A model generated the notes under the pieces. The model was not told where the DNA came from, made no database searches, and was given only the letters and a program-made list of their open reading frames with translations. Shown piece by piece: positions 1 to 64,000 of a stretch of DNA of 64,000 nt. A program made the position numbers and the translations under genes. Source of the DNA: Sphingobacteriales bacterium. GTDB lineage: Bacteria; Bacteroidota; Bacteroidia; Chitinophagales; CAIOSU01. How positions within the stretch are numbered: the stretch's first letter is position 1; each line of letters begins with the position of its first letter. The stretch is from assembly GCA_027483645.1 (NCBI GenBank), contig JAIXUD010000009.1, positions 116,814 through 180,813 on the forward strand, read 5' to 3'.

Positions 1-1028
1 TTTGCTTTGGCGATAGCTATACCTTCAATAACCAAACGCTCACCCAAAGTGGCAGCTACCAAGATACTTTGATAAACACAGCGGGTTGCGATAGCATCCT
101 TACTTTGAACCTAACCGTGAGCCCACGCATCAATACCACCTTTAGCGAAGTATTGTGCGATGGCAGTAGCCTGATCTTTAATGGGCAAACTATTAGCGCT
201 GCTGGCCAATATTTGGATACCTTAACAAATGTGGCGGGTTGCGATAGTTTTATCACCCTCAATGTATCCCTTGCCTTGACCAGTAGTAGCACATTGGTAG
301 ATGTGGCCTGCGAGAGCTTCATTTTTGCTGGGCAAACACTTACTACAAGTGGCACTTATACCAATACCCTCACCAATAGCGCGGGTTGCGACTCGGTGAT
401 AACCTTGCAGTTGACCATTTTACAACCTACGGTTAGTGCCCTTAGCGATACCATCTGCGATGGCGAAACTTACACTTTTGGCGGTCAAGCCCTGAGCACT
501 GGCGGCACCTATACCAACACGGTAACCAATGCAGCAGGGTGTGATTCGGTGATTACTCTTGAGCTTTCAGTAAGGCCAGCCCCAACAGTTACCATCACCC
601 AAGCAGGTGCCAACCTTGCTGCTGACGGGGGTTTTGCAACCTATCAATGGCAATTAAATGGCAGCGACATCGCCACTGCAACCAATGAAACGTACACCGC
701 CACCCAAAACGGAAACTATACCGTAGTAGTAACCGACGGCAATGGCTGCGAAGGTACAGCCGCAAGCATAACTGTTACTGGGGTAGGCATTACGACCCTT
801 GCTAGCAACATCTCGGTAGAGCTTTATCCTAACCCAGCCAACGATTTCATAATTGTCGAAAGCACTACTACCATTACTGGATATGAAATAAGGAACGTAA
901 TAGGTCAATTGGTACTAAACGGTGAGTATAACGGCAGCATCAACATACAAGATTTAGCTAGTGCTACTTACCTTGTAGTTATCAAAACCGCTAAAGGCAC
1001 CGCGGTAAGGAAGTTCTTTAAAGAGTAA
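1..1028 (+). CDS. Secreted cell-surface repeat protein with T9SS C-terminal sorting domain (5' end outside window)
   Basis: The frame-3 ORF is open from nt 3 with no start in the window. It has four tandem ~50-aa Cys-containing repeats (C.G..Y.F.GQ...(S/T)G.Y...(L/V)TN.AGCDS..TL.L). An Ig-like module follows (YQWQLNG...GNYTVVVTDGNGC). The C-terminal ~75 aa (LYPNPANDFIIVES...ATYLVVIKTAKG) fits the T9SS/Por sorting-domain pattern. A hairpin terminator follows. Confidence 0.8.
   Translation, partial: CFGDSYTFNNQTLTQSGSYQDTLINTAGCDSILTLNLTVSPRINTTFSEVLCDGSSLIFNGQTISAAGQYLDTLTNVAGCDSFITLNVSLALTSSSTLVDVACESFIFAGQTLTTSGTYTNTLTNSAGCDSVITLQLTILQPTVSALSDTICDGETYTFGGQALSTGGTYTNTVTNAAGCDSVITLELSVRPAPTVTITQAGANLAADGGFATYQWQLNGSDIATATNETYTATQNGNYTVVVTDGNGCEGTAASITVTGVGITTLASNISVELYPNPANDFIIVESTTTITGYEIRNVIGQLVLNGEYNGSINIQDLASATYLVVIKTAKGTAVRKFFKE
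3..590 (+). repeat. Four tandem in-frame coding repeats of 147-153 bp (AGCDS repeats)
   Basis: Leading Cys codons fall at nt 3, 156, 309 and 456, giving periods of 153, 153 and 147 bp. Conserved blocks include GQT(L/I)..(S/A)G.Y and TN.AGCDS.ITL. Confidence 0.85.
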
Positions 1029-1053
1029 AAAAGTTTTACTAGAGTAAATTTAA

Positions 1054-1090
1054 CAGCGACTGTTCCATAAAGGGGCAGTCGCTGTTTTTG
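1054..1090 (+). terminator. Rho-independent terminator after the T9SS repeat protein
   Basis: A perfect 9-bp stem, cagcgactg (1054-1062) with cagtcgctg (1076-1084), is followed by tttttg. It lies 26 nt after the stop codon. Confidence 0.7.
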
Positions 1091-1261
1091 TATCGATAAA
1101 TGAATGACGTTAAATAGTATTCGGCTGGGTACTATCTAGGTAAAGATTAAAAAGTAGAAGGAAGGTATTTAGCTCGCAATGCCCGCCTCTTACTTATTAG
1201 CATGGTTAGGAAAATACTGTAAGCAGCGTCAGCAAATCCCTCAACCTGCTTGCGTGCTATA

Positions 1262-1609
1262 CTAGCCATTCTTTGCAGGCATCTCTACACTAGTGGCGCT
1301 ATTGCGCTCTACTTTAGCCTTAACATCCCTGCCGATAATGTACCCAAAGGCGGCCATACCGATAGTCAATAACACTATGGAAAGTATCTTGCGCCATTTT
1401 GGGGTTGCCGGTATATCGTTTATATCGGCACCTTTAGGCAGGTAGTGCATATTGGCCAGTACCATAGCCACTCCTATCGTAAGCCAAACCACAGTCTCAA
1501 TATATTGTTGCTGCACTATACTTACTACCGCCGTAGCCAGGAATATGCCACCAGAAATATAGTTAAGGGATACTGGTTTCTTTTTTTGTTGAGTGTCTGT
1601 AGTCATCAT
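1262..1609 (-). CDS. Small membrane protein (about 115 aa, 3 predicted TM helices), function unknown
   Basis: ORF with hydrophobic segments (GGIFLATAVVSIV, VVWLTIGVAMVLA, ILSIVLLTIGMAAFGYII). I prefer the internal ATG at 1609 (MMTTDTQQKKK) over the ORF-track start at 1663. It is co-oriented downstream of the sigma operon. Confidence 0.5.
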   Translation of the reverse strand: MMTTDTQQKKKPVSLNYISGGIFLATAVVSIVQQQYIETVVWLTIGVAMVLANMHYLPKGADINDIPATPKWRKILSIVLLTIGMAAFGYIIGRDVKAKVERNSATSVEMPAKNG

Positions 1610-1694
1610 GTTTGCTTTTTTAGTTTTGGTAATGTTTATATGGTTAGTACACACTTCGGCCATAATATTACACCACCACCCAACTTTTTTTCAT

Positions 1695-2312
1695 TTACCC
1701 CTGCTCCAGTTCGGCCAAGCATTGCTGTAAGGCGCGCAGCGGCTTTGCGTACATTCGATTTATATACCACTTAGTACCCCAAAATATTAATCCCATTATT
1801 GCCAAACTTGCCGGCACGGCATACCAAGCAGTTAGCACAGCAGGCATTTGTTCATCAGCTCCTTCGGCTTCCATGTAGCCATACACCCCGCCCAATACAA
1901 AACCAACAAGTGTACTGATGGCCATCATCCATATATATACCTTGATAAACTGCTGCACCGCCGATATTAACGCTCTTAGTAATTGTAAGGTGTTGCTCTC
2001 AAAAGCTACCAAATGCTTTAATTGGCGGTATTTCCAACCATATACCACCGCCATTACGGCGCATAAACCCAGGGAAAACAATGCAACCATTTGCAAAAGC
2101 TCGTGTGTATTTACTACCAGCGCAACAGCAGCACCAGCTAGTACCACAATCAAGCTTCCTACCTCCCAAAGTATTGCACGGTTTACTTGTGCAGCCAAGT
2201 GAGTTCCTTTACCATGTATGGCTTCGCTTATTGCTTTTTGGTCTAGGCGGTCGGTTTGGGCGGCCGTATCTAAGTTGCTATTCAGCAGGGTTATATAGTT
2301 GTCAAGGTTCAT
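1695..2312 (-). CDS. Four-TM membrane protein, candidate anti-sigma partner of the upstream ECF sigma
   Basis: Its ATG overlaps the sigma stop codon (ATGA at 2309-2312), implying translational coupling. It has a cytoplasmic-looking ~50-aa N-terminus followed by hydrophobic helices. I saw no zinc-binding anti-sigma motif. Confidence 0.55.
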   Translation of the reverse strand: MNLDNYITLLNSNLDTAAQTDRLDQKAISEAIHGKGTHLAAQVNRAILWEVGSLIVVLAGAAVALVVNTHELLQMVALFSLGLCAVMAVVYGWKYRQLKHLVAFESNTLQLLRALISAVQQFIKVYIWMMAISTLVGFVLGGVYGYMEAEGADEQMPAVLTAWYAVPASLAIMGLIFWGTKWYINRMYAKPLRALQQCLAELEQG

Positions 2313-2803
2313 AGCTGCTGTTGTTTAATTATTAGGGTCAACTTTTCCTTTACCCTAGCCATTTTTACCGCCACATTGTTTGGGGTAATGCCTAGTATTT
2401 CGGCAATAGCTTGGTAGGGCTGTGCCTCAAGGTAGAGCGCAACTAGTGCTTTTTCTATTCCGCTAAGCTGCTTTATGGCGGTATACAGTGCTTGTAGCTG
2501 CTCCTGTTCTTGTGGGTCAGTGTCATCTACTACTTGAGGCATAGTATCTAGGAAAATCCTATCGGGTCGGCGGCTTTCTTTCTTTAAGTGCGAAATAGCC
2601 GTATTGAGTGCTATGCGGTACAGCCAAGTGCCAAAAGCAGCCTCTGCCCTAAAGTTGGCATATGAGCGCCATGCCTGCAACATCATTTCTTGCAGCAGGT
2701 CGCGGCGCTCTTCTGGGTTATCTCCATATAGGCGTGCCACCTTGTGCAGTATGCCCTGGTGTTGATTAACTAGTGCTATAAACTCCTTTTCAGATGCGGC
2801 CAA
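2309..2803 (-). CDS. ECF-type RNA polymerase sigma-70 factor (TTG start)
   Basis: At 164 aa it matches the region 2 pattern (DLLQEMMLQAWRSYANFR...AFGTWLYRIALNTAISHLKK). It also matches region 4 (LSGIEKALVALYLEAQPYQAIAEILGITPNNVAVKMARVKEKL). Confidence 0.85.
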   Translation of the reverse strand: MAASEKEFIALVNQHQGILHKVARLYGDNPEERRDLLQEMMLQAWRSYANFRAEAAFGTWLYRIALNTAISHLKKESRRPDRIFLDTMPQVVDDTDPQEQEQLQALYTAIKQLSGIEKALVALYLEAQPYQAIAEILGITPNNVAVKMARVKEKLTLIIKQQQL

Positions 2804-2973
2804 AAGGTTCGTTTATGGATTAGTATCTATTGAAGCGAATTTATTACAAACAGCCGGATATTTTTTCTAGCAGTATTTAATAAAAGATAAAAACTAATTG
2901 GCCTTGCTGATGCAAGCAAATAATTAACACAAATTAATTACCACCACAATAAGCAATTGTAAAAATGCTGAGT

Positions 2974-2981
2974 TACTTTTG
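2974..2981 (+). promoter_or_regulatory. Candidate Bacteroidota -7 box (TActTTTG) for the ABC/HlyD/TolC operon
   Basis: It matches the TAnnTTTG consensus and lies 28 nt upstream of the ATG at 3010, in an AT-rich 206-bp divergent intergenic region. Confidence 0.35.
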
Positions 2982-3009
2982 TAATAAAATTACGGGGTAA
3001 CAACCATAT

Positions 3010-5097
3010 ATGAATGAATCATTACTATGGCTGGTAAATATTCTAAGTAGCACTGCCTCTATCAAAACTTCGTCTGCTGCAGATACACTTTTTTTATCGA
3101 CTTGCGAAAAAAACAGGGTACAAGAGGTATTGCCCAACGCATTTACGCGCTGGTGCCAGACGAATCATATATTCTTTACAACTACAGTTGGCCGTGAGGA
3201 TTGTAGCGTATTTGACGTTGCCGTTCAGTTTCAGTATAAAAATGACGAGCTTATTATTGTTGTGGCCAAGGCCATTCTTGGGGATAAGATTGAAGTTTAT
3301 ACTCGTTATACTGCCGATAATGAGTTAAAAGAAGCCAATGGAAATACCGCACTCTTGCACGAATACTTCGATGATGAGCCGATATACTTGCTGCATTTAA
3401 ATGCCTCTCACCAATTACCGCCAAGTAAAGGAACTCCCTTAAAGGATTTTTGGCAGATATTGATGCAGGATAAGAAAGATGTCATCTTGGTTTATGTATT
3501 CGCTATATTCGGCGGGATTATCAACCTAACTCTGCCATTAGGCATACAAGCTATTATTAATCTTATTACCATGCAGCAAATGAACACTAGTTGGTGGGTG
3601 TTGCTGTTTGTGGTACTTTCAGGTATAATATTTACTGGTATTGCCCAAATCTTCCAGTTATCTATAATAGAAACCTTACAGCAAAGATTGTTTTTTAGGG
3701 CTGCTTTCACCTTTTCATCCAAATTACCCAAACTAAATTTCGAAAAACTGTCTGGCTATTATCCTCCAGAGTTGGTGAATCGCTTTTTTGATGTACTAAC
3801 TATACAAAAAGGGATGACCAAAATCTTGATGGACTTTTCTACTTCAACCCTACAAATTTTGTTTGGCTTGCTGTTATTAGCCTTCTACCATCCATTTTTT
3901 ATTTACTTCGGTACCTTGTGGCTCGTAATTTTAATTGCTATCATTCGCTTTACCTCACCTGCCGGCATTAGAACTTCGCTAGAAGAAAGTAAATACAAAT
4001 ATAAGCTGGTGTATTGGTTAGAAGAGGTAGCCCGCAATTTAACCACCTTTAAGTTGAGTGACTCCCAACAATACATCTTTCAACGAACGGATGGTAATGT
4101 TACCGGTTACTTGAAAGCCCGAAAATCTCATTTTGCTGTTCTTATACAGCAGTTTGCTAGTATCATCTTATTCAAATTTATTGTTACCGGTAGTTTGCTG
4201 GTGGTAGGCAGCATACTGGTAATGAACCAAGAATTGAACGTAGGCCAGTTTGTGGCAGCTGAAATTATCATAATCCTATTGATGGTAGCTGCGGAGAAAT
4301 TGATGAACACCATGGAAACCGTATACGATGTACTTACAGCGGTAGAAAAGCTAAAAGGAGTAACTACTTTACCCGAGGATGAGACTTACGCTAGTGGTTT
4401 TGCGCCTGGGGACCTAAGTGATGGCTATACCCTACAGGTAAAGAATGTGAGTTATAAGTACCATGATAGCCAAAAAAATATATTGCAAGGGGTGAATTTT
4501 ACTGCTGGCAAAGGAGAAAAAATCATAATTAAAGCCACTGGTGGGGCGGGTAAAACAACCTTGTTGAAATTATTAACCGGCCTATATCAGCCGGTGGAAG
4601 GACAAATATTGCTAAACGATTTACCTATTAATGGATTTAGGCAAGATGAAATATTGCCTCATATAGGGCACAACCTTGATGCAGGGCAAATATTTAACGG
4701 AACACTGGAAGAAAACATAAGCCTAGGTAGAATCGGTATAACGCTGGATGCAATAATGGAGGCCTGCCGCCTGAGCAACTTATTGCCCTTTATACAGCAG
4801 TTGCCCTATGGTTTGCTTACCGAACTTTCGCCAGCCGATAGGCGGTTGAGCGCGGGCTTCCTAAAGCGGATATCATTAGCCAGGGCTATAGTACACCAGC
4901 CTAGCTTGCTGATACTAGATGATGCCCTGCCCGAAATGGAAATAGAACCAGAACAGGCGTTGTTTAAGTATTTAATAGATGGCAATGATAGCAAAACGGT
5001 GATAATAATAAGTGATAATAAATATTTGGCGGACAATGCTACAAAAGTGTATCATCTTAGCAACAACAGATTGGAGCTAGTAAACCCGAAACCATGA
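3010..5097 (+). CDS. ABC exporter (N-terminal ~150-aa soluble domain + 6-TM domain + degenerate nucleotide-binding domain), bacteriocin/T1SS-exporter architecture
   Basis: Walker A is GGAGKTT (4534-4560). The signature is LSAGF (4846-4860) rather than LSGGQ. Walker B is LLILDD (4906-4923) rather than ..DE. The H-loop position reads ISDN (5011-5019). The stop overlaps the HlyD start (ATGA). Confidence 0.8.
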   Translation: MNESLLWLVNILSSTASIKTSSAADTLFLSTCEKNRVQEVLPNAFTRWCQTNHIFFTTTVGREDCSVFDVAVQFQYKNDELIIVVAKAILGDKIEVYTRYTADNELKEANGNTALLHEYFDDEPIYLLHLNASHQLPPSKGTPLKDFWQILMQDKKDVILVYVFAIFGGIINLTLPLGIQAIINLITMQQMNTSWWVLLFVVLSGIIFTGIAQIFQLSIIETLQQRLFFRAAFTFSSKLPKLNFEKLSGYYPPELVNRFFDVLTIQKGMTKILMDFSTSTLQILFGLLLLAFYHPFFIYFGTLWLVILIAIIRFTSPAGIRTSLEESKYKYKLVYWLEEVARNLTTFKLSDSQQYIFQRTDGNVTGYLKARKSHFAVLIQQFASIILFKFIVTGSLLVVGSILVMNQELNVGQFVAAEIIIILLMVAAEKLMNTMETVYDVLTAVEKLKGVTTLPEDETYASGFAPGDLSDGYTLQVKNVSYKYHDSQKNILQGVNFTAGKGEKIIIKATGGAGKTTLLKLLTGLYQPVEGQILLNDLPINGFRQDEILPHIGHNLDAGQIFNGTLEENISLGRIGITLDAIMEACRLSNLLPFIQQLPYGLLTELSPADRRLSAGFLKRISLARAIVHQPSLLILDDALPEMEIEPEQALFKYLIDGNDSKTVIIISDNKYLADNATKVYHLSNNRLELVNPKP

Positions 5098-6470
5098 ACA
5101 GGCTCTTTAAAAAAGACTACGAACAAAAGGGGCGGTTTATAGCAAGCTTGGAGCTAAGCAATAATAAAATCTCCCGAAGGGCTGCGCGGGTAACAGCGGC
5201 TTTTTTCTCCGTCTGCTTTATCATGTTTTTTGTACCATGGACCCAAAACGTGCAAGTAAAAGGCAACCTTGTAACCCTTAGGCCTGAGCAAAAGCCACAA
5301 CCAGTAAATTCCATTATTGCTGGCAAGATAGCTAGATGGTATGTGCGCGAAGGGCAAAGAGTGGAAAAGGGTGATACCATAGTGTACCTAGAAGAAGTAA
5401 ATGATAAATTTTTGGATACACTTACCTTGCAAAGGCTAAAAGCCCAGGTGGATGCAAAAAAGCAAGGAGTAGATTTTTACAAAGAAAAAATAGCCAGCCA
5501 AACCGAACAGCTAAATTCATTGTTGGCTATACAGAGACTAAAGTTTGAGCAAACCACCAACAAGCTGGAGCAATCAAGGTTGAAAGTGGTAACCGATAGT
5601 ATGAATATGGTAGCTGCCCAAACCGATTTAAGGATTGCCCAAGAACAATATAACCGCTTTGATACCTTATATCGCAAAGGTCTCAAATCGTTAACCGAAC
5701 TTGAAGGAAGGCTATTAAAGTTACAAGAAACCCAAGCTAAATATTTAGCATCACAAAACAAACTACTCACCACCAGAAATGAATTCTTAAATGCTGAGAT
5801 TGATATGTCGGGCATAATGAATGAATACCAAGAGAAGATTTTCAAAACCGAAAGCGAGCAGTTTTCATCGTTTACCGATCTTTATCAGTCAGAGGCCGAC
5901 TATGCTAAATTAAGTAACGAGCTATCGAACATTACGGTAAGGGGTAACTTTTACTATGTTACTAGCCCCCAAACGGGTCTGGTGAGCCGTACCATAGCAT
6001 CGGGCATTGGCGAGTTTATTAGTGCTGGTGCTACCGTAGCCAGTATTGTGCCCGAAGATCAAGATTTGGTAATTGAGCTTTTCGTAAGGCCTATGGACCT
6101 TCCGCTGGTGCATACTGGGGCGAAAGCCCGGGTACAGTTTGATGGGTGGCCGGCATTAGTGTTTTCCGGGTGGCCCTCGGTTACCCAAGGCACTTACGGC
6201 GCAGTAGTTATTGCAGTTGACGAAGTAATAAGCCCTAATGGCAACTTTAGGATACTCGTATCGCCAGATGAAAGCGAGACCCCTTGGCCTGAGGCGTTGA
6301 GGGTAGGCTCGGGTGCCAATGCATGGTTGATGCTTCTAGACGTGCCAATATGGTACGAGCTGTGGCGCCAGTTTAATGGCTTCCCTCCAGATTACTATGT
6401 ACCCGCTACCAATACTATACCAAGCGCCAATGCTGACCCCAGTAAAGGCAGTGAAAAAAATAAAAAGTAA
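5094..6470 (+). CDS. HlyD-family membrane fusion (periplasmic adaptor) protein
   Basis: It has an N-terminal TM anchor (AAFFSVCFIMFFVPW), a lipoyl-like block (VEKGDTIVYLE), a long coiled-coil middle and a C-terminal barrel region. It is translationally coupled to the ABC gene. Confidence 0.8.
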   Translation: MNRLFKKDYEQKGRFIASLELSNNKISRRAARVTAAFFSVCFIMFFVPWTQNVQVKGNLVTLRPEQKPQPVNSIIAGKIARWYVREGQRVEKGDTIVYLEEVNDKFLDTLTLQRLKAQVDAKKQGVDFYKEKIASQTEQLNSLLAIQRLKFEQTTNKLEQSRLKVVTDSMNMVAAQTDLRIAQEQYNRFDTLYRKGLKSLTELEGRLLKLQETQAKYLASQNKLLTTRNEFLNAEIDMSGIMNEYQEKIFKTESEQFSSFTDLYQSEADYAKLSNELSNITVRGNFYYVTSPQTGLVSRTIASGIGEFISAGATVASIVPEDQDLVIELFVRPMDLPLVHTGAKARVQFDGWPALVFSGWPSVTQGTYGAVVIAVDEVISPNGNFRILVSPDESETPWPEALRVGSGANAWLMLLDVPIWYELWRQFNGFPPDYYVPATNTIPSANADPSKGSEKNKK

Positions 6471-6479
6471 GGACAAGCG

Positions 6480-7880
6480 ATGAAGCTATTCTGGCCAATT
6501 TTATTGCTTATTAGTTCCTTAATAACGGCGCAAGACACCGCCGTTTACAGCAATGTGTTTAGTTACGAAGAGTACATCAATTGGGTAGCCAAGCACCACC
6601 CGGTAATGGCACAATCTCAAATTATTACCGACCAGGCTGATGCTGTTTTAACCGAAGCCCGAGGCAACTTTGATCCCGAACTAGGTGGCAACTTCCGCCA
6701 AAAAGACTTTGAAGACAAAACGTATTATCGCATTGGGCAGGGCGGTCTATATGTACCAGCGTGGTTTGGAGCCGATGTAAACATCAACTACAAGTATGCC
6801 GAAGGAGGCCAACTAAACCCCGAGAATTATGTGCCACAGCCGGGCATTATGGAGTTTGGGATATCGGTACCATTATCGCCTTCGTTGTGGATGGATAAAA
6901 GAAGGGCAGCGCTACGAAATGCGAAGCTATTTGTTGAGTCGTCCGTTTGGATGCAAAAAGATTTTACCAACCAATTGTACCTGGCCAGCTCGTTAGATTA
7001 TTGGGATTGGGCGTTGCAATATGAAAGGGTAAAAATGCTTAATGAAGGCCTAACCATTGCCGAGCGGCAGTACAACTTGGTGCGCAACAGCGTGCTGGCG
7101 GGCGATAGGCCGACCATAGATTCAATAGAGGCCAACTTGCTGTTGCAACAAGTGCAGATAAACCTTGCCGAAGCCCAAATGCAACTGCAAAATGCTAGGT
7201 TGCAACTTTCCGTTCATCTATGGGTAGATGGGTACATACCGCTAGAACTTAACGACAGCCTACAGCCTGAACCCATTACCGCCCTAATAACCTACTGGGA
7301 CCTGCCTAGTGATACCGGTTTTTTGGAAATGCACCCCATGGTAAATATGCTACAGCTTGATGGTGAGCGATATAGAGTAGACCTGCAGCTGTACAAAGCC
7401 TCACTTTTCCCTCAAGTAAAACTTAGCTACCAAATGCTAGCAGGGTTAGAGCCCTTCGAAACCGATTTCGCCACTGGCAGCAATGGCCTGCAAAACAACC
7501 ATTACCTAGGTGTGGGCGTTAGTATGCCTATCTTTTGGGCAACCGAACGGGCAAACCTCAAACAGGCACAGTTGAAAATAAGAGATACCGAACTGAAGAT
7601 TGCCTTAAAACGGGCAGAGCTGGGTGTAAAATACGAGCAGCTGGGCAATGAAGCCAACACTTATACCAACCAAATCAACTTACTAAGTAGCAATATTGAA
7701 GGCTTTAGGATTTTGGTAGAAGCCGAAGAAACCTTATTTGCCGTAGGCGAAAGCTCTCTGTTTATGGTGAACACCCGCATCAACCGGCTATTGGATGCAC
7801 AACTAAAATTTGCGGAGCTAAACTTTAAGCGCAAAAAAGCATTTGTTTATTGGTATGTCATCTCTGGACAAGGATTTTAA
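6480..7880 (+). CDS. TolC-like outer membrane efflux protein
   Basis: It has a signal peptide (MKLFWPILLLISSLITAQ). Its 466-aa length and helix-rich composition fit the OEP family. It sits directly after the ABC and MFP genes. Confidence 0.7.
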   Translation: MKLFWPILLLISSLITAQDTAVYSNVFSYEEYINWVAKHHPVMAQSQIITDQADAVLTEARGNFDPELGGNFRQKDFEDKTYYRIGQGGLYVPAWFGADVNINYKYAEGGQLNPENYVPQPGIMEFGISVPLSPSLWMDKRRAALRNAKLFVESSVWMQKDFTNQLYLASSLDYWDWALQYERVKMLNEGLTIAERQYNLVRNSVLAGDRPTIDSIEANLLLQQVQINLAEAQMQLQNARLQLSVHLWVDGYIPLELNDSLQPEPITALITYWDLPSDTGFLEMHPMVNMLQLDGERYRVDLQLYKASLFPQVKLSYQMLAGLEPFETDFATGSNGLQNNHYLGVGVSMPIFWATERANLKQAQLKIRDTELKIALKRAELGVKYEQLGNEANTYTNQINLLSSNIEGFRILVEAEETLFAVGESSLFMVNTRINRLLDAQLKFAELNFKRKKAFVYWYVISGQGF

Positions 7881-7895
7881 AAATTGCTTAGCTAA

Positions 7896-9032
7896 TCACG
7901 CCTCAGCGGGCCCTTTCGCGGGTATGCTAAAATAAAACGTGGCACCCTTATCCACCTCCGATTCGGCCCATACTTTACCATGATGACGGGCAATGATGCG
8001 GCTTACAATAGCCAAGCCAACACCAGTACCCTCAAACTCCGATGCAGTATGCAACCGCTGGAACACGGTAAAAAGTTTGCTTACAAACCGCATATCAAAG
8101 CCAGCACCGTTGTCTTTTATACAAAAAACTATTTGGCTTCCCTCCACCTGCGCACTTACCGCTACCGCAGGATTCGCTACCTTGCGAGAATACTTCAGTG
8201 CGTTGCCAATCAGATTTTTCAGCACATGCATCATCAGCGATGGATCAGCATAAATAGTAGGCAACTCGCCAATAGTAATCTTTGCATGGTGTTGTAGCTC
8301 CTGCTCAATTTCAGCTAGCGCCCGCTCGGTAAGCAGCTGCATGTCAACAGCCTGCATTTGTACTTCTTTGCGCCCTAGTTTGGAGAAGTTGAGCAAATCA
8401 TTAATTAACTGGCCCATTTGGTAGCCGCTGGCCACTATCCTATCAAGCACCCTCTTGGCATCGGTGCTTAGCATTTCACCATGATCGGTTTCCAGTATCT
8501 TAGCAAAACCTATAATGGTGCGCACTGGTGCCCGCAAATCGTGCGATACGGAAAAACTGAACGACTCCAAGTCCTGGTTTATCTGTTGCAGGTCAGCATT
8601 TTTTTTAGCAAGCGTTATGTTCAGCTCCTCCAATGCCAGTTTTTGCAGGTGCTTTTCAATAAAAAATTTAACCTTATTTATCAATATCTCTGGCTGAAAA
8701 GGCTTGGTGATAAAACTAAAAGCGCCCTTTTCGTATCCTTTAAATATGTTCAAGTGGTCGGTATATACCGCCGAAATGAAAATGAAGGGCAAATCGGCCG
8801 TTCGCTCTTCCTCACGCAAAATACAGGCTAGTTCGTAGCCGTCCATTTCGGGCATCTGCACATCAAGCAAGGCCAAGGCAAAATTGTGATACATGGTGCA
8901 CTTAAGTGCCTCGTTACCGCTGTTTGCCCGCACTAGCTCCACATCTAAATCGCGCAGCACCACTTCCAATGCCAATAGATTTTGGGGTTTATCATCTACT
9001 ATCAAAATTTTGGGCCTGCTCTCCATAGTCAT
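7896..9032 (-). CDS. Receiver-histidine kinase fusion (REC-HisKA-HATPase_c)
   Basis: REC motifs are ILIVDDKPQNL and ALLDVQMPEMDG. The H-box is SHDLRAPV, the N-box GNALKYS, G1 DNGAGF and G2 GTGVGLAIV. It starts 4 nt after the upstream kinase stop. Confidence 0.85.
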   Translation of the reverse strand: MTMESRPKILIVDDKPQNLLALEVVLRDLDVELVRANSGNEALKCTMYHNFALALLDVQMPEMDGYELACILREEERTADLPFIFISAVYTDHLNIFKGYEKGAFSFITKPFQPEILINKVKFFIEKHLQKLALEELNITLAKKNADLQQINQDLESFSFSVSHDLRAPVRTIIGFAKILETDHGEMLSTDAKRVLDRIVASGYQMGQLINDLLNFSKLGRKEVQMQAVDMQLLTERALAEIEQELQHHAKITIGELPTIYADPSLMMHVLKNLIGNALKYSRKVANPAVAVSAQVEGSQIVFCIKDNGAGFDMRFVSKLFTVFQRLHTASEFEGTGVGLAIVSRIIARHHGKVWAESEVDKGATFYFSIPAKGPAEA

Positions 9033-9036
9033 TTTT

Positions 9037-12000
9037 TTACTTGCTCAACCACACGCGCATCAGCGAAAGCAACCTATCCACATCTATTGGTTTCGAGATA
9101 TAATCGTTCGCTCCGGCATCTATACATTTTTGGCGGTCGTCTTTCATCGCTTTCGCAGTAAGTGCCAGCACTGGTAAATTTTTATACTTTATTTGCGCCC
9201 TTATTCGCCTCATCGCTTCATATCCATCCATTTCAGGCATCATAATGTCCATCAATACTATCTGTACATCGGGGGTGTTTTCGAGCGCTTCCAAGGCTTT
9301 TAAGCCATTTTCCGCCTTAGTAACTTCCATACCTCGCTCTTTAAGCACCTTGCTTAGGGCAAATACATTGCGCATATCATCATCCACCACCAACACCTTC
9401 AGCCCTTGAAACACGTTATCCTTATCATACATGCTGGTTATCATATCGCGCTGTTGCTCAGGCAGCTTGTTTATGGTTCTGTGCAGAAACAAGGCCGTTT
9501 CATCTAGCAACCGCTCTTCCGATTTTACGCCTTTAATAATGATGCTTTCTGCATACCGTTCCAGCTCATCATTCTCAGCCCTTGATAGCTCCCTACCTGT
9601 GTATATTATGATGGGCGGGGTGCGGAAATGATCATTTTGCTCCAGTGTATGTATAAAATCGAAACCGCTCATATCGGGCAAGCCAAGGTCAAGCACGATA
9701 CAATCTATTTCGCCATTCTCCAAAATCCTAAGGCCCTCTTCTCCCGATCCGGCTTCCATACACTTTACATCACCGTTGCCAATCAGCTTGCAAATTACCC
9801 GCCTTGCGTTCGGGTCATCCTCTATTATTAGCAGGTTTTTCATTTTGCGGTTAATGAAGTTCTCCATGCGCGCAAAAGCCTCTTCCAGTTGAGCCTTATC
9901 AATAGGTTTGGTCAGGTATTCTACGGCCCCTTCTTTTATGGGGGCTATGGTACGTTCGTTGCCCGACATTATATGTACCGGAACGTGTCTTGTGCTCGGG
10001 TTTGCCTTCAACTCCGCCAATACCCGGTTACCGTCCATCCCCGGTAGGTCAATATCCAGAATAATGGCTTGGGGCTTATACCTTTCAGCCAGCACCAATC
10101 CATCTTCACCTGTGGCGGCTGATATTACTTTGAAGCCTTTTTGCCGTGCTTGGCGGGCTACTACCTTGGCAAAGTTGATGTCGTCTTCAATAATGAGAAT
10201 AAACTTATCACCCTCGGCCAAGTCATTACGATCATCTTCAATACTCGGATAATTTAGGAACTCCTCACTTTTTACAAATACCTTTATAGGTGCCGGTTTG
10301 GCTATTTCTTCGTGCTGATACTGCGGTACTGGCGGCTTAACCGGTAGCAACAACTTAAAGGTAGCGCCCTTGCCCGCTTGGCTCAGCACCGTTATCTCCC
10401 CTCCAAGCAATTCGGCCAGCTTGCGCGATATTGAGAGGCCCAAACCCGTGCCACCATATCTGCGGGCGGTGCCGCCCTCAGCCTGTTGGAATGCCTCAAA
10501 AATCCATCCCTGTTTTTCAATCGGTATGCCTATGCCAGTATCACTAACGCTTATTGCTATATGATCAATGCCTTCCCTATGGATACTGAGGGTTACATTT
10601 CCATGCTCGGTAAACTTGATGGCATTGCTCAGCAGGTTCTTTACAATTTGGTCAATGCGCTGGGTATCAGTACTTAAAGTGTTTGGCAAGTTGTCACCCA
10701 GGCTCACTACAAGTTGCAACGCCTTTGCATCGGTCTGGTGGCGGAAGTTTTTGTATACCTGTTGAGACCAGTTTTTGAGGTTCAGGTCTTCTAGGTTCAA
10801 GGTCATTTTACCAGCTTCAATTTTGCTCAGGTCCAGCACTTCATTAATAAGGTTCAGCAAGTCAATGCCGCTTTTGTTTATTATCTCGGCACTTTCAACC
10901 TGGTCATCAGTAAGGTTTTTACCTTTGTTGTCGGCTAAGTCTTTACTCAAAATCAATAAGCTATTGAGGGGGGTGCGAAGCTCGTGGCTCATGTTCGCCA
11001 AAAACTCCGATTTGTATTGGCTACTCTGCTCAAGTTGGTTGCTCTTTTGCTCTACCGCATGGCGCGCCGCTTCCACCTCATTATTCTTGGCCTCTAGCAA
11101 CTGGGTTTGTTCTTCTAGCTCTTCATTGGTTACTTGTAGCTCTTCTTGTTGCTGCCGTAGGTTTTGGGTGTACTCCTCCAGCTCTTCGTTCAATTGGCGC
11201 AACTCTTCTTGCTGGCTTTGCAGCTCCTCACTTTGGCGCTGGGTTTCTTCAATCAAATGGAGTATACGCTTGCGCGAAAGTGCTGAGTTGAGGCTGATGG
11301 CAATGCTTTCCATGCTGTTCGCCACAAAATCATGCTCGGCAGTCGTAATTGGTTGCAGCCTACCTATCTCCAACACTCCTAATGTTTCACCTTCAAACAT
11401 AAAAGGAGCAACAACCACATTAGCTGGCACAGCGTCCACCAGTGCAGAACGCACTTTGATGTGAGCTGCTTCAACACCCTCCAGCAACTGAATCTTTTGG
11501 TCGGCGGCGGCTTGCCCTACGGCACCTTCGCCCATTACAATGGTTTTTGGCAACCCACTTTGCCCGGAAAGACCATATTGGCCCGATAACTCCAAGTCGC
11601 TACTTACATCCATCTTTAGGTAAATGGCACCTACCTGCGCCTCCAGATAATTTGTTAAGAATTTAATGGTGTTGCTGGCCAGCTCTTCAATACCTTGGTC
11701 GCCTCGCAACACTTCATTTAGTCGGTTTTGGCCGGTGGTAAGCCAGTTCTGCTTTTCGTTTTGCTCGGTGGTTTCGCGCAGCGATTGAGTCATGCCCTTT
11801 ATCGCATTCCCCAAAGTATCCTTTAATGAGCGGGGCTGGAAATCGGTATTGTAATTACCGGCAGCCACTAAACCGGCGTTCTCAGATACTTCGCTAAAAC
11901 TTTGAGCTATATCGGTAAGTGCCAGCGATACCTGATTTAGTTCATCTTTATGTTCATCATAAAAATCTTCTGCCACATGTTCTCGGCTGGCAATCTTTCG

Positions 12001-12663
12001 AGCTACCAATGAAATAACCGCTATTCGGGTGGATATGCTTTTAATAATCCAGAAGGCTATGCCCCCTGCAAAAATAAGTGCCCCAAGTATCAATATTATA
12101 ATAATTCGAACCGAATTGGCGTACTCTTCTTGGTTCACTACCCTATCTGCCTCCATATCAGCAGCGTTTCGAGCCACCAGCTCTTCAACCAAACTAGTAG
12201 CTGCTTGCCTTCCTTTAAGGCCGTCTAAAATCGATATCTGTGTCGCTTTTTCATAATTACCAGCTATTGAAAGGGCTATAATTTGGGTTAATGCTTTACG
12301 ATAATTGCCCCAAGTTACTCGGAAATCCTTAATCAACTTTCTTCCTTCAATCGTGGCAACTTCATCTAGTTCTATTAACATGGAATCAAGCGCTGCAATG
12401 TTAGCATCAATTACATTTTGATAAACCTCCCTACTTGCTGAGTCTTTAACGAGGATAATGTTCTTCTCATCCCTAGTTAAATTAAGCATGGTGATGGTTA
12501 TCTTGTTACACAGCAGCAACCTTTTGGAAGAGTTATCCACCATATTCACTAATCGCTCATTGCTATCTGCCAGCTTGGTGACGGTAAATAATGTGGCTGA
12601 AACCAAAATCAGGAATATAAAGGCAAACCCTAATAACAACTTTGCTCTAATCGTCAAATTCAT
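9037..12663 (-). CDS. Hybrid sensor histidine kinase: TM-bounded helical sensor (4HB_MCP-like), HAMP-like linker, GAF, E/Q-rich coiled coil, HisKA, HATPase_c and three receiver domains
   Basis: The H-box is MSHELRTPLN (His codon 10984-10986). The N-box is LLSNAIKFT, G1 DTGIGI and G2 GGTGLGLSIS. The three REC domains carry DIDLPGMDG, DLGLPDMSG and DIMMPEMDG. The N-terminus (MNLTIRAKLLLGFAFIFLIL...) plus a second TM (IIIILILGALIFAGGIAFWII) encloses a ~170-aa helical periplasmic region. Confidence 0.85.
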   Translation of the reverse strand: MNLTIRAKLLLGFAFIFLILVSATLFTVTKLADSNERLVNMVDNSSKRLLLCNKITITMLNLTRDEKNIILVKDSASREVYQNVIDANIAALDSMLIELDEVATIEGRKLIKDFRVTWGNYRKALTQIIALSIAGNYEKATQISILDGLKGRQAATSLVEELVARNAADMEADRVVNQEEYANSVRIIIILILGALIFAGGIAFWIIKSISTRIAVISLVARKIASREHVAEDFYDEHKDELNQVSLALTDIAQSFSEVSENAGLVAAGNYNTDFQPRSLKDTLGNAIKGMTQSLRETTEQNEKQNWLTTGQNRLNEVLRGDQGIEELASNTIKFLTNYLEAQVGAIYLKMDVSSDLELSGQYGLSGQSGLPKTIVMGEGAVGQAAADQKIQLLEGVEAAHIKVRSALVDAVPANVVVAPFMFEGETLGVLEIGRLQPITTAEHDFVANSMESIAISLNSALSRKRILHLIEETQRQSEELQSQQEELRQLNEELEEYTQNLRQQQEELQVTNEELEEQTQLLEAKNNEVEAARHAVEQKSNQLEQSSQYKSEFLANMSHELRTPLNSLLILSKDLADNKGKNLTDDQVESAEIINKSGIDLLNLINEVLDLSKIEAGKMTLNLEDLNLKNWSQQVYKNFRHQTDAKALQLVVSLGDNLPNTLSTDTQRIDQIVKNLLSNAIKFTEHGNVTLSIHREGIDHIAISVSDTGIGIPIEKQGWIFEAFQQAEGGTARRYGGTGLGLSISRKLAELLGGEITVLSQAGKGATFKLLLPVKPPVPQYQHEEIAKPAPIKVFVKSEEFLNYPSIEDDRNDLAEGDKFILIIEDDINFAKVVARQARQKGFKVISAATGEDGLVLAERYKPQAIILDIDLPGMDGNRVLAELKANPSTRHVPVHIMSGNERTIAPIKEGAVEYLTKPIDKAQLEEAFARMENFINRKMKNLLIIEDDPNARRVICKLIGNGDVKCMEAGSGEEGLRILENGEIDCIVLDLGLPDMSGFDFIHTLEQNDHFRTPPIIIYTGRELSRAENDELERYAESIIIKGVKSEERLLDETALFLHRTINKLPEQQRDMITSMYDKDNVFQGLKVLVVDDDMRNVFALSKVLKERGMEVTKAENGLKALEALENTPDVQIVLMDIMMPEMDGYEAMRRIRAQIKYKNLPVLALTAKAMKDDRQKCIDAGANDYISKPIDVDRLLSLMRVWLSK

Positions 12664-12679
12664 ATAGTATTATATTAAG

Positions 12680-13243
12680 CTATTCACTTAGCTGTATGAG
12701 TAAATCTACAATTTTTTCTATAGAAAGTACATGTGTAGTTTTCGTTGCTGCAATGGCATATTTCGGCATCGTTGCAGCCTCAGCCGTTTCAGGGTCTTGT
12801 ACTACTGGCAACCCACCACAATCTTGTATATTTTTAAGCCCCTGTGCCCCATCATGGTTGGCTCCAGTAAGCACTATCCCAATTAGCTGGTGCCTGAAAG
12901 CATCGGCTGCCGAATCGAACAACACATCTACCGAAGGGCGCGCATAATTAACCTTAGCATCAGCCGACAAAGAAAAGGTGCGATTTTTCTCTATAAGTAA
13001 ATGGTAATTTGCTGGGGCCACGTATACATAGCCCGGCAAGGCCAACTCTTTTTCCTCGGCCTCCTTTACAGTGAGGGCGGTCATATTATTGAGCATAGAA
13101 ACCCATAAGCTATCAGAGGTGGCGCCAATATGCTGCACCACTATTATGGGCAAAGGAAAACTGGCAGGCAAAGGGCCCAATATTCGCTTCAAGGCAGAAA
13201 GCCCACCCATAGAAACGCCTATCACCACGGCCTCATAGTTCAT
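12680..13243 (-). CDS. cheB: CheB-type protein-glutamate methylesterase, catalytic domain only (no receiver)
   Basis: It has the GVSMGG serine motif, VVQH, and a GANHDGAQGL block. I prefer the ATG at 13243 (MNYEAVVIGVSMGG). The longer ORF to 13321 would overlap cheR by 56 nt. Confidence 0.8.
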   Translation of the reverse strand: MNYEAVVIGVSMGGLSALKRILGPLPASFPLPIIVVQHIGATSDSLWVSMLNNMTALTVKEAEEKELALPGYVYVAPANYHLLIEKNRTFSLSADAKVNYARPSVDVLFDSAADAFRHQLIGIVLTGANHDGAQGLKNIQDCGGLPVVQDPETAEAATMPKYAIAATKTTHVLSIEKIVDLLIQLSE

Positions 13244-13265
13244 ACACAATCCTTGTTTTGCTATG

Positions 13266-14087
13266 CTAATACCTCTTCTTAAAAATTCGCTGTTTCTTGT
13301 CAATTTCAGTATACTTTTCATGCACGTCGCCCACCCTAATCCCTTCTTTAGAGCCGAGGCACAGTATACCGCCAGTTATCAAACTATCATGAAACAGTTG
13401 GTGCACCTTAGTCTGCAAATCAACATTGAAGTAAATGAGTACATTACGGCAAAGCAACAAATGCACTTCAGCAAATACCCCATCCGTTACCAGATTGTGT
13501 TGCGCCCATACAATATTCCGCTTTAGCGATTGGTGCATAATAACACTATTGTACTGTGACGTATAGTATTTAGAGAAGTCTTCCTTGCCACCACCTTTAA
13601 GGTAGTTGCCGGTGTATTCTTTTATTTGCTCAATACTATAAATGCCATTTTTTGCTTGGTCGAGCGCGGTTTGGTTGAAATCAGTGGCATAAATGGTAGC
13701 CCGGTCATACAAGCCCTCCTCTTGCAACACTATGGCCATGGAGTATGCCTCTTGACCAGTTGAACAGCCGGCGTGCCATATTTTAATAAACGAATACGTT
13801 TTGAGCATTGGGATAACCTGGGTGCGCAATACGGAGTAGAAATCAGGGTCGCGGAACATTTCGGTTACGGTTATGGAAAGGTCCTGCAGAAGCATTGCTG
13901 CAAAGCCCGCATCTTTAATAGTGCGTTCTTGCAGCTCGGTAACTGTTTTAATGTGCGAGAGTGCCATACGGTGCTTTACCCGCCGCATCAAGTGCGCCTC
14001 CGAGTAGTCGCGGAAATCAAAACCGTATAGCTGGTAAACCGTATCCAGCAAGGGCCGTATCTCCATATCCGTAAACAAAACACCCAT
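13266..14087 (-). CDS. cheR: CheR-type protein-glutamate O-methyltransferase
   Basis: The N-terminal helical CheR_N pattern is GFDFRDYSEAHLMRRV. The SAM-binding block is IWHAGCSTGQEAYSMAI. A CRNVLIYF motif is also present. Confidence 0.85.
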   Translation of the reverse strand: MGVLFTDMEIRPLLDTVYQLYGFDFRDYSEAHLMRRVKHRMALSHIKTVTELQERTIKDAGFAAMLLQDLSITVTEMFRDPDFYSVLRTQVIPMLKTYSFIKIWHAGCSTGQEAYSMAIVLQEEGLYDRATIYATDFNQTALDQAKNGIYSIEQIKEYTGNYLKGGGKEDFSKYYTSQYNSVIMHQSLKRNIVWAQHNLVTDGVFAEVHLLLCRNVLIYFNVDLQTKVHQLFHDSLITGGILCLGSKEGIRVGDVHEKYTEIDKKQRIFKKRY

Positions 14088-14179
14088 ATTACACTTAATT
14101 GCTACAATGAAAATGCATTTTAAAAATTAACCTTTTTTTTGACAAAGTGCCGTTATAGGTAGGCTGATTATACCAAACC

Positions 14180-15712
14180 CTATACCACTAATCTCTTTTG
14201 GTAAATTTCTGCAAAAGGTTTCTTTTTTAAATGTGCCTGAGCCCAAATGCCGAAGTCAAAATAATTGAAAGCACGCTGTTCATTGGGCAGTTTTCGAAGT
14301 TCTTCCGTTCGTACTAAAAATGCACGGAACAAGGCATCGTGAATGTGCCGCTCTTCTACAAAGTTAATCTTTCGCAAAAATGTGATTACCTGCCGTTCTG
14401 TTTCAAATAGTTGCTGTCGCTGCTTTTGGTATCGGTATACCGACTCAACCAGCGATTCCAATAAGCGGTAGTGGCCTGCCTCGTAATGCACTATTAGGCT
14501 TAGCAACCTGGCGAAGCCTTGTATCTCTTGCACGGCACTTTGGTCGGTCTCGTTTATTATCCAAGCTAGCCTATCAAGCGCCTCGGTCCACCTACTGTTG
14601 CCGAACGATAGATAGGCCAATAGGTATTGAAACACAATTTGGTTGTGTAGCACTACTTGCCCAGTGTAGCGTTTCAGCCCCACATCAACCTCGGCAGCCA
14701 ACCTTTGTGCATCTTCAAACTTGCCTGATGCAAGCGCCAGGTTAAGCTCAAGTTGGTAACCCAGCCTAAAAACATTCACCTCCAAACGAGGAATTTTCTT
14801 AAAAGCTGCATCCACCGCCAAGCCCCTTAACTTCTTCAATCCATCCCTTACTTGCTCTTGGTGGCCGAGTATTTGGCTATCTACCAAATAGTTGTTGAGG
14901 ATAGAGAAGTACCGTTCGGCATAAGATTTTATCAGCCCGTTTTGCTCAATCAATTGCAACAAACGGCCATTGTATTCATACGCCTTAGCTGCATCACCTT
15001 TCATAAAGTGGGCTGTGGCAGTGGCATTCAGCACATCCATCTGCGTTCGCATTGGCAGCCCATCCAGCTTGGGCAATTGTACCAGCAAACTATCAATAAC
15101 TGCCACATCAGCCACCGACCGGCCGCCCACCTTGCGGTAGTGCAACATACTTATGCGCTCTGCCTGTTGCCTCACTTGGGCTGCTTGGTACATCTGCGTC
15201 AGTGCCTTTTCTTCTTCGTTGCCTAGCTGTTCTAATTGTTCTGGGGCAATGCCTTGGTAATATTGCTTACCCCACAGCTTGTGTACCAGCTTATAGTACT
15301 CTGGCCAAAGCTCCAGCAATTCCTCTTTCTCAATCAGCTTACGTTGCTTCTTTAGTTGCTTGTCTGCCTGGGCATATAGGCCTTTATTGAGCAATATTTC
15401 TGACTGGTGCAGTGCCATGCGCACCTGTTCTTTGGTATCTGTACCAGCATGGTACAAGTGCAGGGCTTGCAGTAGTTGGTGGTAGAGTTGTTGCTTGATT
15501 ACGGCAAAGTGCAGCGGGTTGCCGTGGGCGGCCCACTTAGCCTTTAGGCTAGCCTCATCATAAGCATCTTGTTGAAGTATTAAGTTGAACAGCAGCCAAT
15601 AGTTGTTGCCTTCGCCTATCACGTGGCGGCGCGAGTGCAATTGAAAAAACCGCTGCTCGGTGCCCGTAAGCGATTTTACCAATTCAAAAATTTCTTGAGA
15701 AGGGGCCCGCAC
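14180..15712 (-). CDS. Hypothetical all-helical (TPR-like) cytoplasmic protein, 510 aa, GTG start
   Basis: It is a long uninterrupted ORF with no TM or signal peptide and repeated amphipathic helix pairs. It is co-oriented 92 nt upstream of cheR. I recognised no family. Confidence 0.6.
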   Translation of the reverse strand: MRAPSQEIFELVKSLTGTEQRFFQLHSRRHVIGEGNNYWLLFNLILQQDAYDEASLKAKWAAHGNPLHFAVIKQQLYHQLLQALHLYHAGTDTKEQVRMALHQSEILLNKGLYAQADKQLKKQRKLIEKEELLELWPEYYKLVHKLWGKQYYQGIAPEQLEQLGNEEEKALTQMYQAAQVRQQAERISMLHYRKVGGRSVADVAVIDSLLVQLPKLDGLPMRTQMDVLNATATAHFMKGDAAKAYEYNGRLLQLIEQNGLIKSYAERYFSILNNYLVDSQILGHQEQVRDGLKKLRGLAVDAAFKKIPRLEVNVFRLGYQLELNLALASGKFEDAQRLAAEVDVGLKRYTGQVVLHNQIVFQYLLAYLSFGNSRWTEALDRLAWIINETDQSAVQEIQGFARLLSLIVHYEAGHYRLLESLVESVYRYQKQRQQLFETERQVITFLRKINFVEERHIHDALFRAFLVRTEELRKLPNEQRAFNYFDFGIWAQAHLKKKPFAEIYQKRLVV

Positions 15713-15879
15713 AGACTTTTTATTTTATTCCTTAAAAAATACTCGTAAATTGATGCTGAATATATGAACTAGATTGTGAAAATCAAAATCAGACCTTTTA
15801 TTTAAGACAAAAAATTAGCTTGTGTGCTGGCAAAAGCAGTTGTTCTTTTGCATCAGTTAATTCCATTAAAACAACTACG

Positions 15880-18024
15880 ATGGCCACTTTCAAATATATC
15901 ATAGTCAGCTTAGGATTAGCCCTGCTTTCCCTAAGTGCCGTTGCCTCTACTACCGAGTGGCTTAACCTTACCAATAGCAACCACATAACTGCCATAGTAC
16001 AGCATGGGAATACCTTGTGGGTAGGCTCGCGAGGCGGCGGGTTGGCCAAAATAGACCTTGCCACCGGTAGTAAGACCTTTTATAATAAAGCCAACAGTGG
16101 GCTACCCAGCAACCAGATTGAAGCCATACAAGTAGACCAGCAAAACACCGTTTGGATTGGTACATACGACCAAGGTTTGGTGCGATTTGACGGTAGGCAA
16201 CTATGGGAAGTAATCAGCCATGACGGCACCGGCATATCCGTTCGCACGGATATATATGACATGAAGCTTGATGAAAACGGCGACCTATGGATTGGTACCT
16301 TGTTTAGTTTGCTCAAATATGACGGCAGCACTTTCACTGATTACCCTTTGCCTGGCTATACCGCCGCCTCGGCCATATTAGTATTGGCCCCTAATGATAT
16401 CTACATGGCATGGGGTGGTAATGGTGGTTTTGTATCACCATTAATGCACTTTGACGGCACCGAGGTTGATACAGTACCCGGTATGGGACTGGACGGCATA
16501 TACCAACTACACCTTGATGGGCAAGACAGAATTTGGGCTTGCTATAATGGCGGGATTGCTCTGAAAAATGGCAATAGCTGGACAAAATTTGACAGCACCA
16601 ACTCAGCCATTACCAACAAGCAGGCCCGTTCTTTGGTGGAATGGAACGGCACGCTAGCATTGGGTACTGATGATGGCATATTTACCTATAATGGCACAAC
16701 TTGGGTAACCAGCAATATCAGCCAAAAGAACATCAACAAACTGGCAGTAACCAACAATGGTGAACTATATGTGGGCACAATGGATGCTGGCCTTTTCAAA
16801 ACCAATGGAAACTTACTGCAACGGGTACAGGCTTCCAACTCCATGATACCTACCAATCAACTTTCTGGTGGTTTCAACAAGGGTGGCGAACTGGTATTTA
16901 GAAATAGCTTGGGTGCGAGTTTGATTACTTTTGCCAACGGCGTTTGGGGTGCAAATGGTTTCGCTGGTACTGCCAGCGGTAGCCCCGCAATGGTGCTGGC
17001 TCCAGATAATTCCATCTGGCTTTGCGATTACAACAACCTTTACCACCTTACCGGCAGCAACCTGCAAACATGGAAGCTGGCAGACTATGGTATCCCATCA
17101 GCGGGTATTAGTGCCATGGAGGTGAGCCCAAGCGGAACGGTTTATGTGGGCACCTATACACTAGGCTTTTTCACTTTCGATGGACTCACATTTAAGCGCT
17201 ATACCCGCGCCAACTCTACCCTATCGTCAGACCGTATCACCAGCTTTGCCTTCCCCAATGCGGCCATACTTATTGGCACCAATGTGGATGTTGCGCAGGG
17301 GGTTAACTATGGTGGTGGCATAGAAGTATTTAATGGCAACACGTTTAGCTTGATACACCCGGACAATAGCGACCTGCAATCGAAGTACATATCCGACATT
17401 ATACAGCACGGTGATAGCTTATGGATTGGCGGCGATGGCGGTTTCAGCCTTTTGCATAACGGGGTATATACCAACTACCTCTACAACAATGGCAGTGGCT
17501 GTCCGCTCACATTTATCAAGCACATGGCCATTAACAGCAAAGGAGAAGTATATGCCACGGGCTACAACATTGATTCGGAAGCGATTATGGTAAAGTGGGA
17601 TGGTAGTACCTTTGAGGTGTTTGATGCTAGCAACACCCCCATCACCGAGTTTGCTTTCAACCTCCACCACATGCTATTTGACGATTACGACAACCTTTGG
17701 CTGCTACACGGCAGCGGTGTGTTTATCTACAAAGAAGGCGGCATAACCAACGTTAATGAAGACTTGGCGAGTGGTATATTGTCGCCAAAGCAGGCTAATA
17801 CCGTAAAGCTTTATCCAAACCCAGTAACTACCAACTTTACCATACAAATACCGCAGGCAGGTGGCAACATTACCATCTTCAACATGATGGGTGCCAAAAT
17901 ATATGGTACCACAATCACAGAAACAGAGCTAACCATAGATGCCAGTGAATGGCCTAAAGGCATCTATCTATACCAAATACAGACCACAGTAGGCTTTGAA
18001 AGCGGGAAGTTTTTGGTGAGATAA
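15880..18024 (+). CDS. Secreted beta-propeller protein (two-component-regulator propeller type repeats) with T9SS C-terminal sorting domain
   Basis: I prefer the start at the ATG 15880 (MATFKYIIVSLGLALLSLSAVAS, a signal peptide). It has recurrent W(V/I)GT..GL..(F/Y)DG repeats. The C-terminus (KLYPNPVTTNFTIQ...GIYLYQIQTTVGFESGKFLV) fits the T9SS sorting-domain pattern. Confidence 0.8.
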   Translation: MATFKYIIVSLGLALLSLSAVASTTEWLNLTNSNHITAIVQHGNTLWVGSRGGGLAKIDLATGSKTFYNKANSGLPSNQIEAIQVDQQNTVWIGTYDQGLVRFDGRQLWEVISHDGTGISVRTDIYDMKLDENGDLWIGTLFSLLKYDGSTFTDYPLPGYTAASAILVLAPNDIYMAWGGNGGFVSPLMHFDGTEVDTVPGMGLDGIYQLHLDGQDRIWACYNGGIALKNGNSWTKFDSTNSAITNKQARSLVEWNGTLALGTDDGIFTYNGTTWVTSNISQKNINKLAVTNNGELYVGTMDAGLFKTNGNLLQRVQASNSMIPTNQLSGGFNKGGELVFRNSLGASLITFANGVWGANGFAGTASGSPAMVLAPDNSIWLCDYNNLYHLTGSNLQTWKLADYGIPSAGISAMEVSPSGTVYVGTYTLGFFTFDGLTFKRYTRANSTLSSDRITSFAFPNAAILIGTNVDVAQGVNYGGGIEVFNGNTFSLIHPDNSDLQSKYISDIIQHGDSLWIGGDGGFSLLHNGVYTNYLYNNGSGCPLTFIKHMAINSKGEVYATGYNIDSEAIMVKWDGSTFEVFDASNTPITEFAFNLHHMLFDDYDNLWLLHGSGVFIYKEGGITNVNEDLASGILSPKQANTVKLYPNPVTTNFTIQIPQAGGNITIFNMMGAKIYGTTITETELTIDASEWPKGIYLYQIQTTVGFESGKFLVR

Positions 18025-18165
18025 AGATTACCGCAACAAAGCAGCTTTCCCCGGTTGTCGCAAGTCGGATTGTCGGATCGTCGGGCATGCCCCCATTCAG
18101 CTTAGCTGGTGGGGGCTTGAGCATTCTAGCAGTATCAAGTAGTGAGCCTGCCTGCCGGTAGGCAG

Positions 18166-18396
18166 GTATCAAGTATCAAGTACTGCTGTTTATATTTCAG
18201 CGCGCTACCCTGTATTTCCGGAAACATGATACGTACGTAGGGCGGTGCCCTAAGCTAATATACAAGACCCCGTTGGGGAACCCATAATTCGGTACGTTTA
18301 CCTCGGTACTCCGCTTCAGGCATACGTCCGTATCATATTGGTTCAATAAGAAAAGGCCTTTAAGGATCTTATACTTGATACTTGATACTTGATACT
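18166..18396. repeat. Structured intergenic repeat (copy A) flanked by inverted heptamer arrays
   Basis: The left array is gtatcaagtatcaagtact (18166-18184). The right array is tacttga x3 (18372-18392), its reverse complement. The core at 18216-18296 shares ttccggaaa, agggcggtgccc, ccccgttgggg and cggtacg with 33341-33433. An internal stem pairs atgatacgtacg (18227-18238) with cgtccgtatcat (18325-18336). Confidence 0.75.
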
Positions 18397-21235
18397 ACTC
18401 AAACTTATGCCCCATCTCAATGGCTTTATTGTAGAAATACCTACCGCGTTCAGGGTCGCCTACTTGCGAGTGCAAATCCCACAAAAGCAACACGGTTTTT
18501 AATTCATTAGGGCGTAGGCTGTGGGCCTTTTCAAAGTATGGTATAGCCTCAGCGGGTCGGCCAGATTCTAAGAAAATGGCAGCCATATTCATATAATTAT
18601 CAGGATCGTTTGGAATCATTTTAATGGCTTGCTGGGCAACCTGATAAGCTTTCTCTACATTCCCCATCCTAAAGTAAAGATAGTTGAGATTGGAGTACCC
18701 AGTTGAAACATACGGGTCGGAAGCAATAAACCGCTCATAACTTCTAGCAGCATCTTCGTTTCGGCCCAATTGATCTAAGCATATAGCGTAAGGTAGCAGT
18801 GCTTGCGGTGGAGGTATGGAAACTGCCATAAACTGTTCAAAATAGGCTACCGAGAGCTTACAATCATTTTTAAAGCTATACATGTGCGACAAATCGAACA
18901 AGGCGCTGTGAAACTTCGGTGCCACCGCTAAGGACTGCTTGAGGTATTTTTCGGCAGTAGCAAAATGTTTGGCCTGGTTGCGCTCATCAGCTATCCCTTC
19001 CATCACATAAAAATTGCCTAACAGCTGCTGCGTTTTGGCGGAGTTTGGCGAAATGGCACCATCATGGGTGTATAATGCAAGTTTACTACTCCAATTGGTG
19101 TTTCGGACAACAGTACGTGCCGCATAAAGGCATGTAATAATTGCTACTACTACTAAAAAAGTGGGCTTAAAGTCCTTTATATTTAGCTGCTGCAGGTTTG
19201 GCAATTTGAACAATTTGATAATGCCCCACGCCAAAAGCATACAAAAACCCAATGAGGTTCCAAAAGCTAATCGCTCGGCCACTATACCGGTAATTAATAC
19301 CCCAATATTGGAAATAAACAACAGGCCCAGCAATAGGTAAAGTAATGAAAAACTAAGTATCGCATCGCGCTTATACAGCCAAAAAGCCAATACTAGCAAT
19401 GCTAAGTAACCAAGCGAGCAAAGCCATGCGATAGGGCTGGTGAAATCAACTAATGGTATTTGGTTGTATCCATAGTAAAACCGCAATTTTAGTGGGGCAA
19501 CAAACAGATAGGTATAATAGCCCATAACTTTAGAAGCGGTAGCCAACCGAACGTAAACGTCTTCGCTAGCCACTAATGGGTTTTCTACAAAGTCAACCTG
19601 TCTACCTGCTCCGGGCACTATGTTGGTTACGGTTTTGGTGCCATCGCCATACGGGTCAGGCAGGGCTGCATAGTAAGCCCCTAAATTTTTAGCGTAAATT
19701 GGATTTTCCGGCTGATTAGGATAAATTGTAAGCACGAACAACGTGGCCAGCCCAATACCTGCGAAAGAAGTATAAAACACAAGCGGACGCTTTATCCATG
19801 GCTGCAATAAAAGGTAAGCTCCGCCCAAAAAGTCCATCACCCAAATCAAATAATTGCTTGGTTCCAAATAAAGACCGACCGACCCAAAAAAGAACAAGAA
19901 AAACGGTAAAAAGAACCTGAACTTTTGGCGTTTCTGGAATAGCCCGTAATGGATAAGCGCCAACGAAAATAGAATCGCAACATCCGTTGCAGCTGTTTCC
20001 ACATCATTGATTTCAATAACCAAATATACTAGGGCAACAAATAAAGCCAAGATGGCACTTAACACCCTTGGCAGTCCAATAGTATAACTGTACAAATTGC
20101 TCAGCAATAAACCCATAACTATGAAGGTGAGCATAGCAAAACCAAAATTCGAAAGAGCCACACCAATGGCAAGCAGCACCAACAAAACAGGGTAAGGCTT
20201 TAGGTAATTGGGCAAGAAAAGGGTTGAAAGAAAAACAATCGTTAGGCATAACCACATTACCACGCGCAAATCGAGATATAAAGCCAATAAAGCGCCAAAG
20301 GTGAGCACCAGCAAAGTCGCTAGGGGCAGCCAATCATTTCTAGTAATAGATTTCTGCGTTTTTGCAGGAGTGCTGATGGACAATTGCGGAACTAATAAAC
20401 TTTTAAAAGCGGCCAATAGGGGTTGTGTGACCCCGTTAACACCTTGGGTTGATATCGTTTTAATTATCCACAACACTATAGGAAAACCTATGATAACCGC
20501 AATTAAAACAGCATTAATACCCTTCTCATAAATAGGTGAAAAAAACAGCACCAGCAACATGAGCGGAAACGCTAAGGCAAGCAGGCGTAATAGGCTGGCA
20601 TTGGATAACCAGCATGCCGCCAATGGAATAATTACGGCATAGCTAAGCACCGAACGCTTAGACAGTACAGAGAGTATAATGAGCAGCATAAATAACATGA
20701 ACTCCTTAATCGTACCTTGGCGCGCATACCTTAATGCCCAAAAAAGCGCCGAGATGCCAAAGAGAAAGCTGAAAATTTCATCGCGGTTTTTAATGCTAGC
20801 TACCACTTCGGTATGGATGGGGTGCGCAGCGAAAAGCAAAGTAGCCAATGCGGGAAATAGCCAACCAACATCTGGCTTTAAAGAGCGAAGTACAAACAAT
20901 AACACCATACAAGCCAACCCATACAGCAGGGCATTTATGGCATGGCCTACATTGGGATTGTCGCCAAAGATGGTATGCTCTATGGCAAAGCTAGCCAGCA
21001 CTACCGGGCGGTATTCATAATAGTTGCCTACTTTGTTATCGTAATAGTATGAGCTGAATATTTCTGGAATGGCTTTGATGCCCTTTGAAGTAAGTGGATG
21101 GTTGCGGGTAACTAGTTCATCATCCAGCGCATAACTGTTGGGTATAGTGTTGGCATATAGTAAAAAGGCAAAAAATCCCAATACCAAGGCTATTGCCCAC
21201 CATTGTTTCTCGCCCATCACTTGTGCTGCCTTCAT
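18395..21235 (-). CDS. Polytopic GT-C-type glycosyltransferase-like membrane protein with C-terminal TPR domain (TMTC/PMT-like)
   Basis: The N-terminal loop motif is YALDDELVTRN (DDE codons 21116-21124), followed by YRPVVLASFA. More than 15 hydrophobic helices run through about residue 700. The last ~230 aa are TPR-like repeats. It is the last gene of the glycan operon. Confidence 0.65.
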   Translation of the reverse strand: MKAAQVMGEKQWWAIALVLGFFAFLLYANTIPNSYALDDELVTRNHPLTSKGIKAIPEIFSSYYYDNKVGNYYEYRPVVLASFAIEHTIFGDNPNVGHAINALLYGLACMVLLFVLRSLKPDVGWLFPALATLLFAAHPIHTEVVASIKNRDEIFSFLFGISALFWALRYARQGTIKEFMLFMLLIILSVLSKRSVLSYAVIIPLAACWLSNASLLRLLALAFPLMLLVLFFSPIYEKGINAVLIAVIIGFPIVLWIIKTISTQGVNGVTQPLLAAFKSLLVPQLSISTPAKTQKSITRNDWLPLATLLVLTFGALLALYLDLRVVMWLCLTIVFLSTLFLPNYLKPYPVLLVLLAIGVALSNFGFAMLTFIVMGLLLSNLYSYTIGLPRVLSAILALFVALVYLVIEINDVETAATDVAILFSLALIHYGLFQKRQKFRFFLPFFLFFFGSVGLYLEPSNYLIWVMDFLGGAYLLLQPWIKRPLVFYTSFAGIGLATLFVLTIYPNQPENPIYAKNLGAYYAALPDPYGDGTKTVTNIVPGAGRQVDFVENPLVASEDVYVRLATASKVMGYYTYLFVAPLKLRFYYGYNQIPLVDFTSPIAWLCSLGYLALLVLAFWLYKRDAILSFSLLYLLLGLLFISNIGVLITGIVAERLAFGTSLGFCMLLAWGIIKLFKLPNLQQLNIKDFKPTFLVVVAIITCLYAARTVVRNTNWSSKLALYTHDGAISPNSAKTQQLLGNFYVMEGIADERNQAKHFATAEKYLKQSLAVAPKFHSALFDLSHMYSFKNDCKLSVAYFEQFMAVSIPPPQALLPYAICLDQLGRNEDAARSYERFIASDPYVSTGYSNLNYLYFRMGNVEKAYQVAQQAIKMIPNDPDNYMNMAAIFLESGRPAEAIPYFEKAHSLRPNELKTVLLLWDLHSQVGDPERGRYFYNKAIEMGHKFE

Positions 21236-21287
21236 ACCTGTACAAATATAGGAATTTAGTTGTGGCTATAATGCCTACCATTTCCCA

Positions 21288-22250
21288 TCACAATCTATTC
21301 AGTATCGCTTTGAGCCAATTGTATACGTTGTATCTGCCAACAAAAAGCCACTTACCCAACAGTGAAGCTGGCACCCTTCTATTTGTGACACGCCATACGT
21401 ACTCCGCTTGCGCTACATTAACAGGTGCGGTTTTATCAAGAGGGTCTTTAGGTAATCCGCTTTCTATTTCAAAGCCAACATGGTAACGCAACATTGTGTT
21501 AATGGGTGGTGGGCTTAGTGGCTGTCCATCATGTAATATTACCTCAAACAGGGATAGTTGCAAAGCAAAATGCGTACCGGCATATCCTTTGTTGGTAGTA
21601 AAAGATACCTTGGGATAAACAAAGTACAACTGTTTCTCCAATAAATACTGTACACAAAGTTTCTTCCACGACTGTTTGCCCCAGCGCTGTACATAAACAG
21701 GCAAAAGTTGGTTATCAGCCTGTGAATGGCTTTTCAACCAAGCTTCAAAGCCTTGCCATTGTTTGGCCGTCCATGCTTGCCCCCATGAGGAGGGAAATTG
21801 CATTAAGTAAGCATCCAACCCATCAAGGTACGGTGCAAATGGATAGTAATCGCTTTCTTTAATCTGGTAGCTATATAGGGAGATACCAGCTATAAGTGCT
21901 TCATTTTCATAGGCCTTAAGGGTATCCACCGAAAATTGATAGAAACCTCTTGCCACCTCCAAATCATCTTCTAGCAAAATGATACTACCATATTGCGCTG
22001 TAAGCCCACCACACTCTAGTATATGCGCTTTGAGGCCTAGCCTTGTTGGATGCTTAATTATGGTTTTTTCGCCATAAGGCCATAGTAACTGCTCTGCTAT
22101 TGCAATTACAGCAGCATGGCCTCCCCCATCTATGGATATCACCAGCCGGGCGCTGCCCAAATACTCAGCACTCAGCAAGCTATCCAGCAAGCCTTGCAAG
22201 GCATGTGGCCTATCCCATGCTGCGATAACTATAGTTGGCTGGTTTTTCAT
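21288..22250 (-). CDS. GT-A fold glycosyltransferase resembling the GnT-I (GT13) family
   Basis: The N-terminus is PTIVIAAWDRPHALQGLLDSL. The EDD metal-binding motif sits in ILLEDDLEVARGFYQF (codons 21963-21971), which closely resembles the EDDLEVAPDFF block of animal GnT-I. Its start overlaps the asnB-like stop by 4 nt. Confidence 0.6.
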   Translation of the reverse strand: MKNQPTIVIAAWDRPHALQGLLDSLLSAEYLGSARLVISIDGGGHAAVIAIAEQLLWPYGEKTIIKHPTRLGLKAHILECGGLTAQYGSIILLEDDLEVARGFYQFSVDTLKAYENEALIAGISLYSYQIKESDYYPFAPYLDGLDAYLMQFPSSWGQAWTAKQWQGFEAWLKSHSQADNQLLPVYVQRWGKQSWKKLCVQYLLEKQLYFVYPKVSFTTNKGYAGTHFALQLSLFEVILHDGQPLSPPPINTMLRYHVGFEIESGLPKDPLDKTAPVNVAQAEYVWRVTNRRVPASLLGKWLFVGRYNVYNWLKAILNRL

Positions 22251-24091
22251 GGTTTTTGGGCAGCTCTTTTAAAGAAATGTTCGTGCCAGAGGTATGGTGA
22301 GAGTGCCAGCCATGCTTGCTCGGCATCTTCGTTGGTGGCGATTGGGTTGACCCATAGCTTTTCCAGTTTTTGCTTGGCGATTAGATTGTCAGTTAAATCA
22401 AATTGTGAAAAGCTTTGAGAAGCAATAGTATCTTGCAAAAACGTCTTCCAAGGTCCTCGCAGCCAATCTGCCAAAGGAGCTTGAAAACCAATTTTATCTT
22501 TGCGCTCCACAATACTTTTGGGCAGCCACGGTTGCACCGCAGCGCGCAGCAGTGCTTTGCTATAGCCATTGCGTATCTTGCTCTCCCAAGGTACGGAAAA
22601 GCTAAAAGCGACAAGCTCAGGATCTAAAAACGGCATGCGTATTTCCACCCCCGAGCGCATGGAGAACCTATCGTAATTGCGCAACAGCGTGGGGAATATA
22701 GTGTAATGGAACAACCTGTACAGGGCATAATTATAGTACCCCATCTTGCGGATGGCCTCTCCGTGTAGTTGCTCATCGTGCTTTGTACCAGGTAGCTTTT
22801 CATCAAGCCATTGCTCCTTTATGCGATGGGCCTGCATGAACAAATACCGATGGTTTCCAGTTTTTCGGGCTTTGATGATGCCCCTATCTGGTTGCTGGCC
22901 CTCGTAAGTCTGCAAGATGTCCTTCCACTTACCCGGGTCCAAGCCAGCATCAATCATAGCCAGTAGCATAAAATTGCCATACCCGCTAAACATTTCATCA
23001 GGCCCATGGCCATCCACACTTACATACACCTGCTGCTGTCGATAATGGCGGTACAGCTCCATCATGGGTGATGGCGGTGTGCGAAATATCTCTTCAAAAT
23101 GGTACAAATCGTCGGGTAGCTTCTGTAGTGCGGTTGCCGCATCCAGTGCCACCTCGTGCAGTGGCACCTGTTTTTCGGTAGCCAATAGGCGGGCATACTG
23201 GCTTTCATCTACCCTGCTATTGAGGAACGTGGCCGTGAATGCCTTGCTTAGCCTATCCCCTCCCTGAAGCGCACAAGCTGCGCCCAACACTGCCGACGAA
23301 TCCAAACCTCCACTAATGGCTGCGCCAACCGGCACATCGGCCCGCAAAGTAAGGCCTACCGACTTGGCAAATAACGTTCGGTATTGCACCGCTTGCTCCT
23401 GAAAGGAAGCCGGAGCGTTTACCAAATGTTCCAATGTATCCCAGTATTGCTTCAAGCTTAGTTGCCCGTCCTTAAAAACTCCATAATGCCCAGCGGGGAA
23501 GCGTTTGATGCCTTCTACTAGCGTATCGGCAACGCTTTCATAGCTGTCATATCGCTTCAGCAGTTTCTTCAATTGATGGCTAGGTTGCCAACCATCAGCT
23601 AAAGCCATTAAAGCCTTCATCTCAGACCCAAAGGTAAACGGCCCATGTGCTTGCGAGTAAAACAGGGGCTTCTCGCCAAACCTATCTCGAGCTAAAAAGA
23701 GGGTTTTGTCGTCTTCGTTCCATATCGCGAATGCCCACATCCCCTTAAACTTCAAAAGGCACTGCTTATGCCATTGACGGTAAGCCGCCAGTAGTACTTC
23801 CGTATCGCATTCGGTACGGAAGGTGTGGCCGAAACCCTCAAGCTCTGTTCGCAGCTCACGGTAATTGTATATCTCTCCGTTGAAGGTAATGGTGAGGTTG
23901 CCCAAAGCCATGGGCTGCGCCGCTTCTGGTTTAAGGTCGATAATGGACAACCGTCGATGGCCAAGGGTGACATACTGGCTTGGGTGTTCCCAAATACCTT
24001 CCCCATCAGGCCCGCGGTGGGCCAGCCGGTCAAGCGCCGAGTGAAATCGGCCCCGGTCTATGGATGGTATTATACCCAATATGCCGCACAT
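22247..24091 (-). CDS. asnB: Asparagine synthase (glutamine-hydrolysing) family amidotransferase
   Basis: MCGILGI provides the Cys2 nucleophile of the class II amidotransferase domain. SGGLDSS is the PP-loop. At 614 aa and embedded in a glycan operon, it suggests amidation of a sugar carboxylate rather than Asn synthesis. Confidence 0.85.
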   Translation of the reverse strand: MCGILGIIPSIDRGRFHSALDRLAHRGPDGEGIWEHPSQYVTLGHRRLSIIDLKPEAAQPMALGNLTITFNGEIYNYRELRTELEGFGHTFRTECDTEVLLAAYRQWHKQCLLKFKGMWAFAIWNEDDKTLFLARDRFGEKPLFYSQAHGPFTFGSEMKALMALADGWQPSHQLKKLLKRYDSYESVADTLVEGIKRFPAGHYGVFKDGQLSLKQYWDTLEHLVNAPASFQEQAVQYRTLFAKSVGLTLRADVPVGAAISGGLDSSAVLGAACALQGGDRLSKAFTATFLNSRVDESQYARLLATEKQVPLHEVALDAATALQKLPDDLYHFEEIFRTPPSPMMELYRHYRQQQVYVSVDGHGPDEMFSGYGNFMLLAMIDAGLDPGKWKDILQTYEGQQPDRGIIKARKTGNHRYLFMQAHRIKEQWLDEKLPGTKHDEQLHGEAIRKMGYYNYALYRLFHYTIFPTLLRNYDRFSMRSGVEIRMPFLDPELVAFSFSVPWESKIRNGYSKALLRAAVQPWLPKSIVERKDKIGFQAPLADWLRGPWKTFLQDTIASQSFSQFDLTDNLIAKQKLEKLWVNPIATNEDAEQAWLALSPYLWHEHFFKRAAQKP

Positions 24092-24093
24092 GC

Positions 24094-25191
24094 TTACTCT
24101 GGCTTTAGATGTTTTTCGATTTGCTCCGTTAATATGCGGATATTCTTATCCAATGAGAAATGTTCGGTTATCCTTTTCATGGCGGCAAGGCCCATTTCCT
24201 TGCTCAATTGGGCATCCAGCAGCAGTTTGGTAATGTAACTTGCCATACCATCCACATCTCCCTCGGCCACTAGGTATCCTGTTATACCATCCTCCACAAT
24301 CTCTGGTATGCCAGCATGCAGGGTGCTCACCACGGGCACTCCGCAAGCCCCTGCCTCCATAATAGCCACGGGTGTACCTTCGGTTTCACCATCAGTAGTG
24401 GTCATGGAATGTTGAACAAATACTTGTGCCATTTCCATTTCTTGCGAAACCTGCATCGGCGTAAGCACCCCTAAAAAATGGATGCGGTCGGTCAATTGTA
24501 ATTGCTCCACTTGCCGCTTACAATCAGCCAGCAGCTCCCCTGCCCCACCCATGCGCAAGATGGCATTGGGTATGGTTTCTAACACCTTGGCAAACGCCTT
24601 AATTACCAAATCCGGTCGTTTGGTATTGGCAAACCGGCCGATGGATAATACAATGTGCTCAGTACTGCTACGCTCATGGTATTTAAACAAATTTAAATCG
24701 ACACCGCACGGATTTAATACTAGCTTAGGGTCAGGAGCGCCCCATTCAAAGAGTTTCTTTTTCATGGGCTTTGACACTACAAAAATACTTGAAGCATAAT
24801 CAAACAACTCTTTGTATTTCAATTGATATTGACTCAAAACATCTGCCCGAGTAGCATCAAACCCATGGAAGTAAACCAAAAGCGGAATACCCGCCCGTTT
24901 ACAAACCCGTAGCCAATGTACCCCTACGGGGCCGTACTCTGCCAACACTAGCTTAATGTTCTGTTTGCGGATGGTATCAACCCATTTGTCTTCCAGCCAT
25001 TTGGTGCCGAAGTAAGGCAAGCGGGCTATGAAGCTTGGTAAAAGCATTTTTTGATTAAGCCCATACCCCAAGTATGCACCCCAAGCATAGCTTACCGTAT
25101 AGGGCAAATGCGCCACGTGCTGCCTAATAAAGGTTTCCGAAAACGCTCGCCTGTGAACAGAGGCGACTATAATATGGTTTTGTTGACTCAG
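24094..25191 (-). CDS. GT4-family (GT-B fold) glycosyltransferase; start codon unresolved
   Basis: The C-terminal E-x7-E block is EGTPVAIMEAGACGVPVVSTLHAGIPEIVEDGITGYLV. The N-terminal conserved block is HIIVASVHRRAFSETFI. There is no ATG, GTG or TTG between 25048 and 25316. The 5' limit given here is a CTG codon, and the true start is uncertain. Confidence 0.7.
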   Translation of the reverse strand: MSQQNHIIVASVHRRAFSETFIRQHVAHLPYTVSYAWGAYLGYGLNQKMLLPSFIARLPYFGTKWLEDKWVDTIRKQNIKLVLAEYGPVGVHWLRVCKRAGIPLLVYFHGFDATRADVLSQYQLKYKELFDYASSIFVVSKPMKKKLFEWGAPDPKLVLNPCGVDLNLFKYHERSSTEHIVLSIGRFANTKRPDLVIKAFAKVLETIPNAILRMGGAGELLADCKRQVEQLQLTDRIHFLGVLTPMQVSQEMEMAQVFVQHSMTTTDGETEGTPVAIMEAGACGVPVVSTLHAGIPEIVEDGITGYLVAEGDVDGMASYITKLLLDAQLSKEMGLAAMKRITEHFSLDKNIRILTEQIEKHLKPE

Positions 25192-25224
25192 GGCTGTTGG
25201 ATTGTGGAACCCTGTAAAAATAGG

Positions 25225-25232
25225 TATATTTG
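25225..25232 (+). promoter_or_regulatory. Candidate -7 box TATATTTG for radical SAM gene 1
   Basis: It is a perfect TAnnTTTG, 14 nt upstream of the ATG at 25246. A TTG at 25202-25204 gives a 20-nt spacer. The same octamer recurs upstream of the paralog. Confidence 0.4.
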
Positions 25233-25245
25233 AATGTAATAGCCC

Positions 25246-26844
25246 ATGCTGACGCCTGATATCATAAAAGCCTATAACGCAGTACGTACCGCCGCCGATA
25301 AAAGTGTGCTGTGCCATGCACCGTTTACGAGTATCAACTTCGACCAGTTTGGTAGTATGACGGCCTGTTGCTACAACAAAAAGGAAGTGCTGGGCCGTGT
25401 TCCGCACCAAACGATCAAGGAAGCTTGGCTAAGCCCTACAGCCGAGCAGCTGCGCGCGCGCATGCGAAACAACGATTTGGGTGGGGGCTGCAGCTATTGC
25501 CAAGAACTACTGTTAGCGGGCAATCATCGCGGCACCAAAGCCTACTTTTATGATGAATTTGCCGAGGCACCTGCAACAGGATGGGACAAGGTAATGGCAC
25601 TATTTACCACTAAGAAAGTAGGCTTTCCGAAGGTATTTGAACTAGAGTTAAGCAATACCTGCAACCTAGAGTGCATCATGTGCAATGGGCACTTTTCATC
25701 GAGCATCAAAAAGAACCGAGAGCACCTGCCCGCACAATTGATCCCATATGGACCGGCATTTGTGGACGAGCTGGCCGAGTTTATGCCCTACCTTACCGAT
25801 ATGAAATTTTTGGGTGGAGAGCCTTTTTTGATTGATATTTATTACGACATCTGGGAGCGGATTATTGCTGTAAATCCGAAAATAAAAGTACACATTACTA
25901 CCAATGGCACCGTTCTGAATAACCGTGGTAAAAAGATTTTGGAGCAGTTAAATGTGGCTATTGTGCTTTCAATTGACTCGCTAGATAAAGAGACTTACGA
26001 AGGTATCCGCATCAATGCCAAATACGATAGGCTGATGGAGAACCTAGCCTTCTTTAAAACGCTAGTACAACAGAAGAAGACATATCTCACCTTTACTGTA
26101 TGCCCAATAATACAAAACTGGAAAACCCTTCCGCAATTGCTGCAAGTAGCTAATGAGGATGGCATCAACCTTCACTTTAATACAGTGTGGGCACCCGAAC
26201 AGGTATCTATGCAGTATCTAGATGCGGATACTTTGGCTGAGGTAATTACCTATTTGGAAGCCCACCTGCCCAATAACGTAACTGATCGTAAAGCGGCTAA
26301 CAATATACAGGTGTACCAACAGTACATTGATACTTTGAAGTATTGGCTAGAAGAAAAAAAGCAGCAGCTACCTGACTTAGAGCGCTTTAAGCATGTATCA
26401 CTTAATGCGGAAAACATATTGCCGATATTGCCTGCTGATAGCTTGCTTTCGGCTACCGTGTTATGCTGGTATGCCCAACTAATGCAGCATGGTAAAGGCG
26501 AAAGCTTGGCTGCACAGCTGCCTAATGGCAAAAAAATATTGGAGCTGCTAAGTTTGCCTACAATGCCTGAAGCTATTACCCAATTACGGCTTCAAACAAC
26601 CTCTTGGCAATTTATAATGCAATATATGGAAATGCTGGGCGTACTTGATAAGCTACTGGAGCAAGAAGGAAATGGCCTGTTGCCCCAGCGTATTGCACTG
26701 GTAATGCCCATTTTAATCCGTTCAGCAAAGCAAGACCAAGCCGCTAACGACCTAGCAGTAAATGGAGCGTTTTTACAATTGCGTGTGTTGAAGCAACCAT
26801 CAGAAAAGGCAGTGGTAGACTTGTATGAAAGCCTTTTTGGGTAG
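25246..26844 (+). CDS. Radical SAM enzyme with N-terminal twitch/SPASM-like Cys motif and ~200-aa C-terminal helical extension (paralog 1)
   Basis: The CX3CX2C motif is in ELSNTCNLECIMCNG (Cys139/143/146, nt 25660-25683). Upstream of it are C23-x12-G-x4-C41 and C82-x2-C85. Confidence 0.8.
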   Translation: MLTPDIIKAYNAVRTAADKSVLCHAPFTSINFDQFGSMTACCYNKKEVLGRVPHQTIKEAWLSPTAEQLRARMRNNDLGGGCSYCQELLLAGNHRGTKAYFYDEFAEAPATGWDKVMALFTTKKVGFPKVFELELSNTCNLECIMCNGHFSSSIKKNREHLPAQLIPYGPAFVDELAEFMPYLTDMKFLGGEPFLIDIYYDIWERIIAVNPKIKVHITTNGTVLNNRGKKILEQLNVAIVLSIDSLDKETYEGIRINAKYDRLMENLAFFKTLVQQKKTYLTFTVCPIIQNWKTLPQLLQVANEDGINLHFNTVWAPEQVSMQYLDADTLAEVITYLEAHLPNNVTDRKAANNIQVYQQYIDTLKYWLEEKKQQLPDLERFKHVSLNAENILPILPADSLLSATVLCWYAQLMQHGKGESLAAQLPNGKKILELLSLPTMPEAITQLRLQTTSWQFIMQYMEMLGVLDKLLEQEGNGLLPQRIALVMPILIRSAKQDQAANDLAVNGAFLQLRVLKQPSEKAVVDLYESLFG

Positions 26845-26874
26845 TGCTATTAGAATGCCCACCGCTATTTCCCT

Positions 26875-26882
26875 TATATTTG
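26875..26882 (+). promoter_or_regulatory. Candidate -7 box TATATTTG for radical SAM gene 2
   Basis: It is a perfect TAnnTTTG, 11 nt upstream of the ATG at 26893, in the 48-nt gap after paralog 1. I saw no good -33 element. Confidence 0.3.
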
Positions 26883-26892
26883 ATTACCGAAC

Positions 26893-28497
26893 ATGCTGAC
26901 GCCTGAAATTATAAAAGCATACAACGCAGCCCGCACAACGCCCGACAAAAGCGTACTGTGCCATGCACCCTTTACCAATCTCAACTTTGAGCAAAATGGC
27001 AACGTAACTGCTTGCTGCTACAACCGCAGCCATGTGCTCGGCAGTTATCCTAACAATTCCATTATGGATATTTGGCTTGGACAAAAAGCCGATGAGTTGC
27101 GCCGCTATATACAAAACAACGATTTAGGCGGGGGCTGTATCTTATGCTCATACCAACTTACCAGCGGCAATTTCAACAACTCGCGGGCAAAAGGATATGA
27201 CTATGTGGCCGAAAACAAGGTGGTGCAATACTTCAAAAAGGCACAAGGATACCTTGCCCGGGGAAAATTTATGCAGATGCCCACTTGCTTGGAATTTGAA
27301 CTGAGCAACACCTGCAACCTAGAGTGCGTAATGTGCAACGGCTATTTCTCATCTTCTATACGGAAGAATCGGGAGAACAAAGCCCCAATGGTTAACCCTT
27401 ATGATGATGCTTTTATAGAGCAGCTAAAGCCTTTTATACCTCACTTACTAGATGCCCGGTTTTTGGGTGGCGAGCCGTTTTTGATTGACCAATACTATCA
27501 AATATGGGATGCCTTTGTAGAGCTAAACCCTAAGGCCCGTATACATATTACTACCAATGCCACCATTATGAACCAAAGGGTTAAGACCCTTTTGGATAAG
27601 CTTACCTGCCACATCGTTATTTCCATGGACTCTATTGTGAGGGAGACCTACGAGGCAATACGCTTAAATGCAAAGTTTGACCGCGTGTGGGAGAATTTTA
27701 ACTACCTATACGATTACACCCGCCGCAAGGGCACCCGTATAAATTTTGCCGTATGCCCCATTACCCTAAACTGGCACGAGATGCCCGATTTGGTGAGGTT
27801 CTGTAACGAAAAAGATATTGTGCTGTTTTTCAACACTGTGGTAGTTCCACAAACTTACTCGCTTGAATATCAGCCAGCAAGTGTACTTGAACAAGTAGTG
27901 GCACTTTATGATGCCACCGAGCTACCTGCAGTAACGCAGCGCGAACAATACAACAAACAAATGTTTCTGGACATGGCCAACCAGATAAGGGCTTGGTATG
28001 AACTGGCCCTTAAAGCTGAAAGCAAAAAAGAAGGCCAGGAAAACCAAACCAACCAAGCCATAAACCAAGCACTGGCATCGGGTTTGATATTGCCAGAACA
28101 CCGGGCCGCGCAATACTTGGAGGTGCTGTACGAAATACTTTTCTATGCTCATGGTTTCCCTTACGCAGACGACGAAAAATCGCAAGAAGCGCAATTGATA
28201 GCTACTACGCGCCTGTTTTCGAGCCTTACCAAAATAGCCAAGCAATATGACCAAAACCAATATCTATCGGCCTTATTTGCGGCTTATCGCTATTTGCCAT
28301 TGCTCAACAATAGCCTTAACCCCGCACCCAACCATGCTACAAAGCTAGATGCGCTAATAAAAGAGGCCGGTACCATAGGCAACGCGGAGTGGATAGCCCA
28401 AGATATGAACCATGCAGAGCCGATGAAAGTGCTAAGCCACATGAATGCCCACAGCGCCGAACAACTAATAGGAGGCATGTACCAGCAATATTTTTAA
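26893..28497 (+). CDS. Radical SAM enzyme, paralog 2 of the preceding gene
   Basis: It has the same architecture and the same Cys positions (C23, C41/42, C82, C85; ELSNTCNLECVMCNG). The N-terminal 45 aa are nearly identical to paralog 1, and the C-terminal third is divergent. Confidence 0.8.
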   Translation: MLTPEIIKAYNAARTTPDKSVLCHAPFTNLNFEQNGNVTACCYNRSHVLGSYPNNSIMDIWLGQKADELRRYIQNNDLGGGCILCSYQLTSGNFNNSRAKGYDYVAENKVVQYFKKAQGYLARGKFMQMPTCLEFELSNTCNLECVMCNGYFSSSIRKNRENKAPMVNPYDDAFIEQLKPFIPHLLDARFLGGEPFLIDQYYQIWDAFVELNPKARIHITTNATIMNQRVKTLLDKLTCHIVISMDSIVRETYEAIRLNAKFDRVWENFNYLYDYTRRKGTRINFAVCPITLNWHEMPDLVRFCNEKDIVLFFNTVVVPQTYSLEYQPASVLEQVVALYDATELPAVTQREQYNKQMFLDMANQIRAWYELALKAESKKEGQENQTNQAINQALASGLILPEHRAAQYLEVLYEILFYAHGFPYADDEKSQEAQLIATTRLFSSLTKIAKQYDQNQYLSALFAAYRYLPLLNNSLNPAPNHATKLDALIKEAGTIGNAEWIAQDMNHAEPMKVLSHMNAHSAEQLIGGMYQQYF

Positions 28498-29438
28498 TAG
28501 CTTGAAGGTAAGCGCTTGGTTTGTTCCAGATATAGCAATACTTCGTCGGCAAAAAGATTGGTCATTAATGCACCGGGGTGGTAATTCACCGGATTAGCGC
28601 GAAGATCTAAATCATCATAAGTTGCTAACCGCTCTTGCGAAACAGGAATAAGGTTATAATACTCCAATTGTAACGTATCGAACATTGGTTGCACCTGTAA
28701 GTAATATTTGTCGCAGGTATGCGCCAGGCAAGCAGGGGTTTGCACAATAAAGTAATCCAATCGGTCATTCGCCAACGTGTCTTTAAACTGATGCCAAAGC
28801 TGAGTATACAATACCATATTTTCAGCCCCATACAATCTTTCTTGCCAGCTTGAATAAGAATTTACATAGGCATCAAACAGTACTTTCTCTGCCAAAGCAG
28901 GCCAAATTTTATAAAGAAACCAATAATTATTCCTAAAATCCCAATCCATGTGCTGAAACAGCCCCATATCGCCATCATTATCTACAAAACCCAAAATCAA
29001 CAAGTCAGGCTTATACTTCCTTCCTTCAGTAATGTAAAACTCGAATTCATCCTTCGTTTGCCATCCATTACGGCCCCAGTGCATCACTTCTACATTATCA
29101 TATTTGGCCATTATACGCTGCTCCAACTTATGGCTCCAAGCACTATCATAAGGCAAGCCATCACCCCAAATAAAAGAATCACCCAAAACCGCAATTCTAA
29201 ATACGCCGCTATCTTTTTCTAGTTTTCTAGGGATATCGGTAAACTGGTGTGGGTTTTTGTCGGCAAAAGCTTTATTGGCGAGGTTCAGGCTATCGTTATA
29301 CTTTTGCCAATCGACCAATCCAGAGGCTTCTGGTGCCGGGCCAATGTATATTTTAAGAGCACCATAAATTACCAGCAGCGTAACTATCACTACAATGATT
29401 TTATACCACCTTTTGTGCTTTTTATTATCCGTTGCCAT
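28494..29438 (-). CDS. Membrane-anchored SGNH/GDSL-like hydrolase or acyltransferase
   Basis: It has an N-terminal TM (WYKIIVVIVTLLVIYGAL) and block I IAVLGDSFIWGDG. Its stop codon shares nucleotides with the convergent radical SAM stop. Confidence 0.65.
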   Translation of the reverse strand: MATDNKKHKRWYKIIVVIVTLLVIYGALKIYIGPAPEASGLVDWQKYNDSLNLANKAFADKNPHQFTDIPRKLEKDSGVFRIAVLGDSFIWGDGLPYDSAWSHKLEQRIMAKYDNVEVMHWGRNGWQTKDEFEFYITEGRKYKPDLLILGFVDNDGDMGLFQHMDWDFRNNYWFLYKIWPALAEKVLFDAYVNSYSSWQERLYGAENMVLYTQLWHQFKDTLANDRLDYFIVQTPACLAHTCDKYYLQVQPMFDTLQLEYYNLIPVSQERLATYDDLDLRANPVNYHPGALMTNLFADEVLLYLEQTKRLPSSY

Positions 29439-29442
29439 AGGC

Positions 29443-30489
29443 TTAGTTATTATTATTTAAAGTACCACTAGCCTTAAAATACTTATACATTGCCTCTCCC
29501 CAAGCATTATATCCACGGTCATTCATGTGTCCATCAATAGGCCAAAAATACCCTTTCATATTGTACTTCATTTCGCTTGGTAAAATATCCATTAATCGCA
29601 CATAATGCAAACCATTTACTTCCATATACTCCATTAGGCTATCAGCATGTGGTTCATAGTAACCTTGCTGCAACTCGTATCCCATCGGTTGAAAAATAAA
29701 TAGAGCCTCTGCCCCCACAGCTTGACTGAGCGAGTCTATTTTGGCAAACAATTCTTTGTACTTCGGTATTGCCTCCATTTGCAGCCTATCATACTCTCCG
29801 GCCGATTGGTAATAATCATTATACTGCAATACTTCCTTTACTAAAAAGCGCATCAAATGGCTCCACTTAAATGCTGTATGCAAAACCTGGTTAACTGGCC
29901 TCCATTGGGTAACGGAATCATTAATAAAGCGCTCCAATCCGCCTCTTAATGCATAGTCATTTATGTCGGTATGGTTATATACCTGTATTACCACATCAGG
30001 TTGATAGGCGAAAAATTGCCTACGAAGCATCTCGTATGAGTAAAAAGGGTCGCAGCCTGATACTGCCCCCACAACTATCTCCCATTGCTGATTAATGCCG
30101 TCGGTTTGCAAATACCAAGCCATACGTTGGTGCCAAGTAGAGTCGAACGGAACGCCTACCCCTTCGGTAAAAGAATCACCCAGTACCAGTAAGCGCTTTG
30201 CACCAGCAGGTTTGATAATAGTATGTTCCACATCGCGTATACCTAGGCTGTTAGTGGTAACTTCGTAAGTAAACTCTTTGGCTATCTGTATTACAGTGGA
30301 ATCTGCCGTCCAAGCACATAATGGGCCTTTATATGGCGGCTTAAAATAATCGATAAACATGCCATTGGTGCGTTCACCATAACTTTTGTAGTCGCCTTTT
30401 ATCCTCAACGCAATTTCAGCCAACAATATAAACAAGGCCAAATTGAACAGCACCAAAAACCATAATGATCGATACCACTTATTAGCCAT
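29443..30489 (-). CDS. Membrane-anchored SGNH/GDSL-like hydrolase or acyltransferase (second copy)
   Basis: It has an N-terminal TM (LWFLVLFNLALFILLAEIAL) and block I LLVLGDSFTEGVG. A late DGHMN block is consistent with the SGNH catalytic D-x-x-H. Confidence 0.65.
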   Translation of the reverse strand: MANKWYRSLWFLVLFNLALFILLAEIALRIKGDYKSYGERTNGMFIDYFKPPYKGPLCAWTADSTVIQIAKEFTYEVTTNSLGIRDVEHTIIKPAGAKRLLVLGDSFTEGVGVPFDSTWHQRMAWYLQTDGINQQWEIVVGAVSGCDPFYSYEMLRRQFFAYQPDVVIQVYNHTDINDYALRGGLERFINDSVTQWRPVNQVLHTAFKWSHLMRFLVKEVLQYNDYYQSAGEYDRLQMEAIPKYKELFAKIDSLSQAVGAEALFIFQPMGYELQQGYYEPHADSLMEYMEVNGLHYVRLMDILPSEMKYNMKGYFWPIDGHMNDRGYNAWGEAMYKYFKASGTLNNNN

Positions 30490-31321
30490 CTACTTCTGTT
30501 TGGGCGGCATTGCGCACTAGGTGCAGCTGCCACAACTGTTTCAACTCTGGCTCGGTGCCTTTATCCATTTGCTTAAACAAGTCTTCGGTAAAGTGTACGA
30601 ACACCACTGGCCAAGTTTCGTTTATCATTACTTTGCCCACTTCTAGGCTACGCATGTTCTCGTAGTTGTTCCAATAGGCCACGTTGCAGCCGCGGTGCTG
30701 CAATACCTTTACATCAGTAAACGCAGCAGGCATCAGGTCGAGATACTTTTGGTCATCAAACAAGCCACGCTTATGGTCTTTTTCGCAAGCAAACTCGCAG
30801 CAGCGGGCCCACCATTGCAGGGCTTCCCTACCCTTTTGGCTAGCGCCTACAAAGCCGCCATTGTACACTCCATCGCGGAAATTCACCAAAAACCAATCCT
30901 CATCAATATCTGGCTCTATAATACGCCAATGCGGGTTAAGTAATATGGAGGCATCTTTCAACTCATCGAAAAGGAAAGTAGGGTCTTCAAAAAACACGAT
31001 ATCGTTATCCACGTATATTACCTCATCAAAACCTTGCTCCAACAAGTAATCCATCCACACTGGTTTCAGCGACCAGCGTAAGTTATCGGGCCGTTTACGG
31101 TAACGATCCATCAGTTGCGCTGCCAGAGGCTCTTGGCGAAGGGCATGCAAGCCCTCAATGGAGTAAGCGACATCGCCTTCCATGCCTTCCACTATACCTT
31201 GCTCGGGTTCTACCACCAATATGCGGAACTGCCACTGGCCACCATAGCCTGACACGGAGCGCACCAAGCCCAAAGTTTGGGCCAAATGGCTGCGGGTGGA
31301 TACGGTACAGAAAGTTCTCAT
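30482..31321 (-). CDS. GT-A fold nucleotide-diphospho-sugar transferase (GT8-like)
   Basis: The N-terminus is FCTVSTRSHLAQTLGLVRSV. The DxD motif is in VIYVDNDIVFFEDP. YNGGFVGAS and DDQKYLD blocks follow. Overlaps of 4 nt and 8 nt link it to its neighbours. Confidence 0.55.
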   Translation of the reverse strand: MRTFCTVSTRSHLAQTLGLVRSVSGYGGQWQFRILVVEPEQGIVEGMEGDVAYSIEGLHALRQEPLAAQLMDRYRKRPDNLRWSLKPVWMDYLLEQGFDEVIYVDNDIVFFEDPTFLFDELKDASILLNPHWRIIEPDIDEDWFLVNFRDGVYNGGFVGASQKGREALQWWARCCEFACEKDHKRGLFDDQKYLDLMPAAFTDVKVLQHRGCNVAYWNNYENMRSLEVGKVMINETWPVVFVHFTEDLFKQMDKGTEPELKQLWQLHLVRNAAQTEVDG

Positions 31322-32154
31322 CGGTGTAGCGATTGTGGGGTTACATCCTTAAGCCACGGCAAATAAGTGGCCAATTTGCTGTAATATAATTCTTCTTGCA
31401 TCAATTCCCAAAGGGAGTAGTATGCGGGCATCAATCGGCGGTCAATCATCATCTGCCCTAGCAGCGAGCGGGCCTTCACTTTGTTCTTATCCAAACCACG
31501 GCTGCGCCACTCTTCGTTCATCCAGTGTATGAAGTAATAGCTAGGCGGGGGCATCTTTTTACCGAGTACAAATTGCTTCAGTTCATCCCACTTATCGTAG
31601 TTGGATATGCCCGATTTGATATGGCCAGATAGTGAATGCTTAACAATTTGGTCATTCAGTATTTGTATGGGTAAGTGCCAATCACGGTTTTCGGCAGTTA
31701 CCTTTTCAGTTGCCTCTACGTAGCAATCCCACATCAGCGGGCTGCCTTTGGGGCATTTCATCACATTGCCCACCATGGTAAGCGAATGGTGGTTGCGGAA
31801 GACATACTGCTCGGGGAAATTGAGCGGCTTTAAGCATGCTACATCCATATCCACCCACCAGCCGCCCTGGTCGTGCAATAGTTTATATCGAAAAATATCG
31901 GAAAACCCAGATACGCTGCCCTTGCCATGGCCGTAAGCGTTGGCATGTAGATAACGGAAAATACGGTCGGCAGGGAGGATAAGGTTCGCGTCCATCAGTT
32001 CCACTCCTAATGGCACTGGGGCTGCTAGTTCTTCATAAGTCCATAGCCTAAAGCGATGGCCCTGCTCCATAAACATCATCATGGTGAGCAGCTCAATGTT
32101 GCTTAACCGTGTGCCAATCCAGAGGCCGTTTACTATGTGGTTATCAGGGTTCAT
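31318..32154 (-). CDS. Glycosyltransferase with sugar-binding DXD region (GT32 / Och1-like)
   Basis: FSDIFRYKLLHDQGGWWVDMDVACLKP matches the SD..R...L...GG.Y.D.D pattern of the Gly_transf_sug family. Confidence 0.65.
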   Translation of the reverse strand: MNPDNHIVNGLWIGTRLSNIELLTMMMFMEQGHRFRLWTYEELAAPVPLGVELMDANLILPADRIFRYLHANAYGHGKGSVSGFSDIFRYKLLHDQGGWWVDMDVACLKPLNFPEQYVFRNHHSLTMVGNVMKCPKGSPLMWDCYVEATEKVTAENRDWHLPIQILNDQIVKHSLSGHIKSGISNYDKWDELKQFVLGKKMPPPSYYFIHWMNEEWRSRGLDKNKVKARSLLGQMMIDRRLMPAYYSLWELMQEELYYSKLATYLPWLKDVTPQSLHR

Positions 32155-33305
32155 GCTTGTTTGCGGGGGTCGTATGGTTTTATGCCACGGCTGTAGCGGT
32201 ATGCCACGCGGGTGTAGTGTATGGAGTAATTAACAATGCGGCTCAAAATCAACCTCACAATCCACAGCCACCGCAATACCAAATGGTGGAATACCAACGC
32301 CACTACCCACAAGATAAAGGATATTAAAGGATTGGGGAAGAAGAAATGGTAAAGGATGATAAGCAACCAAAACCACGGCTCTGCCACAGCGAATGCAATA
32401 AGAAAACCAAACGGTAAGTAAATCTCATAAAAGGTATTGAGGGTAAATAGGCCCAAGTCTAAGCGAACGTTTGACGACTGGCGCAGATTGACACGCACCA
32501 CAGGTAGCAGCTGCCACAAGCAAAAGAACGCAAGTAGCCCGTACAACAACTGCACGTAATGACCGGTAAAATGCACCGCCAGGGCAAATAAAACTACCTC
32601 CAGCGGTATGAGCATACCACGTAGTAGGTTTACGTTGAAACGCAACCCATAGCGGTTAATAATATTGGCCGTGCCCGAGAGACGGTCTTTTCGCCTATCG
32701 GCAATGTGGTGTTGTATAATGTTGCGCAGCCCCGCAGCCATCGCCCACGAAACGAGCGTTATCAATTGCCAAACCTTACCCTCAAAATCAGTAATTAACC
32801 AAGCTGTATGTGCCACCAGCCATACGGGCAGAAAGTAGGAATACAATGCATCGGTAATGGCACCTAGATAATACCGCTCCTTTAACCTTACCGGCTGGAT
32901 GGAATACAGCAGAAAGGAAAGCAGGTGCAACACTATCAAGACAATACTGAACCAATTGAACGGCAGCCAAGCCCAAGGCAAAATGGATACCTGCAACAAG
33001 CCAATGGCTATCAACCAGCGGTTGGTTAGGCTTAAGCTACCTGCGCGGTTGGGCTTGCCCGCGGCGGCATCTTGCTCAATATCAAAGCAATCGTTTACAA
33101 AATATCCAAACCCCGCCGCGCCAAACATCCATACTATCAACAAGCCTGCATGCAGCCAGAAGTTGGCCATTGATAAGCTTCCAAAATCAACTTGCCAAAA
33201 ATAGATACCTAGTAGAAACGGCACCTTAAACCGCCACCACTCATGGTACCGGAGGGTTTGCAGCCACCGCACTTCAGGAAAGGAAAATTTTGGGATGTCG
33301 GCCAT
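32151..33305 (-). CDS. UbiA-superfamily polyprenyl transferase-like membrane protein
   Basis: The first Asp-rich motif is NDCFDIEQD (33069-33095). A second D-x3-D sits in IADRRKDRLSG. There are about 9 or more TM helices. I prefer the ATG at 33305 (MADIPKFSF), because the longer ORF to 33440 runs into the repeat element. Confidence 0.7.
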   Translation of the reverse strand: MADIPKFSFPEVRWLQTLRYHEWWRFKVPFLLGIYFWQVDFGSLSMANFWLHAGLLIVWMFGAAGFGYFVNDCFDIEQDAAAGKPNRAGSLSLTNRWLIAIGLLQVSILPWAWLPFNWFSIVLIVLHLLSFLLYSIQPVRLKERYYLGAITDALYSYFLPVWLVAHTAWLITDFEGKVWQLITLVSWAMAAGLRNIIQHHIADRRKDRLSGTANIINRYGLRFNVNLLRGMLIPLEVVLFALAVHFTGHYVQLLYGLLAFFCLWQLLPVVRVNLRQSSNVRLDLGLFTLNTFYEIYLPFGFLIAFAVAEPWFWLLIILYHFFFPNPLISFILWVVALVFHHLVLRWLWIVRLILSRIVNYSIHYTRVAYRYSRGIKPYDPRKQA

Positions 33306-33340
33306 TAAACTTTGTTGGATAATAATTTTTTTAATGGTAA

Positions 33341-33500
33341 TTCCGGAAAACCATTTCGTACCGAGGGCGGTGCCCACGGCTAAAGTTATAGTGCCCCGTT
33401 GGGGCGTCAATAAAATTGTTCGAAATACGGTACGCCCCAAAGGGGCACCATAATTCTAGCGTAGGGCACCGCCCTACGTACGCCATATGTACGAAACATG
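33341..33500. repeat. Structured intergenic repeat (copy B), a palindromic dimer of the 18216-18296 element
   Basis: The left half is co-linear with copy A. The right half is its reverse complement, with a 21-nt exact match (33462-33482 to the reverse complement of 18232-18252). Internal mini-hairpins are gccccgttggggc and gccccaaaggggc. Confidence 0.8.
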
Positions 33501-33581
33501 CAAGGAAACCCCATCCAAATCACCATTCCTTTTATATTCTTGCTAAATTAGCAAAATAGCTACAAAACCCACGCCCCTCTT

Positions 33582-34487
33582 TTGTTGCACCTTGCCCATA
33601 TAGTAAACCCAGTAAATGCCCCGAAAGGTAGCGAGTTGCATACTGCGCAACCCATCGTGTTCCGTTCGATGGAGATTGCGGGCGACCATGCCACAGAGGT
33701 AAAAGTAGGCTTGCTGGCAGTATGCTACCCCGAAGATGCGGTGGTGGTGCCTTCCTACCTCAACCTACTACCCTACCTTACCTGCTCAATATTGGATGTA
33801 AAGCCACAAAGCAATACCAAGAAACTACCCTTTATTAAGGATATCTTGGATGCGCTTTACCAAAACAGCCAAGCGGAATACCTCATCTATACCAATGCGG
33901 ATATCATTTTGCAGCCACATTTTTACCAAGCCGTGGCAGCATACCTTCAGCAAGGGCACGATGCCTTGATTATCAATCGCAGGCGCATACCCCCAAAATA
34001 CAATAGCCCGGCCCAGTTGCCACAGATTTGGGCCGAAACGGGTAGCCCCCACCCCGGTTTTGATTGTTTTGTGTTCCACCGCAGTTTGTATGCCCAGTTT
34101 GTGCTGGGCGAGGTGATAGTTGGCACACCATTTATAGAGGCTACTTTGGCGCACAATGTTTTCGCCTTTAGCCAAAATTATTTGTTGCTGGACAACCACC
34201 ACCTTACCGCCCACCTAGGCATGGAAGTAATGCCCAAGCGCAACGAAGGGCTCTATTGGCACAACCGTAACGAGTTCTTCAAAAACATATTACCAGCCTT
34301 GAAACCTTACCTTACCGATAGCAAACTGCCCTATGCTAACGATACTTGGTTGGGCAAGCAAGTCCGTAGAATTTTAAACCCCGCCATCTTCACCGCGCTT
34401 AGCATTGAATTGGAAGGCAAAAGCAGCTGGCAGCGTATAAAGTGGTATGCCAATGAGTTACGCTGGACATTTTTGGGCAAACGATAG
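33582..34487 (+). CDS. Hypothetical GT-A-like glycosyltransferase (TTG start), divergent from the glycan operon
   Basis: This 301-aa ORF has a YTNADIILQPHFY (DxD-like NAD) block and PGFDCFVFHR. The call rests on context next to the glycan cluster; I did not recognise the family with confidence. Confidence 0.45.
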   Translation: MLHLAHIVNPVNAPKGSELHTAQPIVFRSMEIAGDHATEVKVGLLAVCYPEDAVVVPSYLNLLPYLTCSILDVKPQSNTKKLPFIKDILDALYQNSQAEYLIYTNADIILQPHFYQAVAAYLQQGHDALIINRRRIPPKYNSPAQLPQIWAETGSPHPGFDCFVFHRSLYAQFVLGEVIVGTPFIEATLAHNVFAFSQNYLLLDNHHLTAHLGMEVMPKRNEGLYWHNRNEFFKNILPALKPYLTDSKLPYANDTWLGKQVRRILNPAIFTALSIELEGKSSWQRIKWYANELRWTFLGKR

Positions 34488-34653
34488 GGTTGAATATTGC
34501 CCATATTTCCCTATTCAATTTCTACACTATTCCCCATATTGTTTTGGCTATAATGTTAATGTGGATTCAAATAGCTGTACATCAGCACTTTACAGCACTG
34601 CTATATCTTTAGCACACTAATTGAAACAGTGGCTGGAACCAAGATACACTGTT

Positions 34654-35199
34654 ATGAAAATGAAATCTACGTTGCTCTTATCCTTAGTGCTCATTATATG
34701 CCTTTTGGCAATGGCTCCAGCAGCAAATGCCCAGGCATATAAAAATGCCATCGGTATCCGCTTCGGCTCGCCATTTGGCTTTACTTGGAAACACCTGTTT
34801 ACTGAGAAGCATGGCCTAGAGCTTATTGCTGGCGCACGTGGCCGTAGCTTTGAAGTTGTGGGCTTATATGAATACCACATTTACCCTGCCAAAAGAGCAC
34901 CGGAGTTCGATTTATACTTTGGCGGTGGCGCACACGTTGGCTTTTATGGTGGCTATGGCGACCGCTATTATGGCTCTGGTCCAAAGCCAAAAGACCGCAA
35001 ATTTTGGAATGGCAGGCCTTACTGGGCTTACGATGACCCCTACGTAGGTGTTGGGCTTGATGCTATAATTGGCTGTAGCTATACATTCAAAAATGCACCT
35101 ATTAACTTGGGAATAGATTATAAGCCAGCGGTGTCGTTAACTAAGTATTATGGTTTCTTACGCGGCGATGCGGCTATTTCGCTCCGCTTTACTATTTAG
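34654..35199 (+). CDS. Small outer-membrane beta-barrel protein
   Basis: I prefer the ATG at 34654 (MKMKSTLLLSLVLIICLLAMAPAANAQ, a signal peptide). It shows alternating aromatic/Gly-rich beta-strand patterns and a terminal aromatic-containing strand (AAISLRFTI). Confidence 0.6.
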   Translation: MKMKSTLLLSLVLIICLLAMAPAANAQAYKNAIGIRFGSPFGFTWKHLFTEKHGLELIAGARGRSFEVVGLYEYHIYPAKRAPEFDLYFGGGAHVGFYGGYGDRYYGSGPKPKDRKFWNGRPYWAYDDPYVGVGLDAIIGCSYTFKNAPINLGIDYKPAVSLTKYYGFLRGDAAISLRFTI

Positions 35200-35324
35200 T
35201 TGCTGAAAGAGTAATTTAACATTGGGAATAGATAACGTTCTAAGAAGCTGTTGGGGTGCTAATTGTGGAAGTGGAGTTGGCTAAAAGCTAAGAATAACAT
35301 CCTCGGTTCTTCGACAGCTTTTAA

Positions 35325-38300
35325 TTGTTAATTTTGGATTGGGTTTTGAAAAAGGTATTTAAAAAAATTGGTAAGGTTTTAGGCTATTCCCTATTGGGGT
35401 TAATAGCCTTAATAATTGTTTTGCTTATAATTTTGCGCATACCGGCCGTACAAACCTTTGTGGCCAATAAAGTAACCGCTTACGTTGCCGAAAAAACGGG
35501 CGGATTGATAAGCGTTGAAAGAGTCCGAATCAATTTTATCGACAATGTAATGCTCAAGGGCATTTATGTAGAAGAACCCGATGGCGACACCTTACTATAT
35601 GCCGGTGTATTAGAGGTTGACATAAGCCTATGGCGCATACTGAAACAAGAAATATACATTGATGCTGTAGAACTCTACAATGCCACGGCTACCATATCGC
35701 AATCGCCAGAAACTGGGGAATTCAATTTTCAATACATCATCGACGCCTTTACTGATACCACCACCGTGGTGGACACTACACCAAGTAGTTGGAAAATTAA
35801 TGCTAATAGGGCTTATCTAGAGAACGTAACCTTTGCACTGGATATTGAAGGCTTACTGCTTAAAAGCCACTTTGGTATAGCCGATTTATCGTTGGATGAT
35901 TTGGATTTAGAAACCCAAACCATAGCAGGCGATGAAATTGAGATTTTGGATAGCTACGTATACCTTACGCTTACTACCATAGCTACCGATAGCATGGCCA
36001 TTGATACCGTAATCACTACCGACTCCATCATGAAATTCCCACTGCCCGATATTGGGTGGGCGTTTAGTTTGGATGACCTAAACATGGAGCGGGTACATGT
36101 AAAGCTCGATCAAGCCGGAGCACCAAAGGTAAAAGGATTCGATTACAACCACATGGACCTTACGGACATACAGATTGAGCTGAGCGACTTGGTGTGGGAA
36201 GCCAATTACTTTACCCTCAACATTGATGGCATTTCCTTAAAATCGGCAGACGGAACCGTGATAGAAAACCTATCAGGCTACCTAGAGGCTACCGATAAAA
36301 TGATAACGCTTAGCGACCTAAAACTACAAACACCGGGCATTAGCCTTGATTGGGATGCCAAGATAAATTACAACAGTTTCAACGACCTGGTTACCCTAAA
36401 CCCCACCGTGGGGCTGGAAATAGACCTTACCGAAACCAATATTGAAGTGAGGGATTTAGAACCCTTCCTACCCTTCTTATGGACCGATAGCATACTGGCA
36501 CCAGAAGCCCGAAACGCCCACCTGAACATTGAAATACATGGAGAAGGTACCTTAGGCGAAATGGAACTTAGCCAAGTGAAACTGAGAACCAACTCGGTAA
36601 CCAGTATTGACCTCAGCGGCACCGTAAAGGGATTGCCCGATTATGAGAAGGCAAAATTCAACATTAGCTTGAATGAAGTAACTACTTCATACTTTGATAT
36701 GCTAGCCATATTGGGCGAAATAGGTATACCAAAGGAGCTGGCGGAGTTTGGTATTATCAGCCTATCGGGCGACATCTCTGGCAAAATGGATTCCATAATT
36801 GCCAATAATGTATTGCTGGAAACCGATGGTGTAACCGGCTTGGCAGGTAATATAAAAGCAGTTGGATTGCCCAATATTGATAAAACCCGCTTTGCCATTG
36901 ATTTGGATTATGTGCGCACCAATATGGATGAGGTGGGCCCATTCTTAGGCGACTCTATGCCGGAGATGTTGCCAAAGTTTGGCACCGTAACCTACAGCGG
37001 CACTTTTGAAGGTACCATAACTGACATGGAAGTGAAAGGCCTGCTCACCACCGATTTGGGTTCGCTTACTGCCGACCTAACCGCAACCTTTAATGCTGAT
37101 TACACTCATGCTAAGTACGACGCGCACGTAACCATTGACACCTTCAACTTAGGCAAATTGTTGGATAGTCCCGACCTGGGCACTATAACCCTGCAAGCAA
37201 ATGCTGATGGCGAAGGGCTAAACCTAGATAGCTTACACACCAATATTGATGTGGTGATAATGGAAGTGGAAGCCATGAAATATAAATACCACGATATAAT
37301 CATCGGTGGTAAAATGGATAAAAAGCAGTTTGAGGGCAATATTAAAATTGACGACCCAAACTTGAAATTTGACTTTGATGGACTAGTAAACCTAAACGAT
37401 AGTGCCCAGTCGTTTGGCTTCAATGCTTATTTGGATACCATAAATCTTCATAAACTCAACCTATCAACTACCCCTATGGGCATTAGCCTAACGATGGATG
37501 TAGACCTTACAGGCCTAAGCTCAACCGACATAGATGGGCAGGCCGTTATCAAGGATATTGTAGTAAACGATAGCGTAGTTTCTTACCGAATGGATAGCTT
37601 AATGATAGCGGCTTATGATAGCGACACAGGCAAAACCATCCAGATTACCTCGCCAATATTAAATGGATACATTGCCGGTAAGTACAACATTGAGGCCCTG
37701 CCGAGAGAACTGACTGCCTACATACAAAGCTATGTAAACAATGTAGGCGATAGCCTAAACAAGCCCTATGTGGTGGGTGAGCCACAACAATTCGATTTGC
37801 TATTGACCGTAAGTAATCCACAACCGCTACTGAACTTGGTGGTTCCCGGTCTAATTATGGACACCGCTTCCATCACCGGTAGGTTTGACAATGTAAAGAA
37901 CGACTTAATTATCTCCGCATCTATACCTGATGTGAGCTACGATAGCTTAGCCATAAAGCAAATAACCGTTCGCTCAGGCGGGCGGGGCAGCAGATTTGGT
38001 GCCTTGGTAATACTAGACACTCTTACATACGGGGGAGATGTAGCCATACCTCATACGCGGTTGTTCACTTTCATCAGCAATGACAGCTTACGATATGGGT
38101 TGAGCATGTATGATCAAGACACGTCACTGTACCGTTTCCGGATTGGTGGTTTTATGCAGCAAAACGATGACGAATATTGGTTCTCGTTCGATAGGCCTAT
38201 GATTTTGAACGGCGATACCTGGACCAATCTTGAAGGCAACAAACTGGTAATAGCTCCCGAAGGATTAACCTTTGACCGATTTGGCTTCCAGAACGGTGCC

Positions 38301-40385
38301 CGTATGTTCCAGCTGAACACCCCGGATACGCTGGAAGGTAAGAGCCCGCTGCAGTTAGAATTCAAGAACTTTCCGCTCGATGAGCTCTCGGAGCTAATAT
38401 CCTTTGAAGGGATAGAAGTGGCTGGAACCATCAACGGCAAAGCAACCATATACGATTTAAAAGAAGGGCTCAATTTCATCTCCGATATTAGCATCAATGA
38501 TATTAAAGTAAATGAAGCACCGGTGGGCAACATTACCATTATCGCCCTGCGCAAGGGCCCAGAGATTAACGTAAATATGGCCCTCACCGGTGTAAACCAA
38601 CTACAGTTAAACGGCAAGATAAACACGGAAACCGAAACAGTATCGGGCAAGTTCAACATGAGCCGACTCGACCTAAAGGTAATTGACCCCTTCCTTAAAG
38701 ATATCATCAAAGAAAGCGAGGGATACCTAACCGCCGAAGCCAGCATATCAGGTTCTTACAAAATGCCTGACATCAATGGTTTTGTAGCGTTCAATAATAT
38801 TAGAACCCATGTTGTATTTGCTGGCACCAAGTTTATGCTGCCAAGCAACCGTGTCAAGTTCACGTCCAAATCAATTGACATTGACAAACTGAAGATAATG
38901 GACGCATACAACGAGACCGCCACACTTAGTGGTAACATCTCTCACGATTATTTCACTGACTTTAGGTTCGACTTGAAATTCAATACCAAACAATTTACCT
39001 TCCTTGATTCCAAGCCAAGCTTGGATGAGCTTTTCTATGGTAAATTGGTACTCGGTATTAATGCAGTTATCACCGGCTCGCTAGCTTTGCCCAAAGTGGA
39101 TATTACTACTATTACCAAGAAAGGCACCAACATGACGGTGGCACCGCTCACGTTGGAGGAGGGAATACAGGATGCTTCTTACGTTATCTATTACAACCCT
39201 AACTCGGGTGATACATTGGAAACGCATAAGCGCTACAGCGTAAACTCGCTACCCATTGACCTTACCATGAACTTGCAAATTACCGATGAAGCCAAGTTCT
39301 TTGTACTAATTGACCCCGCTACTGGAGACCAATTGGAAGTAGTAGCGCAGGGCGACCTGGCGGTAAACGTACCCGCCAATGGAAACATATCCATTATCGG
39401 TGGGTTGGAAATAGTAAGCGGCAGTTACCAGCTTACCCAATCGTTTTTAAAACGTAAATTCTCCATTGAAAAAGGCAGCCGTATTGACCTTAGTGGCGAC
39501 CCTATGGATGCAAGGCTCAACATAAGCGCGATATACAAAACCCGCATCAGTACCTATTCCCTTATAGGTGAGCAAGCTACCACACTTACTGCACAAGAGC
39601 AGGCGGCGGCTCGCAAACCAAGTAATGTTGAAGTGGTGCTTATGATGAACGGCCCGCTCTCTAGCCCCATACTATCATTCGATATACGCATGCCAGAAAG
39701 CGAGGGGATTAGCAGCATAGCCGAACGCCGCCTGCAACAGATACGCCAAGACCAAAACGAGCTGAACAAGCAGGTATTCGGCATATTGCTGATGAATAGC
39801 TTTATTACCGATGATGGACTTGGCGGCGGTGGTGGAGTACCCGGCCAAAACGCCGCACTGAAAAGCGTAAGCGGCTTGATAAACCAACAATTAAGCAGGT
39901 TTGCTAGCAAACTAAAAGGCTTTTCGGTTAATGTGGATGCCAGCTCGTACCAAGGTTACACCGCTACCGAAAATGCAAACAATACGGTAACAGAGGTTGG
40001 CCTATCGGTATCGCAATCGTTGTTTAATGAGCGGTTGGAAATAAGGGCCGGTGGCGATGTGAACCTAGAAACCAATACAGGCAATACTAGCCAAGGTAGT
40101 GGCCTTACCCAATGGGCGGGCGACTTTGTGATAGAGTACAAACTAAGCGAGAGCGGTAAGTACAGGGTTAAGGTTTTTAACACTACCGACTATAGCATAC
40201 TTTACCAAAACAACGTAAATCGCACTGGGGTAGGTATTTCGTTTCAGCACAGCTTTAGGAAAATGAAGAAAAAGCTAGCCACCCCAACAGAACCATCGCC
40301 TACAGAAAACGCACCCACACCCGAAGTACCAAACGAACCAACTACACCCACCCCAAGCCAAGGCCCGAAAGAAGAAGAGGAATGA
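35325..40385 (+). CDS. tamB: TamB-like translocation and assembly module protein (AsmA-like, C-terminal DUF490-type region)
   Basis: At 1686 aa it has a single N-terminal TM anchor (GYSLLGLIALIIVLLIIL) and a long beta-rich repetitive body. Its stop overlaps the start of an Omp85-family gene (ATGA at 40382-40385). The TTG start is uncertain. Confidence 0.75.
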   Translation: MLILDWVLKKVFKKIGKVLGYSLLGLIALIIVLLIILRIPAVQTFVANKVTAYVAEKTGGLISVERVRINFIDNVMLKGIYVEEPDGDTLLYAGVLEVDISLWRILKQEIYIDAVELYNATATISQSPETGEFNFQYIIDAFTDTTTVVDTTPSSWKINANRAYLENVTFALDIEGLLLKSHFGIADLSLDDLDLETQTIAGDEIEILDSYVYLTLTTIATDSMAIDTVITTDSIMKFPLPDIGWAFSLDDLNMERVHVKLDQAGAPKVKGFDYNHMDLTDIQIELSDLVWEANYFTLNIDGISLKSADGTVIENLSGYLEATDKMITLSDLKLQTPGISLDWDAKINYNSFNDLVTLNPTVGLEIDLTETNIEVRDLEPFLPFLWTDSILAPEARNAHLNIEIHGEGTLGEMELSQVKLRTNSVTSIDLSGTVKGLPDYEKAKFNISLNEVTTSYFDMLAILGEIGIPKELAEFGIISLSGDISGKMDSIIANNVLLETDGVTGLAGNIKAVGLPNIDKTRFAIDLDYVRTNMDEVGPFLGDSMPEMLPKFGTVTYSGTFEGTITDMEVKGLLTTDLGSLTADLTATFNADYTHAKYDAHVTIDTFNLGKLLDSPDLGTITLQANADGEGLNLDSLHTNIDVVIMEVEAMKYKYHDIIIGGKMDKKQFEGNIKIDDPNLKFDFDGLVNLNDSAQSFGFNAYLDTINLHKLNLSTTPMGISLTMDVDLTGLSSTDIDGQAVIKDIVVNDSVVSYRMDSLMIAAYDSDTGKTIQITSPILNGYIAGKYNIEALPRELTAYIQSYVNNVGDSLNKPYVVGEPQQFDLLLTVSNPQPLLNLVVPGLIMDTASITGRFDNVKNDLIISASIPDVSYDSLAIKQITVRSGGRGSRFGALVILDTLTYGGDVAIPHTRLFTFISNDSLRYGLSMYDQDTSLYRFRIGGFMQQNDDEYWFSFDRPMILNGDTWTNLEGNKLVIAPEGLTFDRFGFQNGARMFQLNTPDTLEGKSPLQLEFKNFPLDELSELISFEGIEVAGTINGKATIYDLKEGLNFISDISINDIKVNEAPVGNITIIALRKGPEINVNMALTGVNQLQLNGKINTETETVSGKFNMSRLDLKVIDPFLKDIIKESEGYLTAEASISGSYKMPDINGFVAFNNIRTHVVFAGTKFMLPSNRVKFTSKSIDIDKLKIMDAYNETATLSGNISHDYFTDFRFDLKFNTKQFTFLDSKPSLDELFYGKLVLGINAVITGSLALPKVDITTITKKGTNMTVAPLTLEEGIQDASYVIYYNPNSGDTLETHKRYSVNSLPIDLTMNLQITDEAKFFVLIDPATGDQLEVVAQGDLAVNVPANGNISIIGGLEIVSGSYQLTQSFLKRKFSIEKGSRIDLSGDPMDARLNISAIYKTRISTYSLIGEQATTLTAQEQAAARKPSNVEVVLMMNGPLSSPILSFDIRMPESEGISSIAERRLQQIRQDQNELNKQVFGILLMNSFITDDGLGGGGGVPGQNAALKSVSGLINQQLSRFASKLKGFSVNVDASSYQGYTATENANNTVTEVGLSVSQSLFNERLEIRAGGDVNLETNTGNTSQGSGLTQWAGDFVIEYKLSESGKYRVKVFNTTDYSILYQNNVNRTGVGISFQHSFRKMKKKLATPTEPSPTENAPTPEVPNEPTTPTPSQGPKEEEE

Positions 40386-42715
40386 GATTAGCGCACTACC
40401 TATTACTATTGATGCTGTGTATTGCTTCGTGGGGATGCAACGTAACCAAGCGTATACCCGAAGGGGAGCTATTGTATACAGGAGCCAACGTGGAGCTGGT
40501 AAACAAAGAGCTAGTTGATAAGCCCAAGGCAACCGCTGGTGAGGTAGAAGACAAGGCACAGCCAACGCCCAATAAAAAGCTACTGGGCTTGTTTTATACC
40601 CGCCTTTGGCTATACCAGCATACCAAAGAGCCCAAAACAAAGGTTAACAAAGAAGGCGAAACGGTTAAAAAGAAGGGTGTCCGCAATTTCTTGAAGTATA
40701 AAATCGGCGAAGCGCCCGTATATATTACTGAAGAAGATATGCGCCGTAGCGAGCTATTGATGGAAAAGTATCTGCGCGAGCGCGGTTATTTCGGTTCCGA
40801 TATTAGCTATGAAATGGTTGCAAAGAAGAAAACCGTGAGCGTAAACTACTACTTTACCTCCAAAGGCCGCCACCGCATTCGCAAGGTATTTCTGCCGGAA
40901 GATAGCTTAATCAACGTAAACAAAATCATTTACGACAACGAAAAATTCTTAAAAACAAAAGAGAATAATTACTACCTTCTAGAGGCACTATCACAAGATC
41001 GCACTACCCTATCAGTAGCTATTCGCGACTCAGGTTATTATGCCTTTAGCCCGGATTATATCTTTTACTACGTGGACACTACCGTGGGCGAAATGCAAGT
41101 TGACGTGCACTTTAATGTAGCAGAGCCTGATAGTGTTACCCGCCACAAGCAGTTCTTCTTTCGCAATGTAATTATCTACCCAGGCTACTCAGTAGATGCA
41201 CCAAACCAAGGCTTAGTGGGCGATACCGTACCTTTTCGCAAGTTTACTTTTATCTATCCTGATACTACCAAATATATACGGTTGAGTGCTATTGGACGTA
41301 ATCTACTCACGATACCAGATGAGCGCTTTTCGCAAACGCGGCACAACCACTCAGTAAGTAAAATGCTTGATTTGGGCGTATTCAAGTTTGTAAACATCAG
41401 GTATGAGCAGGTTGGGCCCGACTCATTGGATGCTTACATATTTATGACACCGGGCAATACCCAATCGATAACGGCGGAGATAAATGCGAGTACCACCACT
41501 ACCAACTTTATCGGTACATTTGCCTCGGTAGGCTACACCAACCGCAACATATTGAAAGGCGCAGAGGAAATGCGCCTAACCCTCTCAGGTGGCATTGAAA
41601 CCCAAACAGGCAGAAGCTCGGCCAGCTTTATTAATACCATTCAGCTCAATGCCGGCTGGGAGTTTTCGGTACCCCGCTTTGTAGTTCCTTGGGGCATTAT
41701 TGCCAACAAAGCCATCCAGTTTACGCCTCGTACCCGCTTTGGGGTTTCATACAACTTCCAGAGTCGTTACCAGTTTTTTAGTTTGGCCTCTTTTGGTGCC
41801 CATATTACTTATGATTGGCGGCGCAACCCTAAGCACCATCACAAGTTTTCGCCCTTGTTTGTGGAGCGTATACGCACGCTGAATATAGCGGAGCAGTTTC
41901 AAGATATTCTGGATGAAAACCCCGTGCTACGTGCCTCGTTCGAAGATGTATTTATCATCGGTTTCCGCCACGTTTACAACTTCTATAATCCCGACCCGCT
42001 AAGGAGTTTTAAGAACTACTGGTACTTTAATGCCGATATGCAACTTACGGGGAACGTGTTTTATGGCATTGGTAAACTAGCCCATGGTAATAGGGATGGA
42101 CAAATCCAATTAACTGGCGTACCCGTGGCACAGTACTTCCGCATCGAAACCGATACGAGGTATTATGACTTTGTGGGGCGAAACAAACAATGGATAAACC
42201 GAGTGATTGCTGGTATTGCTGTGGCATATGGAAATATCGAAACCACGCCTTACATCAAACAATTCTTTAGTGGTGGCTCAGTTGGTATGCGAGCATATAG
42301 ATTTAGGTCGCTGGGGCCGGGTTCTTTTGATGGAACCACCACCACCACTACCTATCCTGACCAAACTGGCGACATAAAGCTAGAGTGGAGTAGCGAATTT
42401 CGGCATCCTATTTATAGCTTCTTGAAAGGGGCTGCATTTGTGGATGTGGGCAATATTTGGCTATTAAAAGAAGATCCACAACGCCCGGGCGGCAAAATAT
42501 CCAAAGACTTCTACAAGGAGTTTGCTATTGGCGTTGGCTATGGCCTTAGACTGGATTTTACGTTTGTGGTTGTGAGGTTGGATGTAGCGTTCCCTGTACG
42601 TAAACCAGAATTACCCGAGGGCGACCGCTGGGCATTTGATGATATGAAGTGGAGGGAAGGCAGCTGGAGGCGCAACAACCTAATATTCAATATAGCAATC
42701 GGCTACCCATTCTAA
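40382..42715 (+). CDS. tamL: Omp85/BamA-family outer membrane protein, lipoprotein form (TamL-like)
   Basis: The signal peptide ends in a Cys (MRLAHYLLLLMLCIASWGC). POTRA-like region and a C-terminal barrel with terminal aromatic (IAIGYPF) follow. It is coupled to tamB. Confidence 0.75.
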   Translation: MRLAHYLLLLMLCIASWGCNVTKRIPEGELLYTGANVELVNKELVDKPKATAGEVEDKAQPTPNKKLLGLFYTRLWLYQHTKEPKTKVNKEGETVKKKGVRNFLKYKIGEAPVYITEEDMRRSELLMEKYLRERGYFGSDISYEMVAKKKTVSVNYYFTSKGRHRIRKVFLPEDSLINVNKIIYDNEKFLKTKENNYYLLEALSQDRTTLSVAIRDSGYYAFSPDYIFYYVDTTVGEMQVDVHFNVAEPDSVTRHKQFFFRNVIIYPGYSVDAPNQGLVGDTVPFRKFTFIYPDTTKYIRLSAIGRNLLTIPDERFSQTRHNHSVSKMLDLGVFKFVNIRYEQVGPDSLDAYIFMTPGNTQSITAEINASTTTTNFIGTFASVGYTNRNILKGAEEMRLTLSGGIETQTGRSSASFINTIQLNAGWEFSVPRFVVPWGIIANKAIQFTPRTRFGVSYNFQSRYQFFSLASFGAHITYDWRRNPKHHHKFSPLFVERIRTLNIAEQFQDILDENPVLRASFEDVFIIGFRHVYNFYNPDPLRSFKNYWYFNADMQLTGNVFYGIGKLAHGNRDGQIQLTGVPVAQYFRIETDTRYYDFVGRNKQWINRVIAGIAVAYGNIETTPYIKQFFSGGSVGMRAYRFRSLGPGSFDGTTTTTTYPDQTGDIKLEWSSEFRHPIYSFLKGAAFVDVGNIWLLKEDPQRPGGKISKDFYKEFAIGVGYGLRLDFTFVVVRLDVAFPVRKPELPEGDRWAFDDMKWREGSWRRNNLIFNIAIGYPF

Positions 42716-42718
42716 GGA

Positions 42719-43423
42719 TTAACCAGCACTTACCGTGCTCATACCGCCATCCACCGCTAACACTTGCCCGGTAATCCAAGTACTTTTTTCGCCGATAAGG
42801 AACGCCGCCATACTGGCAATATCGGCTGCAGTGCCTACCCTACCCAGTGGATGTCGCTTAGCCGATAATTCTATCTTCTCAGGGGTGGAAAGCAACCTAC
42901 CAGCCAACGGTGTATCAGTAAGCGAGGGAGCAATGGCATTAAATCGAATGCCTGCCGCCGCATACTCAGCAGCTGCAGAAACTACCAATCCCTCAATAGC
43001 TCCTTTGGCTGCCGCGATGGAGGCATGAAAAGGCATCCCTTTGCCAACGGCAACGGTACTAAACAATACCACAGATGCACCGCTTGCCTTTTTCAAGGCT
43101 GGTAATAATGCCTGTATGGCTTTTACAGCTCCAAACAAATTGATATTTAAATCACGCTGAAAATCATCCAATTTCAGGCCGTGGAAAGGCTTTAGCGTAA
43201 TACTACCTGGGCAGTATGCCAAACCATGCACCACATCGGGCAATTCTTGTGTTGGGAAGGGCTCGCTCAACACATCCCAAACTAGGTGGGTTATACCTGC
43301 TTCCTCCAACGCCGGGGCATTGTTACGAGATAGAGCAACAACTTCGTGCCCTTCGGCTTTCAACTGCAATGCAAGGGCCAGCCCAATACCTGACGAGCCA
43401 CCCACGATAACGTAATTTGCCAT
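42719..43423 (-). CDS. Short-chain dehydrogenase/reductase family protein, atypical (catalytic Tyr position reads Ile)
   Basis: The cofactor motif is VGGSSGIG. The active-site region FHASIAAAKGA has Ile136 (43016-43018) where Y-x3-K is expected; Lys140 is present. Its ATG overlaps the folE stop (TAATG). Confidence 0.7.
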   Translation of the reverse strand: MANYVIVGGSSGIGLALALQLKAEGHEVVALSRNNAPALEEAGITHLVWDVLSEPFPTQELPDVVHGLAYCPGSITLKPFHGLKLDDFQRDLNINLFGAVKAIQALLPALKKASGASVVLFSTVAVGKGMPFHASIAAAKGAIEGLVVSAAAEYAAAGIRFNAIAPSLTDTPLAGRLLSTPEKIELSAKRHPLGRVGTAADIASMAAFLIGEKSTWITGQVLAVDGGMSTVSAG

Positions 43424-44157
43424 TATAGCTCAATGTATTTTAGAAACTCCTGACGAGTATTCTCGTTTTGAAATTGGCCACCGTAGTAGCTGGTTACCGT
43501 GCTGCTATTAGTATCCTCCACCCCGCGAGATGATACACATAAGTGGTGTGCATCGATTAGTACAGCAACATCCTCAGTATTTAGCGCAGCTTTTAGTTCT
43601 TCGGCAATCTGCATTGTAAGGCGCTCCTGAACTTGTGGGCGCTTAGCGAAGTGTTGTACAATGCGATTAAGCTTAGAAAGACCAATTACCTTTCCAGAAG
43701 AAATATAGGCTACATGCGCCTTACCAATGATCGGTACAAAGTGGTGCTCACAATTGGAGTAGAATGTAATGTTCTTCTCCACCAACATCTGGTTGTATTG
43801 ATACTTATTATCAAACAGCTTCATGGCAGGCTTGTTAGCCGGGTTCAATCCGCTAAAAATCTCCTCAACATACATCTTGGCTACCCTGTATGGGGTTCCG
43901 CTCAGGCTGTCGTCAGTAAGGTCTAAACCTAGCACATCCATTATCTTTCGGAAATGGCCCTCAATTTGCTCAATCTTCTCCGCATCTGTCAGCACAAAAG
44001 CATCGGGGCGCATTGGTGTATCAGCGGCCGTTCCGGCATGGTGGTCGCCCATATCCTCCGCATGTTGCTTTTGTGCAGCGGTTTTCTTTACAGTAACCGA
44101 GTAATTATCAATGGGGGTATTGCTTGTATTAATGGCATGGTCAATAAAGGTATCCAT
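43423..44157 (-). CDS. folE: GTP cyclohydrolase I
   Basis: It has the CEHHFVPIIGKAHVAYI zinc-site block, QERLT, and SSRGV. A ~50-aa N-terminal extension is present. Confidence 0.85.
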   Translation of the reverse strand: MDTFIDHAINTSNTPIDNYSVTVKKTAAQKQHAEDMGDHHAGTAADTPMRPDAFVLTDAEKIEQIEGHFRKIMDVLGLDLTDDSLSGTPYRVAKMYVEEIFSGLNPANKPAMKLFDNKYQYNQMLVEKNITFYSNCEHHFVPIIGKAHVAYISSGKVIGLSKLNRIVQHFAKRPQVQERLTMQIAEELKAALNTEDVAVLIDAHHLCVSSRGVEDTNSSTVTSYYGGQFQNENTRQEFLKYIEL

Positions 44158-44222
44158 AAGGTGTGCTTCAGGTGAAAATACGAGAACAAGAACAATGGCT
44201 ATCTTCTTTTGTTTAATACCCG

Positions 44223-45713
44223 ATGAGAAATATTAAACACTTGCTACGCACCGGAGCCGGTGAAACTAGCTTTGATGTAGTGGTGGCGGGCAGTGGTATG
44301 GCGGGCCTCAGTGCCGCAAGTATGCTGGCCAAGGAAGGGAAAAAAGTATTGGTGCTAGAAGCCAACTACCTACCCGGCGGTTGTAGCAGTAGTTACTACA
44401 GGCAGGGCTACTGGTTCGAAAGCGGTGCCACTACCCTAGTGGGACTTGATGAAAGTATGCCAGTGCATCACATGTTGCAAACTTTAGGCATTGAACTGCC
44501 AGCAGTGCAGCTTCCACTACCTATGCAAGTGTACTTAGACGGCAAAACCATAAACCGATACCAAAACTTGGAACGATGGATTGCCGAGGCAGAGCGGGTA
44601 TTTGGCGCCCAAGGCCAGCGCGCCTTTTGGGAAGAAGCGCATAAGGTGAGCCAACTGGTATGGGGCAGCTCCATTAAGCAACTGGCTTTCCCGCCGTCCG
44701 CCTTAAAGGATTTATGGCAGATGGCCACTCATGCATCGCTCAACCAGTTTAAGAGTTTGCCTTATGCTTTTGGCACGGTAAAAGATTGGCTAGTTAAATA
44801 TGGGTTAATAGATAATGAATCTTTTGTGCGGTTTATTGATGCCCAATTAATGATAACTGCCCAAAATACGCACGAAGAAGTGAACCAGCTTTTTGGCGGT
44901 GCAGCGCTGTGCTACACCAACTATGGCAACTACTACCTGCCTGGTGGCATGATTGCACTTCCCGATGCATTGGTAAATTATATCCTAGCCCATAATGGTG
45001 ATTACAGAAGCCGCCAGAAAGTAGTAAGCGTGGCCAAAACGGCAAGCGGGTATGATGTGCAAACCGAAACACATCAATTTACCTGCAAGTATTTTATCGC
45101 AGCTATACCCCTAAACAATGCGCTGGAAGTGATGACCGACCCCTCCATAGGTGCACGGCATAGCAGCCATGTAATGGAAAGCCCCAAGCTCAACAGCGCT
45201 TTCCAGATGGGTATCGCTTTTAAGCGAAGCCGCACTTATGAGAGCCTTCACCACCAAATACACCTAAGTACACCGTTGCCTATTATTGGTGCTCCTACCA
45301 TATTTATGAGCTTAAGCGACGTAAATGATTTGGCGCGTGCCCCCGAAGGCATGGCTGTGGCATCGGTAAGTACGCATGTGCCCAATCCTGAGGAAATGCC
45401 AGCCTTTGACAAAAGCCAGGTAGAGGATAGCATAATACAAGCCTTGGAAGCCCATGGCTTGCTACAGAAAAATGATATAGTATATCAGTTTAGCTCATCG
45501 CCAAAAGCATGGGAAGATTGGCTATACCGCAAATATGGTTTTGTAGGCGGGTACCCGCAATATAAGAGTATAAAGCCTTGGCAAATGAAAGACGCCAGGC
45601 TGGATGGGAAAGGCGCATACATTTGCGGCGACAGTACCTACCCTGGCCAAGGCATACCCGGCGCCACCCTCAGTGGGTTAATAGCCGCCAACAAGTTGAT
45701 GCTTGATAACTAA
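44223..45713 (+). CDS. FAD-dependent oxidoreductase, phytoene desaturase (CrtI/COG1233)-like
   Basis: The N-terminal dinucleotide fold is VVVAGSGMAGLSAASMLAKEGKKVLVLEA. The C-terminal block is CGDSTYPGQGIPGATLSG. Confidence 0.7.
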   Translation: MRNIKHLLRTGAGETSFDVVVAGSGMAGLSAASMLAKEGKKVLVLEANYLPGGCSSSYYRQGYWFESGATTLVGLDESMPVHHMLQTLGIELPAVQLPLPMQVYLDGKTINRYQNLERWIAEAERVFGAQGQRAFWEEAHKVSQLVWGSSIKQLAFPPSALKDLWQMATHASLNQFKSLPYAFGTVKDWLVKYGLIDNESFVRFIDAQLMITAQNTHEEVNQLFGGAALCYTNYGNYYLPGGMIALPDALVNYILAHNGDYRSRQKVVSVAKTASGYDVQTETHQFTCKYFIAAIPLNNALEVMTDPSIGARHSSHVMESPKLNSAFQMGIAFKRSRTYESLHHQIHLSTPLPIIGAPTIFMSLSDVNDLARAPEGMAVASVSTHVPNPEEMPAFDKSQVEDSIIQALEAHGLLQKNDIVYQFSSSPKAWEDWLYRKYGFVGGYPQYKSIKPWQMKDARLDGKGAYICGDSTYPGQGIPGATLSGLIAANKLMLDN

Positions 45714-45745
45714 ACAGGAACGGCAACTTGCTTCAACTATGGTGC

Positions 45746-45857
45746 ATGGTCTATCGTCCTAAGTCGCCTAATTTAGTGGTCTGTGGTCCGTCGTCCGTGG
45801 TCCATTTATCGTCCATGGTCCTCCGTCCATGGTCCTTCGTCTTTCGTCCTCGGTCCA
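45746..45857. repeat. GGACCA/GGACGA short-word array (reads as TGGTCC/CGTCC on the + strand)
   Basis: It is a run of imperfect 6-9-nt words: tggtctatcgtcc...tggtccgtcgtccgtggtcc...cgtccatggtcctccgtccatggtccttcgtctttcgtcctcggtcca. It ends 2 nt from the stop codon of the minus-strand gene at 45860. Confidence 0.8.
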
Positions 45858-45859
45858 GT

Positions 45860-46144
45860 TTACATGGCATCCAAGCTCCACACTTCCGGCTTGCCATCAA
45901 AGTATAGCTTAGCTTTGGCCCACGTTTGTTCAAACAATTCGCTGTTACGGTAGGCCTCAAGTGCATCTTCATCCTCCCACTCACTATAAGTAAAAAACAC
46001 GTTTTCGTGTTTTTTATCACGATATAGGTATAGCTTCTTACAGCCATCCACTGCTTCAATACGGTCTTTCACGCCGTTAAACACGCCTATGAAATCATCC
46101 ACTGCCTCGGGCTGAAAGGTGAGCTTTACTAATCTTACTATCAT
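45860..46144 (-). CDS. Antibiotic-biosynthesis-monooxygenase (ABM) domain protein
   Basis: This 94-aa ferredoxin-like ABM pattern includes MIVRLVKLTFQPE and FTYSEWEDEDALEAYRNSELF. It has a 4-nt overlap with the upstream gene. Confidence 0.7.
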   Translation of the reverse strand: MIVRLVKLTFQPEAVDDFIGVFNGVKDRIEAVDGCKKLYLYRDKKHENVFFTYSEWEDEDALEAYRNSELFEQTWAKAKLYFDGKPEVWSLDAM

Positions 46145-46917
46145 ATAAATTCAATTAAAACCTGATCGCCAAAGCCCAAACCGAGCAAACTGGCGGCTGG
46201 CCCTCCGTTCATAGCTATTTCAAGGAACCCAGCGGTATTAAATATACATAGTTTTTCGCCTTGTGGCACTTCGTAATAAAATCGGCTAATTTCCTGTATA
46301 CGCTCCCTACGAAACTGGATAATAAACGAACGCCCATCTCTAGTGCGCTCAAACATTTCTTGCGATATATTGGTTACTACATTGCGAAACGAATCCACAT
46401 ACTGCACCGCACCCTTAATGGAGGCTGACTGCACTTGCGGAGTGAGGGCAGTAATACGCCTAATTTCTTGTATTGGCCTGCCGATATCACGCAAAGGTTT
46501 GCCCGAAATAATGAAGGCGCACAATTTGGCATACAATTCGCTTCCACTCATGTTGCCTGAGCGTTGCTGCTGGGCCAATGATGGCTCAAAAGCAAGTTCC
46601 GGTTCGGAATCGAAGGCTAGGCTGAAGAGCCCGGTATCGCTGCCGAGAAAGAAATGGTCGCGGTGTTGAATGGCTAGGTAACGCGAAAATTCGTCAGCCT
46701 CGTCATTTACGCTCACCACGTGGATAGTACCCTTGGGGAAATGGTGATAAGCGCTGCGCAGCGCAAAAGCCGCCTCTGATAGGTTGCCTCGGTCGATGCC
46801 GTGGCTAATGTCTACTAGGTGTACATCGCCGCAAACCTTTAGTATAGCGCCTTTTAACGCACCTGCGTAAAAATCGCGGTGGCCAAAATCGGTTATAAGG
46901 CTTACGGTACGCGCCAT
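46141..46917 (-). CDS. SAM hydrolase / SAM-dependent halogenase family protein (DUF62)
   Basis: It has SLITDFGHRDFYAGALKGAILKV...LVDISHGI...FPKGTIHVVSVN. I prefer the ATG at 46917 (MARTVSLITDFG). Confidence 0.75.
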   Translation of the reverse strand: MARTVSLITDFGHRDFYAGALKGAILKVCGDVHLVDISHGIDRGNLSEAAFALRSAYHHFPKGTIHVVSVNDEADEFSRYLAIQHRDHFFLGSDTGLFSLAFDSEPELAFEPSLAQQQRSGNMSGSELYAKLCAFIISGKPLRDIGRPIQEIRRITALTPQVQSASIKGAVQYVDSFRNVVTNISQEMFERTRDGRSFIIQFRRERIQEISRFYYEVPQGEKLCIFNTAGFLEIAMNGGPAASLLGLGFGDQVLIEFI

Positions 46918-46928
46918 TGAAATATTGG

Positions 46929-46936
46929 TATATTTG
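46929..46936 (+). promoter_or_regulatory. Candidate -7 box TATATTTG upstream of phoH
   Basis: It is a perfect TAnnTTTG. It lies inside the ORF-track extension (46925), which argues that the phoH start is downstream (ATG 46952 or TTG 47003). Confidence 0.35.
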
Positions 46937-46951
46937 GATGGTTTTAAGAGG

Positions 46952-48013
46952 ATGTGCGGACGCTTGCCCAACCACCCTTTCACTACAAAAATAGGCAAAA
47001 AGTTGAGCGAGGTTATTATTAATATCGACGGGGTAAATCCCCTAGCGTTCTATGGAGTAAACAACTCTAAATTGAACCTGCTAAAAAAGGCATTCCCAAA
47101 ACTTAAAATAGTATCGCGAGGCACCAAAGTGAAGCTCGCTGGCAGCGAGGCTGACATAACCGCAGTACAGGAAAAAATAAACCTGATGCTGCGTATGCTG
47201 GAGCGAGATAGCCACTTGAGCGACCAAAGCGTGGAAGAGATGCTAAGTACCGAACAGACCTTTGAGGTACATGAACCCGAAAGTGCCCGCGAAGTGCTGG
47301 TGCATGGCCGGAACGGCTTGCAAGTGAAGCCCCGCACCATGAACCAAAAGCGCATGGTAGAGGCAAGTGAGCGCAGCGACATTGTATTTGCCATAGGGCC
47401 AGCTGGTACAGGTAAAACCTATACCGCAGTGGCATTGGCAGTGCGAGCACTAAAGAATAAGGTGGTGAAGAAAATCATCCTTACCCGCCCGGCGGTGGAG
47501 GCTGGCGAGAGCTTGGGTTTCCTACCTGGCGACTTAAAGGAGAAAATAGATCCATACCTCCGCCCGCTATATGATGCGCTGGATGATATGATACCGGTAG
47601 AGAAGCTGAACTACTATATGGAGAACCGCATTATCGAGGTGGCACCGCTGGCATTTATGCGCGGCCGTACCCTCGACCATGCGTTTATTATATTGGATGA
47701 GGCTCAAAATGCCACGCACTCACAGATTAAGATGTTCCTTACCCGCATCGGGCCATCAGCGAAGTGCATGATTACGGGCGACTTAACCCAAATCGACTTG
47801 CCACGCAACCAAGAAAGCGGCCTTCGCAAGGCTATGAGTTTGTTGGATGATATAGAGGGCATAGACATCATCCACCTCAACGAGCACGACGTAATTCGCC
47901 ACCGCTTGGTTAAGGCCATCATACAGGCTTACAACAAAGACGCGGAGATTAACGGCGATATGGGTAACGACAACTTCCGTAGTAAAACCAACAGCGGCAG
48001 GCGAAGGGATTAG
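46952..48013 (+). CDS. phoH: PhoH-family ATPase
   Basis: Walker A is GPAGTGKTYTAVA and Walker B is FIILDEAQN. A GDLTQIDLP block is present. The start is uncertain (46952 ATG or 47003 TTG). Confidence 0.85.
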   Translation: MCGRLPNHPFTTKIGKKLSEVIINIDGVNPLAFYGVNNSKLNLLKKAFPKLKIVSRGTKVKLAGSEADITAVQEKINLMLRMLERDSHLSDQSVEEMLSTEQTFEVHEPESAREVLVHGRNGLQVKPRTMNQKRMVEASERSDIVFAIGPAGTGKTYTAVALAVRALKNKVVKKIILTRPAVEAGESLGFLPGDLKEKIDPYLRPLYDALDDMIPVEKLNYYMENRIIEVAPLAFMRGRTLDHAFIILDEAQNATHSQIKMFLTRIGPSAKCMITGDLTQIDLPRNQESGLRKAMSLLDDIEGIDIIHLNEHDVIRHRLVKAIIQAYNKDAEINGDMGNDNFRSKTNSGRRRD

Positions 48014-48056
48014 TGTTGGCAGTGCGTTTGCACATAATCCGTAAACCTTATGGATT

Positions 48057-48428
48057 ATGATAGAGCAACTGAAAAACGTACCCACCCACGTGGCAGCATT
48101 TAGGGCAACAGGCGAAGTAACCCAAAGCGACATGGATAGTGTGCTGCTGCCAGCCGTAAAGAAAATTGTAAACGCTACTGGCGAGCTTAACTTTTTGTGG
48201 GTGCTAGATACATCCGTAAAAAACTTTACCGCTGGGGCGTGGTTTAAAGATGTGCTATTGGGTATTCAACACCTCACCAAATGGAACCGCGCCGCCATCG
48301 TTACCGACTCGGCAGGAATTAAAATCTTCACCGAAATCTTCAGCAAACTGATGATCGGTGAGTTCCGTGGGTACTCCTACAGGGAAATGGACGAGGCGGT
48401 GAAATGGGTTGCGGGGGAAGGGGAGTAA
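48057..48428 (+). CDS. STAS/SpoIIAA-like small protein (DUF3478-like)
   Basis: At 123 aa it shows the patterns VAAFRATGEVTQSD and WNRAAIVTD, typical of the STAS-like family. Its 3' terminal 25 nt coincide with a short repeat also found at 48950-48973. Confidence 0.55.
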   Translation: MIEQLKNVPTHVAAFRATGEVTQSDMDSVLLPAVKKIVNATGELNFLWVLDTSVKNFTAGAWFKDVLLGIQHLTKWNRAAIVTDSAGIKIFTEIFSKLMIGEFRGYSYREMDEAVKWVAGEGE

Positions 48429-48459
48429 GTTACGGGTCACGAGTTTTAAAAAATCTTGT

Positions 48460-48777
48460 TTACTTCCGCCAACTTTTTGTATTTGAATCGAAGATTTTTG
48501 ATTCACCCAAGGAAGTACCATAGCAAACTATGTAACTATTGCTATCCTCTTTTTGGTAATAAACCGATTCTAATTCGCTAACAAGAGGATTCAACTCCCT
48601 TTCTTCAGGCAAGCGGTTTTGTAATCTCTTAAAATTTTCAACTTCCTCCACCAATTGCATTACCATTTCTTTGCGTTCATTTTCCCAGCTTTGACTTAAA
48701 CGCCAATAAGAAAACGCAGCTAAAGCTATAAAGCCGAATAAGAATAGTAATACAAACTTTATCAAACTCTTTGCCAT
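48460..48777 (-). CDS. Hypothetical N-terminally anchored small protein
   Basis: This 105-aa ORF has a TM helix (FVLLFLFGFIALAAFSYW) and then a charged helical region. I recognised no family. Confidence 0.5.
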   Translation of the reverse strand: MAKSLIKFVLLFLFGFIALAAFSYWRLSQSWENERKEMVMQLVEEVENFKRLQNRLPEERELNPLVSELESVYYQKEDSNSYIVCYGTSLGESKIFDSNTKSWRK

Positions 48778-48814
48778 ATAAGATGTTTAAGCGACTATCT
48801 ATCCTTGCACCTCT

Positions 48815-48949
48815 CGTCCTCGTCTTTTTGACGAGGATGAAACGTACCTCGCGTCTCCAGACGCTCGTGATACCGTCATTAAGTTACATGCGTCTGGAGA
48901 CGCCGTGTCCTTTTCATCCGCGTCAGGAGACGCGGACGAGTGAGGGAAG
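48815..48949 (+). repeat. 135-bp multi-hairpin repeat, copy 1
   Basis: It matches 49681-49815 at 132 of 135 positions. It contains the hairpins cgtcctcgtc/gacgaggatg, gcgtctccagacgc, gcgtctggagacgc and cgcgtcaggagacgcg. Confidence 0.9.
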
Positions 48950-49026
48950 TGGGTTGCGGGGGAATAAGTTACGAGAAGTGGGTTACTGGTTGGTGGGTTA
49001 TCGCCAGTACTCAACTTTCCTCTATC

Positions 49027-49620
49027 TTATCGCCAGATTTTGAAATTGAGTGTAAACCGTTTCTGCTTCATTAACGTACGCCAATCAATAAATAGTAGTA
49101 TAAATATCAGTAAAAGTCCTACCACCAAACCTGCTATGGATTGCCAGGAAACAATGCCTTCCAATAATGTAGTGGTATTCTCAACAGCGTATTTACCCAT
49201 TAAAATATACATTGTATCGCTGGCAAATTTGCCTATAAAAAAGGCAGGGATAATGTAGTAGGGCTTCATCTTGGCCATGCCACCCGCAATAAATAACGGC
49301 GTGGAAGGCAGCGGCAATAGACAATATATGAGTATAAATAACTGGCTTTTCCAGCCCTTTTCTCTTAGCTTCTGCCCAAGGAATTGTATGTCGTCATTTT
49401 TGGCAGGGTTAAAAAGTTTAGCCGATACTAAGGGTATGTAAAGTGTTAAAACATACCTACCTATAACGGAGCCCGTAACACCAATAATAATAACTGGCCA
49501 TAGTGCCAAATCAAAGTATATTTGTAAAAACAACATTATACTAAACGCTGGCGGCAGTGGCAATGGTAGTATATCCACCAGTATAGACAACAAGAAAACC
49601 AACAAATACTGCCACCACAT
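49027..49620 (-). CDS. DedA/VTT-domain-like integral membrane protein
   Basis: It is 197 aa with about 5 TM helices. The LLPLPSTPLFIAGGMAK block resembles the SNARE-associated/DedA family. The gene is bracketed by the two 135-bp repeats. Confidence 0.55.
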   Translation of the reverse strand: MWWQYLLVFLLSILVDILPLPLPPAFSIMLFLQIYFDLALWPVIIIGVTGSVIGRYVLTLYIPLVSAKLFNPAKNDDIQFLGQKLREKGWKSQLFILIYCLLPLPSTPLFIAGGMAKMKPYYIIPAFFIGKFASDTMYILMGKYAVENTTTLLEGIVSWQSIAGLVVGLLLIFILLFIDWRTLMKQKRFTLNFKIWR

Positions 49621-49680
49621 AATGCGCTTAGCTTAGGAAGAAGATATAAAGGTAACCTTACTTCAGACCATTACCCATTA

Positions 49681-49815
49681 CGTCCTCGTCTTTTTGACGA
49701 GGATGAAACGTACTTCGCGTCTCCAGACGCTCGTGATAACGTCATTAGGTTACATGCGTCTGGAGACGCCGTGTCCTTTTCATCCGCGTCAGGAGACGCG
49801 GACGAGTGAGGGAAG
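49681..49815 (+). repeat. 135-bp multi-hairpin repeat, copy 2
   Basis: It is a direct repeat of 48815-48949 with 3 mismatches. It is immediately followed by a GAAGCA + TCCGTCG word array. Confidence 0.9.
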
Positions 49816-49851
49816 CATCCGTCGTCCGTCGTCTGTAGACTGCGGTCCACC
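49816..49851. repeat. GGACGA/GGACC short-word array abutting the dnaE stop codon
   Basis: The + strand reads catccgtcgtccgtcgtctgtagactgcggtccacc. In dnaE mRNA sense this is GGTGGACCGCAG..GACGACGGACGACGGATG. It ends directly at the stop (49852). Confidence 0.7.
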
Positions 49852-52800
49852 TCAATTCAACTTATACTTCAGCACCGGGTGGTTATCCAAGTAATTCACC
49901 ACCTCGTTATCGAGCCTGATCTTGTACTTGCCTGAGGTTGACTCCAGGATGGTTTTGTTGTTGGCGTCGGCCGTGTCATAAATGTTGATGCCGAGGGGCA
50001 TATTGCCCGGGTTTGATTTGCAGATTTGCTCCAGTTCATCCACCAGCTTATCGCTAAGGTCATATAGCGATACCTTAAGCGTGAGGCTCTTGGCCATTTT
50101 GTCGCGCAGGTCACTTAGTAATTCAATGGTCCGAATCTTAAACTCCCACTGGTCTTGGCTATGGCGGCGAAGCTGGTAGCTGCCGCGAATGAATATCATG
50201 TGGCCTGTGGCTAGGTAGTTGTTGAACTTGATATAGTCTTCGCCGAAGAGCACAAACTCATAACTACCATCATAATCCTCCACGCTGAATGAGCCAAATT
50301 TATTCCCTGTTTTGCTTAATCTGTGCGAGGCTACCGTTATTATACCCCCAAGAGCCAGCTCACGATTCTTTTGGTTTTCTATCTCGGTTAGGGGGCAGTT
50401 TACAAAGTTGCGCATCTCTAGCCTATACGTATCCAGTGGATGGCCGCTTAAGTAAATGCCAGTGTAGTCCTTCTCATAATTAAGCTGCTCAATGGGACTC
50501 CAACCTTCTACGTTGGGTATGGCTGGGTCTTCCACGGCATCTTGGCTGGCCACATCGCCAAACAGGCTTAAGCTGCTGCTATCGTTTTCGCGCTGCACGC
50601 TGCCGCCAAATTTAATGGCCTTCTCCAGCACCGTCATGTTGTCGGCGGGTATGGTAAAGAAGTACGTGCTGCGAGGATATCCAAATGAATCGAACGCACC
50701 GGCATATGCCAAGCTCTCAAACGACTTCTTGTTTACCGAGCGTAGATTGGCGCGCTTTGTTAGTTCAAATATGGTTTTGAAATGGCCGTTCTTTTCACGC
50801 TCCAGCACCAATTCCTCTACCGCTGCCGCGCCTACGCCTTTTATGGCTGATAGCGCAAAGCGTATCTCGCCCTTGTTGTTTACGGCAAACTTTACCTTGC
50901 TCTCGTTCACATCCGGGCCCAGCACTTTCACCTTCATCCGGTTACATTCAGAAAGAAAGAACTCCACCTTCTTGATGTCCGTCATGTTGTGCGTAAGCAC
51001 CGCTGCCATATACTCCGCGGGGTAGTTGGCTTTGAGGTAAGCCGTTTGGAACGCCACCACCGAGTATGCCGCCGAGTGCGACCGGTTGAAACCGTAGCTG
51101 GCAAACTTCGCCATCACCTCGAAAATCTCTTCCGCATTCTTTACAGCTACGCCCTTTTCTTTAGCACCTGCCACAAACTCCACCTGCATTTTCTGCATCT
51201 CGTTCACGTCCTTCTTACCCATGGCGCGTCGCAGCACATCGGCTCGGCCGAGGCTAAAGCCTGCCACAATCTGTGCCGTTTGCATGATCTGCTCCTGATA
51301 CACCATGATGCCGTAGGTCGGTTTCAAAATGCCCTCTAGCCACTCGTGCGGGTAATCTACCACTTCCCTACCCTGCTTCCTATCGATAAAGTTGGGTATA
51401 TAGTCCATCGGGCCTGGGCGGTACAAGGCGTTCATGGCAATCAAATCCTCAATGGTAGTGGGCTTCAGTTGGCGCAGGTATTGCCTCATGCCATCACTCT
51501 CAAACTGGAACGTCCCTACCGTTTCGCCGTTTTGGTATAGCTCAAATGTCTTCGGGTCATCCAGCGGAATATCGTCAATATCAATATCAATATCACGCCC
51601 AGTCTTAATATTCACCATCGCATCGCGAATGATGGACAGGGTTTTCAGCCCCAAGAAGTCCATTTTCAACATGCCGGCGCTCTCAATTACCTTCCCGTCA
51701 AACTGAGTAACCAGTAGTGGCGAGTCTTTGGCGGTACAAACGGGTATGTAGTTGGTAATGTCCTCTGGTGCAATAATCACCCCCGCAGCGTGAATACCGC
51801 GCTGGCGCACCGAGCCTTCCAATATCTTGGCAAGCTTTAGCACCTTGCTGGCTTCGGTGTCAGTTTTTAGTATTTCCTTTAGTTCTGCGCTATCCTCATA
51901 GGCTTGGGCAAGGGTAATGCCCAATACCTCGGGTATCATTTTGGTAAGCTTATCGGTTTCTGCTAGCGGGTATTGCATCACCCGGCCTACGTCTTTAATG
52001 GAGCTTTTGGCCGCCATGGTACCGTAAGTAATAATCTGCGCTACTTGGTTTTGGCCGTATTTATCTACTACATAATCAATAACCTTCTGGCGGTTATCGT
52101 CATCAAAGTCAATGTCAATGTCGGGCATGCTTACCCGCTCCGGGTTTAAGAAACGTTCGAAGAGCAGGTTGTACTTTATCGGGTCGATGTTGGTGATACC
52201 TGTACAAAACGCTACCAGCGAGCCCGCTGCCGAACCACGGCCTGGGCCCACTGCCACGCCCATATCGCGAGCGGCAGCAATAAAATCCTGTACAATCAAG
52301 AAGTAACCGGCAAAGCCCATATCCTTCATTACCTTCAATTCAAACTCCAGGCGCTCCACCACCTCGCTTGGCAAGGCATCGCCATAGCGTTTGCGGGCGC
52401 CAATAAAGCTTACGTGCTTCAGGTAGTCGTCCATGTTCAGGAACTCCTTGGGCAGGGTAAAGTTGGGCAGCAGGATGTCGCGCTTCAGCTTGGGCGTATC
52501 GATTTTATCGAAAATCTCCATCGTGTTCTCCATCGCCTCGGGGATGTCTTTGTACAGTTGGTACATTTCATCCTTCGTCTTGAAGTAGAACTCGTCGTTC
52601 TCAAACCCAAACCTAAAGCCTTTGCCGTCGCCTTTCGGGGTACTCTTAAACTCACCAGTGTTTATGCAAAGCAATATATCATGCGCCTCGGCATCACTCT
52701 TGTCTACGTAGTGGCTGTCGTTTGTAGCTATGAGCTTTACGTTGTGCTTAACACCCATTTCTTGCAAAAACACATTCACGCCGTCTTGGTCAATGCCTTT

Positions 52801-53343
52801 CAGGCCGTGGCGCTGTATTTCGATGTAGTAGTCTTCACCAAAAAGGTCTAGATATTCCAAAAATATCTTCTCTGCCTTCTCAGGGCCTTCTTCCAAGAAA
52901 GTCCTAGGCACCATGGCGGCTACGCAACAGGTACTGGCTATCAAGCCTTCACTATACTGCTTCAGCAACTCCATATCGATACGCGGGTACTGGCCCCACA
53001 AACCTTCCGTAAACCCCAGCGAACACAGCTTGGAGAGGTTTTTATAACCCTGTGCGTTCTTAGCTAATAGCAACTGGTGGTAGCGCTTGTCGCGGGTGCC
53101 TTTTTCAAAGCTCTTTTGGTGGCGGTCTTCAACAATATAAAACTCACAGCCCAGGATGGGTTTCAAGCCATTCTTCAATGCGGAAAGGTAGAACTTAAAC
53201 GCCCCGAACATATTGCCGTGGTCGGTAATGGCAAGGCCCTGCTGCCCATCCTCCTTCGCCTTTTTCATCATACGGTCAATATCGGCGGCCCCATCTAGCA
53301 ATGAGTATTGGGTATGACAATGGAGATGGCAGAATTCGGGCAT
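49852..53343 (-). CDS. dnaE: DNA polymerase III alpha subunit
   Basis: It is 1163 aa with an N-terminal PHP motif (FCHLHCHTQYSLLDGA). Polymerase core blocks (GPGRGSAAGSLVAF, PDIDIDF) and a C-terminal OB region are present. Confidence 0.95.
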   Translation of the reverse strand: MPEFCHLHCHTQYSLLDGAADIDRMMKKAKEDGQQGLAITDHGNMFGAFKFYLSALKNGLKPILGCEFYIVEDRHQKSFEKGTRDKRYHQLLLAKNAQGYKNLSKLCSLGFTEGLWGQYPRIDMELLKQYSEGLIASTCCVAAMVPRTFLEEGPEKAEKIFLEYLDLFGEDYYIEIQRHGLKGIDQDGVNVFLQEMGVKHNVKLIATNDSHYVDKSDAEAHDILLCINTGEFKSTPKGDGKGFRFGFENDEFYFKTKDEMYQLYKDIPEAMENTMEIFDKIDTPKLKRDILLPNFTLPKEFLNMDDYLKHVSFIGARKRYGDALPSEVVERLEFELKVMKDMGFAGYFLIVQDFIAAARDMGVAVGPGRGSAAGSLVAFCTGITNIDPIKYNLLFERFLNPERVSMPDIDIDFDDDNRQKVIDYVVDKYGQNQVAQIITYGTMAAKSSIKDVGRVMQYPLAETDKLTKMIPEVLGITLAQAYEDSAELKEILKTDTEASKVLKLAKILEGSVRQRGIHAAGVIIAPEDITNYIPVCTAKDSPLLVTQFDGKVIESAGMLKMDFLGLKTLSIIRDAMVNIKTGRDIDIDIDDIPLDDPKTFELYQNGETVGTFQFESDGMRQYLRQLKPTTIEDLIAMNALYRPGPMDYIPNFIDRKQGREVVDYPHEWLEGILKPTYGIMVYQEQIMQTAQIVAGFSLGRADVLRRAMGKKDVNEMQKMQVEFVAGAKEKGVAVKNAEEIFEVMAKFASYGFNRSHSAAYSVVAFQTAYLKANYPAEYMAAVLTHNMTDIKKVEFFLSECNRMKVKVLGPDVNESKVKFAVNNKGEIRFALSAIKGVGAAAVEELVLEREKNGHFKTIFELTKRANLRSVNKKSFESLAYAGAFDSFGYPRSTYFFTIPADNMTVLEKAIKFGGSVQRENDSSSLSLFGDVASQDAVEDPAIPNVEGWSPIEQLNYEKDYTGIYLSGHPLDTYRLEMRNFVNCPLTEIENQKNRELALGGIITVASHRLSKTGNKFGSFSVEDYDGSYEFVLFGEDYIKFNNYLATGHMIFIRGSYQLRRHSQDQWEFKIRTIELLSDLRDKMAKSLTLKVSLYDLSDKLVDELEQICKSNPGNMPLGINIYDTADANNKTILESTSGKYKIRLDNEVVNYLDNHPVLKYKLN

Positions 53344-53382
53344 GACAATAAGATTTGTAGGTACTAAATTCGGTGGGTACTA

Positions 53383-53390
53383 CAAATATA
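53383..53390 (-). promoter_or_regulatory. Candidate -7 box TATATTTG for dnaE
   Basis: The minus-strand reading of caaatata matches TAnnTTTG. It lies 39 nt upstream of the dnaE ATG (53343). Confidence 0.35.
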
Positions 53391-53479
53391 CGGAAACGCT
53401 AGGCCGGTTAAAAGTGTGAACTTGAAAAGTTGTCTACCCTTTACTAACATCGTGGACATGTGCTTTCCAAAATGTTTTT

Positions 53480-53525
53480 CAACCACGGAGAACACGAAAA
53501 AAAGCACGGAGAACCACGGAAAAAT
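53480..53525. repeat. CCACGGAGAAC-type short-word array
   Basis: The sequence is caaccacggagaacacgaaaaaaagcacggagaaccacggaaaaa. Its first 17 nt are the exact reverse complement of 62382-62398. Confidence 0.75.
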
Positions 53526-53631
53526 CTTACTAGTTCCTAGGCCTATTCGGCGTGCTATAAGTATGCACTCCCAGCCAACAAAAAAACACCATGGTAATAG
53601 GTAAAATTGAAGATGCATGAAACTAACCGCC

Positions 53632-53883
53632 TCACTCCGGTTCGCGCTTCAAGCGCTTCGCATATTTCGTAATCAAAAGCACTAGCAAAGCGGCAACGGC
53701 TAGCTCAAACACCAGCCCAGTAGCCATTACCAGCACATACATGGTGGAGTGCAGCGTATCATGGAAATAATTGTAATGGTCCATCAACAAAAACGCAATC
53801 CACAACCCCAACATTACTGCGGCGCAAGCCAACTGCACTATCACGATGATGCGTACCCTCCTGTCCTTTATATAGCGTTTCAT
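53632..53883 (-). CDS. Hypothetical small membrane protein (83 aa, 2-3 TM)
   Basis: The ORF has hydrophobic helices (IIVIVQLACAAVMLGLWIAFLL, MYVLVMATGLVFELAVAALLVLLI) and a basic C-terminus. Confidence 0.45.
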   Translation of the reverse strand: MKRYIKDRRVRIIVIVQLACAAVMLGLWIAFLLMDHYNYFHDTLHSTMYVLVMATGLVFELAVAALLVLLITKYAKRLKREPE

Positions 53884-54044
53884 CTACTTAAAGATACCGC
53901 TTTTTACGGTTTTGCTTGGCGATAGGCTATAGTAGTTTTGCTGCTGCTTACTGGAAATAGGAAAGAGCCCCCCCAATGGTATTAACCGTATGTGAAGTTA
54001 CTTACTTACCGTAGGCATTCGGTCAATCATTACCGTTTATTGGC

Positions 54045-54052
54045 TATTTTTG
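54045..54052 (+). promoter_or_regulatory. Candidate -7 box TATTTTTG for the fasciclin gene
   Basis: It matches TAnnTTTG and lies 37 nt upstream of the ATG at 54089. Confidence 0.3.
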
Positions 54053-54088
54053 GGGTAATGGTTTTGTGTTAATCTTCAATTGCAACCT

Positions 54089-54610
54089 ATGTTCCGTTAC
54101 ATCCTCCCTACCCTACTTGCTGGTATTATGCTGTTGTCTTTTGTGGCGCCTGCCCCTGTTACCGATAGCGTTTTGGACATTATCCAAGGCTACAAAAAGG
54201 CGTTCAATTTTTCGGCTTCATTAAAGTCGGCCGGGCTAGTGGAGCCTTTGCAAGGTGAAGGCCCATATACCATATTGGCACCACTCAATACGGCCTTCAA
54301 TAAGTTGCCCGCGGGTGCCTTTGAAAATCTTTTGAAGCCTGAAAACAAAGCTACCCTTACCACATTGCTCAACTACCACATACTGCCTACCAAGCTCACC
54401 AGGGCCGACCTAGCTGCCGGCATAGAGAAAGGGAAAGGGAAAATGACCCTAAAAACCTGGCAGGGCGGCACCCTAACCGCCACCTTGCTAGATGGCAAAC
54501 TGCAACTGACCGACGCCACCGGCCAAACCGCCAACATAACCCTGGTAGAAAAAATCGGCACCAACGGTGTGGTGCATTTTATTGATGGGGTGCTGATGGT
54601 AGGGAAGTAA
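54089..54610 (+). CDS. Fasciclin (FAS1) domain protein, secreted
   Basis: It has a signal peptide (MFRYILPTLLAGIMLLSFVAPAP). FAS1 H1/H2 blocks are present (YTILAPLNTAFNKLP, NGVVHFIDGVLM). I prefer the ATG at 54089. Confidence 0.8.
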   Translation: MFRYILPTLLAGIMLLSFVAPAPVTDSVLDIIQGYKKAFNFSASLKSAGLVEPLQGEGPYTILAPLNTAFNKLPAGAFENLLKPENKATLTTLLNYHILPTKLTRADLAAGIEKGKGKMTLKTWQGGTLTATLLDGKLQLTDATGQTANITLVEKIGTNGVVHFIDGVLMVGK

Positions 54611-55402
54611 TTTTCTGAATTTGGATGCGTCAGATTAGGGGATTGGTTGGATTAAAATAAAATCTAAAACGAACGTCATTGCGAAGGCCTACATGGTGTT
54701 GCAGTTGGCAATGCCCTCCAATGGCCTGTGGCAATCCCCTGAGTCGTAGATAGGTCTTCAATGAACCAATGAGCTAATTACATATTGCGTGCTTCGTCTG
54801 AATCAGAATTTCCAGAATTTTAGAATTATAGAATTCCTTTGAGCCCTGGACGAGCGCTACCCGCACTATTTGTTAACTTATGCCTCGACCAGTGTACATC
54901 CTAGGTTTCAAACGTATACCGTTGGTATAAGAGTGAGATTGCCTTCAAAAGAAAACCGCTCGAACAATACAAATTTATAAAACTATTTTATATCCTGCAA
55001 ATATTTTTGAGGCTTACTGGGTGTATAATCTACAAACAATTGAATTACAGGGAGTTATTTTTAGCAAAACCCAACAAAATTTTATATCCCTTTACTGAGC
55101 TTGCATGTAACAAGCTGTCATAATGAGTCTCGTTTGAAACGAGATCGAAGGGTGCCAGCGATTGCTAAGCGAGCCGAAGTTTTTCACGAAGGCGAGCCAT
55201 GGACGGGCGCTACCATTGCCGTTTGCCAACTGATGCCTCGACCTTAGATTATGAAACGAACCACATAACTTCAAGATTACCACCGCAGCCAAGTTTGAAC
55301 ATGTTATGTGGGCTGGCTCTTCAGGAGCCAAATACCACGCCCTGCATGGCTAGTGACATCGGTTTTGCGTATGCTTAGGTAGGCGCAGTAAAAGATGCGA
55401 GG

Positions 55403-56047
55403 CTAATCGCAGTGCTGGTTGTAGGCAATAATCAATGCCATCAATGCTTGTTCGGCCTCTGGCGTAGCCATGTTTATCTTATGCGGCATTACAAACTGCT
55501 CCAGTTGCTCTTTAATGGCTGGGCAACTTTGCAATTTTGGAAGCAGCGACTCCTCAAATGCCTTTTTCTTTTGTACCTCATAAAATTGGCCGTCGAAAAA
55601 CACATAAAAGTGATAGGTGCCATATTGGCTAACACTTGATGTTGAAGTGTTGGTAGCCTTTGTACCTGGTGCAATGGTATTGGTCGTAGAGTGTGTAGAT
55701 GGTCCATAAAAAGGGGTCTCGGTCCATGCGTTTATCGCACCGCTAATTTCCCTTCTCAAAAACTCTACATATTTATTAGGTTTATTCGCGTTCTCAGGCA
55801 CTCGGTCATAAGTATGTTTCCCTTCTCGGTATGTGGTTACTTGTAGGGTACTTTTACGGTCAAGCGTAACAAATTGAGAATCTACATCGTAGCACCTAAG
55901 CCGTTGCAAGCTACCCGCCGAGCCCACACTGGCCATTACCATATGGCAATAGAAAGTATCCTTGGCATTTAGCACATAATAATCATTGCGCTGCCCAAAT
56001 GAAGCAAACGAACTCAATAATAACAATAGTATTATCAAATATTTCAT
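55403..56047 (-). CDS. Hypothetical secreted protein
   Basis: This 214-aa ORF has a signal peptide (MKYLIILLLLLSSFASFGQ). I recognised no family. Confidence 0.55.
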   Translation of the reverse strand: MKYLIILLLLLSSFASFGQRNDYYVLNAKDTFYCHMVMASVGSAGSLQRLRCYDVDSQFVTLDRKSTLQVTTYREGKHTYDRVPENANKPNKYVEFLRREISGAINAWTETPFYGPSTHSTTNTIAPGTKATNTSTSSVSQYGTYHFYVFFDGQFYEVQKKKAFEESLLPKLQSCPAIKEQLEQFVMPHKINMATPEAEQALMALIIAYNQHCD

Positions 56048-56216
56048 AAGCTATTTTATGGCTAAAATAACTCAAAACCTTCACTATTGCTAACACACCT
56101 CTATCTAGCGCAAGTATTTTGTGGCTGTTGCACAACCAGTATTTACTGGCCACGTAACATGTTCAAATCCTAAATGAAGAACAAGCTTGTAATGATGTAG
56201 AAATGGCTTTGGAATA

Positions 56217-56558
56217 TTACTCTGCAACATCATTATTCTCCTGAAGATAATTGTATATCTGGTGACTGCTCCAATTTTTGCATTCAGCTAGTTCTGGCAG
56301 TATATCCCATTCGCCATTGATAAGGGCTTGTTTTTTTGAACGGCTCCATCCTTTAATCTTCTTTTCCCAAGCTATAGCTTGTAATGCTTCGTTAAATACT
56401 TCCCTGTATACCACCGTTGCTGGCCTTCTCTTGTAGGTATATGCTTTCTTGTCTAAACCTTCGTTATGCTCATTAACGCGCCTATCTACATCGTTGGTTA
56501 TGCCTGTGTAATAGGAATCATCTGAACAGTAGAGTATGTAGACATAATAGAGTTTCAT
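56217..56558 (-). CDS. GIY-YIG nuclease family protein (small, stand-alone)
   Basis: The motifs are YYVYILYCSDDSYYTGITNDVDRRVNEHNEG (GIY..YIG plus a conserved Arg and a Glu-containing helix). It is 113 aa. Confidence 0.8.
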   Translation of the reverse strand: MKLYYVYILYCSDDSYYTGITNDVDRRVNEHNEGLDKKAYTYKRRPATVVYREVFNEALQAIAWEKKIKGWSRSKKQALINGEWDILPELAECKNWSSHQIYNYLQENNDVAE

Positions 56559-56612
56559 GATAGGAAGTTACAAAAAGTATTCGATGTATTAATGCTGTAG
56601 GAACAAAGGTGT

Positions 56613-56776
56613 GTGTCATGCAGAGCGTAGTCGAAGCACGACACACACCGCTGGTGCTGTTTGCAGCGAATTACAATCAAGGCAGGGCGATCCTTACCGT
56701 TTAGCACTAGGCAACAGCACCGTTAAACGCAACACCGCCCATCGTGTCGTGCTTCGACTACAGCTCAGCATGACAC
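56613..56776. repeat. 164-nt nested hairpin element between tilS stop and GIY-YIG start
   Basis: The outer arms are gtgtcatgcagagcgtagtcgaagcacgacac (56613-56644) and gtgtcgtgcttcgactacagctcagcatgacac (56744-56776). An inner stem pairs ggtgctgtttgc (56653-56664) with gcaacagcacc (56710-56720). Confidence 0.75.
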
Positions 56777-56809
56777 GATGGGCTATTCACGATAGGCGAC
56801 CATTTCTAT

Positions 56810-58171
56810 TTACACCACCCCCACCTCCACCACTTCCCGCGTCCCCACCCCCACCTTAAACCGATCATCCACCCGCAACCCCACCACCCAAACAATATGC
56901 TCACCAGAAAGCAGCACCCAAGTGTTCTCCTTCTGCAACTGTGTCAGCTTCAATTCACCCAACAAATTGCTCAACTTCTTTTTCTTGCGCTTGGGGCCGA
57001 TGGGGTACAGGTAGTCGCCGCGCTGCCAGCGGCGCAGGATTAAGGGCAGGGAGAGCTTGCCCGCATTAAGGGCGGCCACGGTGGGTTGGGTGGGTATGTG
57101 GTAGTTGGTGGCCGTCTGCACATGGAATTTCAGCTCCAGCCCCGGCACCTTCACCCGCTTACTGTATTTCTCTATCAGCACGCGGTGGTCATTTTCCACA
57201 GCTTTTTCGGTCAGCACCAAAAACTGTCGGTCTTTTATCAACCGGTAATCAGCGCTGTAAAACTTCTTCACTTCTGTGCTGGGCAGTGCGGCCAGTATCT
57301 CTTGCACCTGCGCTTCGTTAAAACCCGCCGGGCTTAGCCACTCATATAATAAGGTGCTTTGTGCGGGGTACAGTTGGAGCTTTTTTATAGGTACGTGCTG
57401 CCCGCTGGGGCGATTGTCAATCAGCTTCTTTAGGTAGTATTTTATGCCCTGCTCGTAGATAATGGCGGCATCTTTAAAGTAGTCCGCCTCTTGGGCTAGG
57501 GTGTTTACCACGGCGGGGTTTAGCTGTGCTAGTAGCGGGAACACCTCATGGCGCAAGAAGTTGCGCTGGTAGTGGGTGTCGGCATTGCTGGCATCGGTGC
57601 GCCAGGTTAGGTTGTGGTCGGCGGCGTATTGCTCCAATTCCTCACGGGTAAAGGGCAGCAGTGGCCGCACCAAGTGCCCGTGCTTCGGCAACATACCATG
57701 CAGCCCGCGGATGCCAGTACCTTTAATAATATTCAGCAGCACGGTCTCGGCTTGGTCGTTTCGGTGGTGGGCAGTGGCTAGGTAATAGCAACTGGTTTCC
57801 TTTCGGATGTCTTCCAACCACGCATATCTTAGGTCACGTGCAGCCATTTGGGTGCTTACGCCATGCTGCTTGGCATACCCCTTTGTGTTGAACTTGATGC
57901 TATAAAAAGGCAAATTGAGTTCCTTGGCTAAGTTTTCCACAAAGGCCTCATCGCCATCGGCATCATCCCCCCGTAGCTGGAAGTTGCAATGCGCCACGAC
58001 CGCGGCATAGCTCAAACCATGCAGCAGGTGCGCCATCACCACGCTATCCAGCCCGCCGCTTACGGCCAGCAGCACTTTATCGCCCGGGCGCAATAGGATT
58101 TCAGCTTGCAAGTGAGCTTGCAGGCGTTCAATTAGGGGGGCGTTAATAGTCTTCTTCCTCGTCATCGGCAA
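56810..58171 (-). CDS. tilS: tRNA(Ile)-lysidine synthetase
   Basis: The PP-loop is LLAVSGGLDSVVMAHLL. Its 453-aa length and central/C-terminal domains are typical of TilS. The start overlaps the upstream TPR gene end by about 25 nt. Confidence 0.85.
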   Translation of the reverse strand: MPMTRKKTINAPLIERLQAHLQAEILLRPGDKVLLAVSGGLDSVVMAHLLHGLSYAAVVAHCNFQLRGDDADGDEAFVENLAKELNLPFYSIKFNTKGYAKQHGVSTQMAARDLRYAWLEDIRKETSCYYLATAHHRNDQAETVLLNIIKGTGIRGLHGMLPKHGHLVRPLLPFTREELEQYAADHNLTWRTDASNADTHYQRNFLRHEVFPLLAQLNPAVVNTLAQEADYFKDAAIIYEQGIKYYLKKLIDNRPSGQHVPIKKLQLYPAQSTLLYEWLSPAGFNEAQVQEILAALPSTEVKKFYSADYRLIKDRQFLVLTEKAVENDHRVLIEKYSKRVKVPGLELKFHVQTATNYHIPTQPTVAALNAGKLSLPLILRRWQRGDYLYPIGPKRKKKKLSNLLGELKLTQLQKENTWVLLSGEHIVWVVGLRVDDRFKVGVGTREVVEVGVV

Positions 58172-58478
58172 TCAGCGCAAGTGCGCCTTTAAGTTCGTTA
58201 TGGTCGTGGTGGGCACCGCGCTGTCGGGTTACCTCAAGTCCTAGTTTGTACGTTTCAATAGCCGTAGGGGCATCGCCCATAGCCTCGTGCAATTTACCCA
58301 AATGATAGTAAGCACCGGTATAGTTGGGGTTGGTTTGCAGCAAATCGGCAAAAAACTTTAACGCCTCTGGTTTGTTATCTGTCTTTATATACTCTTGTGC
58401 TATGGCATACAACAGAAATGAATCAGTAGGGTTATCCACCAACATCGTTTTCAATTGTTTCAATCTCTCCTGATTCAT
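58143..58478 (-). CDS. Small TPR-repeat protein
   Basis: I prefer the ATG at 58478 (MNQERLKQLKTML). Two to three TPR-like helix pairs are visible (AIAQEYIKTDNKPEALKFFADLL, GAYYHLGKLHEAMGDAPTAIETYKLGL). Confidence 0.6.
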   Translation of the reverse strand: MNQERLKQLKTMLVDNPTDSFLLYAIAQEYIKTDNKPEALKFFADLLQTNPNYTGAYYHLGKLHEAMGDAPTAIETYKLGLEVTRQRGAHHDHNELKGALALIADDEEEDY

Positions 58479-58556
58479 TTTGATATTCTTATGATAAAAC
58501 GCTATTTTCGCTACCGCAAATTCTATTACCAATCCTCATAAATCAAGCCTAAAAAT

Positions 58557-59297
58557 ATGAAATTCTTAGTGTGTATAAGCAAGGCGCCTGATACTACCAC
58601 CAAGATTACCTTCACGGACAATAATACAAAGTTCAACGAAGATAAGGTGCAGTGGATTATGAATCCTACTGATGAGTGGTATGCTCTGGTAAGAGCCCTT
58701 GAGTTGAAAGAAACGCTGGGCGGTACCGTTACCACCGTTACAGTTGGCAAAGGCGACGTAGAGCCTGTTATCCGTAAGGGTTTGGCCATTGGTGCTGACG
58801 ATGCCGTGCGCATTGATGCCGACGATACCGACGCATACCAAGTTGCTTCCCTAATTGCCGACTACGCCAAGAGCGAAAATTTCGACGTAATATTTACTGG
58901 TAAAGAAACCATCAACTACAACGGTTTCCTGGTACCGGGCATGTTGGCCGAGTTGTTGGATTTGCCATACGTAAGCCTAGCTGTAAAGCTGGAGCTTAAC
59001 GGCAACGTAGCTACCGCCATCCGCGAAATTGAAGGCGGCGAAGAAACCTTGCAAGTAAATACCCCACTGGTAATAAGCTGCCAAAAAGGTATGGCCGAGG
59101 CCCGCATACCAAACATGCGCGGTATTATGGCTGCCCGTACCAAGCCATTGAAAGTGGTTGCCCCAGGTTCGGTAGCAAGCCTTACCGTGGTTAAAAACTT
59201 TGAGCCACCTAAAGAGCGTGGCAACGTGAAGTTGGTAAGTGCGGATAATGTTGAAGAACTAGTACGTTTATTACACGAAGAAGCTAAAGTAATCTAA
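58557..59297 (+). CDS. etfB: Electron transfer flavoprotein beta subunit
   Basis: The pattern MKFLVCISKAPDTTTKI...NPTDEWYALVRALELKE is typical. It sits immediately upstream of etfA. Confidence 0.9.
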   Translation: MKFLVCISKAPDTTTKITFTDNNTKFNEDKVQWIMNPTDEWYALVRALELKETLGGTVTTVTVGKGDVEPVIRKGLAIGADDAVRIDADDTDAYQVASLIADYAKSENFDVIFTGKETINYNGFLVPGMLAELLDLPYVSLAVKLELNGNVATAIREIEGGEETLQVNTPLVISCQKGMAEARIPNMRGIMAARTKPLKVVAPGSVASLTVVKNFEPPKERGNVKLVSADNVEELVRLLHEEAKVI

Positions 59298-59300
59298 GCC

Positions 59301-60278
59301 ATGTCAGTATTAATATTTGTAGAAACCCAAGAGGGTAAACTGAAAAAGAGCGCCCGCGAGGCCGCCAGCTACGGTGCTAAACTGGCTGGTAAACTAGGTA
59401 CAGACGCCTTAGCCATTGCCCTAGGCAAGGTGGAGCATAGCGAGCTGGCTACCCTTGGCCAACAAGGTGTAACTAAAGTATTGCACGAAGAGAGCAGCAA
59501 TTTCGACCATTTTGATAGCCGTGCTTATGCCAAAGCCGTTGCTGCCGCTGCCGATAAGGCTGGTGCAACCGTAGTAGTATTGAGCAGCAGCTTCAATGGT
59601 AAAGCATTGGCCCCACGCCTTTCGGTTCGCCTGAAAGCCGGTTTGGTGAGCAACGCAACCGAATTGGCCAACACCGATGGTGGCTTTACGGTGAAAAAAG
59701 CGGTATTTAGCGGCAAAGGAGTTGCTAACTACAGCATCACTACTGATAAGAAAATAGTTACGGTAAACGCCAACTCTTTCCCTATTGCTAGTGGCGGCGG
59801 CGCTGCTGCTATCGAAGATTTCAGTGCTGGTTTATCTGCTAGCGATTTTGCCATCAAAATTACGCATGTAGAGAAAGCTGGCGAAGGTATTCCATTGCCT
59901 GAAGCCGAGTTGGTAGTATCTGCCGGCCGTGGTTTGAAAGGCCCTGAGAACTGGGGTATGATTGAGGAAATGGCAACTATACTACACGCCGCTACTGCTT
60001 GCAGCCGCGCCGTGAGCGATGTTGACTGGCGCCCGCACCACGAGCACGTGGGCCAAACCGGTTTGACCATTAGCCCTAACCTGTACATTGCAGTTGGTAT
60101 CTCTGGTGCTATCCAGCACTTGGCTGGCGTAAGCAGCAGCAAAACCATTGTGGTTATCAACAGCGATCCTGAAGCACCTTTCTTTAAGGCTGCCGATTAT
60201 GGTATTGTAGGCGATGCCTTCCAAATTGTACCTAAATTGAACGATGCGCTGAAGAAATACTTCTCTAGCCACAACTAA
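59301..60278 (+). CDS. etfA: Electron transfer flavoprotein alpha subunit
   Basis: The C-terminal FAD-binding block is LYIAVGISGAIQHLAGV...IVVINSDPEAPFF. Confidence 0.9.
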   Translation: MSVLIFVETQEGKLKKSAREAASYGAKLAGKLGTDALAIALGKVEHSELATLGQQGVTKVLHEESSNFDHFDSRAYAKAVAAAADKAGATVVVLSSSFNGKALAPRLSVRLKAGLVSNATELANTDGGFTVKKAVFSGKGVANYSITTDKKIVTVNANSFPIASGGGAAAIEDFSAGLSASDFAIKITHVEKAGEGIPLPEAELVVSAGRGLKGPENWGMIEEMATILHAATACSRAVSDVDWRPHHEHVGQTGLTISPNLYIAVGISGAIQHLAGVSSSKTIVVINSDPEAPFFKAADYGIVGDAFQIVPKLNDALKKYFSSHN

Positions 60279-60286
60279 TATTCTCT

Positions 60287-60349
60287 AGGCTTAGAAACGG
60301 TTTAGAAAAATTCTTATCCGGATATTTTTAAACCGTTTCTAAGAAGCCT
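60287..60349 (+). terminator. Long hairpin (probable terminator) after etfA
   Basis: The arms are aggctt-agaaacggttta (60287-60304) and taaaccgtttct-aag-aagcct (60329-60349), with a 3-nt bulge. A/T runs lie on both sides, so it could act bidirectionally. Confidence 0.6.
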
Positions 60350-60362
60350 ATCTTGCAGCTAT

Positions 60363-60992
60363 ATGGAGAAACTCGAACTCGAGATTGTTGCGCTTTCTCA
60401 CAGCATTGCTGGGTCTCACTCGTATGCAGTGGTGTTAGGAGAAGTGCAAGGTGTACGCCGCTTACCTATTGTGATAGGCGGCCCTGAGGCCCAGGCGATA
60501 GCCGTGGCGCTAGAGAAAATGAACCCGAGCCGTCCGCTTACCCACGATTTGATGCGGAACATGTTCCAAACATTCGACATCAAGCTGGAAGAAGTAGTGA
60601 TAAGCAACTTAAAAGATGGTATCTTCTTTGCCCAACTGGTTTGCAGCCGTGGCGGCGAAAGTGTTGAGATAGACTCTCGTACCAGTGATGCCCTTGCATT
60701 AGCGGTGCGCTTCAACTGCCCCATCTACACTTACGAGTTTATACTCGACCAAGCAGGCATAGTAATGGAAGAGAGCCAGAAAGAAGCCAGCGAAGCTTCT
60801 GATGACGACGACGATGAAGCCATCGCAGCACCGGTACCAACCGTAGTATCATCATCTGGCAGCAACGACATCTCCAAAATGAGCACTGATGAGCTGAAAG
60901 AAATGCTGAACACGTTGCTAGGCAGGGAAGATTATGAGGAGGCGGCAAAAATTCGCGATGAAATAGCCCGCCGCAAGGAGAAAGAATCCTAA
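60363..60992 (+). CDS. Bifunctional nuclease (DUF151/BFN) domain protein with C-terminal UVR motif
   Basis: The BFN pattern is LPIVIGGPEAQAIAVALE...RPLTHDL...DSRTSDALALAVRF. An acidic linker follows, then a UvrB/C-like helix (YEEAAKIRDEIARRKE). Confidence 0.8.
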   Translation: MEKLELEIVALSHSIAGSHSYAVVLGEVQGVRRLPIVIGGPEAQAIAVALEKMNPSRPLTHDLMRNMFQTFDIKLEEVVISNLKDGIFFAQLVCSRGGESVEIDSRTSDALALAVRFNCPIYTYEFILDQAGIVMEESQKEASEASDDDDDEAIAAPVPTVVSSSGSNDISKMSTDELKEMLNTLLGREDYEEAAKIRDEIARRKEKES

Positions 60993-61022
60993 TATTTTTT
61001 ATCTGCACTCTAATTCTTTCCC

Positions 61023-62315
61023 GTGGCTATAGCTATCCTTCGAGCTTTATTAGGTATTACGGTGCTATTAGCGATAGCATACGCATTTAGCAACAACCGT
61101 AAGATTATTGACTGGAAGCTTGTGGTTACCGGCTTAGTACTTCAAGTAATTTTTGCCATAGGCGTATTGAAGGTTGATTGGGTGAGTAGCGGTTTCGATG
61201 CCGTTGCCAAAGGGTTTGTAGCCGTGTTGGATTACTCTTTTAAAGGTGCCGAAATGCTTTTCGGTGGCCTGATGAACATCGAGTCGTTCGGGTTCATTTT
61301 TGCGTTTCAAGTATTGCCTACCATAATATTTTTCTCGGCGCTCACCTCGTTTCTTTATTACATTGGCGTATTGCAGAAAATAGTATATGCCTTTGCTTGG
61401 GTAATGAGCAAAACCATGCGCCTGAGCGGTGCCGAGAGCCTAGCTATGGCAGGTAACATTTTCTTAGGCCAAACCGAAGCCCCACTGCTGGTAAAGCCTT
61501 ACCTGGAGAAGATGACCCCTTCGGAAATTATGTGCTTAATGACGGGCGGCATGGCTACCATCGCAGGCGGTGTGTTGGCAGCCTACATCAATAACCTAAG
61601 CGGTGGCGATGAGGCTTTGAAGCTATATTTTGCTAGGCATTTGCTAGCGGCATCCATTATGTCAGCCCCGGCAGCTATTGTTATTTGTAAACTTATTTAT
61701 CCGGAAGATCAACCTGACAAAATCGACCGCAAATTAGTGGTACCTAAAGAGCGTATTGGCAGCAACGTGCTAGATGCTATAGCAATAGGTACAACAGATG
61801 GATTGAAGATGGCCGTAAACGTAGGTGCCATGCTACTGGTATTTACCGCTATGATGTATTTGGTAAACGGATTGTTGGGTACGGTAGGTGGTTGGGTTGG
61901 ACTAAATGAACTAATTGCTTCATCTACTGATGGCCGATTTGATAGCCTGAGCCTACAATATGTATTGGGTATGCTGTTTTCGCCAATAGCATGGGTAATG
62001 GGCACCGACCCTAAAGACATGCTTTCTATCGGCCAGTTGCTGGGTGAAAAAACTATTCTCAACGAATTTGTAGCCTATCAAACACTGGGCGACATGAAGA
62101 GCTCTGGCATCCTTACCGATCAAAAGTCAATAATTATTGCCGTTTACTCGCTATGTGGGTTTGCTAACTTCGCCTCTATCGGCATCCAAATTGGAGGCAT
62201 CAGCATTTTAGCCCCCAACCAGCGTGGCAATCTCGTTCGCCTGGGCATACGCTCTATGATAGCAGGTACGTTAGCTACGTTGATGACAGCTACGATTGTG
62301 GCGGCGATGGTGTAG
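61023..62315 (+). CDS. nupC: Concentrative nucleoside transporter (NupC/CNT family), GTG start
   Basis: Characteristic blocks are present (LSGAESLAMAGNIFLGQTEAPLLVKPYL, MTGGMATIAGGVLAAY, LCGFANFASIGIQIGG). Confidence 0.8.
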   Translation: MAIAILRALLGITVLLAIAYAFSNNRKIIDWKLVVTGLVLQVIFAIGVLKVDWVSSGFDAVAKGFVAVLDYSFKGAEMLFGGLMNIESFGFIFAFQVLPTIIFFSALTSFLYYIGVLQKIVYAFAWVMSKTMRLSGAESLAMAGNIFLGQTEAPLLVKPYLEKMTPSEIMCLMTGGMATIAGGVLAAYINNLSGGDEALKLYFARHLLAASIMSAPAAIVICKLIYPEDQPDKIDRKLVVPKERIGSNVLDAIAIGTTDGLKMAVNVGAMLLVFTAMMYLVNGLLGTVGGWVGLNELIASSTDGRFDSLSLQYVLGMLFSPIAWVMGTDPKDMLSIGQLLGEKTILNEFVAYQTLGDMKSSGILTDQKSIIIAVYSLCGFANFASIGIQIGGISILAPNQRGNLVRLGIRSMIAGTLATLMTATIVAAMV

Positions 62316-62321
62316 TTTGTT

Positions 62322-62398
62322 TGGACCAAGGACGAAGGACGAAAGACCATGGTTTGCTTCATAATTCTTTCCGTGTTTTTCCGTGTTCTCCGTGGTTG
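62322..62398. repeat. Composite word array: GGACCA/GGACGA words + TGGTTTGCTTCA + CCGTG(T/G)T words
   Basis: The first part is tggaccaaggacgaaggacgaaagaccatggtttgcttca (62322-62361). The second is ccgtgtttttccgtgttctccgtggttg (62371-62398). It starts 6 nt after the nupC-like stop. Confidence 0.8.
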
Positions 62399-62514
62399 AT
62401 TCTCGATTAACTCCTTTTGACTATAGATTATCCTCAATCTATAAAAACGTTATTCAACGTATTGCGATTGTTTGCTAGCTTTATTGTCACAAATAACTAA
62501 TAACCAGTCAACAA

Positions 62515-62955
62515 ATGTCCGCAAACGTCAACGAGAAGATACGCCAGTTTTTTGCCGAGTATGAAAAGGCTTTCGAGAAAGGCATTGCCGGTAAGCCCGA
62601 TGTAATGTCTACCGTAAACTCGTTTGCGCATGTATTCGTGGAGGCTAGTCCGTTAGGTATTATGGGCGGTACTAACGATAATAAATTTCGAGATGCCATC
62701 GCCAAAGGCTTCGAGTTCTACAGAAAGATGGGTGCTAAAAGCATGACGATTGAAAAGATTGACATCACTGCAATAGACGCCTACCACTACCAGGCCAAGA
62801 TACATTGGAAGGCCCGCTATGAGCAAACCAAACTCGAGGTGGATATTGAGTTTAATATTATCTACCTACTACAAAACCTCAACAACAAGCTGGAGATATT
62901 TGCCTACATCACCGGTGATGAACAGGCGGCGTTGCGGAAGCATGGGTTGATATAG
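62515..62955 (+). CDS. Hypothetical protein, NTF2-like fold suspected
   Basis: This 146-aa ORF has the size and alternating pattern of SnoaL/NTF2-like proteins. The call is weak. Confidence 0.45.
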   Translation: MSANVNEKIRQFFAEYEKAFEKGIAGKPDVMSTVNSFAHVFVEASPLGIMGGTNDNKFRDAIAKGFEFYRKMGAKSMTIEKIDITAIDAYHYQAKIHWKARYEQTKLEVDIEFNIIYLLQNLNNKLEIFAYITGDEQAALRKHGLI

Positions 62956-62956
62956 T

Positions 62957-63258
62957 GTTGGACCATGGACGATAGACCATGGTTTGCTTCAAAAAAATTA
63001 CCGAAAGGTGTAACATTGTAAACGACTTTCGAGCTTTTCGCAAGATTGGAAGTGACCCATTGCTTGGAAATAATTACTATTTGTTTAAACTATTGATTGA
63101 AGCAGTCCATGGTCCATCGTCCACCGTCCACCAAAACAACAACGGCCACCGAAAATCGGTAGCCGTTGAAAATATTTGAAGCAGTCCATGGTCCTTCGTC
63201 TATCGTCCATGGTCCAAATTTCAGTTCTTGGTCTCTGGTCCTTCGTCCATGGTCCAAC
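62957..63258. repeat. Inverted pair of GGACCA/GGACGA word arrays enclosing ~185 nt (MITE-like layout)
   Basis: The left arm is gttggaccatggacgatagaccatggtttgcttca (62957-62991). The right arm is tgaagcagtccatggtccttcgtctatcgtccatggtccaa (63177-63217), its near reverse complement. Extra copies lie at 63098-63132 and 63220-63258. Confidence 0.8.
63131..63168 (-). terminator. Probable intrinsic terminator for the helicase gene
   Basis: In the minus-strand reading, the hairpin caacggctaccgattttcggtggccgttg (63168-63140) is followed by ttgttttgg. It lies about 95 nt downstream of the stop at 63262. Confidence 0.5.
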
Positions 63259-63261
63259 TAT

Positions 63262-64000
63262 TTACCAGCTTTTGCCTTTGCCTTTGGCCTTGAAACCGCC
63301 ACCTAAGTTATCGTCACGCTTGGTTGAGTAGCGGTTGCGATCTGGAGCAGCACCACGGTCGGGGCGGCTGCCACCGGTAGTAGGGCGTGCTGGGCGACCA
63401 CCGGCACGTTCAGGCCTGCCACCATCACGGTCGCGGCTAGGGCGGCCTTCGCCACCAGAGTATCGGTCGTTACGGCCAGCAGGTACGAAGCCAGGGGCTT
63501 GGTTATCCTTCTTAATCATAACGGCAGTATTGTCGAAAGTCACTTGGTCGAAAGCCCTTATTAACTTATCCCCTACTGATGATTCTACCTCAACGATAGA
63601 GAAACCAGGTTGGATGTCGATTTTACCGATGCGCACTTTTACATTCGGTAGGTTCTCGTTAATCAAGCCCATCAAGCGGGCAGGATTAACACGGTTGTTA
63701 TGGCCCAGGTTGATGTGAAAACGGGTGAAGTCACCATCACGGCGGGCACCACCTTCACGTGGGAAACGGTCTTCACGATCGCCACCACGCTCACGCCTGT
63801 CATCACGGCCTTCCACGCGATCACGGAATTTGTTGCGCTCGGTACCACGCTCGGCAGTAGCCAAGTTAATGTCGCGAGACTGCTCGTAATCATCCACAAA
63901 ACGGCCCAATTCCTTGGTCATGATATAGTGGATCAACTGGTCGCGGTCAACACCTGTCAAAGCATCTTCCAACTCGTGGGAGAACTTTTTCAGTTTGTCG
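63262..64000 (-). CDS. DEAD-box RNA helicase, C-terminal part (DbpA-type RNA-binding domain + Arg/Gly/Asp-rich tail); 5' end outside window
   Basis: The ORF is open to the window edge. The DbpA-like block is FHINLGHNNRVNPARLMGLINE...IGKIDIQPGFSIVEV. The low-complexity RGG/RD tail is typical of Bacteroidota DEAD-box helicases. Confidence 0.75.
   Translation of the reverse strand, partial: DKLKKFSHELEDALTGVDRDQLIHYIMTKELGRFVDDYEQSRDINLATAERGTERNKFRDRVEGRDDRRERGGDREDRFPREGGARRDGDFTRFHINLGHNNRVNPARLMGLINENLPNVKVRIGKIDIQPGFSIVEVESSVGDKLIRAFDQVTFDNTAVMIKKDNQAPGFVPAGRNDRYSGGEGRPSRDRDGGRPERAGGRPARPTTGGSRPDRGAAPDRNRYSTKRDDNLGGGFKAKGKGKSW

Follow-up and report, generated by a model that had tools for sequence, protein, structure and literature searches.

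Four adjacent genes in the window (the whole 64-kb stretch of DNA that was analysed) probably constitute a methylation-modulated two-component kinase operon of the RsbK/RsbM-CfcA type, in which CheR and CheB would act on the signalling helix (S-helix) of a hybrid histidine kinase; from the comparative analysis we put the probability of this reading at roughly 0.7. All four lie on the minus strand and encode CheR, a receiver-less CheB, a 1208-aa hybrid kinase and a REC-HisKA-HATPase protein, with ORFs and coordinates as given in the initial annotation (Table 1). Separated by 22, 16 and 4 nt, they probably form one operon, and a probable operon start lies at a sigma-70-like promoter that was found by consensus match alone, in a phylum whose promoter consensus differs from the sigma-70 type.

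Table 1. Features of the four-gene locus
Feature	Coordinates	Strand	Details
Sigma-70-like promoter, best match	14117..14145	-	~30 nt upstream of cheR; TTGTCA-17-TAAAAT, 10/12 matches
cheR, protein-glutamate O-methyltransferase, RsbM clade, 273 aa	13266..14087	-	Pfam CheR_N + CheR, E 1.8e-37
cheB, receiver-less glutamate methylesterase/deamidase, 187 aa	12680..13243	-	Pfam CheB_methylest only, E 1.7e-56
Hybrid sensor histidine kinase, 1208 aa	9037..12663	-	4HB_MCP sensor, TM, HAMP-like, GAF, S-helix, HisKA, HATPase, REC x3 (Pfam)
Four-helix-bundle sensor, predicted periplasmic, aa 2-167	12163..12660	-	Pfam 4HB_MCP_1, E 3e-16
HAMP-like linker, aa 208-254	11902..12042	-	Pfam HAMP E=0.019, 15.7 bits, under Pfam cut-off
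GAF domain, aa 324-458	11290..11694	-	Pfam GAF_2/GAF
Signalling helix, aa 466-550, proposed methyl acceptor	11014..11268	-	EE pairs before core Leu every 7 residues
Phospho-acceptor His560 in H-box FLANMSHELRTP	10984..10986	-	Same H-box in RsbK (His505) and CfcA primer (ANMSHEL)
Three receivers, Asp870, Asp992, Asp1139	9055..10206	-	Pfam, three Response_reg stretches
REC-HisKA-HATPase kinase, 378 aa, Asp57, His164	7896..9032	-	Pfam Response_reg + HisKA + HATPase_c

Of the 45 window ORFs that reach 150 aa, none matched MCPsignal, CheW, Hpt or a CheA-type domain in Pfam, in agreement with the earlier statement that no CheA, CheW or MCP is encoded in the 64 kb. The same ORFs also contain no SpoIIE/PP2C, STAS or anti-sigma kinase and no GGDEF or EAL domain. 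The sole sigma factor among them is of the ECF type (2309-2803, ~5 kb off), and T9SS-type proteins are encoded in the window as well.

The SAM-binding motifs of the window CheR are intact when aligned to B. subtilis CheR (5FTW). The protein aligns ungapped over 266 aa with RsbM of the Bacillus cereus-type sigB cluster (50% identity, 285 bits), compared to 112 bits for the B. subtilis chemotaxis CheR and 56-62 bits for other solved CheRs, and we therefore assign it to the clade of RsbM and not to that of chemotaxis CheRs. It has a kinase neighbour in its operon, with spacings of 16-22 nt, and relatives at 55-73% identity occur in 80 genomes. The longest cheB ORF (12680-13321) overlaps cheR, and public contigs have translation annotated from the ATG at 13243 (MNYEAVV...). 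Alignment to T. maritima CheB (3SFT) shows its catalytic Ser/His/Asp motifs GVSMGG, VVQHI and TGANHDG to be intact, and Pfam detects the catalytic domain alone with no receiver, as the initial annotation had described.

Most of the domain layout proposed earlier for the 1208-aa kinase held up in an HMM scan, which recovered the 4HB_MCP_1 sensor flanked by a pair of hydrophobic stretches (aa 9-29 and 187-207), GAF, HisKA (aa 551-618), HATPase_c (aa 666-776) and three receivers; the HAMP-like linker scored below threshold, and MCPsignal gave no match to the kinase even at E<=10. The kinase is 35% identical to RsbK over 659 aa, from GAF through receiver and including the helix of Glu-Glu-Leu (EEL) heptads, and its architecture is of the RsbK type apart from a 4HB_MCP_1 sensor in place of CHASE3, the sub-threshold HAMP and two extra receivers. 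The two systems also share a CheR-type enzyme encoded beside a membrane hybrid kinase of the order sensor-HAMP-GAF-S-helix-HisKA-HATPase-REC, aligned EEL heptads, the same H-box (SKYKSEFLANMSHELRTP), and a C-terminal receiver (Asp1139 in the window kinase) that shares 50% identity with the inhibitory one in RsbK (Asp827). RsbK differs in having a single receiver and four EEL heptads, RsbM is an orphan without a paired esterase, and the RsbK output, the PP2C regulator RsbY with RsbV/RsbW and sigma-B, has no counterpart among the window ORFs of at least 150 aa.

The helix itself provides the closest correspondence to the RsbK/RsbM module. Located just upstream of the H-box, it carries EE pairs at E479/480, E486/487, E493/494, E507/508 and E514/515, and its five EEL units (aa 479-516) align heptad by heptad to RsbK 431-460. 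Across 64 CheR-linked kinases, Leu recurs at every seventh residue through ten heptads and the EE pairs at 479/480 and 507/508 are conserved to at least 90%. A structure model, of low confidence overall, places aa 441-578 in a single continuous helix. Chen et al. are said to have identified E439 and E446 in 2012 as the methylated residues of RsbK. In the RsbK orthologue each of these positions holds the second Glu of an EEL heptad, and they align with E487 and E494 of the window kinase, and by sequence the most likely candidate methylation sites are E480, E487, E494, E508 and E515. One or two copies of the EE[L] block also occur in related kinases of Novosphingobium, Mesorhizobium and Streptomyces with no cheR within ~9 kb, so the motif by itself is no proof of methylation.

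Biochemistry and genetics of the Bacillus locus compared here (the rsbV-rsbW-sigB-rsbY/rsbK-rsbM cluster, whose His505 and Asp827 agree with the published residues; PMC4574943) support such a role for the helix. Purified RsbM methylates RsbK with 14C-SAM, this modification falls on the S-helix and sigma-B repression requires it, and RsbK made together with RsbM is fully methylated (PMC4574943). The initial annotation suggested the kinase as methyl acceptor, and this is strongly supported at the sequence level, by this homology and by conserved gene neighbourhood. The annotation's view that the split arrangement had never been dissected biochemically was mistaken, given RsbM-dependent RsbK methylation in vitro and genetics from 2012 and 2015. 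The kinase-as-substrate idea is therefore right in substance but not new.

The neighbourhood comparison that the initial annotation had proposed bore out the association in Bacteroidota, Leptospira and Firmicutes. Among 48 fully flanked loci of the window's CheR clade, a receiver-less cheB adjoins cheR in 47, and 45 contain a kinase with an EEL helix (at least two heptad-spaced EE[L] pairs ahead of the H-box), 40 of these within 300 nt, while the EE[L] heptad motif is missing from the remaining 71 kinases of these loci. In two loci (L078 and L082) CheR and CheB are instead paired with a REC-PAS kinase lacking the EEL helix. The sensors of 63 linked kinases vary (27 CHASE3, 25 4HB_MCP_1) as GAF, S-helix and DHp stay constant, indicating that this constant part is what accompanies CheR/CheB. 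Neither MCPsignal nor CheW recurred among 130 neighbouring ORFs sampled from 80 loci. Searched at E<=1e-30, the GAF-S-helix-DHp module has matches in 2,872 clusters (50% identity).

The fourth gene of the cassette encodes the 378-aa protein, by its sequence a second kinase under receiver control. Relatives of full length (ORFs below 480 aa, aligned over at least 300 aa) are present in 27 related loci, ~19 of them directly downstream of the kinase at 46-72% identity; for the copies in Leptospira the identity is 58-61%. Its REC-helix-HisKA-HATPase layout is that of LvrB-type kinases of Leptospira, for which phosphorylation of the receiver turns the kinase on (PMC13269768). We do not claim LvrA/LvrB family membership, as the best NCBIfam match, to the REC-kinase part of LvrA, scores 266 bits against a family cut-off of 1200; in further distinction from LvrB-type systems, the window yielded no LvrC-type effector.

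The cfcABCDE cluster of P. putida (CfcB/CfcC are CheR/CheB, CfcD is a receiver protein) and the BmsA cluster of P. alkylphenolica, both studied genetically (PMC4951495, PMC8175716), have this gene set in common with the window: a GAF hybrid kinase, CheR, CheB, and a receiver-containing kinase or regulator. CfcA, likened here by description and a mutagenesis primer, has the same ANMSHEL H-box as the window kinase. In Rhizorhabdus and Rhizobium, plasmids are annotated with the identical four genes, REC-kinase type included; CheR, CheB and kinase are 43-51% identical to those of the window, and the kinases match aa 295-1208, with GAF and all three receivers, at 43-44%. Unlike the window, cfcABCDE has a CHASE3 sensor (4HB_MCP_1 here), a kinase-first order and a GGDEF/EAL regulator, CfcR, that lacks a window counterpart. 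The P. putida CheR/CheB pair is reported to have no role in chemotaxis, and an unpublished remark has it that mutants in other cfc genes kept the CfcA-dependent phenotype (PMC4951495), suggesting that the modification may be modulatory only.

Classical chemotaxis shares the enzyme families, and its receptors likewise carry heptad-spaced Glu-Glu pairs on a dimeric coiled coil beside a HAMP-type relay. It differs in having an MCP hairpin, CheA, CheW and a CheB receiver, whereas the window helix feeds a DHp/CA kinase directly. We rejected a canonical chemosensory pathway within the window on finding no MCPsignal (kinase at E<=10; ORFs of at least 150 aa), no CheA or CheW among the same ORFs, and a CheB that lacks a receiver. 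Fused CheB-CheR-PAS kinases similarly tie an EE[LIF] heptad coiled coil to CheB and CheR, with seven consecutive xEE[LIF]xxxN heptads directly after the CheR domain. Their enzymes fall into a clade of their own, with 31% identity to the CheR and 37% to the CheB of the window, and the coil connects CheR to PAS, where that of the window kinase connects GAF to DHp. A fused CheB-CheR-kinase polypeptide was also rejected for the window, where separate genes have their own stop codons and 16-22 nt spacers.

In the mechanism we favor, the 4HB domain would sense a periplasmic signal and GAF possibly a cytoplasmic ligand, and the signal would run along a single long dimeric coiled coil (aa 466-550) straight into the His560-bearing DHp helix. 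The dedicated CheR would methylate helix glutamates just before the core Leu, most likely the second Glu of each pair, which would neutralize charge and alter coiled-coil packing, and the altered packing would shift kinase and phosphotransfer output along with its regulation by the C-terminal receiver. For RsbK, methylation keeps the pathway off (PMC4574943). The receiver-less CheB would strip the methyl groups to make the mark reversible, and it may deamidate the conserved Gln residues beside the EE pairs; its action on an S-helix is without precedent, since B. cereus has no paired esterase. Phosphate would pass from the kinase receivers to the 378-aa receiver-controlled kinase and then to an output encoded outside the cluster. 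What we infer here is which residues are modified, that the esterase acts on the kinase, which way methylation shifts output, and that adaptation takes place.

Whether the mark is dynamic is a further question within this reading. It is possible, though doubtful, that the paired CheR and receiver-less CheB provide true sensory adaptation in non-flagellated Bacteroidota, with methylation of the S-helix as a memory that resets output following a step stimulus. A CheB with no receiver implies feedback through conformation-dependent substrate availability, not CheB phosphorylation; under adaptation the conformation of the substrate helix would be the sole source of feedback, and the conserved Gln residues beside EE might be reserve sites deamidated by CheB. 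Modification might instead be a constitutive maturation step, with methylation or deamidation set once, and here both the lack of that receiver for activity feedback and the precedent of RsbM, which works with no esterase and leaves co-produced RsbK fully methylated, count in its favor. We nonetheless consider it unlikely, because an esterase beside cheR in nearly every locus is hard to explain if the mark is never removed.

The target of the enzymes could also lie elsewhere. CheR and CheB might be an orphan adaptation module for MCPs and CheA/CheW elsewhere in the genome, with proximity to the kinase incidental. Against this, the T9SS-type proteins of the window mark its host as a member of the Bacteroidota, a group usually without flagellar chemotaxis. 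Some cassette hosts do have chemotaxis systems (Leptospira, Clostridium, Pseudomonas, Bacillus; PMC4951495 for Pseudomonas), and our search for CheA, CheW and MCPs covered the 64-kb window, but linkage to an EEL-helix kinase is retained across phyla, the sampled neighbours bring no recurrent MCPsignal or CheW, the window CheR clade is distant from chemotaxis CheR, and the P. putida pair is reportedly non-chemotactic. In B. cereus, moreover, RsbM methylates RsbK directly and deletion of the only CheB leaves the RsbK pathway unaffected (PMC4574943). Taken together, this makes an orphan module highly unlikely. Action within the phosphorelay on a target other than the S-helix, such as receiver acidic residues, the 378-aa REC-kinase or a partner regulator, would fit the several receivers that are always part of the cassette and the REC-PAS kinases of L078 and L082, and Salmonella CheR is reported to be able to methylate the response regulator PhoP (PMC8546571). 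However, the sole studied homologue is modified on its S-helix (PMC4574943) and the EE heptad helix accompanies CheR/CheB in split and fused forms alike, so that we regard such a target as quite unlikely.

Methylation of the kinase S-helix thus remains the preferred reading. Kinases with a methylatable S-helix are very widespread, with interchangeable sensors and a very strongly conserved helix, and the module is usually accompanied by a methyltransferase and an esterase. This raises the question of whether reversible methylation gives ordinary two-component kinases a chemotaxis-like adaptation, for which the window offers a simple four-gene system in which E480, E487, E494, E508 and E515 make the question directly testable.

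Open reading frames and Pfam searches placed all four co-oriented minus-strand genes where the initial annotation had them (table below), with spacers of 22, 16 and 4 nt, and upheld its description of the esterase as receiver-less. An HMM scan also reproduced the proposed layout of the 1208-aa kinase apart from its HAMP-like linker, for which the Pfam match was sub-threshold. CheB Ser/His/Asp catalytic motifs and CheR SAM-binding motifs aligned in sequence with those of solved enzymes. The best-scoring promoter-like site on the minus strand lies just upstream of cheR, as judged by a sigma-70 consensus from which that of Bacteroidota differs, and a convergent efflux gene is found 15 nt beyond the cassette end. 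The host belongs to the Bacteroidota, as marked by window proteins with type-IX secretion sorting domains, and the nearest named CheR relatives are from Chitinophaga/Chitinophagaceae MAGs (71-73%).

Genes of the four-gene cassette and their domains
Gene	Domains	Window position	Strand	Source
cheR	CheR_N + CheR	13266-14087	-	Pfam
cheB	CheB_methylest alone, receiver-less	12680-13243	-	Pfam
1208-aa kinase	4HB_MCP_1, GAF, HisKA, HATPase_c, three receivers	9037-12663	-	Pfam
378-aa kinase (fourth gene)	REC-HisKA-HATPase	7896-9032	-	Pfam

Two other parts of the window were noted in passing. Directly upstream of cheR is a 510-aa gene (14180-15712, minus strand) without a Pfam match, which scores 136 bits against the NCBIfam BT2802 family, short of the cut-off of 550; it is not kept beside the cassette in loci of other genomes, its sole match (L002) being another contig of the window sequence. 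Adjoining paralogous radical-SAM/SPASM proteins (25246-26844 and 26893-28497, plus strand) sit within a cluster of glycosyltransferase, asparagine synthase, GDSL and UbiA-type genes (21288-33440).

A scan of all window ORFs of at least 150 aa found no MCP signalling domain, CheW, Hpt or CheA-type domain, consistent with the earlier statement that no CheA, CheW or MCP lies nearby. A Che-like pathway lacking CheA, in which the kinase acts as an MCP analogue through a remnant of the MCPsignal domain, was rejected because the 1208-aa kinase, searched at up to E<=10, bears no resemblance to MCPsignal. A regular expression for the MCP hairpin tip had no match in 83 loci or the window, a result that carries little weight because the expression lacked a working positive control.

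A closer model is found in Bacillus cereus, where the hybrid kinase RsbK (CHASE3-HAMP-GAF-S-helix-HK-REC) shares an operon with RsbM, a CheR-type enzyme that methylates the RsbK signalling helix (PMC4574943). Purified RsbM transfers label from 14C-SAM to RsbK, and the methylation tightens the contact between receiver and S-helix and is needed to hold sigma-B off; the same study found 127 RsbK-like kinases across 10 phyla (PMC4574943). The premise that such an arrangement had never been dissected was thus mistaken, and an association of RsbK with CheR had already been noted in an earlier genomic survey, as cited in PMC12848376. The cfcABCDE cluster of Pseudomonas putida begins with the gene for CfcA, a hybrid kinase with CHASE3 and GAF domains; its CheR/CheB pair, CfcB and CfcC, reportedly plays no part in chemotaxis, CfcD carries a receiver, and the accessory genes were remarked to be apparently dispensable for the main CfcA phenotype (PMC4951495). 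The orthologous kinase of a related Pseudomonas genome adjoins CheR, CheB and a hybrid kinase (PMC8175716), and multi-receiver kinases with CheR/CheB alongside have been remarked on in several phyla (PMC5108060).

Searching plasmids by tblastn masked the low-complexity helix, leaving matches on the DHp side only, and was useful mainly for annotated neighbourhoods. It returned a complete rsbV-rsbW-sigB-rsbY / rsbK-rsbM cluster on a 5.5 Mb 'plasmid p1' of Bacillus sp. N5-665 (L087, NZ_CP093325.1), a record with almost no annotation and evidently a chromosome filed as a plasmid. The RsbK encoded there has 896 aa, His505 and Asp827, in exact agreement with the published description. A gapless alignment of 266 residues gives 50% identity between window CheR and this RsbM, much nearer than chemotaxis CheR, and the window kinase is 35% identical to this RsbK over 659 residues from GAF to receiver, with the last receivers 50% identical. 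The EEL heptads are in register except for one heptad-length gap. In the alignment, window E487 and E494 fall opposite RsbK E439 and E446, which we take to be the published methylation sites; each of the latter is the second Glu of an EEL unit in the L087 orthologue, the two units being consecutive. The same four genes are annotated in plasmid clusters of Rhizorhabdus wittichii and Rhizobium sp. BG4, with 43-51% identity to the window in CheR, CheB and the kinase, the kinase match taking in all three receivers.

Taken together, the likeness of CheR to RsbM and of the kinase to RsbK, and the same gene sets on plasmids, place the window system by sequence within the RsbK/RsbM-CfcA family. Four features set it apart from the studied members: the gene order, a 4HB_MCP sensor where they have CHASE3, a paired esterase, which B. 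cereus lacks, and the absence of their outputs, RsbY/sigma-B or CfcR, from the window ORFs of at least 150 aa.

The cassette is widely conserved, as the initial annotation had proposed checking. CheR conservation is unusually high (55-73% identity in Bacteroidota, Ignavibacteria, Leptospira, Clostridium and Desulfosporosinus), and among the 48 loci with full flanks a receiver-less cheB lies beside cheR in 47 and a kinase with an EE heptad helix in 45, within 300 nt in 40 of these. The motif is absent from the 71 other histidine kinases of these loci. An exception is the Moduliflexus/UASB14-type arrangement (L078 11422-15180, L082 11430-15272), where the gene after CheR/CheB of this clade encodes a REC-PAS-GAF-PAS kinase lacking the EEL helix. 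Most Bacteroidota and Leptospira have the genes in the order cheR-cheB-kinase, and Bacteroidales and Firmicutes have them as kinase-cheR-cheB. The sensor part varies (63 linked kinases: CHASE3 in 27, 4HB_MCP_1 in 25, dCache or PAS in a few), while the GAF-helix-DHp module is ~50% identical throughout and, at E<=1e-30, has matches in 2,872 clusters (50% identity). Full-length REC-kinase relatives of the fourth gene occur in 27 loci, directly after the kinase in about 19 (46-72% identity), Leptospira among them.

Across the entire cassette of cheR, cheB, 4HB kinase and REC kinase, pathogenic Leptospira (L058 alstonii, L059 alexanderi, L065 interrogans, L070 noguchii) and Bacteroidota are 53-65% identical, which suggests that the whole unit was transferred horizontally. 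On Azospirillum, Novosphingobium and Mesorhizobium plasmids (L084, L088, L091) this kinase core has another conserved neighbourhood, without cheR: very long poly-HAMP kinases (1780-1960 aa) with the same S-helix/H-box each have a response regulator gene after them, joined in L084 and L088 by a small hypothetical gene and two DUF5985 genes.

The long helix between GAF and H-box of the window kinase reads SEELQSQ QEELRQL NEELEEY TQNLRQQ QEELQVT NEELEEQ. Among 64 kinases linked to this CheR clade, Leu recurs at every seventh residue for ten heptads, without a stutter, into the DHp helix. At two heptads this Leu is preceded by Glu-Glu in 90% or more of the sequences, and at a further three in 70% or more. 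From a low-confidence, single-sequence AlphaFold model of aa 301-781 (mean pLDDT 43), the sole element used was a continuous helix at aa 441-578 (local pLDDT about 60-87). EEL units numbered 2-5 in CheR-linked and 1-2 in unlinked kinases (10 compared), the block persisting at 1-2 copies in related kinases without a nearby cheR. The idea that kinases retain EE pairs only with a neighbouring cheR was dropped as evidence because linked and unlinked members of these 10 overlapped. Some Flavobacterium CheR-linked kinases (L003 11427-15203; L042 2714-6274) have a 21-aa unit, EKEKRAAELGIANKELAYQND, repeated in tandem (3-7 copies) immediately ahead of the EEL helix, every repeat extending the coiled coil by exactly three heptads.

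Fused CheB-CheR-PAS kinases form a separate clade and carry seven consecutive xEE[LIF]xxxN heptads right behind the CheR domain; the enzyme domains of the Flavobacterium fused protein share only 31% and 37% identity with their split counterparts. Fused and split enzymes thus represent two independent CheR/CheB lineages, each linked to a helix of this kind, the former in cis and the latter in trans. In L003 (17964-20825) and eight other Flavobacterium loci (L007, L010, L013, L020, L025, L030, L033, L055), a fused gene sits downstream of the split cheR-cheB-kinase cassette, at a distance of about two genes.

The window system has homology to RsbK/RsbM, conserved linkage and conserved EE heptads, so the proposal that the kinase itself is the methylation substrate is right in substance, and it is not novel. 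Methylation of the S-helix and its regulatory effect are established in a homologue and would apply here by analogy, with the precise sites on the window helix and the sign of the effect predicted from it. The receiver-less CheB may demethylate or deamidate the kinase, and the CheR/CheB pair might, here as in the family at large, endow a two-component kinase with a reversible, adaptive memory. By architecture-level analogy with LvrB, a receiver-controlled kinase of Leptospira (PMC13269768), and a weak NCBIfam match, the 1208-aa kinase could relay to the receiver-controlled 378-aa kinase.

Follow-up and report, generated by a model that had tools for sequence, protein, structure and literature searches.

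Genes at the locus

The window analysed here is a stretch of 64,000 nucleotides from a Sphingobacteriales bacterium (contig JAIXUD010000009.1), and it encodes on its minus strand (9037..12663) a hybrid sensor kinase of 1208 amino acids that is of the RsbK/CfcA type, as judged by Pfam and by BLASTP against the RsbK-type protein P0222. The Pfam domains of the kinase are 4HB_MCP_1 (residues 2-167, between two hydrophobic segments), GAF (324-458), HisKA (551-618), HATPase_c (666-776) and three receiver (REC) domains, the last of which (residues 1090-1201) is 57% identical to the REC domain of RsbK-type proteins. No HAMP domain was found by Pfam at E <= 0.01 and no NCBIfam model scored above its cut-off for the kinase. 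There is likewise no Pfam match to the MCPsignal domain of methyl-accepting chemotaxis proteins (MCPs), the only element in common with MCPs being the sensor-type 4HB_MCP_1 domain.

The kinase gene is adjoined by cheR and cheB, as the earlier note had recognised, both lying directly upstream on the same strand. The cheR gene (13266..14087, minus strand), from which the kinase gene is separated only by cheB, encodes a CheR-type glutamate methyltransferase with the Pfam CheR_N and SAM-binding domains. This protein scores 196-333 bits against kinase-adjacent CheR proteins of other phyla, among others 305 bits against the CheR encoded beside a Planococcaceae RsbK-type kinase (locus L027), compared with 112 bits against the chemotaxis CheR of B. 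subtilis and 56-62 bits against the CheR proteins of Pseudomonas and Salmonella; by these scores, it belongs to a separate, well-conserved clade of kinase-linked methyltransferases. The CheB methylesterase (12680..13321, minus strand, 213 amino acids) consists of the catalytic domain only (Pfam CheB_methylest, residues 32-207), and its open reading frame as listed shares 56 nt with the end of cheR. Pfam finds no receiver domain in it, and the NCBIfam CheB models match with their C-terminal halves only, below cut-off. Alignment with the CheB of T. maritima (3SFT) identifies GVSMGG, VVQHI and RPSVDVL as the motifs of the catalytic Ser, His and Asp, which, on this alignment, are intact.

Directly downstream of the kinase gene lies a gene for a REC-HisKA-HATPase protein (7896..9032, minus strand; Pfam), a homologue of which is the next gene after CheR/CheB in at least 12 of 31 CheR-linked loci (see below), making it a recurrent fourth gene; its product is a likely phosphorelay partner of the window kinase. 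Scans of the cluster genes and of 20 other large open reading frames of the window turned up no MCP, CheA or CheW.

The heptad block and the signalling helix

Residues 478-526 of the kinase (11086..11232, minus strand) form a block of seven in-phase heptads, SEELQSQ, QEELRQL, NEELEEY, TQNLRQQ, QEELQVT, NEELEEQ and TQLLEAK (translation of the 9037..12663 reading frame), which is supported by its sequence, by register assignment, by a shuffle test and by alignment to the signalling helix (S-helix) of RsbK-type kinases. The earlier note had described seven uninterrupted x-E-E-L heptads with a 21-bp periodicity in the DNA. Its coordinates, its residues and the seven heptads with Leu at position 4 (7/7) stand, but x-E-E-L itself is found in only five, the exceptions being TQNL and TQLL. 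The block positions are a = S/Q/N/T, b = E, c = E and d = L, and the b/c Glu-Glu pairs (E479/480, E486/487, E493/494, E507/508 and E514/515) are proposed here as five candidate methyl-accepting sites. When the 49 residues of the block were shuffled 200,000 times, five in-phase EEL triplets never occurred, the best shuffle giving three, and seven in-phase Leu residues occurred once. Pfam returned only sub-threshold, generic coiled-coil matches for the block, and a scan of the kinase sequence revealed no second EE/QE heptad array.

The periodicity is clearer in the protein, where self-identity is 0.54 at a lag of 21 residues (the dominant period) versus 0.31 at lag 7, than in the DNA. There the 21-bp signal is weak, although above background: self-identity reaches 0.49 at a lag of 21 and 0.54 at a lag of 63, the background being ~0.33. 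Tandem Repeats Finder reported no repeat on 10700-11600. The five EEL triplets differ in synonymous codons (GAGGAGCTG, GAAGAGTTG and GAAGAGCTG once each, GAAGAGCTA twice), which argues that the repeat is maintained at the protein level rather than arising from a recent duplication of DNA.

The block is part of a signalling helix predicted by AlphaFold2 to be continuous over residues 441-578 (10930..11343, minus strand). With alignment A1, the model is a single unbroken helix over residues 2-139 of the segment, with pLDDT values of 93-97, that is predicted to run from the end of the GAF domain through the heptad block and into DHp helix 1 with His560. The codon of this phospho-acceptor, which is assigned from the H-box FLANMSHELRTP and the HisKA domain, occupies 10984..10986 (minus strand), and the histidine of MSHELRTP lies 34 residues past K526, the last residue of the block, in keeping with the distance of about 30 residues given before. 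The register check that the earlier note had called for bears out the heptad assignment: the d position forms an unbroken stripe of Leu and Val over residues 481-544, continued by Met558, and over 318 kinases, hydrophobic residues make up 91% of d and 4% of a, while Glu accounts for 44% of residues at b and 56% at c. In an analysis of linker lengths anchored by HMM, the distance from the anchor to the His equals 1 mod 7 in all 190 of 190 kinases, so that the helix varies in length by whole heptads only; the window kinase has about 12 heptads between the two points. The 'ERT' motif of the S-helix was not noticed on reading residues 470-550 by eye.

The likeness to the methylation sites of MCPs, which had been put forward as a shared chemical grammar, holds for the Glu-Glu pairs seven residues apart but not for the small residues that flank them. 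The MCP methylation consensus, reportedly due to Alexander and Zhulin 2007, does not describe the block: the pattern [ASTG][ASTG]xx[EQ][EQ]xx[ASTG][ASTG] has no match anywhere in the window kinase or in any helix of the 80 relatives. A looser pattern, E[EQ]xx[small][ST], matches once in the kinase (EELQVT, residue 507). The absence of the strict consensus implies that substrate recognition would differ from that in chemoreceptors.

Relationship to RsbK-type kinases

Compared with the RsbK-type protein P0222 of Priestia, the window kinase is 37% identical over 660 amino acids, from GAF to REC (BLASTP, E 2e-131), and the heptad block aligns to the Bacillales RsbK-type sequence TEELQAQSEELQTQSEELQ with one gap of seven residues. 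Bacillales RsbK-type kinases carry the consecutive units MTEELQx, QSEELQT, QSEELQM and QSEEL, in which EEL begins at 439/446/453/460 in several members. These comparisons used Bacillales RsbK-type proteins found from a Planococcaceae seed, a set of homologues from which B. cereus RsbK itself is absent. The methylation sites of RsbK are said to have been assigned to E439 and E446 by Chen et al. 2012; counted from H505, these sites, seven residues apart, presumably both land on the second Glu of the pair (position c).

Domain order (HAMP, which precedes GAF in the module, aside), sequence homology, a clustered CheR gene and Glu-rich heptads between GAF and the H-box, the sequence-level marks of the RsbK/RsbM module, are all present at the locus, and sequence places the window kinase among the hybrid kinases of the RsbK/CfcA family. 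RsbK-like kinases have been counted at 127, in 10 phyla (PMC4574943). [quoted passage not shown] 2012). The window kinase has in common with B. cereus RsbK the order four-helix sensor, GAF, heptad helix, HisKA, HATPase and C-terminal REC, and with RsbK-type kinases the EEL heptads at the same place and a CheR-type gene in the operon. The sensor is 4HB_MCP_1 by Pfam in the window kinase and CHASE3 in RsbK, and several Bacillales RsbK-type proteins match both 4HB_MCP_1 (PF12729) and CHASE3. The window kinase differs further in having three REC domains rather than one and in its partner, which is a REC-histidine kinase in the window versus the REC-PP2C phosphatase RsbY of B. cereus, no sigma-B module being found in the window. 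A further difference is the REC-less CheB of the window, which sets it apart from the B. cereus system, where RsbM is an orphan without a paired methylesterase (PMC4574943); as a consequence, reversal by CheB is without experimental precedent in the RsbK family.

Linkage of CheR to related kinases

A comparison of kinases with and without CheR genes, as the earlier note had suggested, was made on 80 loci from many phyla, 62 of them with evaluable kinases, by inspecting 10 kb on each side of the kinase gene. CheR is encoded directly beside the kinase in 31 of the 62 evaluable loci, and in 22 of those 31 a REC-less CheB is found as well. The mean number of EEL heptads is 3.55 in CheR-linked versus 0.77 in unlinked kinases (Mann-Whitney p = 2.8e-9, with phylogeny ignored), and the median helix length is 92 versus 78 residues (p = 5e-4, phylogeny again ignored); the two groups may be no more than distinct subfamilies. 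Exceptions occur in both directions, with three EEL heptads in each of three kinases despite no CheR within 10 kb (L010, L066 and L074), and two or fewer in three kinases although CheR-linked (L008, L022 and L044). All 31 linked loci have the genes in the order kinase, CheR, CheB, and the window and the relative closest to it (L081) have CheR, CheB, kinase, a difference indicating that the linkage outlasts gene rearrangement. The genomic association of RsbK with CheR has been remarked on before (PMC12848376).

Comparison with other signalling systems

Whereas the earlier note had taken the role of such a module to be unknown, precedents are already on record, both in the RsbK/RsbM literature and in the cfcABCDE genes of P. 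putida. In the latter, CfcA is a CHASE3/GAF hybrid kinase and CfcB and CfcC are a CheR and a CheB that are not used in chemotaxis (PMC4951495). The cfc genes resemble the window in encoding a hybrid kinase of this kind with a non-chemotaxis CheR/CheB pair. The H-box ANMSHEL fits the family signature, and the cfc gene order of kinase, CheR, CheB is that of the 31 linked loci. The known output of CfcA is the distant CfcR, a REC-GGDEF/EAL protein; a REC-GGDEF gene follows CheB in one surveyed locus (L024) but does not do so in the window. No report of CfcA methylation was found in the cfc literature examined.

With the adaptation region of MCPs, the block shares Glu pairs at a seven-residue spacing along an extended coiled coil, and the window module shares the CheR and CheB families, variation in length by whole heptads and, in its proposed effect, a change of helix packing on neutralisation of charge. 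Unlike MCPs, the window kinase has neither the signalling domain nor coupling through CheA and CheW, and it lacks the methylation consensus flanked by small residues; the geometry is also different, a two-stranded parallel linker leading into DHp as opposed to an antiparallel four-helix bundle. Feedback by CheA phosphorylation is impossible for a CheB that, like that of the window, has no receiver.

The block is comparable to the S-helix, reportedly defined by Anantharaman, Balaji and Aravind 2006 as a heptad-patterned element of about 40 residues with a conserved central motif, in that a heptad helix joins sensor and kinase domains; the window helix is much longer, carries EEL repeats and belongs to a series in which their copy number varies.

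The earlier note had also mentioned a similar repeat in fused CheB-CheR-PAS kinases, and it is indeed present there: four to six consecutive xNEELxx heptads (for example ANEEILS SNEELQS TNEELET AKEEIQA TNEELNT) occur in 120 of 120 such proteins, all cyanobacterial relatives of one query and therefore non-independent. In these proteins, the cassette follows CheR/PAS_10 and precedes the PAS domains, far from the H-box, and the enzymes are part of the same chain. PF28019 matches both the fusion proteins and RsbK-like coils in precomputed annotation, in which PF28159 is also seen. No experimental work on the CheB-CheR fusion PAS kinases was found.

A probable methyl-accepting segment in a sensor kinase

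Taken together, the homology to RsbK, the cross-phylum CheR linkage with its enrichment of EEL heptads and the NEEL heptads of the fusion proteins make it probable that, in this RsbK/CfcA-type hybrid kinase, the block is where the signalling helix accepts methyl groups and is the target of the adjacent CheR and CheB, much as the earlier note had supposed for the Glu-Glu pairs. In the kinase dimer, the helix would form a marginal parallel coiled coil, in which only d (Leu) is hydrophobic, a is polar and b/c are Glu-Glu. The dedicated CheR would use S-adenosyl-methionine to methylate Glu residues of the EE pairs, of which the position-c members (E480, E487, E494, E508 and E515) are probably the methylated ones and provide concrete targets for mutation, and the REC-less CheB would strip the methyl groups off the helix. 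With the charges neutralised, the helix would differ in packing, dynamics or rotation. The DHp/CA core would then give a different output and the inhibitory receiver at the C-terminus would dock differently, so that the set-point of the kinase could be tuned or adapted without chemotaxis machinery. For the window kinase, methylation itself, the Glu sites, reversal by CheB and the sign of the effect are all steps that we infer.

The block could also be purely structural, a signalling helix or spacer that keeps the register from GAF to DHp and whose acidic residues serve solubility or dynamics; CheR and CheB would then act on a different protein or elsewhere on the kinase. This would agree with the heptad-quantised linkers and polar a position that are general in signalling helices, with the EEL heptads of the three kinases that have no CheR within 10 kb and with the missing MCP consensus. 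We nevertheless consider it unlikely, given that the number of EEL heptads follows CheR linkage, that the kinase offers neither another EE/QE heptad array nor an MCP signalling domain, that no MCP is close by among the window reading frames scanned, and that the S-helix itself is reported to be the methylated element in the homologous RsbK (PMC4574943).

Alternatively, the heptads might serve as a docking or tethering site for CheR and CheB, like the C-terminal pentapeptide of some chemoreceptors, with the modified residues located elsewhere. The kinase-linked CheR proteins form a clade of their own and the NEEL cassette is also found, far from the H-box, in chains already bearing CheB and CheR, but an enzyme that is covalently fused has no need of a tether, spacing of multiple sites by seven residues is typical of substrates, and the mutagenesis of RsbK reportedly implicates glutamates seven apart, both at position c, all of which makes a tether rather improbable. 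Hardly any weight attaches to the last alternative, a recent product of DNA slippage, tandem duplication or low complexity without specific function: the 21-residue internal repeat in the protein is what would be expected of it, yet the block is kept across many phyla, changes in length by whole heptads only and varies in its EEL codons, and a tandem repeat in the DNA was rejected on the empty Tandem Repeats Finder result.

Reversible glutamate methylation is textbook knowledge for chemoreceptors and, to our knowledge, is hardly ever raised in connection with ordinary sensor kinases. On the preferred reading of a methyl-accepting helix, glutamate methylation of a sensor kinase helix, known from RsbK/RsbM, would gain in the window locus a member with a methylesterase, and the RsbK/RsbM principle would reach beyond Bacillus to the Bacteroidota, which as far as we know are as a rule without chemotaxis systems. 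The linkage, the 4-5x enrichment of EEL heptads, the quantisation by heptads and the cassette in the fusion proteins together suggest a widespread, modular control of kinase set-points. A broader proposal, to which we give roughly even chances, is that of a chemotaxis-free loop of methylation and demethylation on a histidine-kinase helix, run by a dedicated CheR and a receiver-less CheB and conferring chemoreceptor-like adaptation, in which the number of methylatable heptads evolves through gain and loss of entire heptads and the cassette is general and portable, serving as an in-cis substrate in the CheB-CheR fusions; if true, an ordinary two-component sensor would gain chemoreceptor-like adaptation or memory. 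For genome annotation, kinase-linked cheR/cheB pairs are best not taken as a sign of chemotaxis.

Other features of the window

The plus-strand reading frame of 229 amino acids at 10775..11464 lies within the kinase gene, which homology strongly supports; it is antisense to that gene along its whole length and is regarded as spurious. The earlier note had attributed it to the repeat, which accounts for only ~49 of its 229 codons but does explain its Ser/Cys/Leu-rich stretch, FLASSNWVCSSSSSLVTCSSSCCCRRFWVYSSSSSFNWRNSSCWLCSSSL, this being the exact antisense of the heptad block. Elsewhere in the window, a pointer to a probable host in the Bacteroidota, a T9SS sorting domain, is encoded at 15820-18024.

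The heptad block and its helix

The hybrid kinase of the window (1208 aa by ORF translation; 9037..12663, minus strand) carries at residues 478-526 (11086-11232, minus strand) seven heptads, SEELQSQ QEELRQL NEELEEY TQNLRQQ QEELQVT NEELEEQ TQLLEAK, and the phospho-accepting His560 of the H-box MSHELRTP (codon 10984-10986, minus strand) lies 34 residues beyond the block's end, close to the 30 or so given in an earlier note made from the sequence alone. Of the seven x-E-E-L heptads with 21-bp DNA periodicity which that note described, all are in phase and have Leu at position 4, but x-E-E-L is present in only five; five in-phase Glu-Glu-Leu (EEL) triplets were found in none of 200,000 shuffles of the block's 49 residues (best shuffle, three), and seven in-phase Leu in one of 200,000. 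The DNA periodicity is faint (self-identity 0.49 at lag 21 and 0.54 at lag 63), the true internal period being 21 residues, with a protein self-identity of 0.54 at that lag. The weak DNA signal, the absence of a DNA repeat detected at the block by Tandem Repeats Finder and the differing synonymous codons among the EEL triplets show that the repeat is maintained on the protein and did not arise by a recent DNA duplication. An antisense ORF of 229 aa (10775..11464, plus strand, ORF listing) had been explained by the repeat; its Ser/Cys/Leu-rich core is indeed antisense to the block, which however makes up only about one fifth of it.

AlphaFold2, supplied with a 26-sequence alignment, predicted a single helix for residues 441-578 (pLDDT 93-97) that starts at the end of the GAF domain, runs through the block and continues beyond His560. 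With the heptad register set so that His560 occupies position f, all block Leu residues fall at d, and this stripe is unbroken past the block via V530, V537 and L544 to M558. The polar residues S, Q, N and T fill position a, and the Glu pairs sit at b and c. Across 318 family members, d is 91% hydrophobic (79% Leu), a is 4% hydrophobic, and Glu occurs at 44% in b and 56% in c. With a single hydrophobic stripe and polar residues throughout the a layer, the helix would resemble a coiled coil that is marginal and can be switched.

Relationship to the RsbK/CfcA family

In Bacillus cereus, the kinase RsbK has the order CHASE3, HAMP, GAF, S-helix, HK, CA, REC, with H505 as phospho-acceptor, and its signalling helix is methylated by RsbM, a CheR-type methyltransferase of the same operon; this methylation represses sigma-B activation and strengthens the contact of the inhibitory C-terminal REC with the S-helix (PMC4574943). 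The same authors count 127 RsbK-like kinases in 10 phyla (PMC4574943), and the RsbK-CheR genomic association was noted earlier, according to a passage in PMC12848376 that cites de Been et al. In Pseudomonas putida, the first gene of cfcABCDE encodes the CHASE3/GAF hybrid kinase CfcA, and cfcB and cfcC are a CheR/CheB pair without a chemotaxis role (PMC4951495).

Over 660 residues, the window kinase shares 37% identity with an RsbK-type protein of Priestia (E 2e-131); between its last REC and the REC of that protein, identity rises to 57%. At the place matching the block, RsbK-type Bacillales proteins have TEELQxQSEELQTQSEELQ, in several of them with EEL beginning at residues 439, 446, 453 and 460. 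The methylation sites of RsbK, in work of Chen and colleagues from 2012, are reportedly E439 (major) and E446 (minor). In the numbering that has H505, both fall at position c of the register used here, where the second member of each b/c Glu pair stands; in the Glu pairs of chemoreceptors, too, the second Glu is the modified residue.

The block is most likely the signalling helix that is methylatable in the RsbK/CfcA family, and not the module of unknown role that had been proposed. Its proposal as a CheR/CheB methylation target gains support both from comparative genomics and from its homology to a system that has been studied by experiment. Among RsbK/CfcA family members, that of the window stands out by its paired, REC-less CheB, three receivers in the kinase, a REC-kinase partner, an inverted gene order and a probable Bacteroidota host. 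Should CheB make the modification reversible, an ordinary kinase would adapt, which would be of real interest, as would heptad copy number as a setter of dynamic range.

Gene neighbourhood and the CheR clade

Pfam matches in the kinase comprise a 4HB_MCP_1 sensor (residues 2-167; flanked, on reading the sequence, by two hydrophobic segments), GAF (324-458), HisKA (551-618), HATPase_c (666-776) and three receiver domains. Genes for cheR (13266..14087) and cheB (catalytic domain only; 12680..13321) stand directly upstream on the same minus strand, and a REC-HisKA-HATPase gene (7896..9032, minus strand) lies directly downstream (all Pfam). The CheB aligns with the catalytic domain of Thermotoga maritima CheB, with the Ser, His and Asp motifs kept. 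As listed, its ORF shares 56 nt (13266-13321) with the 3' end of cheR; the Pfam domain begins at residue 32, and translation may really begin at the internal Met of MNYEAV, near residue 27. No MCP, CheA or CheW was found among the 20 other large window ORFs scanned.

The window CheR scores 196-333 bits against kinase-adjacent CheRs across phyla, including 305 bits against that beside a Planococcaceae RsbK-type kinase, compared with 112 bits against the chemotaxis CheR of B. subtilis and 56-62 bits against Pseudomonas and Salmonella CheRs. On these scores, kinase-linked CheRs form a dedicated clade, which is consistent with a substrate motif other than that of MCPs. The Glu pairs at fixed heptad positions recall MCPs, as had been suggested, but neither the window kinase nor any of the 80 relatives contains the MCP methylation consensus with its flanking small residues.

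Helix length and CheR linkage among relatives

At E <= 1e-5, relatives of the GAF-coil-HisKA segment number upwards of 7,900, a lower bound, and have the helix consensus ...LLEETQxQxEELQxQQEELRxxNEELEEQ...QQEELQQTNEELEEK...KYKSEFLANMSHELRTP. Linker length was taken as the distance to the phospho-His from an HMM anchor, placed on the conserved segment whose last residues are ...LLEETQ. Only distances of 43, 50, 64, 71, 78, 85, 92, 99, 106, 113, 120 and 127 were seen (85 in the window kinase), all 190 of 190 kinases being 1 mod 7, and the lone BLASTP gap between the window helix and a Bacillales relative spans 7 residues; the helix therefore changes length only by whole heptads, which keeps the register into the DHp domain. 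The median distance is 92 in CheR-linked and 78 in unlinked kinases (p = 5e-4).

Taking one genome per species, 80 loci were obtained (Bacteroidota, Pseudomonadota, Cyanobacteria, Bacillota, Actinomycetota, Acidobacteriota, Gemmatimonadota, Nitrospirota, Chloroflexota and others), and six-frame ORFs within 10 kb each side of the kinase were searched with the window CheR and CheB. CheR directly adjoins the kinase, in the same orientation, in 31 of 80 loci, 22 of these 31 also having a short, REC-less CheB; 18 of the remaining 49 end too near the kinase to judge, several being rich in EEL heptads (loci L001, L012, L018, L019, L031). In the 62 evaluable loci, the 110 residues preceding the His contain on average 3.55 EEL in linked and 0.77 in unlinked kinases (Mann-Whitney p = 2.8e-9, a statistic that ignores kinship), with exceptions both ways. 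Within the range searched, the block is not equally common without CheR/CheB. Unlinked kinases (e.g. Streptomyces, Nonomuraea, Acidobacteriota) keep the heptad Leu, with AEL/KEL/GEL/DEL replacing EEL.

The gene order is kinase, CheR, CheB in 31 of 31 linked loci. The window has CheR, CheB, kinase instead, as does L081, its nearest relative (74% identity across the region); the linkage outlasts gene rearrangement. In at least 12 of the linked loci, CheR/CheB is followed by a REC-HisKA-HATPase gene like that of the window; in others the gene at this place codes for a REC alone, a REC-GGDEF or a PAS kinase. In a Nevskiaceae locus (L024, 6489-7592), a REC-GGDEF gene after kinase-CheR-CheB recalls the CfcA/CfcR (c-di-GMP) output of P. 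putida; the output of the module differs between lineages. In L081 (5252-10608), cheR-cheB-kinase is called as about 10 short genes (CheR in 2 pieces, the kinase in at least 6), breaks that look like assembly-error frameshifts rather than real pseudogenes.

The heptad cassette in CheB-CheR fusions

The NEEL-type repeat that the earlier note placed in fused CheB-CheR-PAS kinases is indeed there. The kinase of a Nostoc locus (L011) is adjoined by a protein of 1424 aa, its domains being CheB, CheR, PAS, HisKA, HATPase and REC in that order, which reads ANEEILS SNEELQS TNEELET AKEEIQA TNEELNT INDELQR, and 4-6 consecutive such heptads occur in 120 of 120 fusion relatives from the search, all cyanobacterial and so not independent. 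Among precomputed matches, PF28019 covers both fusion proteins and RsbK-like coils (relatives' proteins P0014, P0030, P0256, P0302 and others) and PF28159 kinase-family matches only; the two may be newly curated models of the cassette, which as an in-cis substrate in the fusions would be of real interest.

Other features of the window

The ORF immediately upstream of cheR, in the same orientation, has a GTG start, 510 codons (14180-15712, minus strand) and no Pfam family at E <= 0.01; it could be a fifth, uncharacterised module gene. A tripartite exporter (ABC transporter, HlyD-type adaptor and outer-membrane efflux protein; 3010-7880, plus strand) is convergent with the REC-kinase gene and ends 16 nt from its stop. 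The protein at 15820-18024 (plus strand) combines propeller repeats of the two-component-regulator type with a T9SS (Por) sorting domain at its C-terminus, which points to a Bacteroidota source for the window. Tandem paralogues of about 530 aa each (25246-26844 and 26893-28497, plus strand) both have a SPASM match (residues ~23-85) N-terminal to the radical-SAM core (~135-300), an unusual order; with the adjoining asparagine synthase (22247-24091) and group-1 glycosyltransferase (24094-25410) genes, they may form a peptide- or sugar-modification cluster.

Follow-up and report, generated by a model that had tools for sequence, protein, structure and literature searches.

PMT enzymes (GT39; fungal Pmt1/2/4 and actinobacterial Pmt) transfer mannose from polyprenyl-phosphate mannose to Ser/Thr residues of proteins. 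TMTC1-4 (CAZy GT105; Pfam TMTC_DUF1736 plus TPRs) are ER protein O-mannosyltransferases acting on cadherins (PMC7801869), and their motifs M1-M7 were described as DD, SHKSYRP, RxD, KE(T/Q)xxT, DW, PxxP and ERxxY (Eisenhaber et al. 2021, PMC7801869). In group IV strains of P. aeruginosa, the 646-aa TfpW is a pilin O-D-arabinofuranosyltransferase with a YX6PFX7P motif in periplasmic loop 4. The pathway to its donor is started by a UbiA-family enzyme, no dedicated flippase has been identified, and TfpW itself was proposed as the translocator. In the three-component systems GtrA/GtrB/GtrC, ArnC/ArnEF/ArnT and PPPRS/MATE/GT136, one sugar is loaded onto polyprenyl phosphate in the cytoplasm, flipped and transferred outside by a GT-C enzyme. 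The known DPPRS-related members of the UbiA family share 31-34% identity among themselves.

The window analysed here is a stretch of 64,000 nucleotides from a Sphingobacteriales bacterium. It contains a gene for a large membrane protein with the following parts:

18395..21235, minus strand: GT-C gene, 946 aa, TMTC-like with C-terminal TPR domain, long form, 21 predicted TM helices (ORF, AF2, homologues)
20531..21235, minus strand: N-terminal GT-C module, aa 1-235, TM1-TM7 and loops EL1-EL3 (invariant columns, topology)
19718..20530, minus strand: ten-helix TM insert, aa 236-506, separating TM7 from EL4 (AF2 helices 238-504, alignment)
19061..19717, minus strand: C-terminal membrane part, aa 507-725, EL4, TM8-TM11 and EL5 (DUF1736 match, invariant columns, topology)
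18398..19060, minus strand: TPR domain, predicted to be periplasmic, aa 726-946 (TPR_1/2/8, E ~1e-13)

The ORF begins with ATG, and its extent agreed with that given in an earlier note on this DNA, as did the motif YALDDELV, which spans aa 35-42 with D38-D39-E40 encoded by nt 21124-21116. The segment YEYRPVVLASFA (aa 73-84) contains YEYRP. An identical protein is recorded at NCBI on a contig of 731,830 bp, more than 1000 homologues exist, the closest with 56-60% identity across the full length, and D38, D39, Y75, R76 and P77 are invariant in an alignment of 58 sequences; the ORF is therefore a real gene and not a chance reading frame. At a cut-off of E<=1e-10, a profile of the TM domain retrieved 47,620 representative clusters.

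In the AF2 model (pLDDT 88-90 (89.6), pTM 0.84) the long form comprises 21 TM helices, 11 of the core and 10 inserted, which reach aa 715, close to the residue 700 estimated previously. [quoted passage not shown] Helix parity and the K/R bias placed the DD loop and the TPRs, as well as EL4 and EL5, in the periplasm: the short cytoplasmic loops contain 16 K+R and 3 D+E, the short periplasmic loops 4 K+R and 8 D+E. The topology check proposed for the DD loop thus gave the expected side, by parity as well as by the positive-inside rule. D38-D39 follow TM1 (aa 9-30) by 8-9 residues in the periplasmic loop EL1, which also holds Y75-R76-P77. EL2 carries H141-T142-E143, K149, R151 and E153, and EL3 carries K193; R151-x-E153 and K193 are likewise invariant across homologues. 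The DUF1736-like EL4 contains R545, E551, P553, P581 and Y587-Y588-G589, with the segment P581...Y587-Y588-G589 invariant in the family alignment, and EL5 contains A-E654-R655-L, in which R655 is likely a phosphate ligand. About 33 residues outside the TPRs are invariant among sequences just 25-30% identical. Within aa 1-235, 67 of 235 columns are at least 80% conserved; compared with distant long forms, this module has a median identity of 47%.

This layout resembles that of the TMTCs, in which an 11-TM N-in/C-out core is followed by lumenal, here periplasmic, TPRs. Features that appear to be shared are the loop-1 DD, a YRP located in the second helix of EL1, R-x-(D/E) in EL2, a Lys within EL3, AER within EL5 and a DUF1736-type loop connecting TM7 with TM8. 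Compared by motif, M1 is present as D38 D39 and M7 as A-E654-R655-L-A-F (cf. 'AERV' of TMTCs); M2 is partly retained as Y75 R76 P77, with Y-E in place of H-K, and R151-D-E153 is a conservative match to M3. Only the Lys (K193) of M4 is found, M5 lacks its W, the invariant acidic residue in that loop being E551, and M6 is absent in the query. The E of KE(T/Q)xxT and the D of DW, proposed as metal ligands in TMTCs, are not conserved, and neither is PxxP. In further contrast to TMTCs, ten extra TM helices stand just ahead of the DUF1736 loop, and the gene is bacterial and lies within a modified-sugar gene cluster.

The query matched no GT-C family of Pfam above threshold, and its only above-threshold Pfam/NCBIfam matches were TPRs. 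Unlike in TMTCs, TMTC_DUF1736 (PF08409) scored below the Pfam cut-off of 27, with 17.0 bits (E 0.006) in the expected loop at aa 550-598. The profile check suggested in the earlier note succeeded with the homologues, which reached Pfam thresholds. Of 51 long-form homologues, 23 matched PMT_2 (best E 6.8e-9) and 9 matched TMTC_DUF1736 (E<=0.01); short-form N-domains, 37-38% identical, attained 31.2 bits for DUF1736 (P0038; cut-off 27) and 31.6 bits for PMT_2 (38% identical; cut-off 26.1). Since the homologues match and the query itself does not, its membership in the GT-C clan is transitive. In Foldseek comparisons of the membrane domain with the PDB, every match with a probability of at least 0.9 was a GT-C enzyme (STT3A/B, PglB, DPY19, Pmt4; E 0.01-1.3, TM-score 0.22-0.35), followed by ArnT and EmbB (0.3-0.54), and non-GT-C proteins did not exceed 0.18. 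The weak E-values and low TM-scores are probably due to the 270-aa insert. A profile of the TM domain matched nothing among PDB sequences, and the AF2 model contains no beta-rich loop domain. Taken together, the 946-aa protein most probably belongs to the TMTC / PMT_2 (DUF1736-containing) lineage of glycosyltransferases with a GT-C fold. The initial description as TMTC/PMT-like GT-C can be kept in the sense of a TMTC/PMT_2-type enzyme with periplasmic TPRs, but not in the sense of PMT (GT39), as neither PF02366 nor MIR was matched in the query and 51 homologues (E<=0.01). PMTs share the GT-C fold and the acidic loop-1 motif, and Pmt4 was among the Foldseek matches; they possess a MIR domain, whereas here a C-terminal TPR array would serve as acceptor-binding module.

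The C-terminal TPRs seen earlier exceeded the Pfam thresholds. Past aa 733 the AF2 model shows twelve helices that form about six TPR-like pairs; TMTCs probably have more TPRs. The domain matched OGT, SPY and consensus TPRs (Foldseek, phmmer), and its weak NCBIfam matches to PrsT, BcsC and PilW represent generic TPR similarity. The public annotation of the protein is 'tetratricopeptide repeat protein', which, together with the restriction of its above-threshold matches to TPRs, would fit a catalytically inactive scaffold, a TPR adaptor that retained a GT-C-like fold and organises a periplasmic complex. This is highly improbable: the invariant non-TPR residues lie in the GT-C active-site loops (DD, YRP, HTE, K.R.E, K193, R545, E551, R655), and the membrane core is better conserved than the TPR domain, whose median identity is 24% vs 47% in the core.

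The ten-helix insert is missing in short-form homologues (645-675 aa), with only 2 residues aligned in aa 236-506, and the short form of about 650 aa is as common as the long form. The orientation of the core is kept and the TPRs stay periplasmic because the number of inserted helices is even. None of the 271 insert columns is at least 80% conserved, the median identity is 13%, and neither an internal repeat nor similarity to the core was found. With a sequence constraint of almost nil, the insert is more likely to have a structural or docking role than a catalytic one, and it would serve the long-form subfamily as an accessory module in the membrane. By description, TfpW resembles the short form in size and layout: its N-terminus is cytoplasmic, 11 TM helices are predicted, a large TPR domain at the C-terminus is periplasmic, and periplasmic loop 1, where DD is found here, carries an essential DDx motif. 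It differs from the present protein in that the 10-TM insert is absent and tfpW adjoins pilA, whereas no pilin gene adjoins the GT-C gene here.

The GT-C gene is located in a cluster with the following genes:

21288..22250, minus strand: GT-A-like soluble protein, 320 aa, EDD motif (weak GT2 / GT13-like matches)
22247..24091, minus strand: glutamine-dependent AsnB-type amidotransferase (Asn_synthase 7e-66, TIGR01536 7.5e-125)
24094..25149, minus strand: GT4 glycosyltransferase (Glycos_transf_1 2.6e-36)
25246-26844 and 26893-28497, plus strand: two tandem radical-SAM proteins with N-terminal twitch/SPASM domain (NF033640 1.8e-57 and 1.2e-52)
28494-29438 and 29443-30489, minus strand: two SGNH/GDSL-type hydrolase or acyltransferase proteins (weak Lipase_GDSL_2)
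30482..31321, minus strand: GT8-like cytoplasmic glycosyltransferase, 279 aa (homologue neighbourhoods, invariant columns)
31318..32154, minus strand: DXD-motif glycosyltransferase, 278 aa, Gly_transf_sug / Caps_synth-like (PF04488 1.9e-5, 25.7 bits vs cut-off 23)
32151..33440, minus strand: UbiA-superfamily polytopic prenyltransferase-like protein (PF01040 9.3e-13)

The GT-A-like gene lies directly upstream of the GT-C gene with a gap of 52 nt, and its homologues occupy the same position in 7 loci; all its Pfam matches were sub-threshold, and POMGnT1 was matched with E 0.038. For the GT4 gene, the listed TTG ORF extends to 25410 and overlaps the start of the radical-SAM gene. Its true start is probably near 25149, since the homologue in locus L001 (71% identical) has 351 aa. 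The two radical-SAM paralogues are 48% identical to each other, and each SGNH protein has a single N-terminal hydrophobic anchor. The GT8-like protein shows invariant D105-x-D107 and H209-x-G-C-N...W, and some of its homologues carry PF01501. The UbiA-like protein, whose presence in the cluster was correctly noted before, contains the motifs NDCFDIEQD and DRRKD and has its first ATG at 33305, giving 384 aa; together with the GT-C protein it is the only polytopic protein of the cluster. A T9SS cargo gene also neighbours the GT-C gene. The GT-C gene had been described as closing an operon that starts with the UbiA-like gene. It is indeed the last of a co-directional four-gene run (GT4, AsnB-like, 320-aa GT-A-like, GT-C), but the UbiA-like gene is the first of another run, of five genes, which lies 7 kb upstream. 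The radical-SAM genes (25246-28497) on the opposite strand separate the two runs, and the cluster comprises at least three transcription units.

Neighbourhoods were counted in 76 related loci, 24 long-form (non-redundant) and 52 short-form. In L005, L016 and L051, whose GT-C proteins are 27-30% identical, a single co-directional run contains in this order UbiA, AsnB, epimerase, radical SAM, c10, SGNH, GT8-like and GT-C genes. These distant runs back the functional link between the UbiA-like and the GT-C protein, although the two genes do not share a single operon in this window. A neighbouring GT8-like gene was present in 13 of 24 long-form loci vs none of the 52 short-form loci, and the protein of the window is 37-41% identical to the product of the gene directly beside the GT-C gene in L005, L006 and L007. 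The GT8-like protein is a conserved partner of the long-form GT-C; shared ancestry, and not function, may account for the co-occurrence of its gene with the insert. AsnB-type genes (6/24) and radical-SAM genes (8/24) were likewise absent from all 52 short-form loci, and the SGNH families occurred in long-form loci only. In 16 of the 76 loci (5/24 long, 11/52 short), a GT2 gene similar to ArnC, GtrB and PgfS lies no more than 10 kb from the GT-C gene; it fits the ArnC model over its full length (E 2.5e-46). An ArnC/GtrB-like GT2 near a GT-C gene is the usual signature of polyprenyl-phosphate monosaccharide donors. The proposed logic is the same as in the three-component systems. The locus differs from these in that its GT-C, where theirs has a CBM or no additional domain, carries TPRs, and in that the long-form operon adds AsnB-type, twitch radical-SAM, SGNH and GT8-like genes.

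Neither a GtrB-like polyprenyl-phosphate-sugar synthase nor a flippase is encoded in the window, which speaks against the proposed donor route. The UbiA-like protein could act here as a PRPP-using polyprenyl-phosphate phosphoribosyltransferase in a pentofuranose system of the TfpW, mycobacterial or GT136 type, its lipid-linked ribofuranose being modified by an epimerase and radical SAM enzymes before use by the GT-C. Consistent with this, the UbiA-family gene heads the canonical operon of L005, L016 and L051 and is followed there by an SDR epimerase/dehydratase, published systems consist of just such a set, a PPPRS of the UbiA family with epimerases and a GT-C, and in the case of TfpW TPRs are added to it. 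The SDR, however, resembles the nucleotide-sugar epimerases GalE and RmlB. DPPRS (8j8j) was not matched at E<=10 by the UbiA-like sequence or its five-sequence profile; the PDB proteins that were matched instead, weakly, were chlorophyll synthase, DGGGPS and UBIAD1, and the NCBIfam matches were confined to generic prenyltransferase and chlorophyll synthase. Moreover, no HAD or PAP2 phosphatase, DprE1-like FAD enzyme, MATE or GtrA flippase was found in the cluster. A pentofuranose route is thus unlikely.

Membership in two described systems was also considered and rejected. For the TfpW-type pilin arabinosyltransferase system, genes for PPPRS, DprE1, DprE2 and a GtrA-like protein were not found in the cluster, where the neighbours are GT-A, GT4, AsnB and T9SS cargo genes and not pilA. 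For PPPRS/MATE/GT136, DPPRS was unmatched, MATE was lacking, and the C-terminus is a TPR array and not a CBM.

The TMTC-like GT-C enzyme, a protein of the inner membrane, probably transfers a cluster-made sugar from a putative polyprenyl-phosphate donor to a putative acceptor held by the TPRs in the periplasm. On the cytoplasmic side, the UbiA-like, GT8-like, DXD-motif, GT4, AsnB-type amidotransferase and twitch radical-SAM enzymes would build and tailor the sugar, which would be carried on polyprenyl phosphate. Undecaprenyl is presumably the lipid of the donor, whose sugar may be other than mannose. The active site would lie on the periplasmic face, formed by EL1 (catalytic D38-D39, Y75-R76-P77), EL2 (HTE...K.R.E), EL4 and EL5 (AERL).

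By analogy, the chances that the acceptor is Ser/Thr of an exported protein appear about even. A protein is slightly favoured because TMTC1-4 and TfpW, the two TPR-bearing GT-C types found with a studied acceptor, act on proteins. The several cytoplasmic glycosyltransferases, the anchored SGNH proteins and the ABC-2 type transporter genes, which border the operon in L004/L005 as well as in further long-form loci, are equally typical of polysaccharide pathways and weaken this inference. The GT-C may instead add a side-branch sugar to a surface polysaccharide (O-antigen, EPS, capsule) or help to polymerise it in the periplasm, like GtrC, ArnT, GT136 or Emb/Aft, with the TPRs docking it to export machinery or binding the glycan. 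Three or four cytoplasmic glycosyltransferases and an amidotransferase in the cluster would suit such a pathway, as would two anchored SGNH proteins, a type of protein that O-acetylates or de-acetylates glycans outside the cytoplasm; TPRs occur in polysaccharide secretion proteins as well. On the other hand, characterised glycan-acting GT-Cs have carbohydrate-binding modules, as GT136 with its CBM, or no extra domain, the two TPR-bearing types found with a studied acceptor modify proteins, and Wzx, Wzy, Wzz and export genes are all absent from the cluster of the window. A polysaccharide acceptor is the main alternative, a tentative though sizeable possibility.

The suggestion that such a periplasmic glycosylation step is uncharacterised in bacteria was too strong: TfpW has been studied, systems of UbiA, flippase and GT-C were described in 2024, and both TfpW and the UbiA plus GT-C systems are bacterial precedents. 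Experimental work on the Bacteroidota GT-C family was not found in the searchable literature. The GT-C gene belongs to a very large Bacteroidota family, and its product would glycosylate, on the periplasmic side, an acceptor bound by its TPRs.

The GT-C gene is a minus-strand ORF (18395..21235, ATG start) of 946 amino acids, and an identical copy of its protein is recorded on an NCBI contig. The motif YALDDELV occupies residues 35-42, with nt 21124-21116 encoding D38-D39-E40, and YEYRPVVLASFA corresponds to residues 73-84. More than 1000 homologues were found, the nearest full-length ones being 56-60% identical, so the gene is real and conserved. The ORF and the DDE motif, described in the earlier note before any database search, were thereby confirmed. 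In a 58-sequence alignment, the invariant residues comprised D38, D39, G52, I59, Y64, Y75, R76, P77, E86, H98, N101, H141, T142, E143, V145, K149, R151, E153, K193 and P204 in the N-terminal part, and R545, E551, P553, P581, Y587, Y588, G589, G650, R655, R711, W715, D725 and S732 in the C-terminal half.

AlphaFold2 models based on this alignment reached a pLDDT of 89.6 (pTM 0.84) for the full-length protein and 88.0 (pTM 0.84) for residues 1-725. Both revealed 21 long hydrophobic helices up to residue 715, followed by twelve helices forming about six TPR pairs. According to model helices and loop charges, the short loops on the N-terminal side of the membrane contain 16 K+R and 3 D+E, those on the opposite side 4 K+R and 8 D+E; this bias places the N-terminus in the cytoplasm. 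The DD loop (aa 31-93), the HPIHTEVVASIKNRDE loop and K193 are predicted to be periplasmic, as are the long loop aa 505-600, the AERL loop aa 642-659 and the TPR domain. A cytoplasmic DDE motif, named in the earlier note as speaking against its proposal, is thus not what helices and charges predict.

The above-threshold Pfam matches of the query were TPRs only, accompanied by a sub-threshold match to TMTC_DUF1736 at aa 550-598 (17 bits, E 0.006). Among 51 homologues, PMT_2 matched 23 (best E 6.8e-9) and TMTC_DUF1736 nine. The N-terminal domains of shorter homologues, 37-38% identical to the query, exceeded the curated cut-offs of both families (DUF1736, 31.2 bits vs 27; PMT_2, 31.6 bits vs 26.1). 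Pfam gave no PF02366 (PMT) or MIR signal in the query or the 51 homologues. Eisenhaber et al. defined seven TMTC motifs, from which the family retains DD, YRP, R-x-E, the lysine of periplasmic loop EL3 and A-E-R-L, but not the proposed metal ligands and PxxP. A Foldseek search with the 1-725 model matched STT3A/B, PglB, DPY19, Pmt4, ArnT and EmbB; E-values (0.01-1) and TM-scores (0.22-0.35) were weak, yet all matches with a probability of at least 0.9 were GT-C enzymes, whereas unrelated transporters stayed at or below 0.18. The full-length Foldseek search returned TPR proteins only and is therefore uninformative on the membrane domain. Sequence searches of the PDB gave TPR matches only for the full-length protein (phmmer) and no match at E<=10 for an HMM profile of the membrane-domain alignment, which did not reach ArnT, PMT or STT3. 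An O-antigen ligase or Wzy-type polymerase was rejected, as the sole Wzy_C_2 match was sub-threshold and lay within the TPR region. Judged by these results, the protein is best placed as a GT-C enzyme of the TMTC/PMT_2 lineage and not as a GT39 PMT.

Homologues of 645-675 aa align to residues 1-230 and 531-946 of the query with merely 2 residues between, and homologues of 767 and 797 aa carry partial inserts. In the query, ten extra helices (aa 238-504) separate TM7 from the periplasmic loop of DUF1736 type. The short form has 11 TM helices, which is exactly the published TMTC topology (PMC7801869), and because the number of inserted helices is even, the orientation of the core is unchanged in the long form. 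The insert is under almost no sequence constraint: none of its 271 columns is conserved at 80% or more, and distant long forms share with it a median of 13% identity, compared with 47% in the N-terminal core and 24% in the TPRs. An internal 5+5 repeat and an origin by duplication of the core, to which the insert shows no similarity, were both rejected (hhalign probabilities of at most 2% apart from trivial shifts). Conserved polar or catalytic residues, as expected of a transporter, are absent from these 271 columns, which makes a classical flippase less likely. Being so poorly conserved, the insert more probably serves structure or docking.

The genes surrounding the GT-C gene in the window are as follows.

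Gene cluster around the GT-C gene
32151-33440, minus strand: UbiA-like protein (PF01040, 9e-13)
31318-32154, minus strand: DXD glycosyltransferase
30482-31321, minus strand: GT8-like protein
29443-30489 and 28494-29438, minus strand: two N-terminally anchored SGNH proteins
25246-26844 and 26893-28497, plus strand: two paralogous N-terminal-twitch radical-SAM genes (NF033640)
24094 to ~25149, minus strand: GT4 glycosyltransferase
22247-24091, minus strand: AsnB-type amidotransferase
21288-22250, minus strand: 320-aa GT-A-like protein, immediately preceding the GT-C gene
18395-21235, minus strand: GT-C gene, last of a four-gene unit
15820-18024, plus strand: T9SS cargo gene, converging on the GT-C gene

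The radical-SAM genes split the cluster from the opposite strand; hence the GT-C gene closes a separate four-gene unit and not an operon starting at the UbiA-like gene, as had been proposed. Only the UbiA-like and the GT-C proteins of the cluster are polytopic. A flippase-type gene is not present in the cluster, and tblastn detected no GtrB/ArnC-like synthase elsewhere in the 64-kb window. Scans for sigma-70 promoters and terminators around the GT-C gene, which do not cover Bacteroidota promoters, yielded counts at chance level. The Bacteroidetes -7 promoter consensus TAnnTTTG is fitted by TATATTTG (window 21242-21249, minus strand). This sequence precedes the GT-C start codon by only 6 nt, within the 52-nt gap that follows the 320-aa gene, and may be either a chance match or an internal promoter whose transcript would be near-leaderless.

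The two radical-SAM proteins are 48% identical to each other, and their SPASM/twitch domain is N-terminal, preceding the radical-SAM core. As a TTG ORF (24094-25410, 438 aa), the GT4 gene overlaps the divergent radical-SAM start (25246) by ~165 nt; since a 71% identical homologue has 351 aa, its true start is probably near 25149, leaving a divergent intergenic region of ~100 nt. The T9SS cargo protein (734 aa) has Reg_prop repeats and a Por_Secre_tail sorting domain. Its gene is not found at that position in the locus of a 58% identical GT-C homologue, which makes it an unlikely substrate. Just past the glycan cluster (35325-42715, plus strand), a 1686-aa TamB-like protein (PF04357, 7.5e-51) and, with a 4-nt gene overlap, a 777-aa Omp85/POTRA protein form a TAM-type outer-membrane assembly pair. 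On the other side, a chemotaxis-like signalling module (9037-14087, minus strand) consists of a CheB-like methylesterase (12680-13321), a CheR-like methyltransferase (13266-14087) and an adjoining 1208-aa hybrid histidine kinase with a 4HB_MCP sensor, GAF and three receiver domains.

The arrangement of the cluster, including the opposite-strand radical-SAM pair, recurs around the 58% identical homologue. A 27% identical homologue ends one co-directional run of UbiA, AsnB, epimerase/dehydratase, radical SAM, two unknowns, GT8-like and GT-C genes, with a divergent ABC-2 transporter upstream. The ORFs of 89 loci (88 fetched and the window's own region) were clustered, and occurrences were counted in 24 long-form and 52 short-form non-redundant loci; the co-occurrences are confounded by shared ancestry and do not represent independent events. 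A canonical long-form operon, in the order UbiA, AsnB, epimerase, radical SAM, c10 (an ORF cluster of neighbour genes), SGNH, GT8-like and GT-C, was found in L005, L016 and L051 and partly in L022 and L010. GT8-like genes occurred in 13/24 long-form loci, in most of them within ~230 nt of the GT-C gene and on the same strand. Twitch radical SAM, c10 and the SGNHa cluster were each present in 8/24, AsnB in 6/24 and UbiA in 4/24, a count limited by the 10-kb flanks; none of these six occurred in any of the 52 short-form loci. Although UbiA-like and GT-C genes do not form one operon in the window, the canonical operon and the co-occurrence across loci support their functional link at the family level.

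An ArnC/GtrB/PgfS-like GT2, whose representative matched the ArnC model over its full length (E 2.5e-46), was located near the GT-C gene in 11/52 short-form and 5/24 long-form loci; other short-form neighbours were KAS III, SDR and AMP-ligase genes. Many family members have, within ~3-6 kb, a recurring module of KAS III-like, SDR, ArnC/GtrB-like GT2 and GNAT-like genes (L015, L024, L035, L047, L054, L055, L060, L065, L075 and others). Genes for an AMP-ligase and a B12-binding radical-SAM protein often accompany this module, which is suggestive of a lipid or acyl-sugar pathway. Giant repeat adhesins of the SprB/PKD/CHU_C type, which are T9SS cargo, flank short-form genes in 7/52 loci (L008, L013, L059, L081 and others). 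This proximity, recalling the action of TMTCs on cadherin repeats, suggests them as candidate substrates of the short forms. Two GT-C/TPR paralogues share a single locus in L008, L014 and L016.

The UbiA-like family retains both Asp-rich motifs, and its profile matched chlorophyll synthase, DGGGP synthase and UBIAD1 (E ~1e-4 to 1e-3). The profile did not match the solved decaprenyl-phosphate phosphoribosyltransferase (DPPRS), and NCBIfam returned generic prenyltransferases only. These results support neither a DPPRS-type phosphoribosyltransferase nor a mycobacterial- or TfpW-style PRPP route. The GT8-like protein lacks TM segments and has an invariant D-x-D plus an H-x-G-C-N...W block; 851 relatives were detected, some with PF01501, and neither the single sequence nor a 30-sequence profile found significant PDB relatives. 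In 7 loci, the gene immediately preceding the GT-C gene encodes a homologue of the 320-aa GT-A-like protein. The 320-aa protein too lacks significant PDB sequence relatives, the best match being POMGnT1 (E 0.038, non-significant), an enzyme that extends protein O-mannose; Pfam matches to GNT-I and MGAT2 were faint.

Known TPR-bearing GT-C enzymes are the animal TMTC1-4 and, as the one bacterial case studied, TfpW. Sequence and layout place the protein nearest to the TMTCs. TfpW (646 aa, 11 TM helices, periplasmic TPRs) is the closest studied bacterial analogue. It catalyses pilin O-arabinofuranosylation with an essential DDx motif, a UbiA-family enzyme stands at the start of its donor pathway, and it has been proposed as a combined flippase and transferase. 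UbiA-PPPRS/MATE/GT136 three-component systems were defined in 2024. As to fold, topology and donor logic, the earlier note was for the most part correct, but its account of the operon was inaccurate; in view of TfpW and the three-component systems, its description of the glycosylation step as uncharacterised in bacteria was overstated.

Most likely, the sugar would be built and tailored in the cytoplasm and carried on polyprenyl phosphate to the periplasmic face. There, the acceptor, presented by the TPRs, would be activated by D38/D39, with R655 and K193 holding the phosphate. We give a protein acceptor about an even chance, by analogy to TMTC1-4 and TfpW, the two known TPR-bearing GT-C types with a studied acceptor, both of which act on proteins. 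Transfer to a glycan is rated somewhat lower against this precedent and owes its standing to the polysaccharide-like gene content of the cluster.

General O-glycosylation in Bacteroidota modifies hundreds of proteins via a mannose-linked core, in a pathway likened to eukaryotic O-mannosylation; its OTase and core-glycan machinery "remain undiscovered" (2025 review, PMC12871550), and an earlier paper likewise describes the OTase as undiscovered. A family of periplasm-facing TMTC homologues is an obvious candidate class for the enzyme attaching this core. In a rather improbable scenario, the protein O-glycosyltransferases still missing in Bacteroidota would be the long and short forms together, with periplasmic or T9SS-exported substrates specific to each TPR paralogue. 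The sugar attached by the long form would be an unusual product of the cluster, either amidated or modified by radical-SAM enzymes. The insert would then take over GT8-like docking and/or translocation of the lipid-linked donor, the latter in view of the cluster without a flippase and the dual function proposed for TfpW.

The family is enormous, with 79,159 representative clusters retrieved by the membrane-domain profile at E<=1e-3, 47,620 at E<=1e-10 and 6,845 at E<=1e-30, and the nearest genomic relatives are almost all Bacteroidota MAGs (Chitinophagales, Flavobacteriales, Bacteroidales, Saprospiraceae, Sphingobacteriales). Its public annotation reads merely "tetratricopeptide repeat protein", and the literature searched contained no experimental study of the family and no characterised Bacteroidota TMTC/PMT_2-TPR protein. 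Our analysis divides the family by architecture into short forms with 11 TM helices and long forms with 21, the latter travelling with a conserved operon of their own (UbiA-like, AsnB-type, twitch radical SAM, SGNH, GT8-like). The GT-C protein of the window is thus a bacterial TMTC-like enzyme in its 21-TM long form, tied to this operon, which provides concrete gene sets for finding the donor sugar. The analysis also raises the question of what a sequence-unconstrained ten-helix membrane module does within a GT-C enzyme. The importance of these enzymes would rise sharply if the family were the missing protein O-glycosyltransferases of Bacteroidota, or if the insert were a built-in donor translocator.
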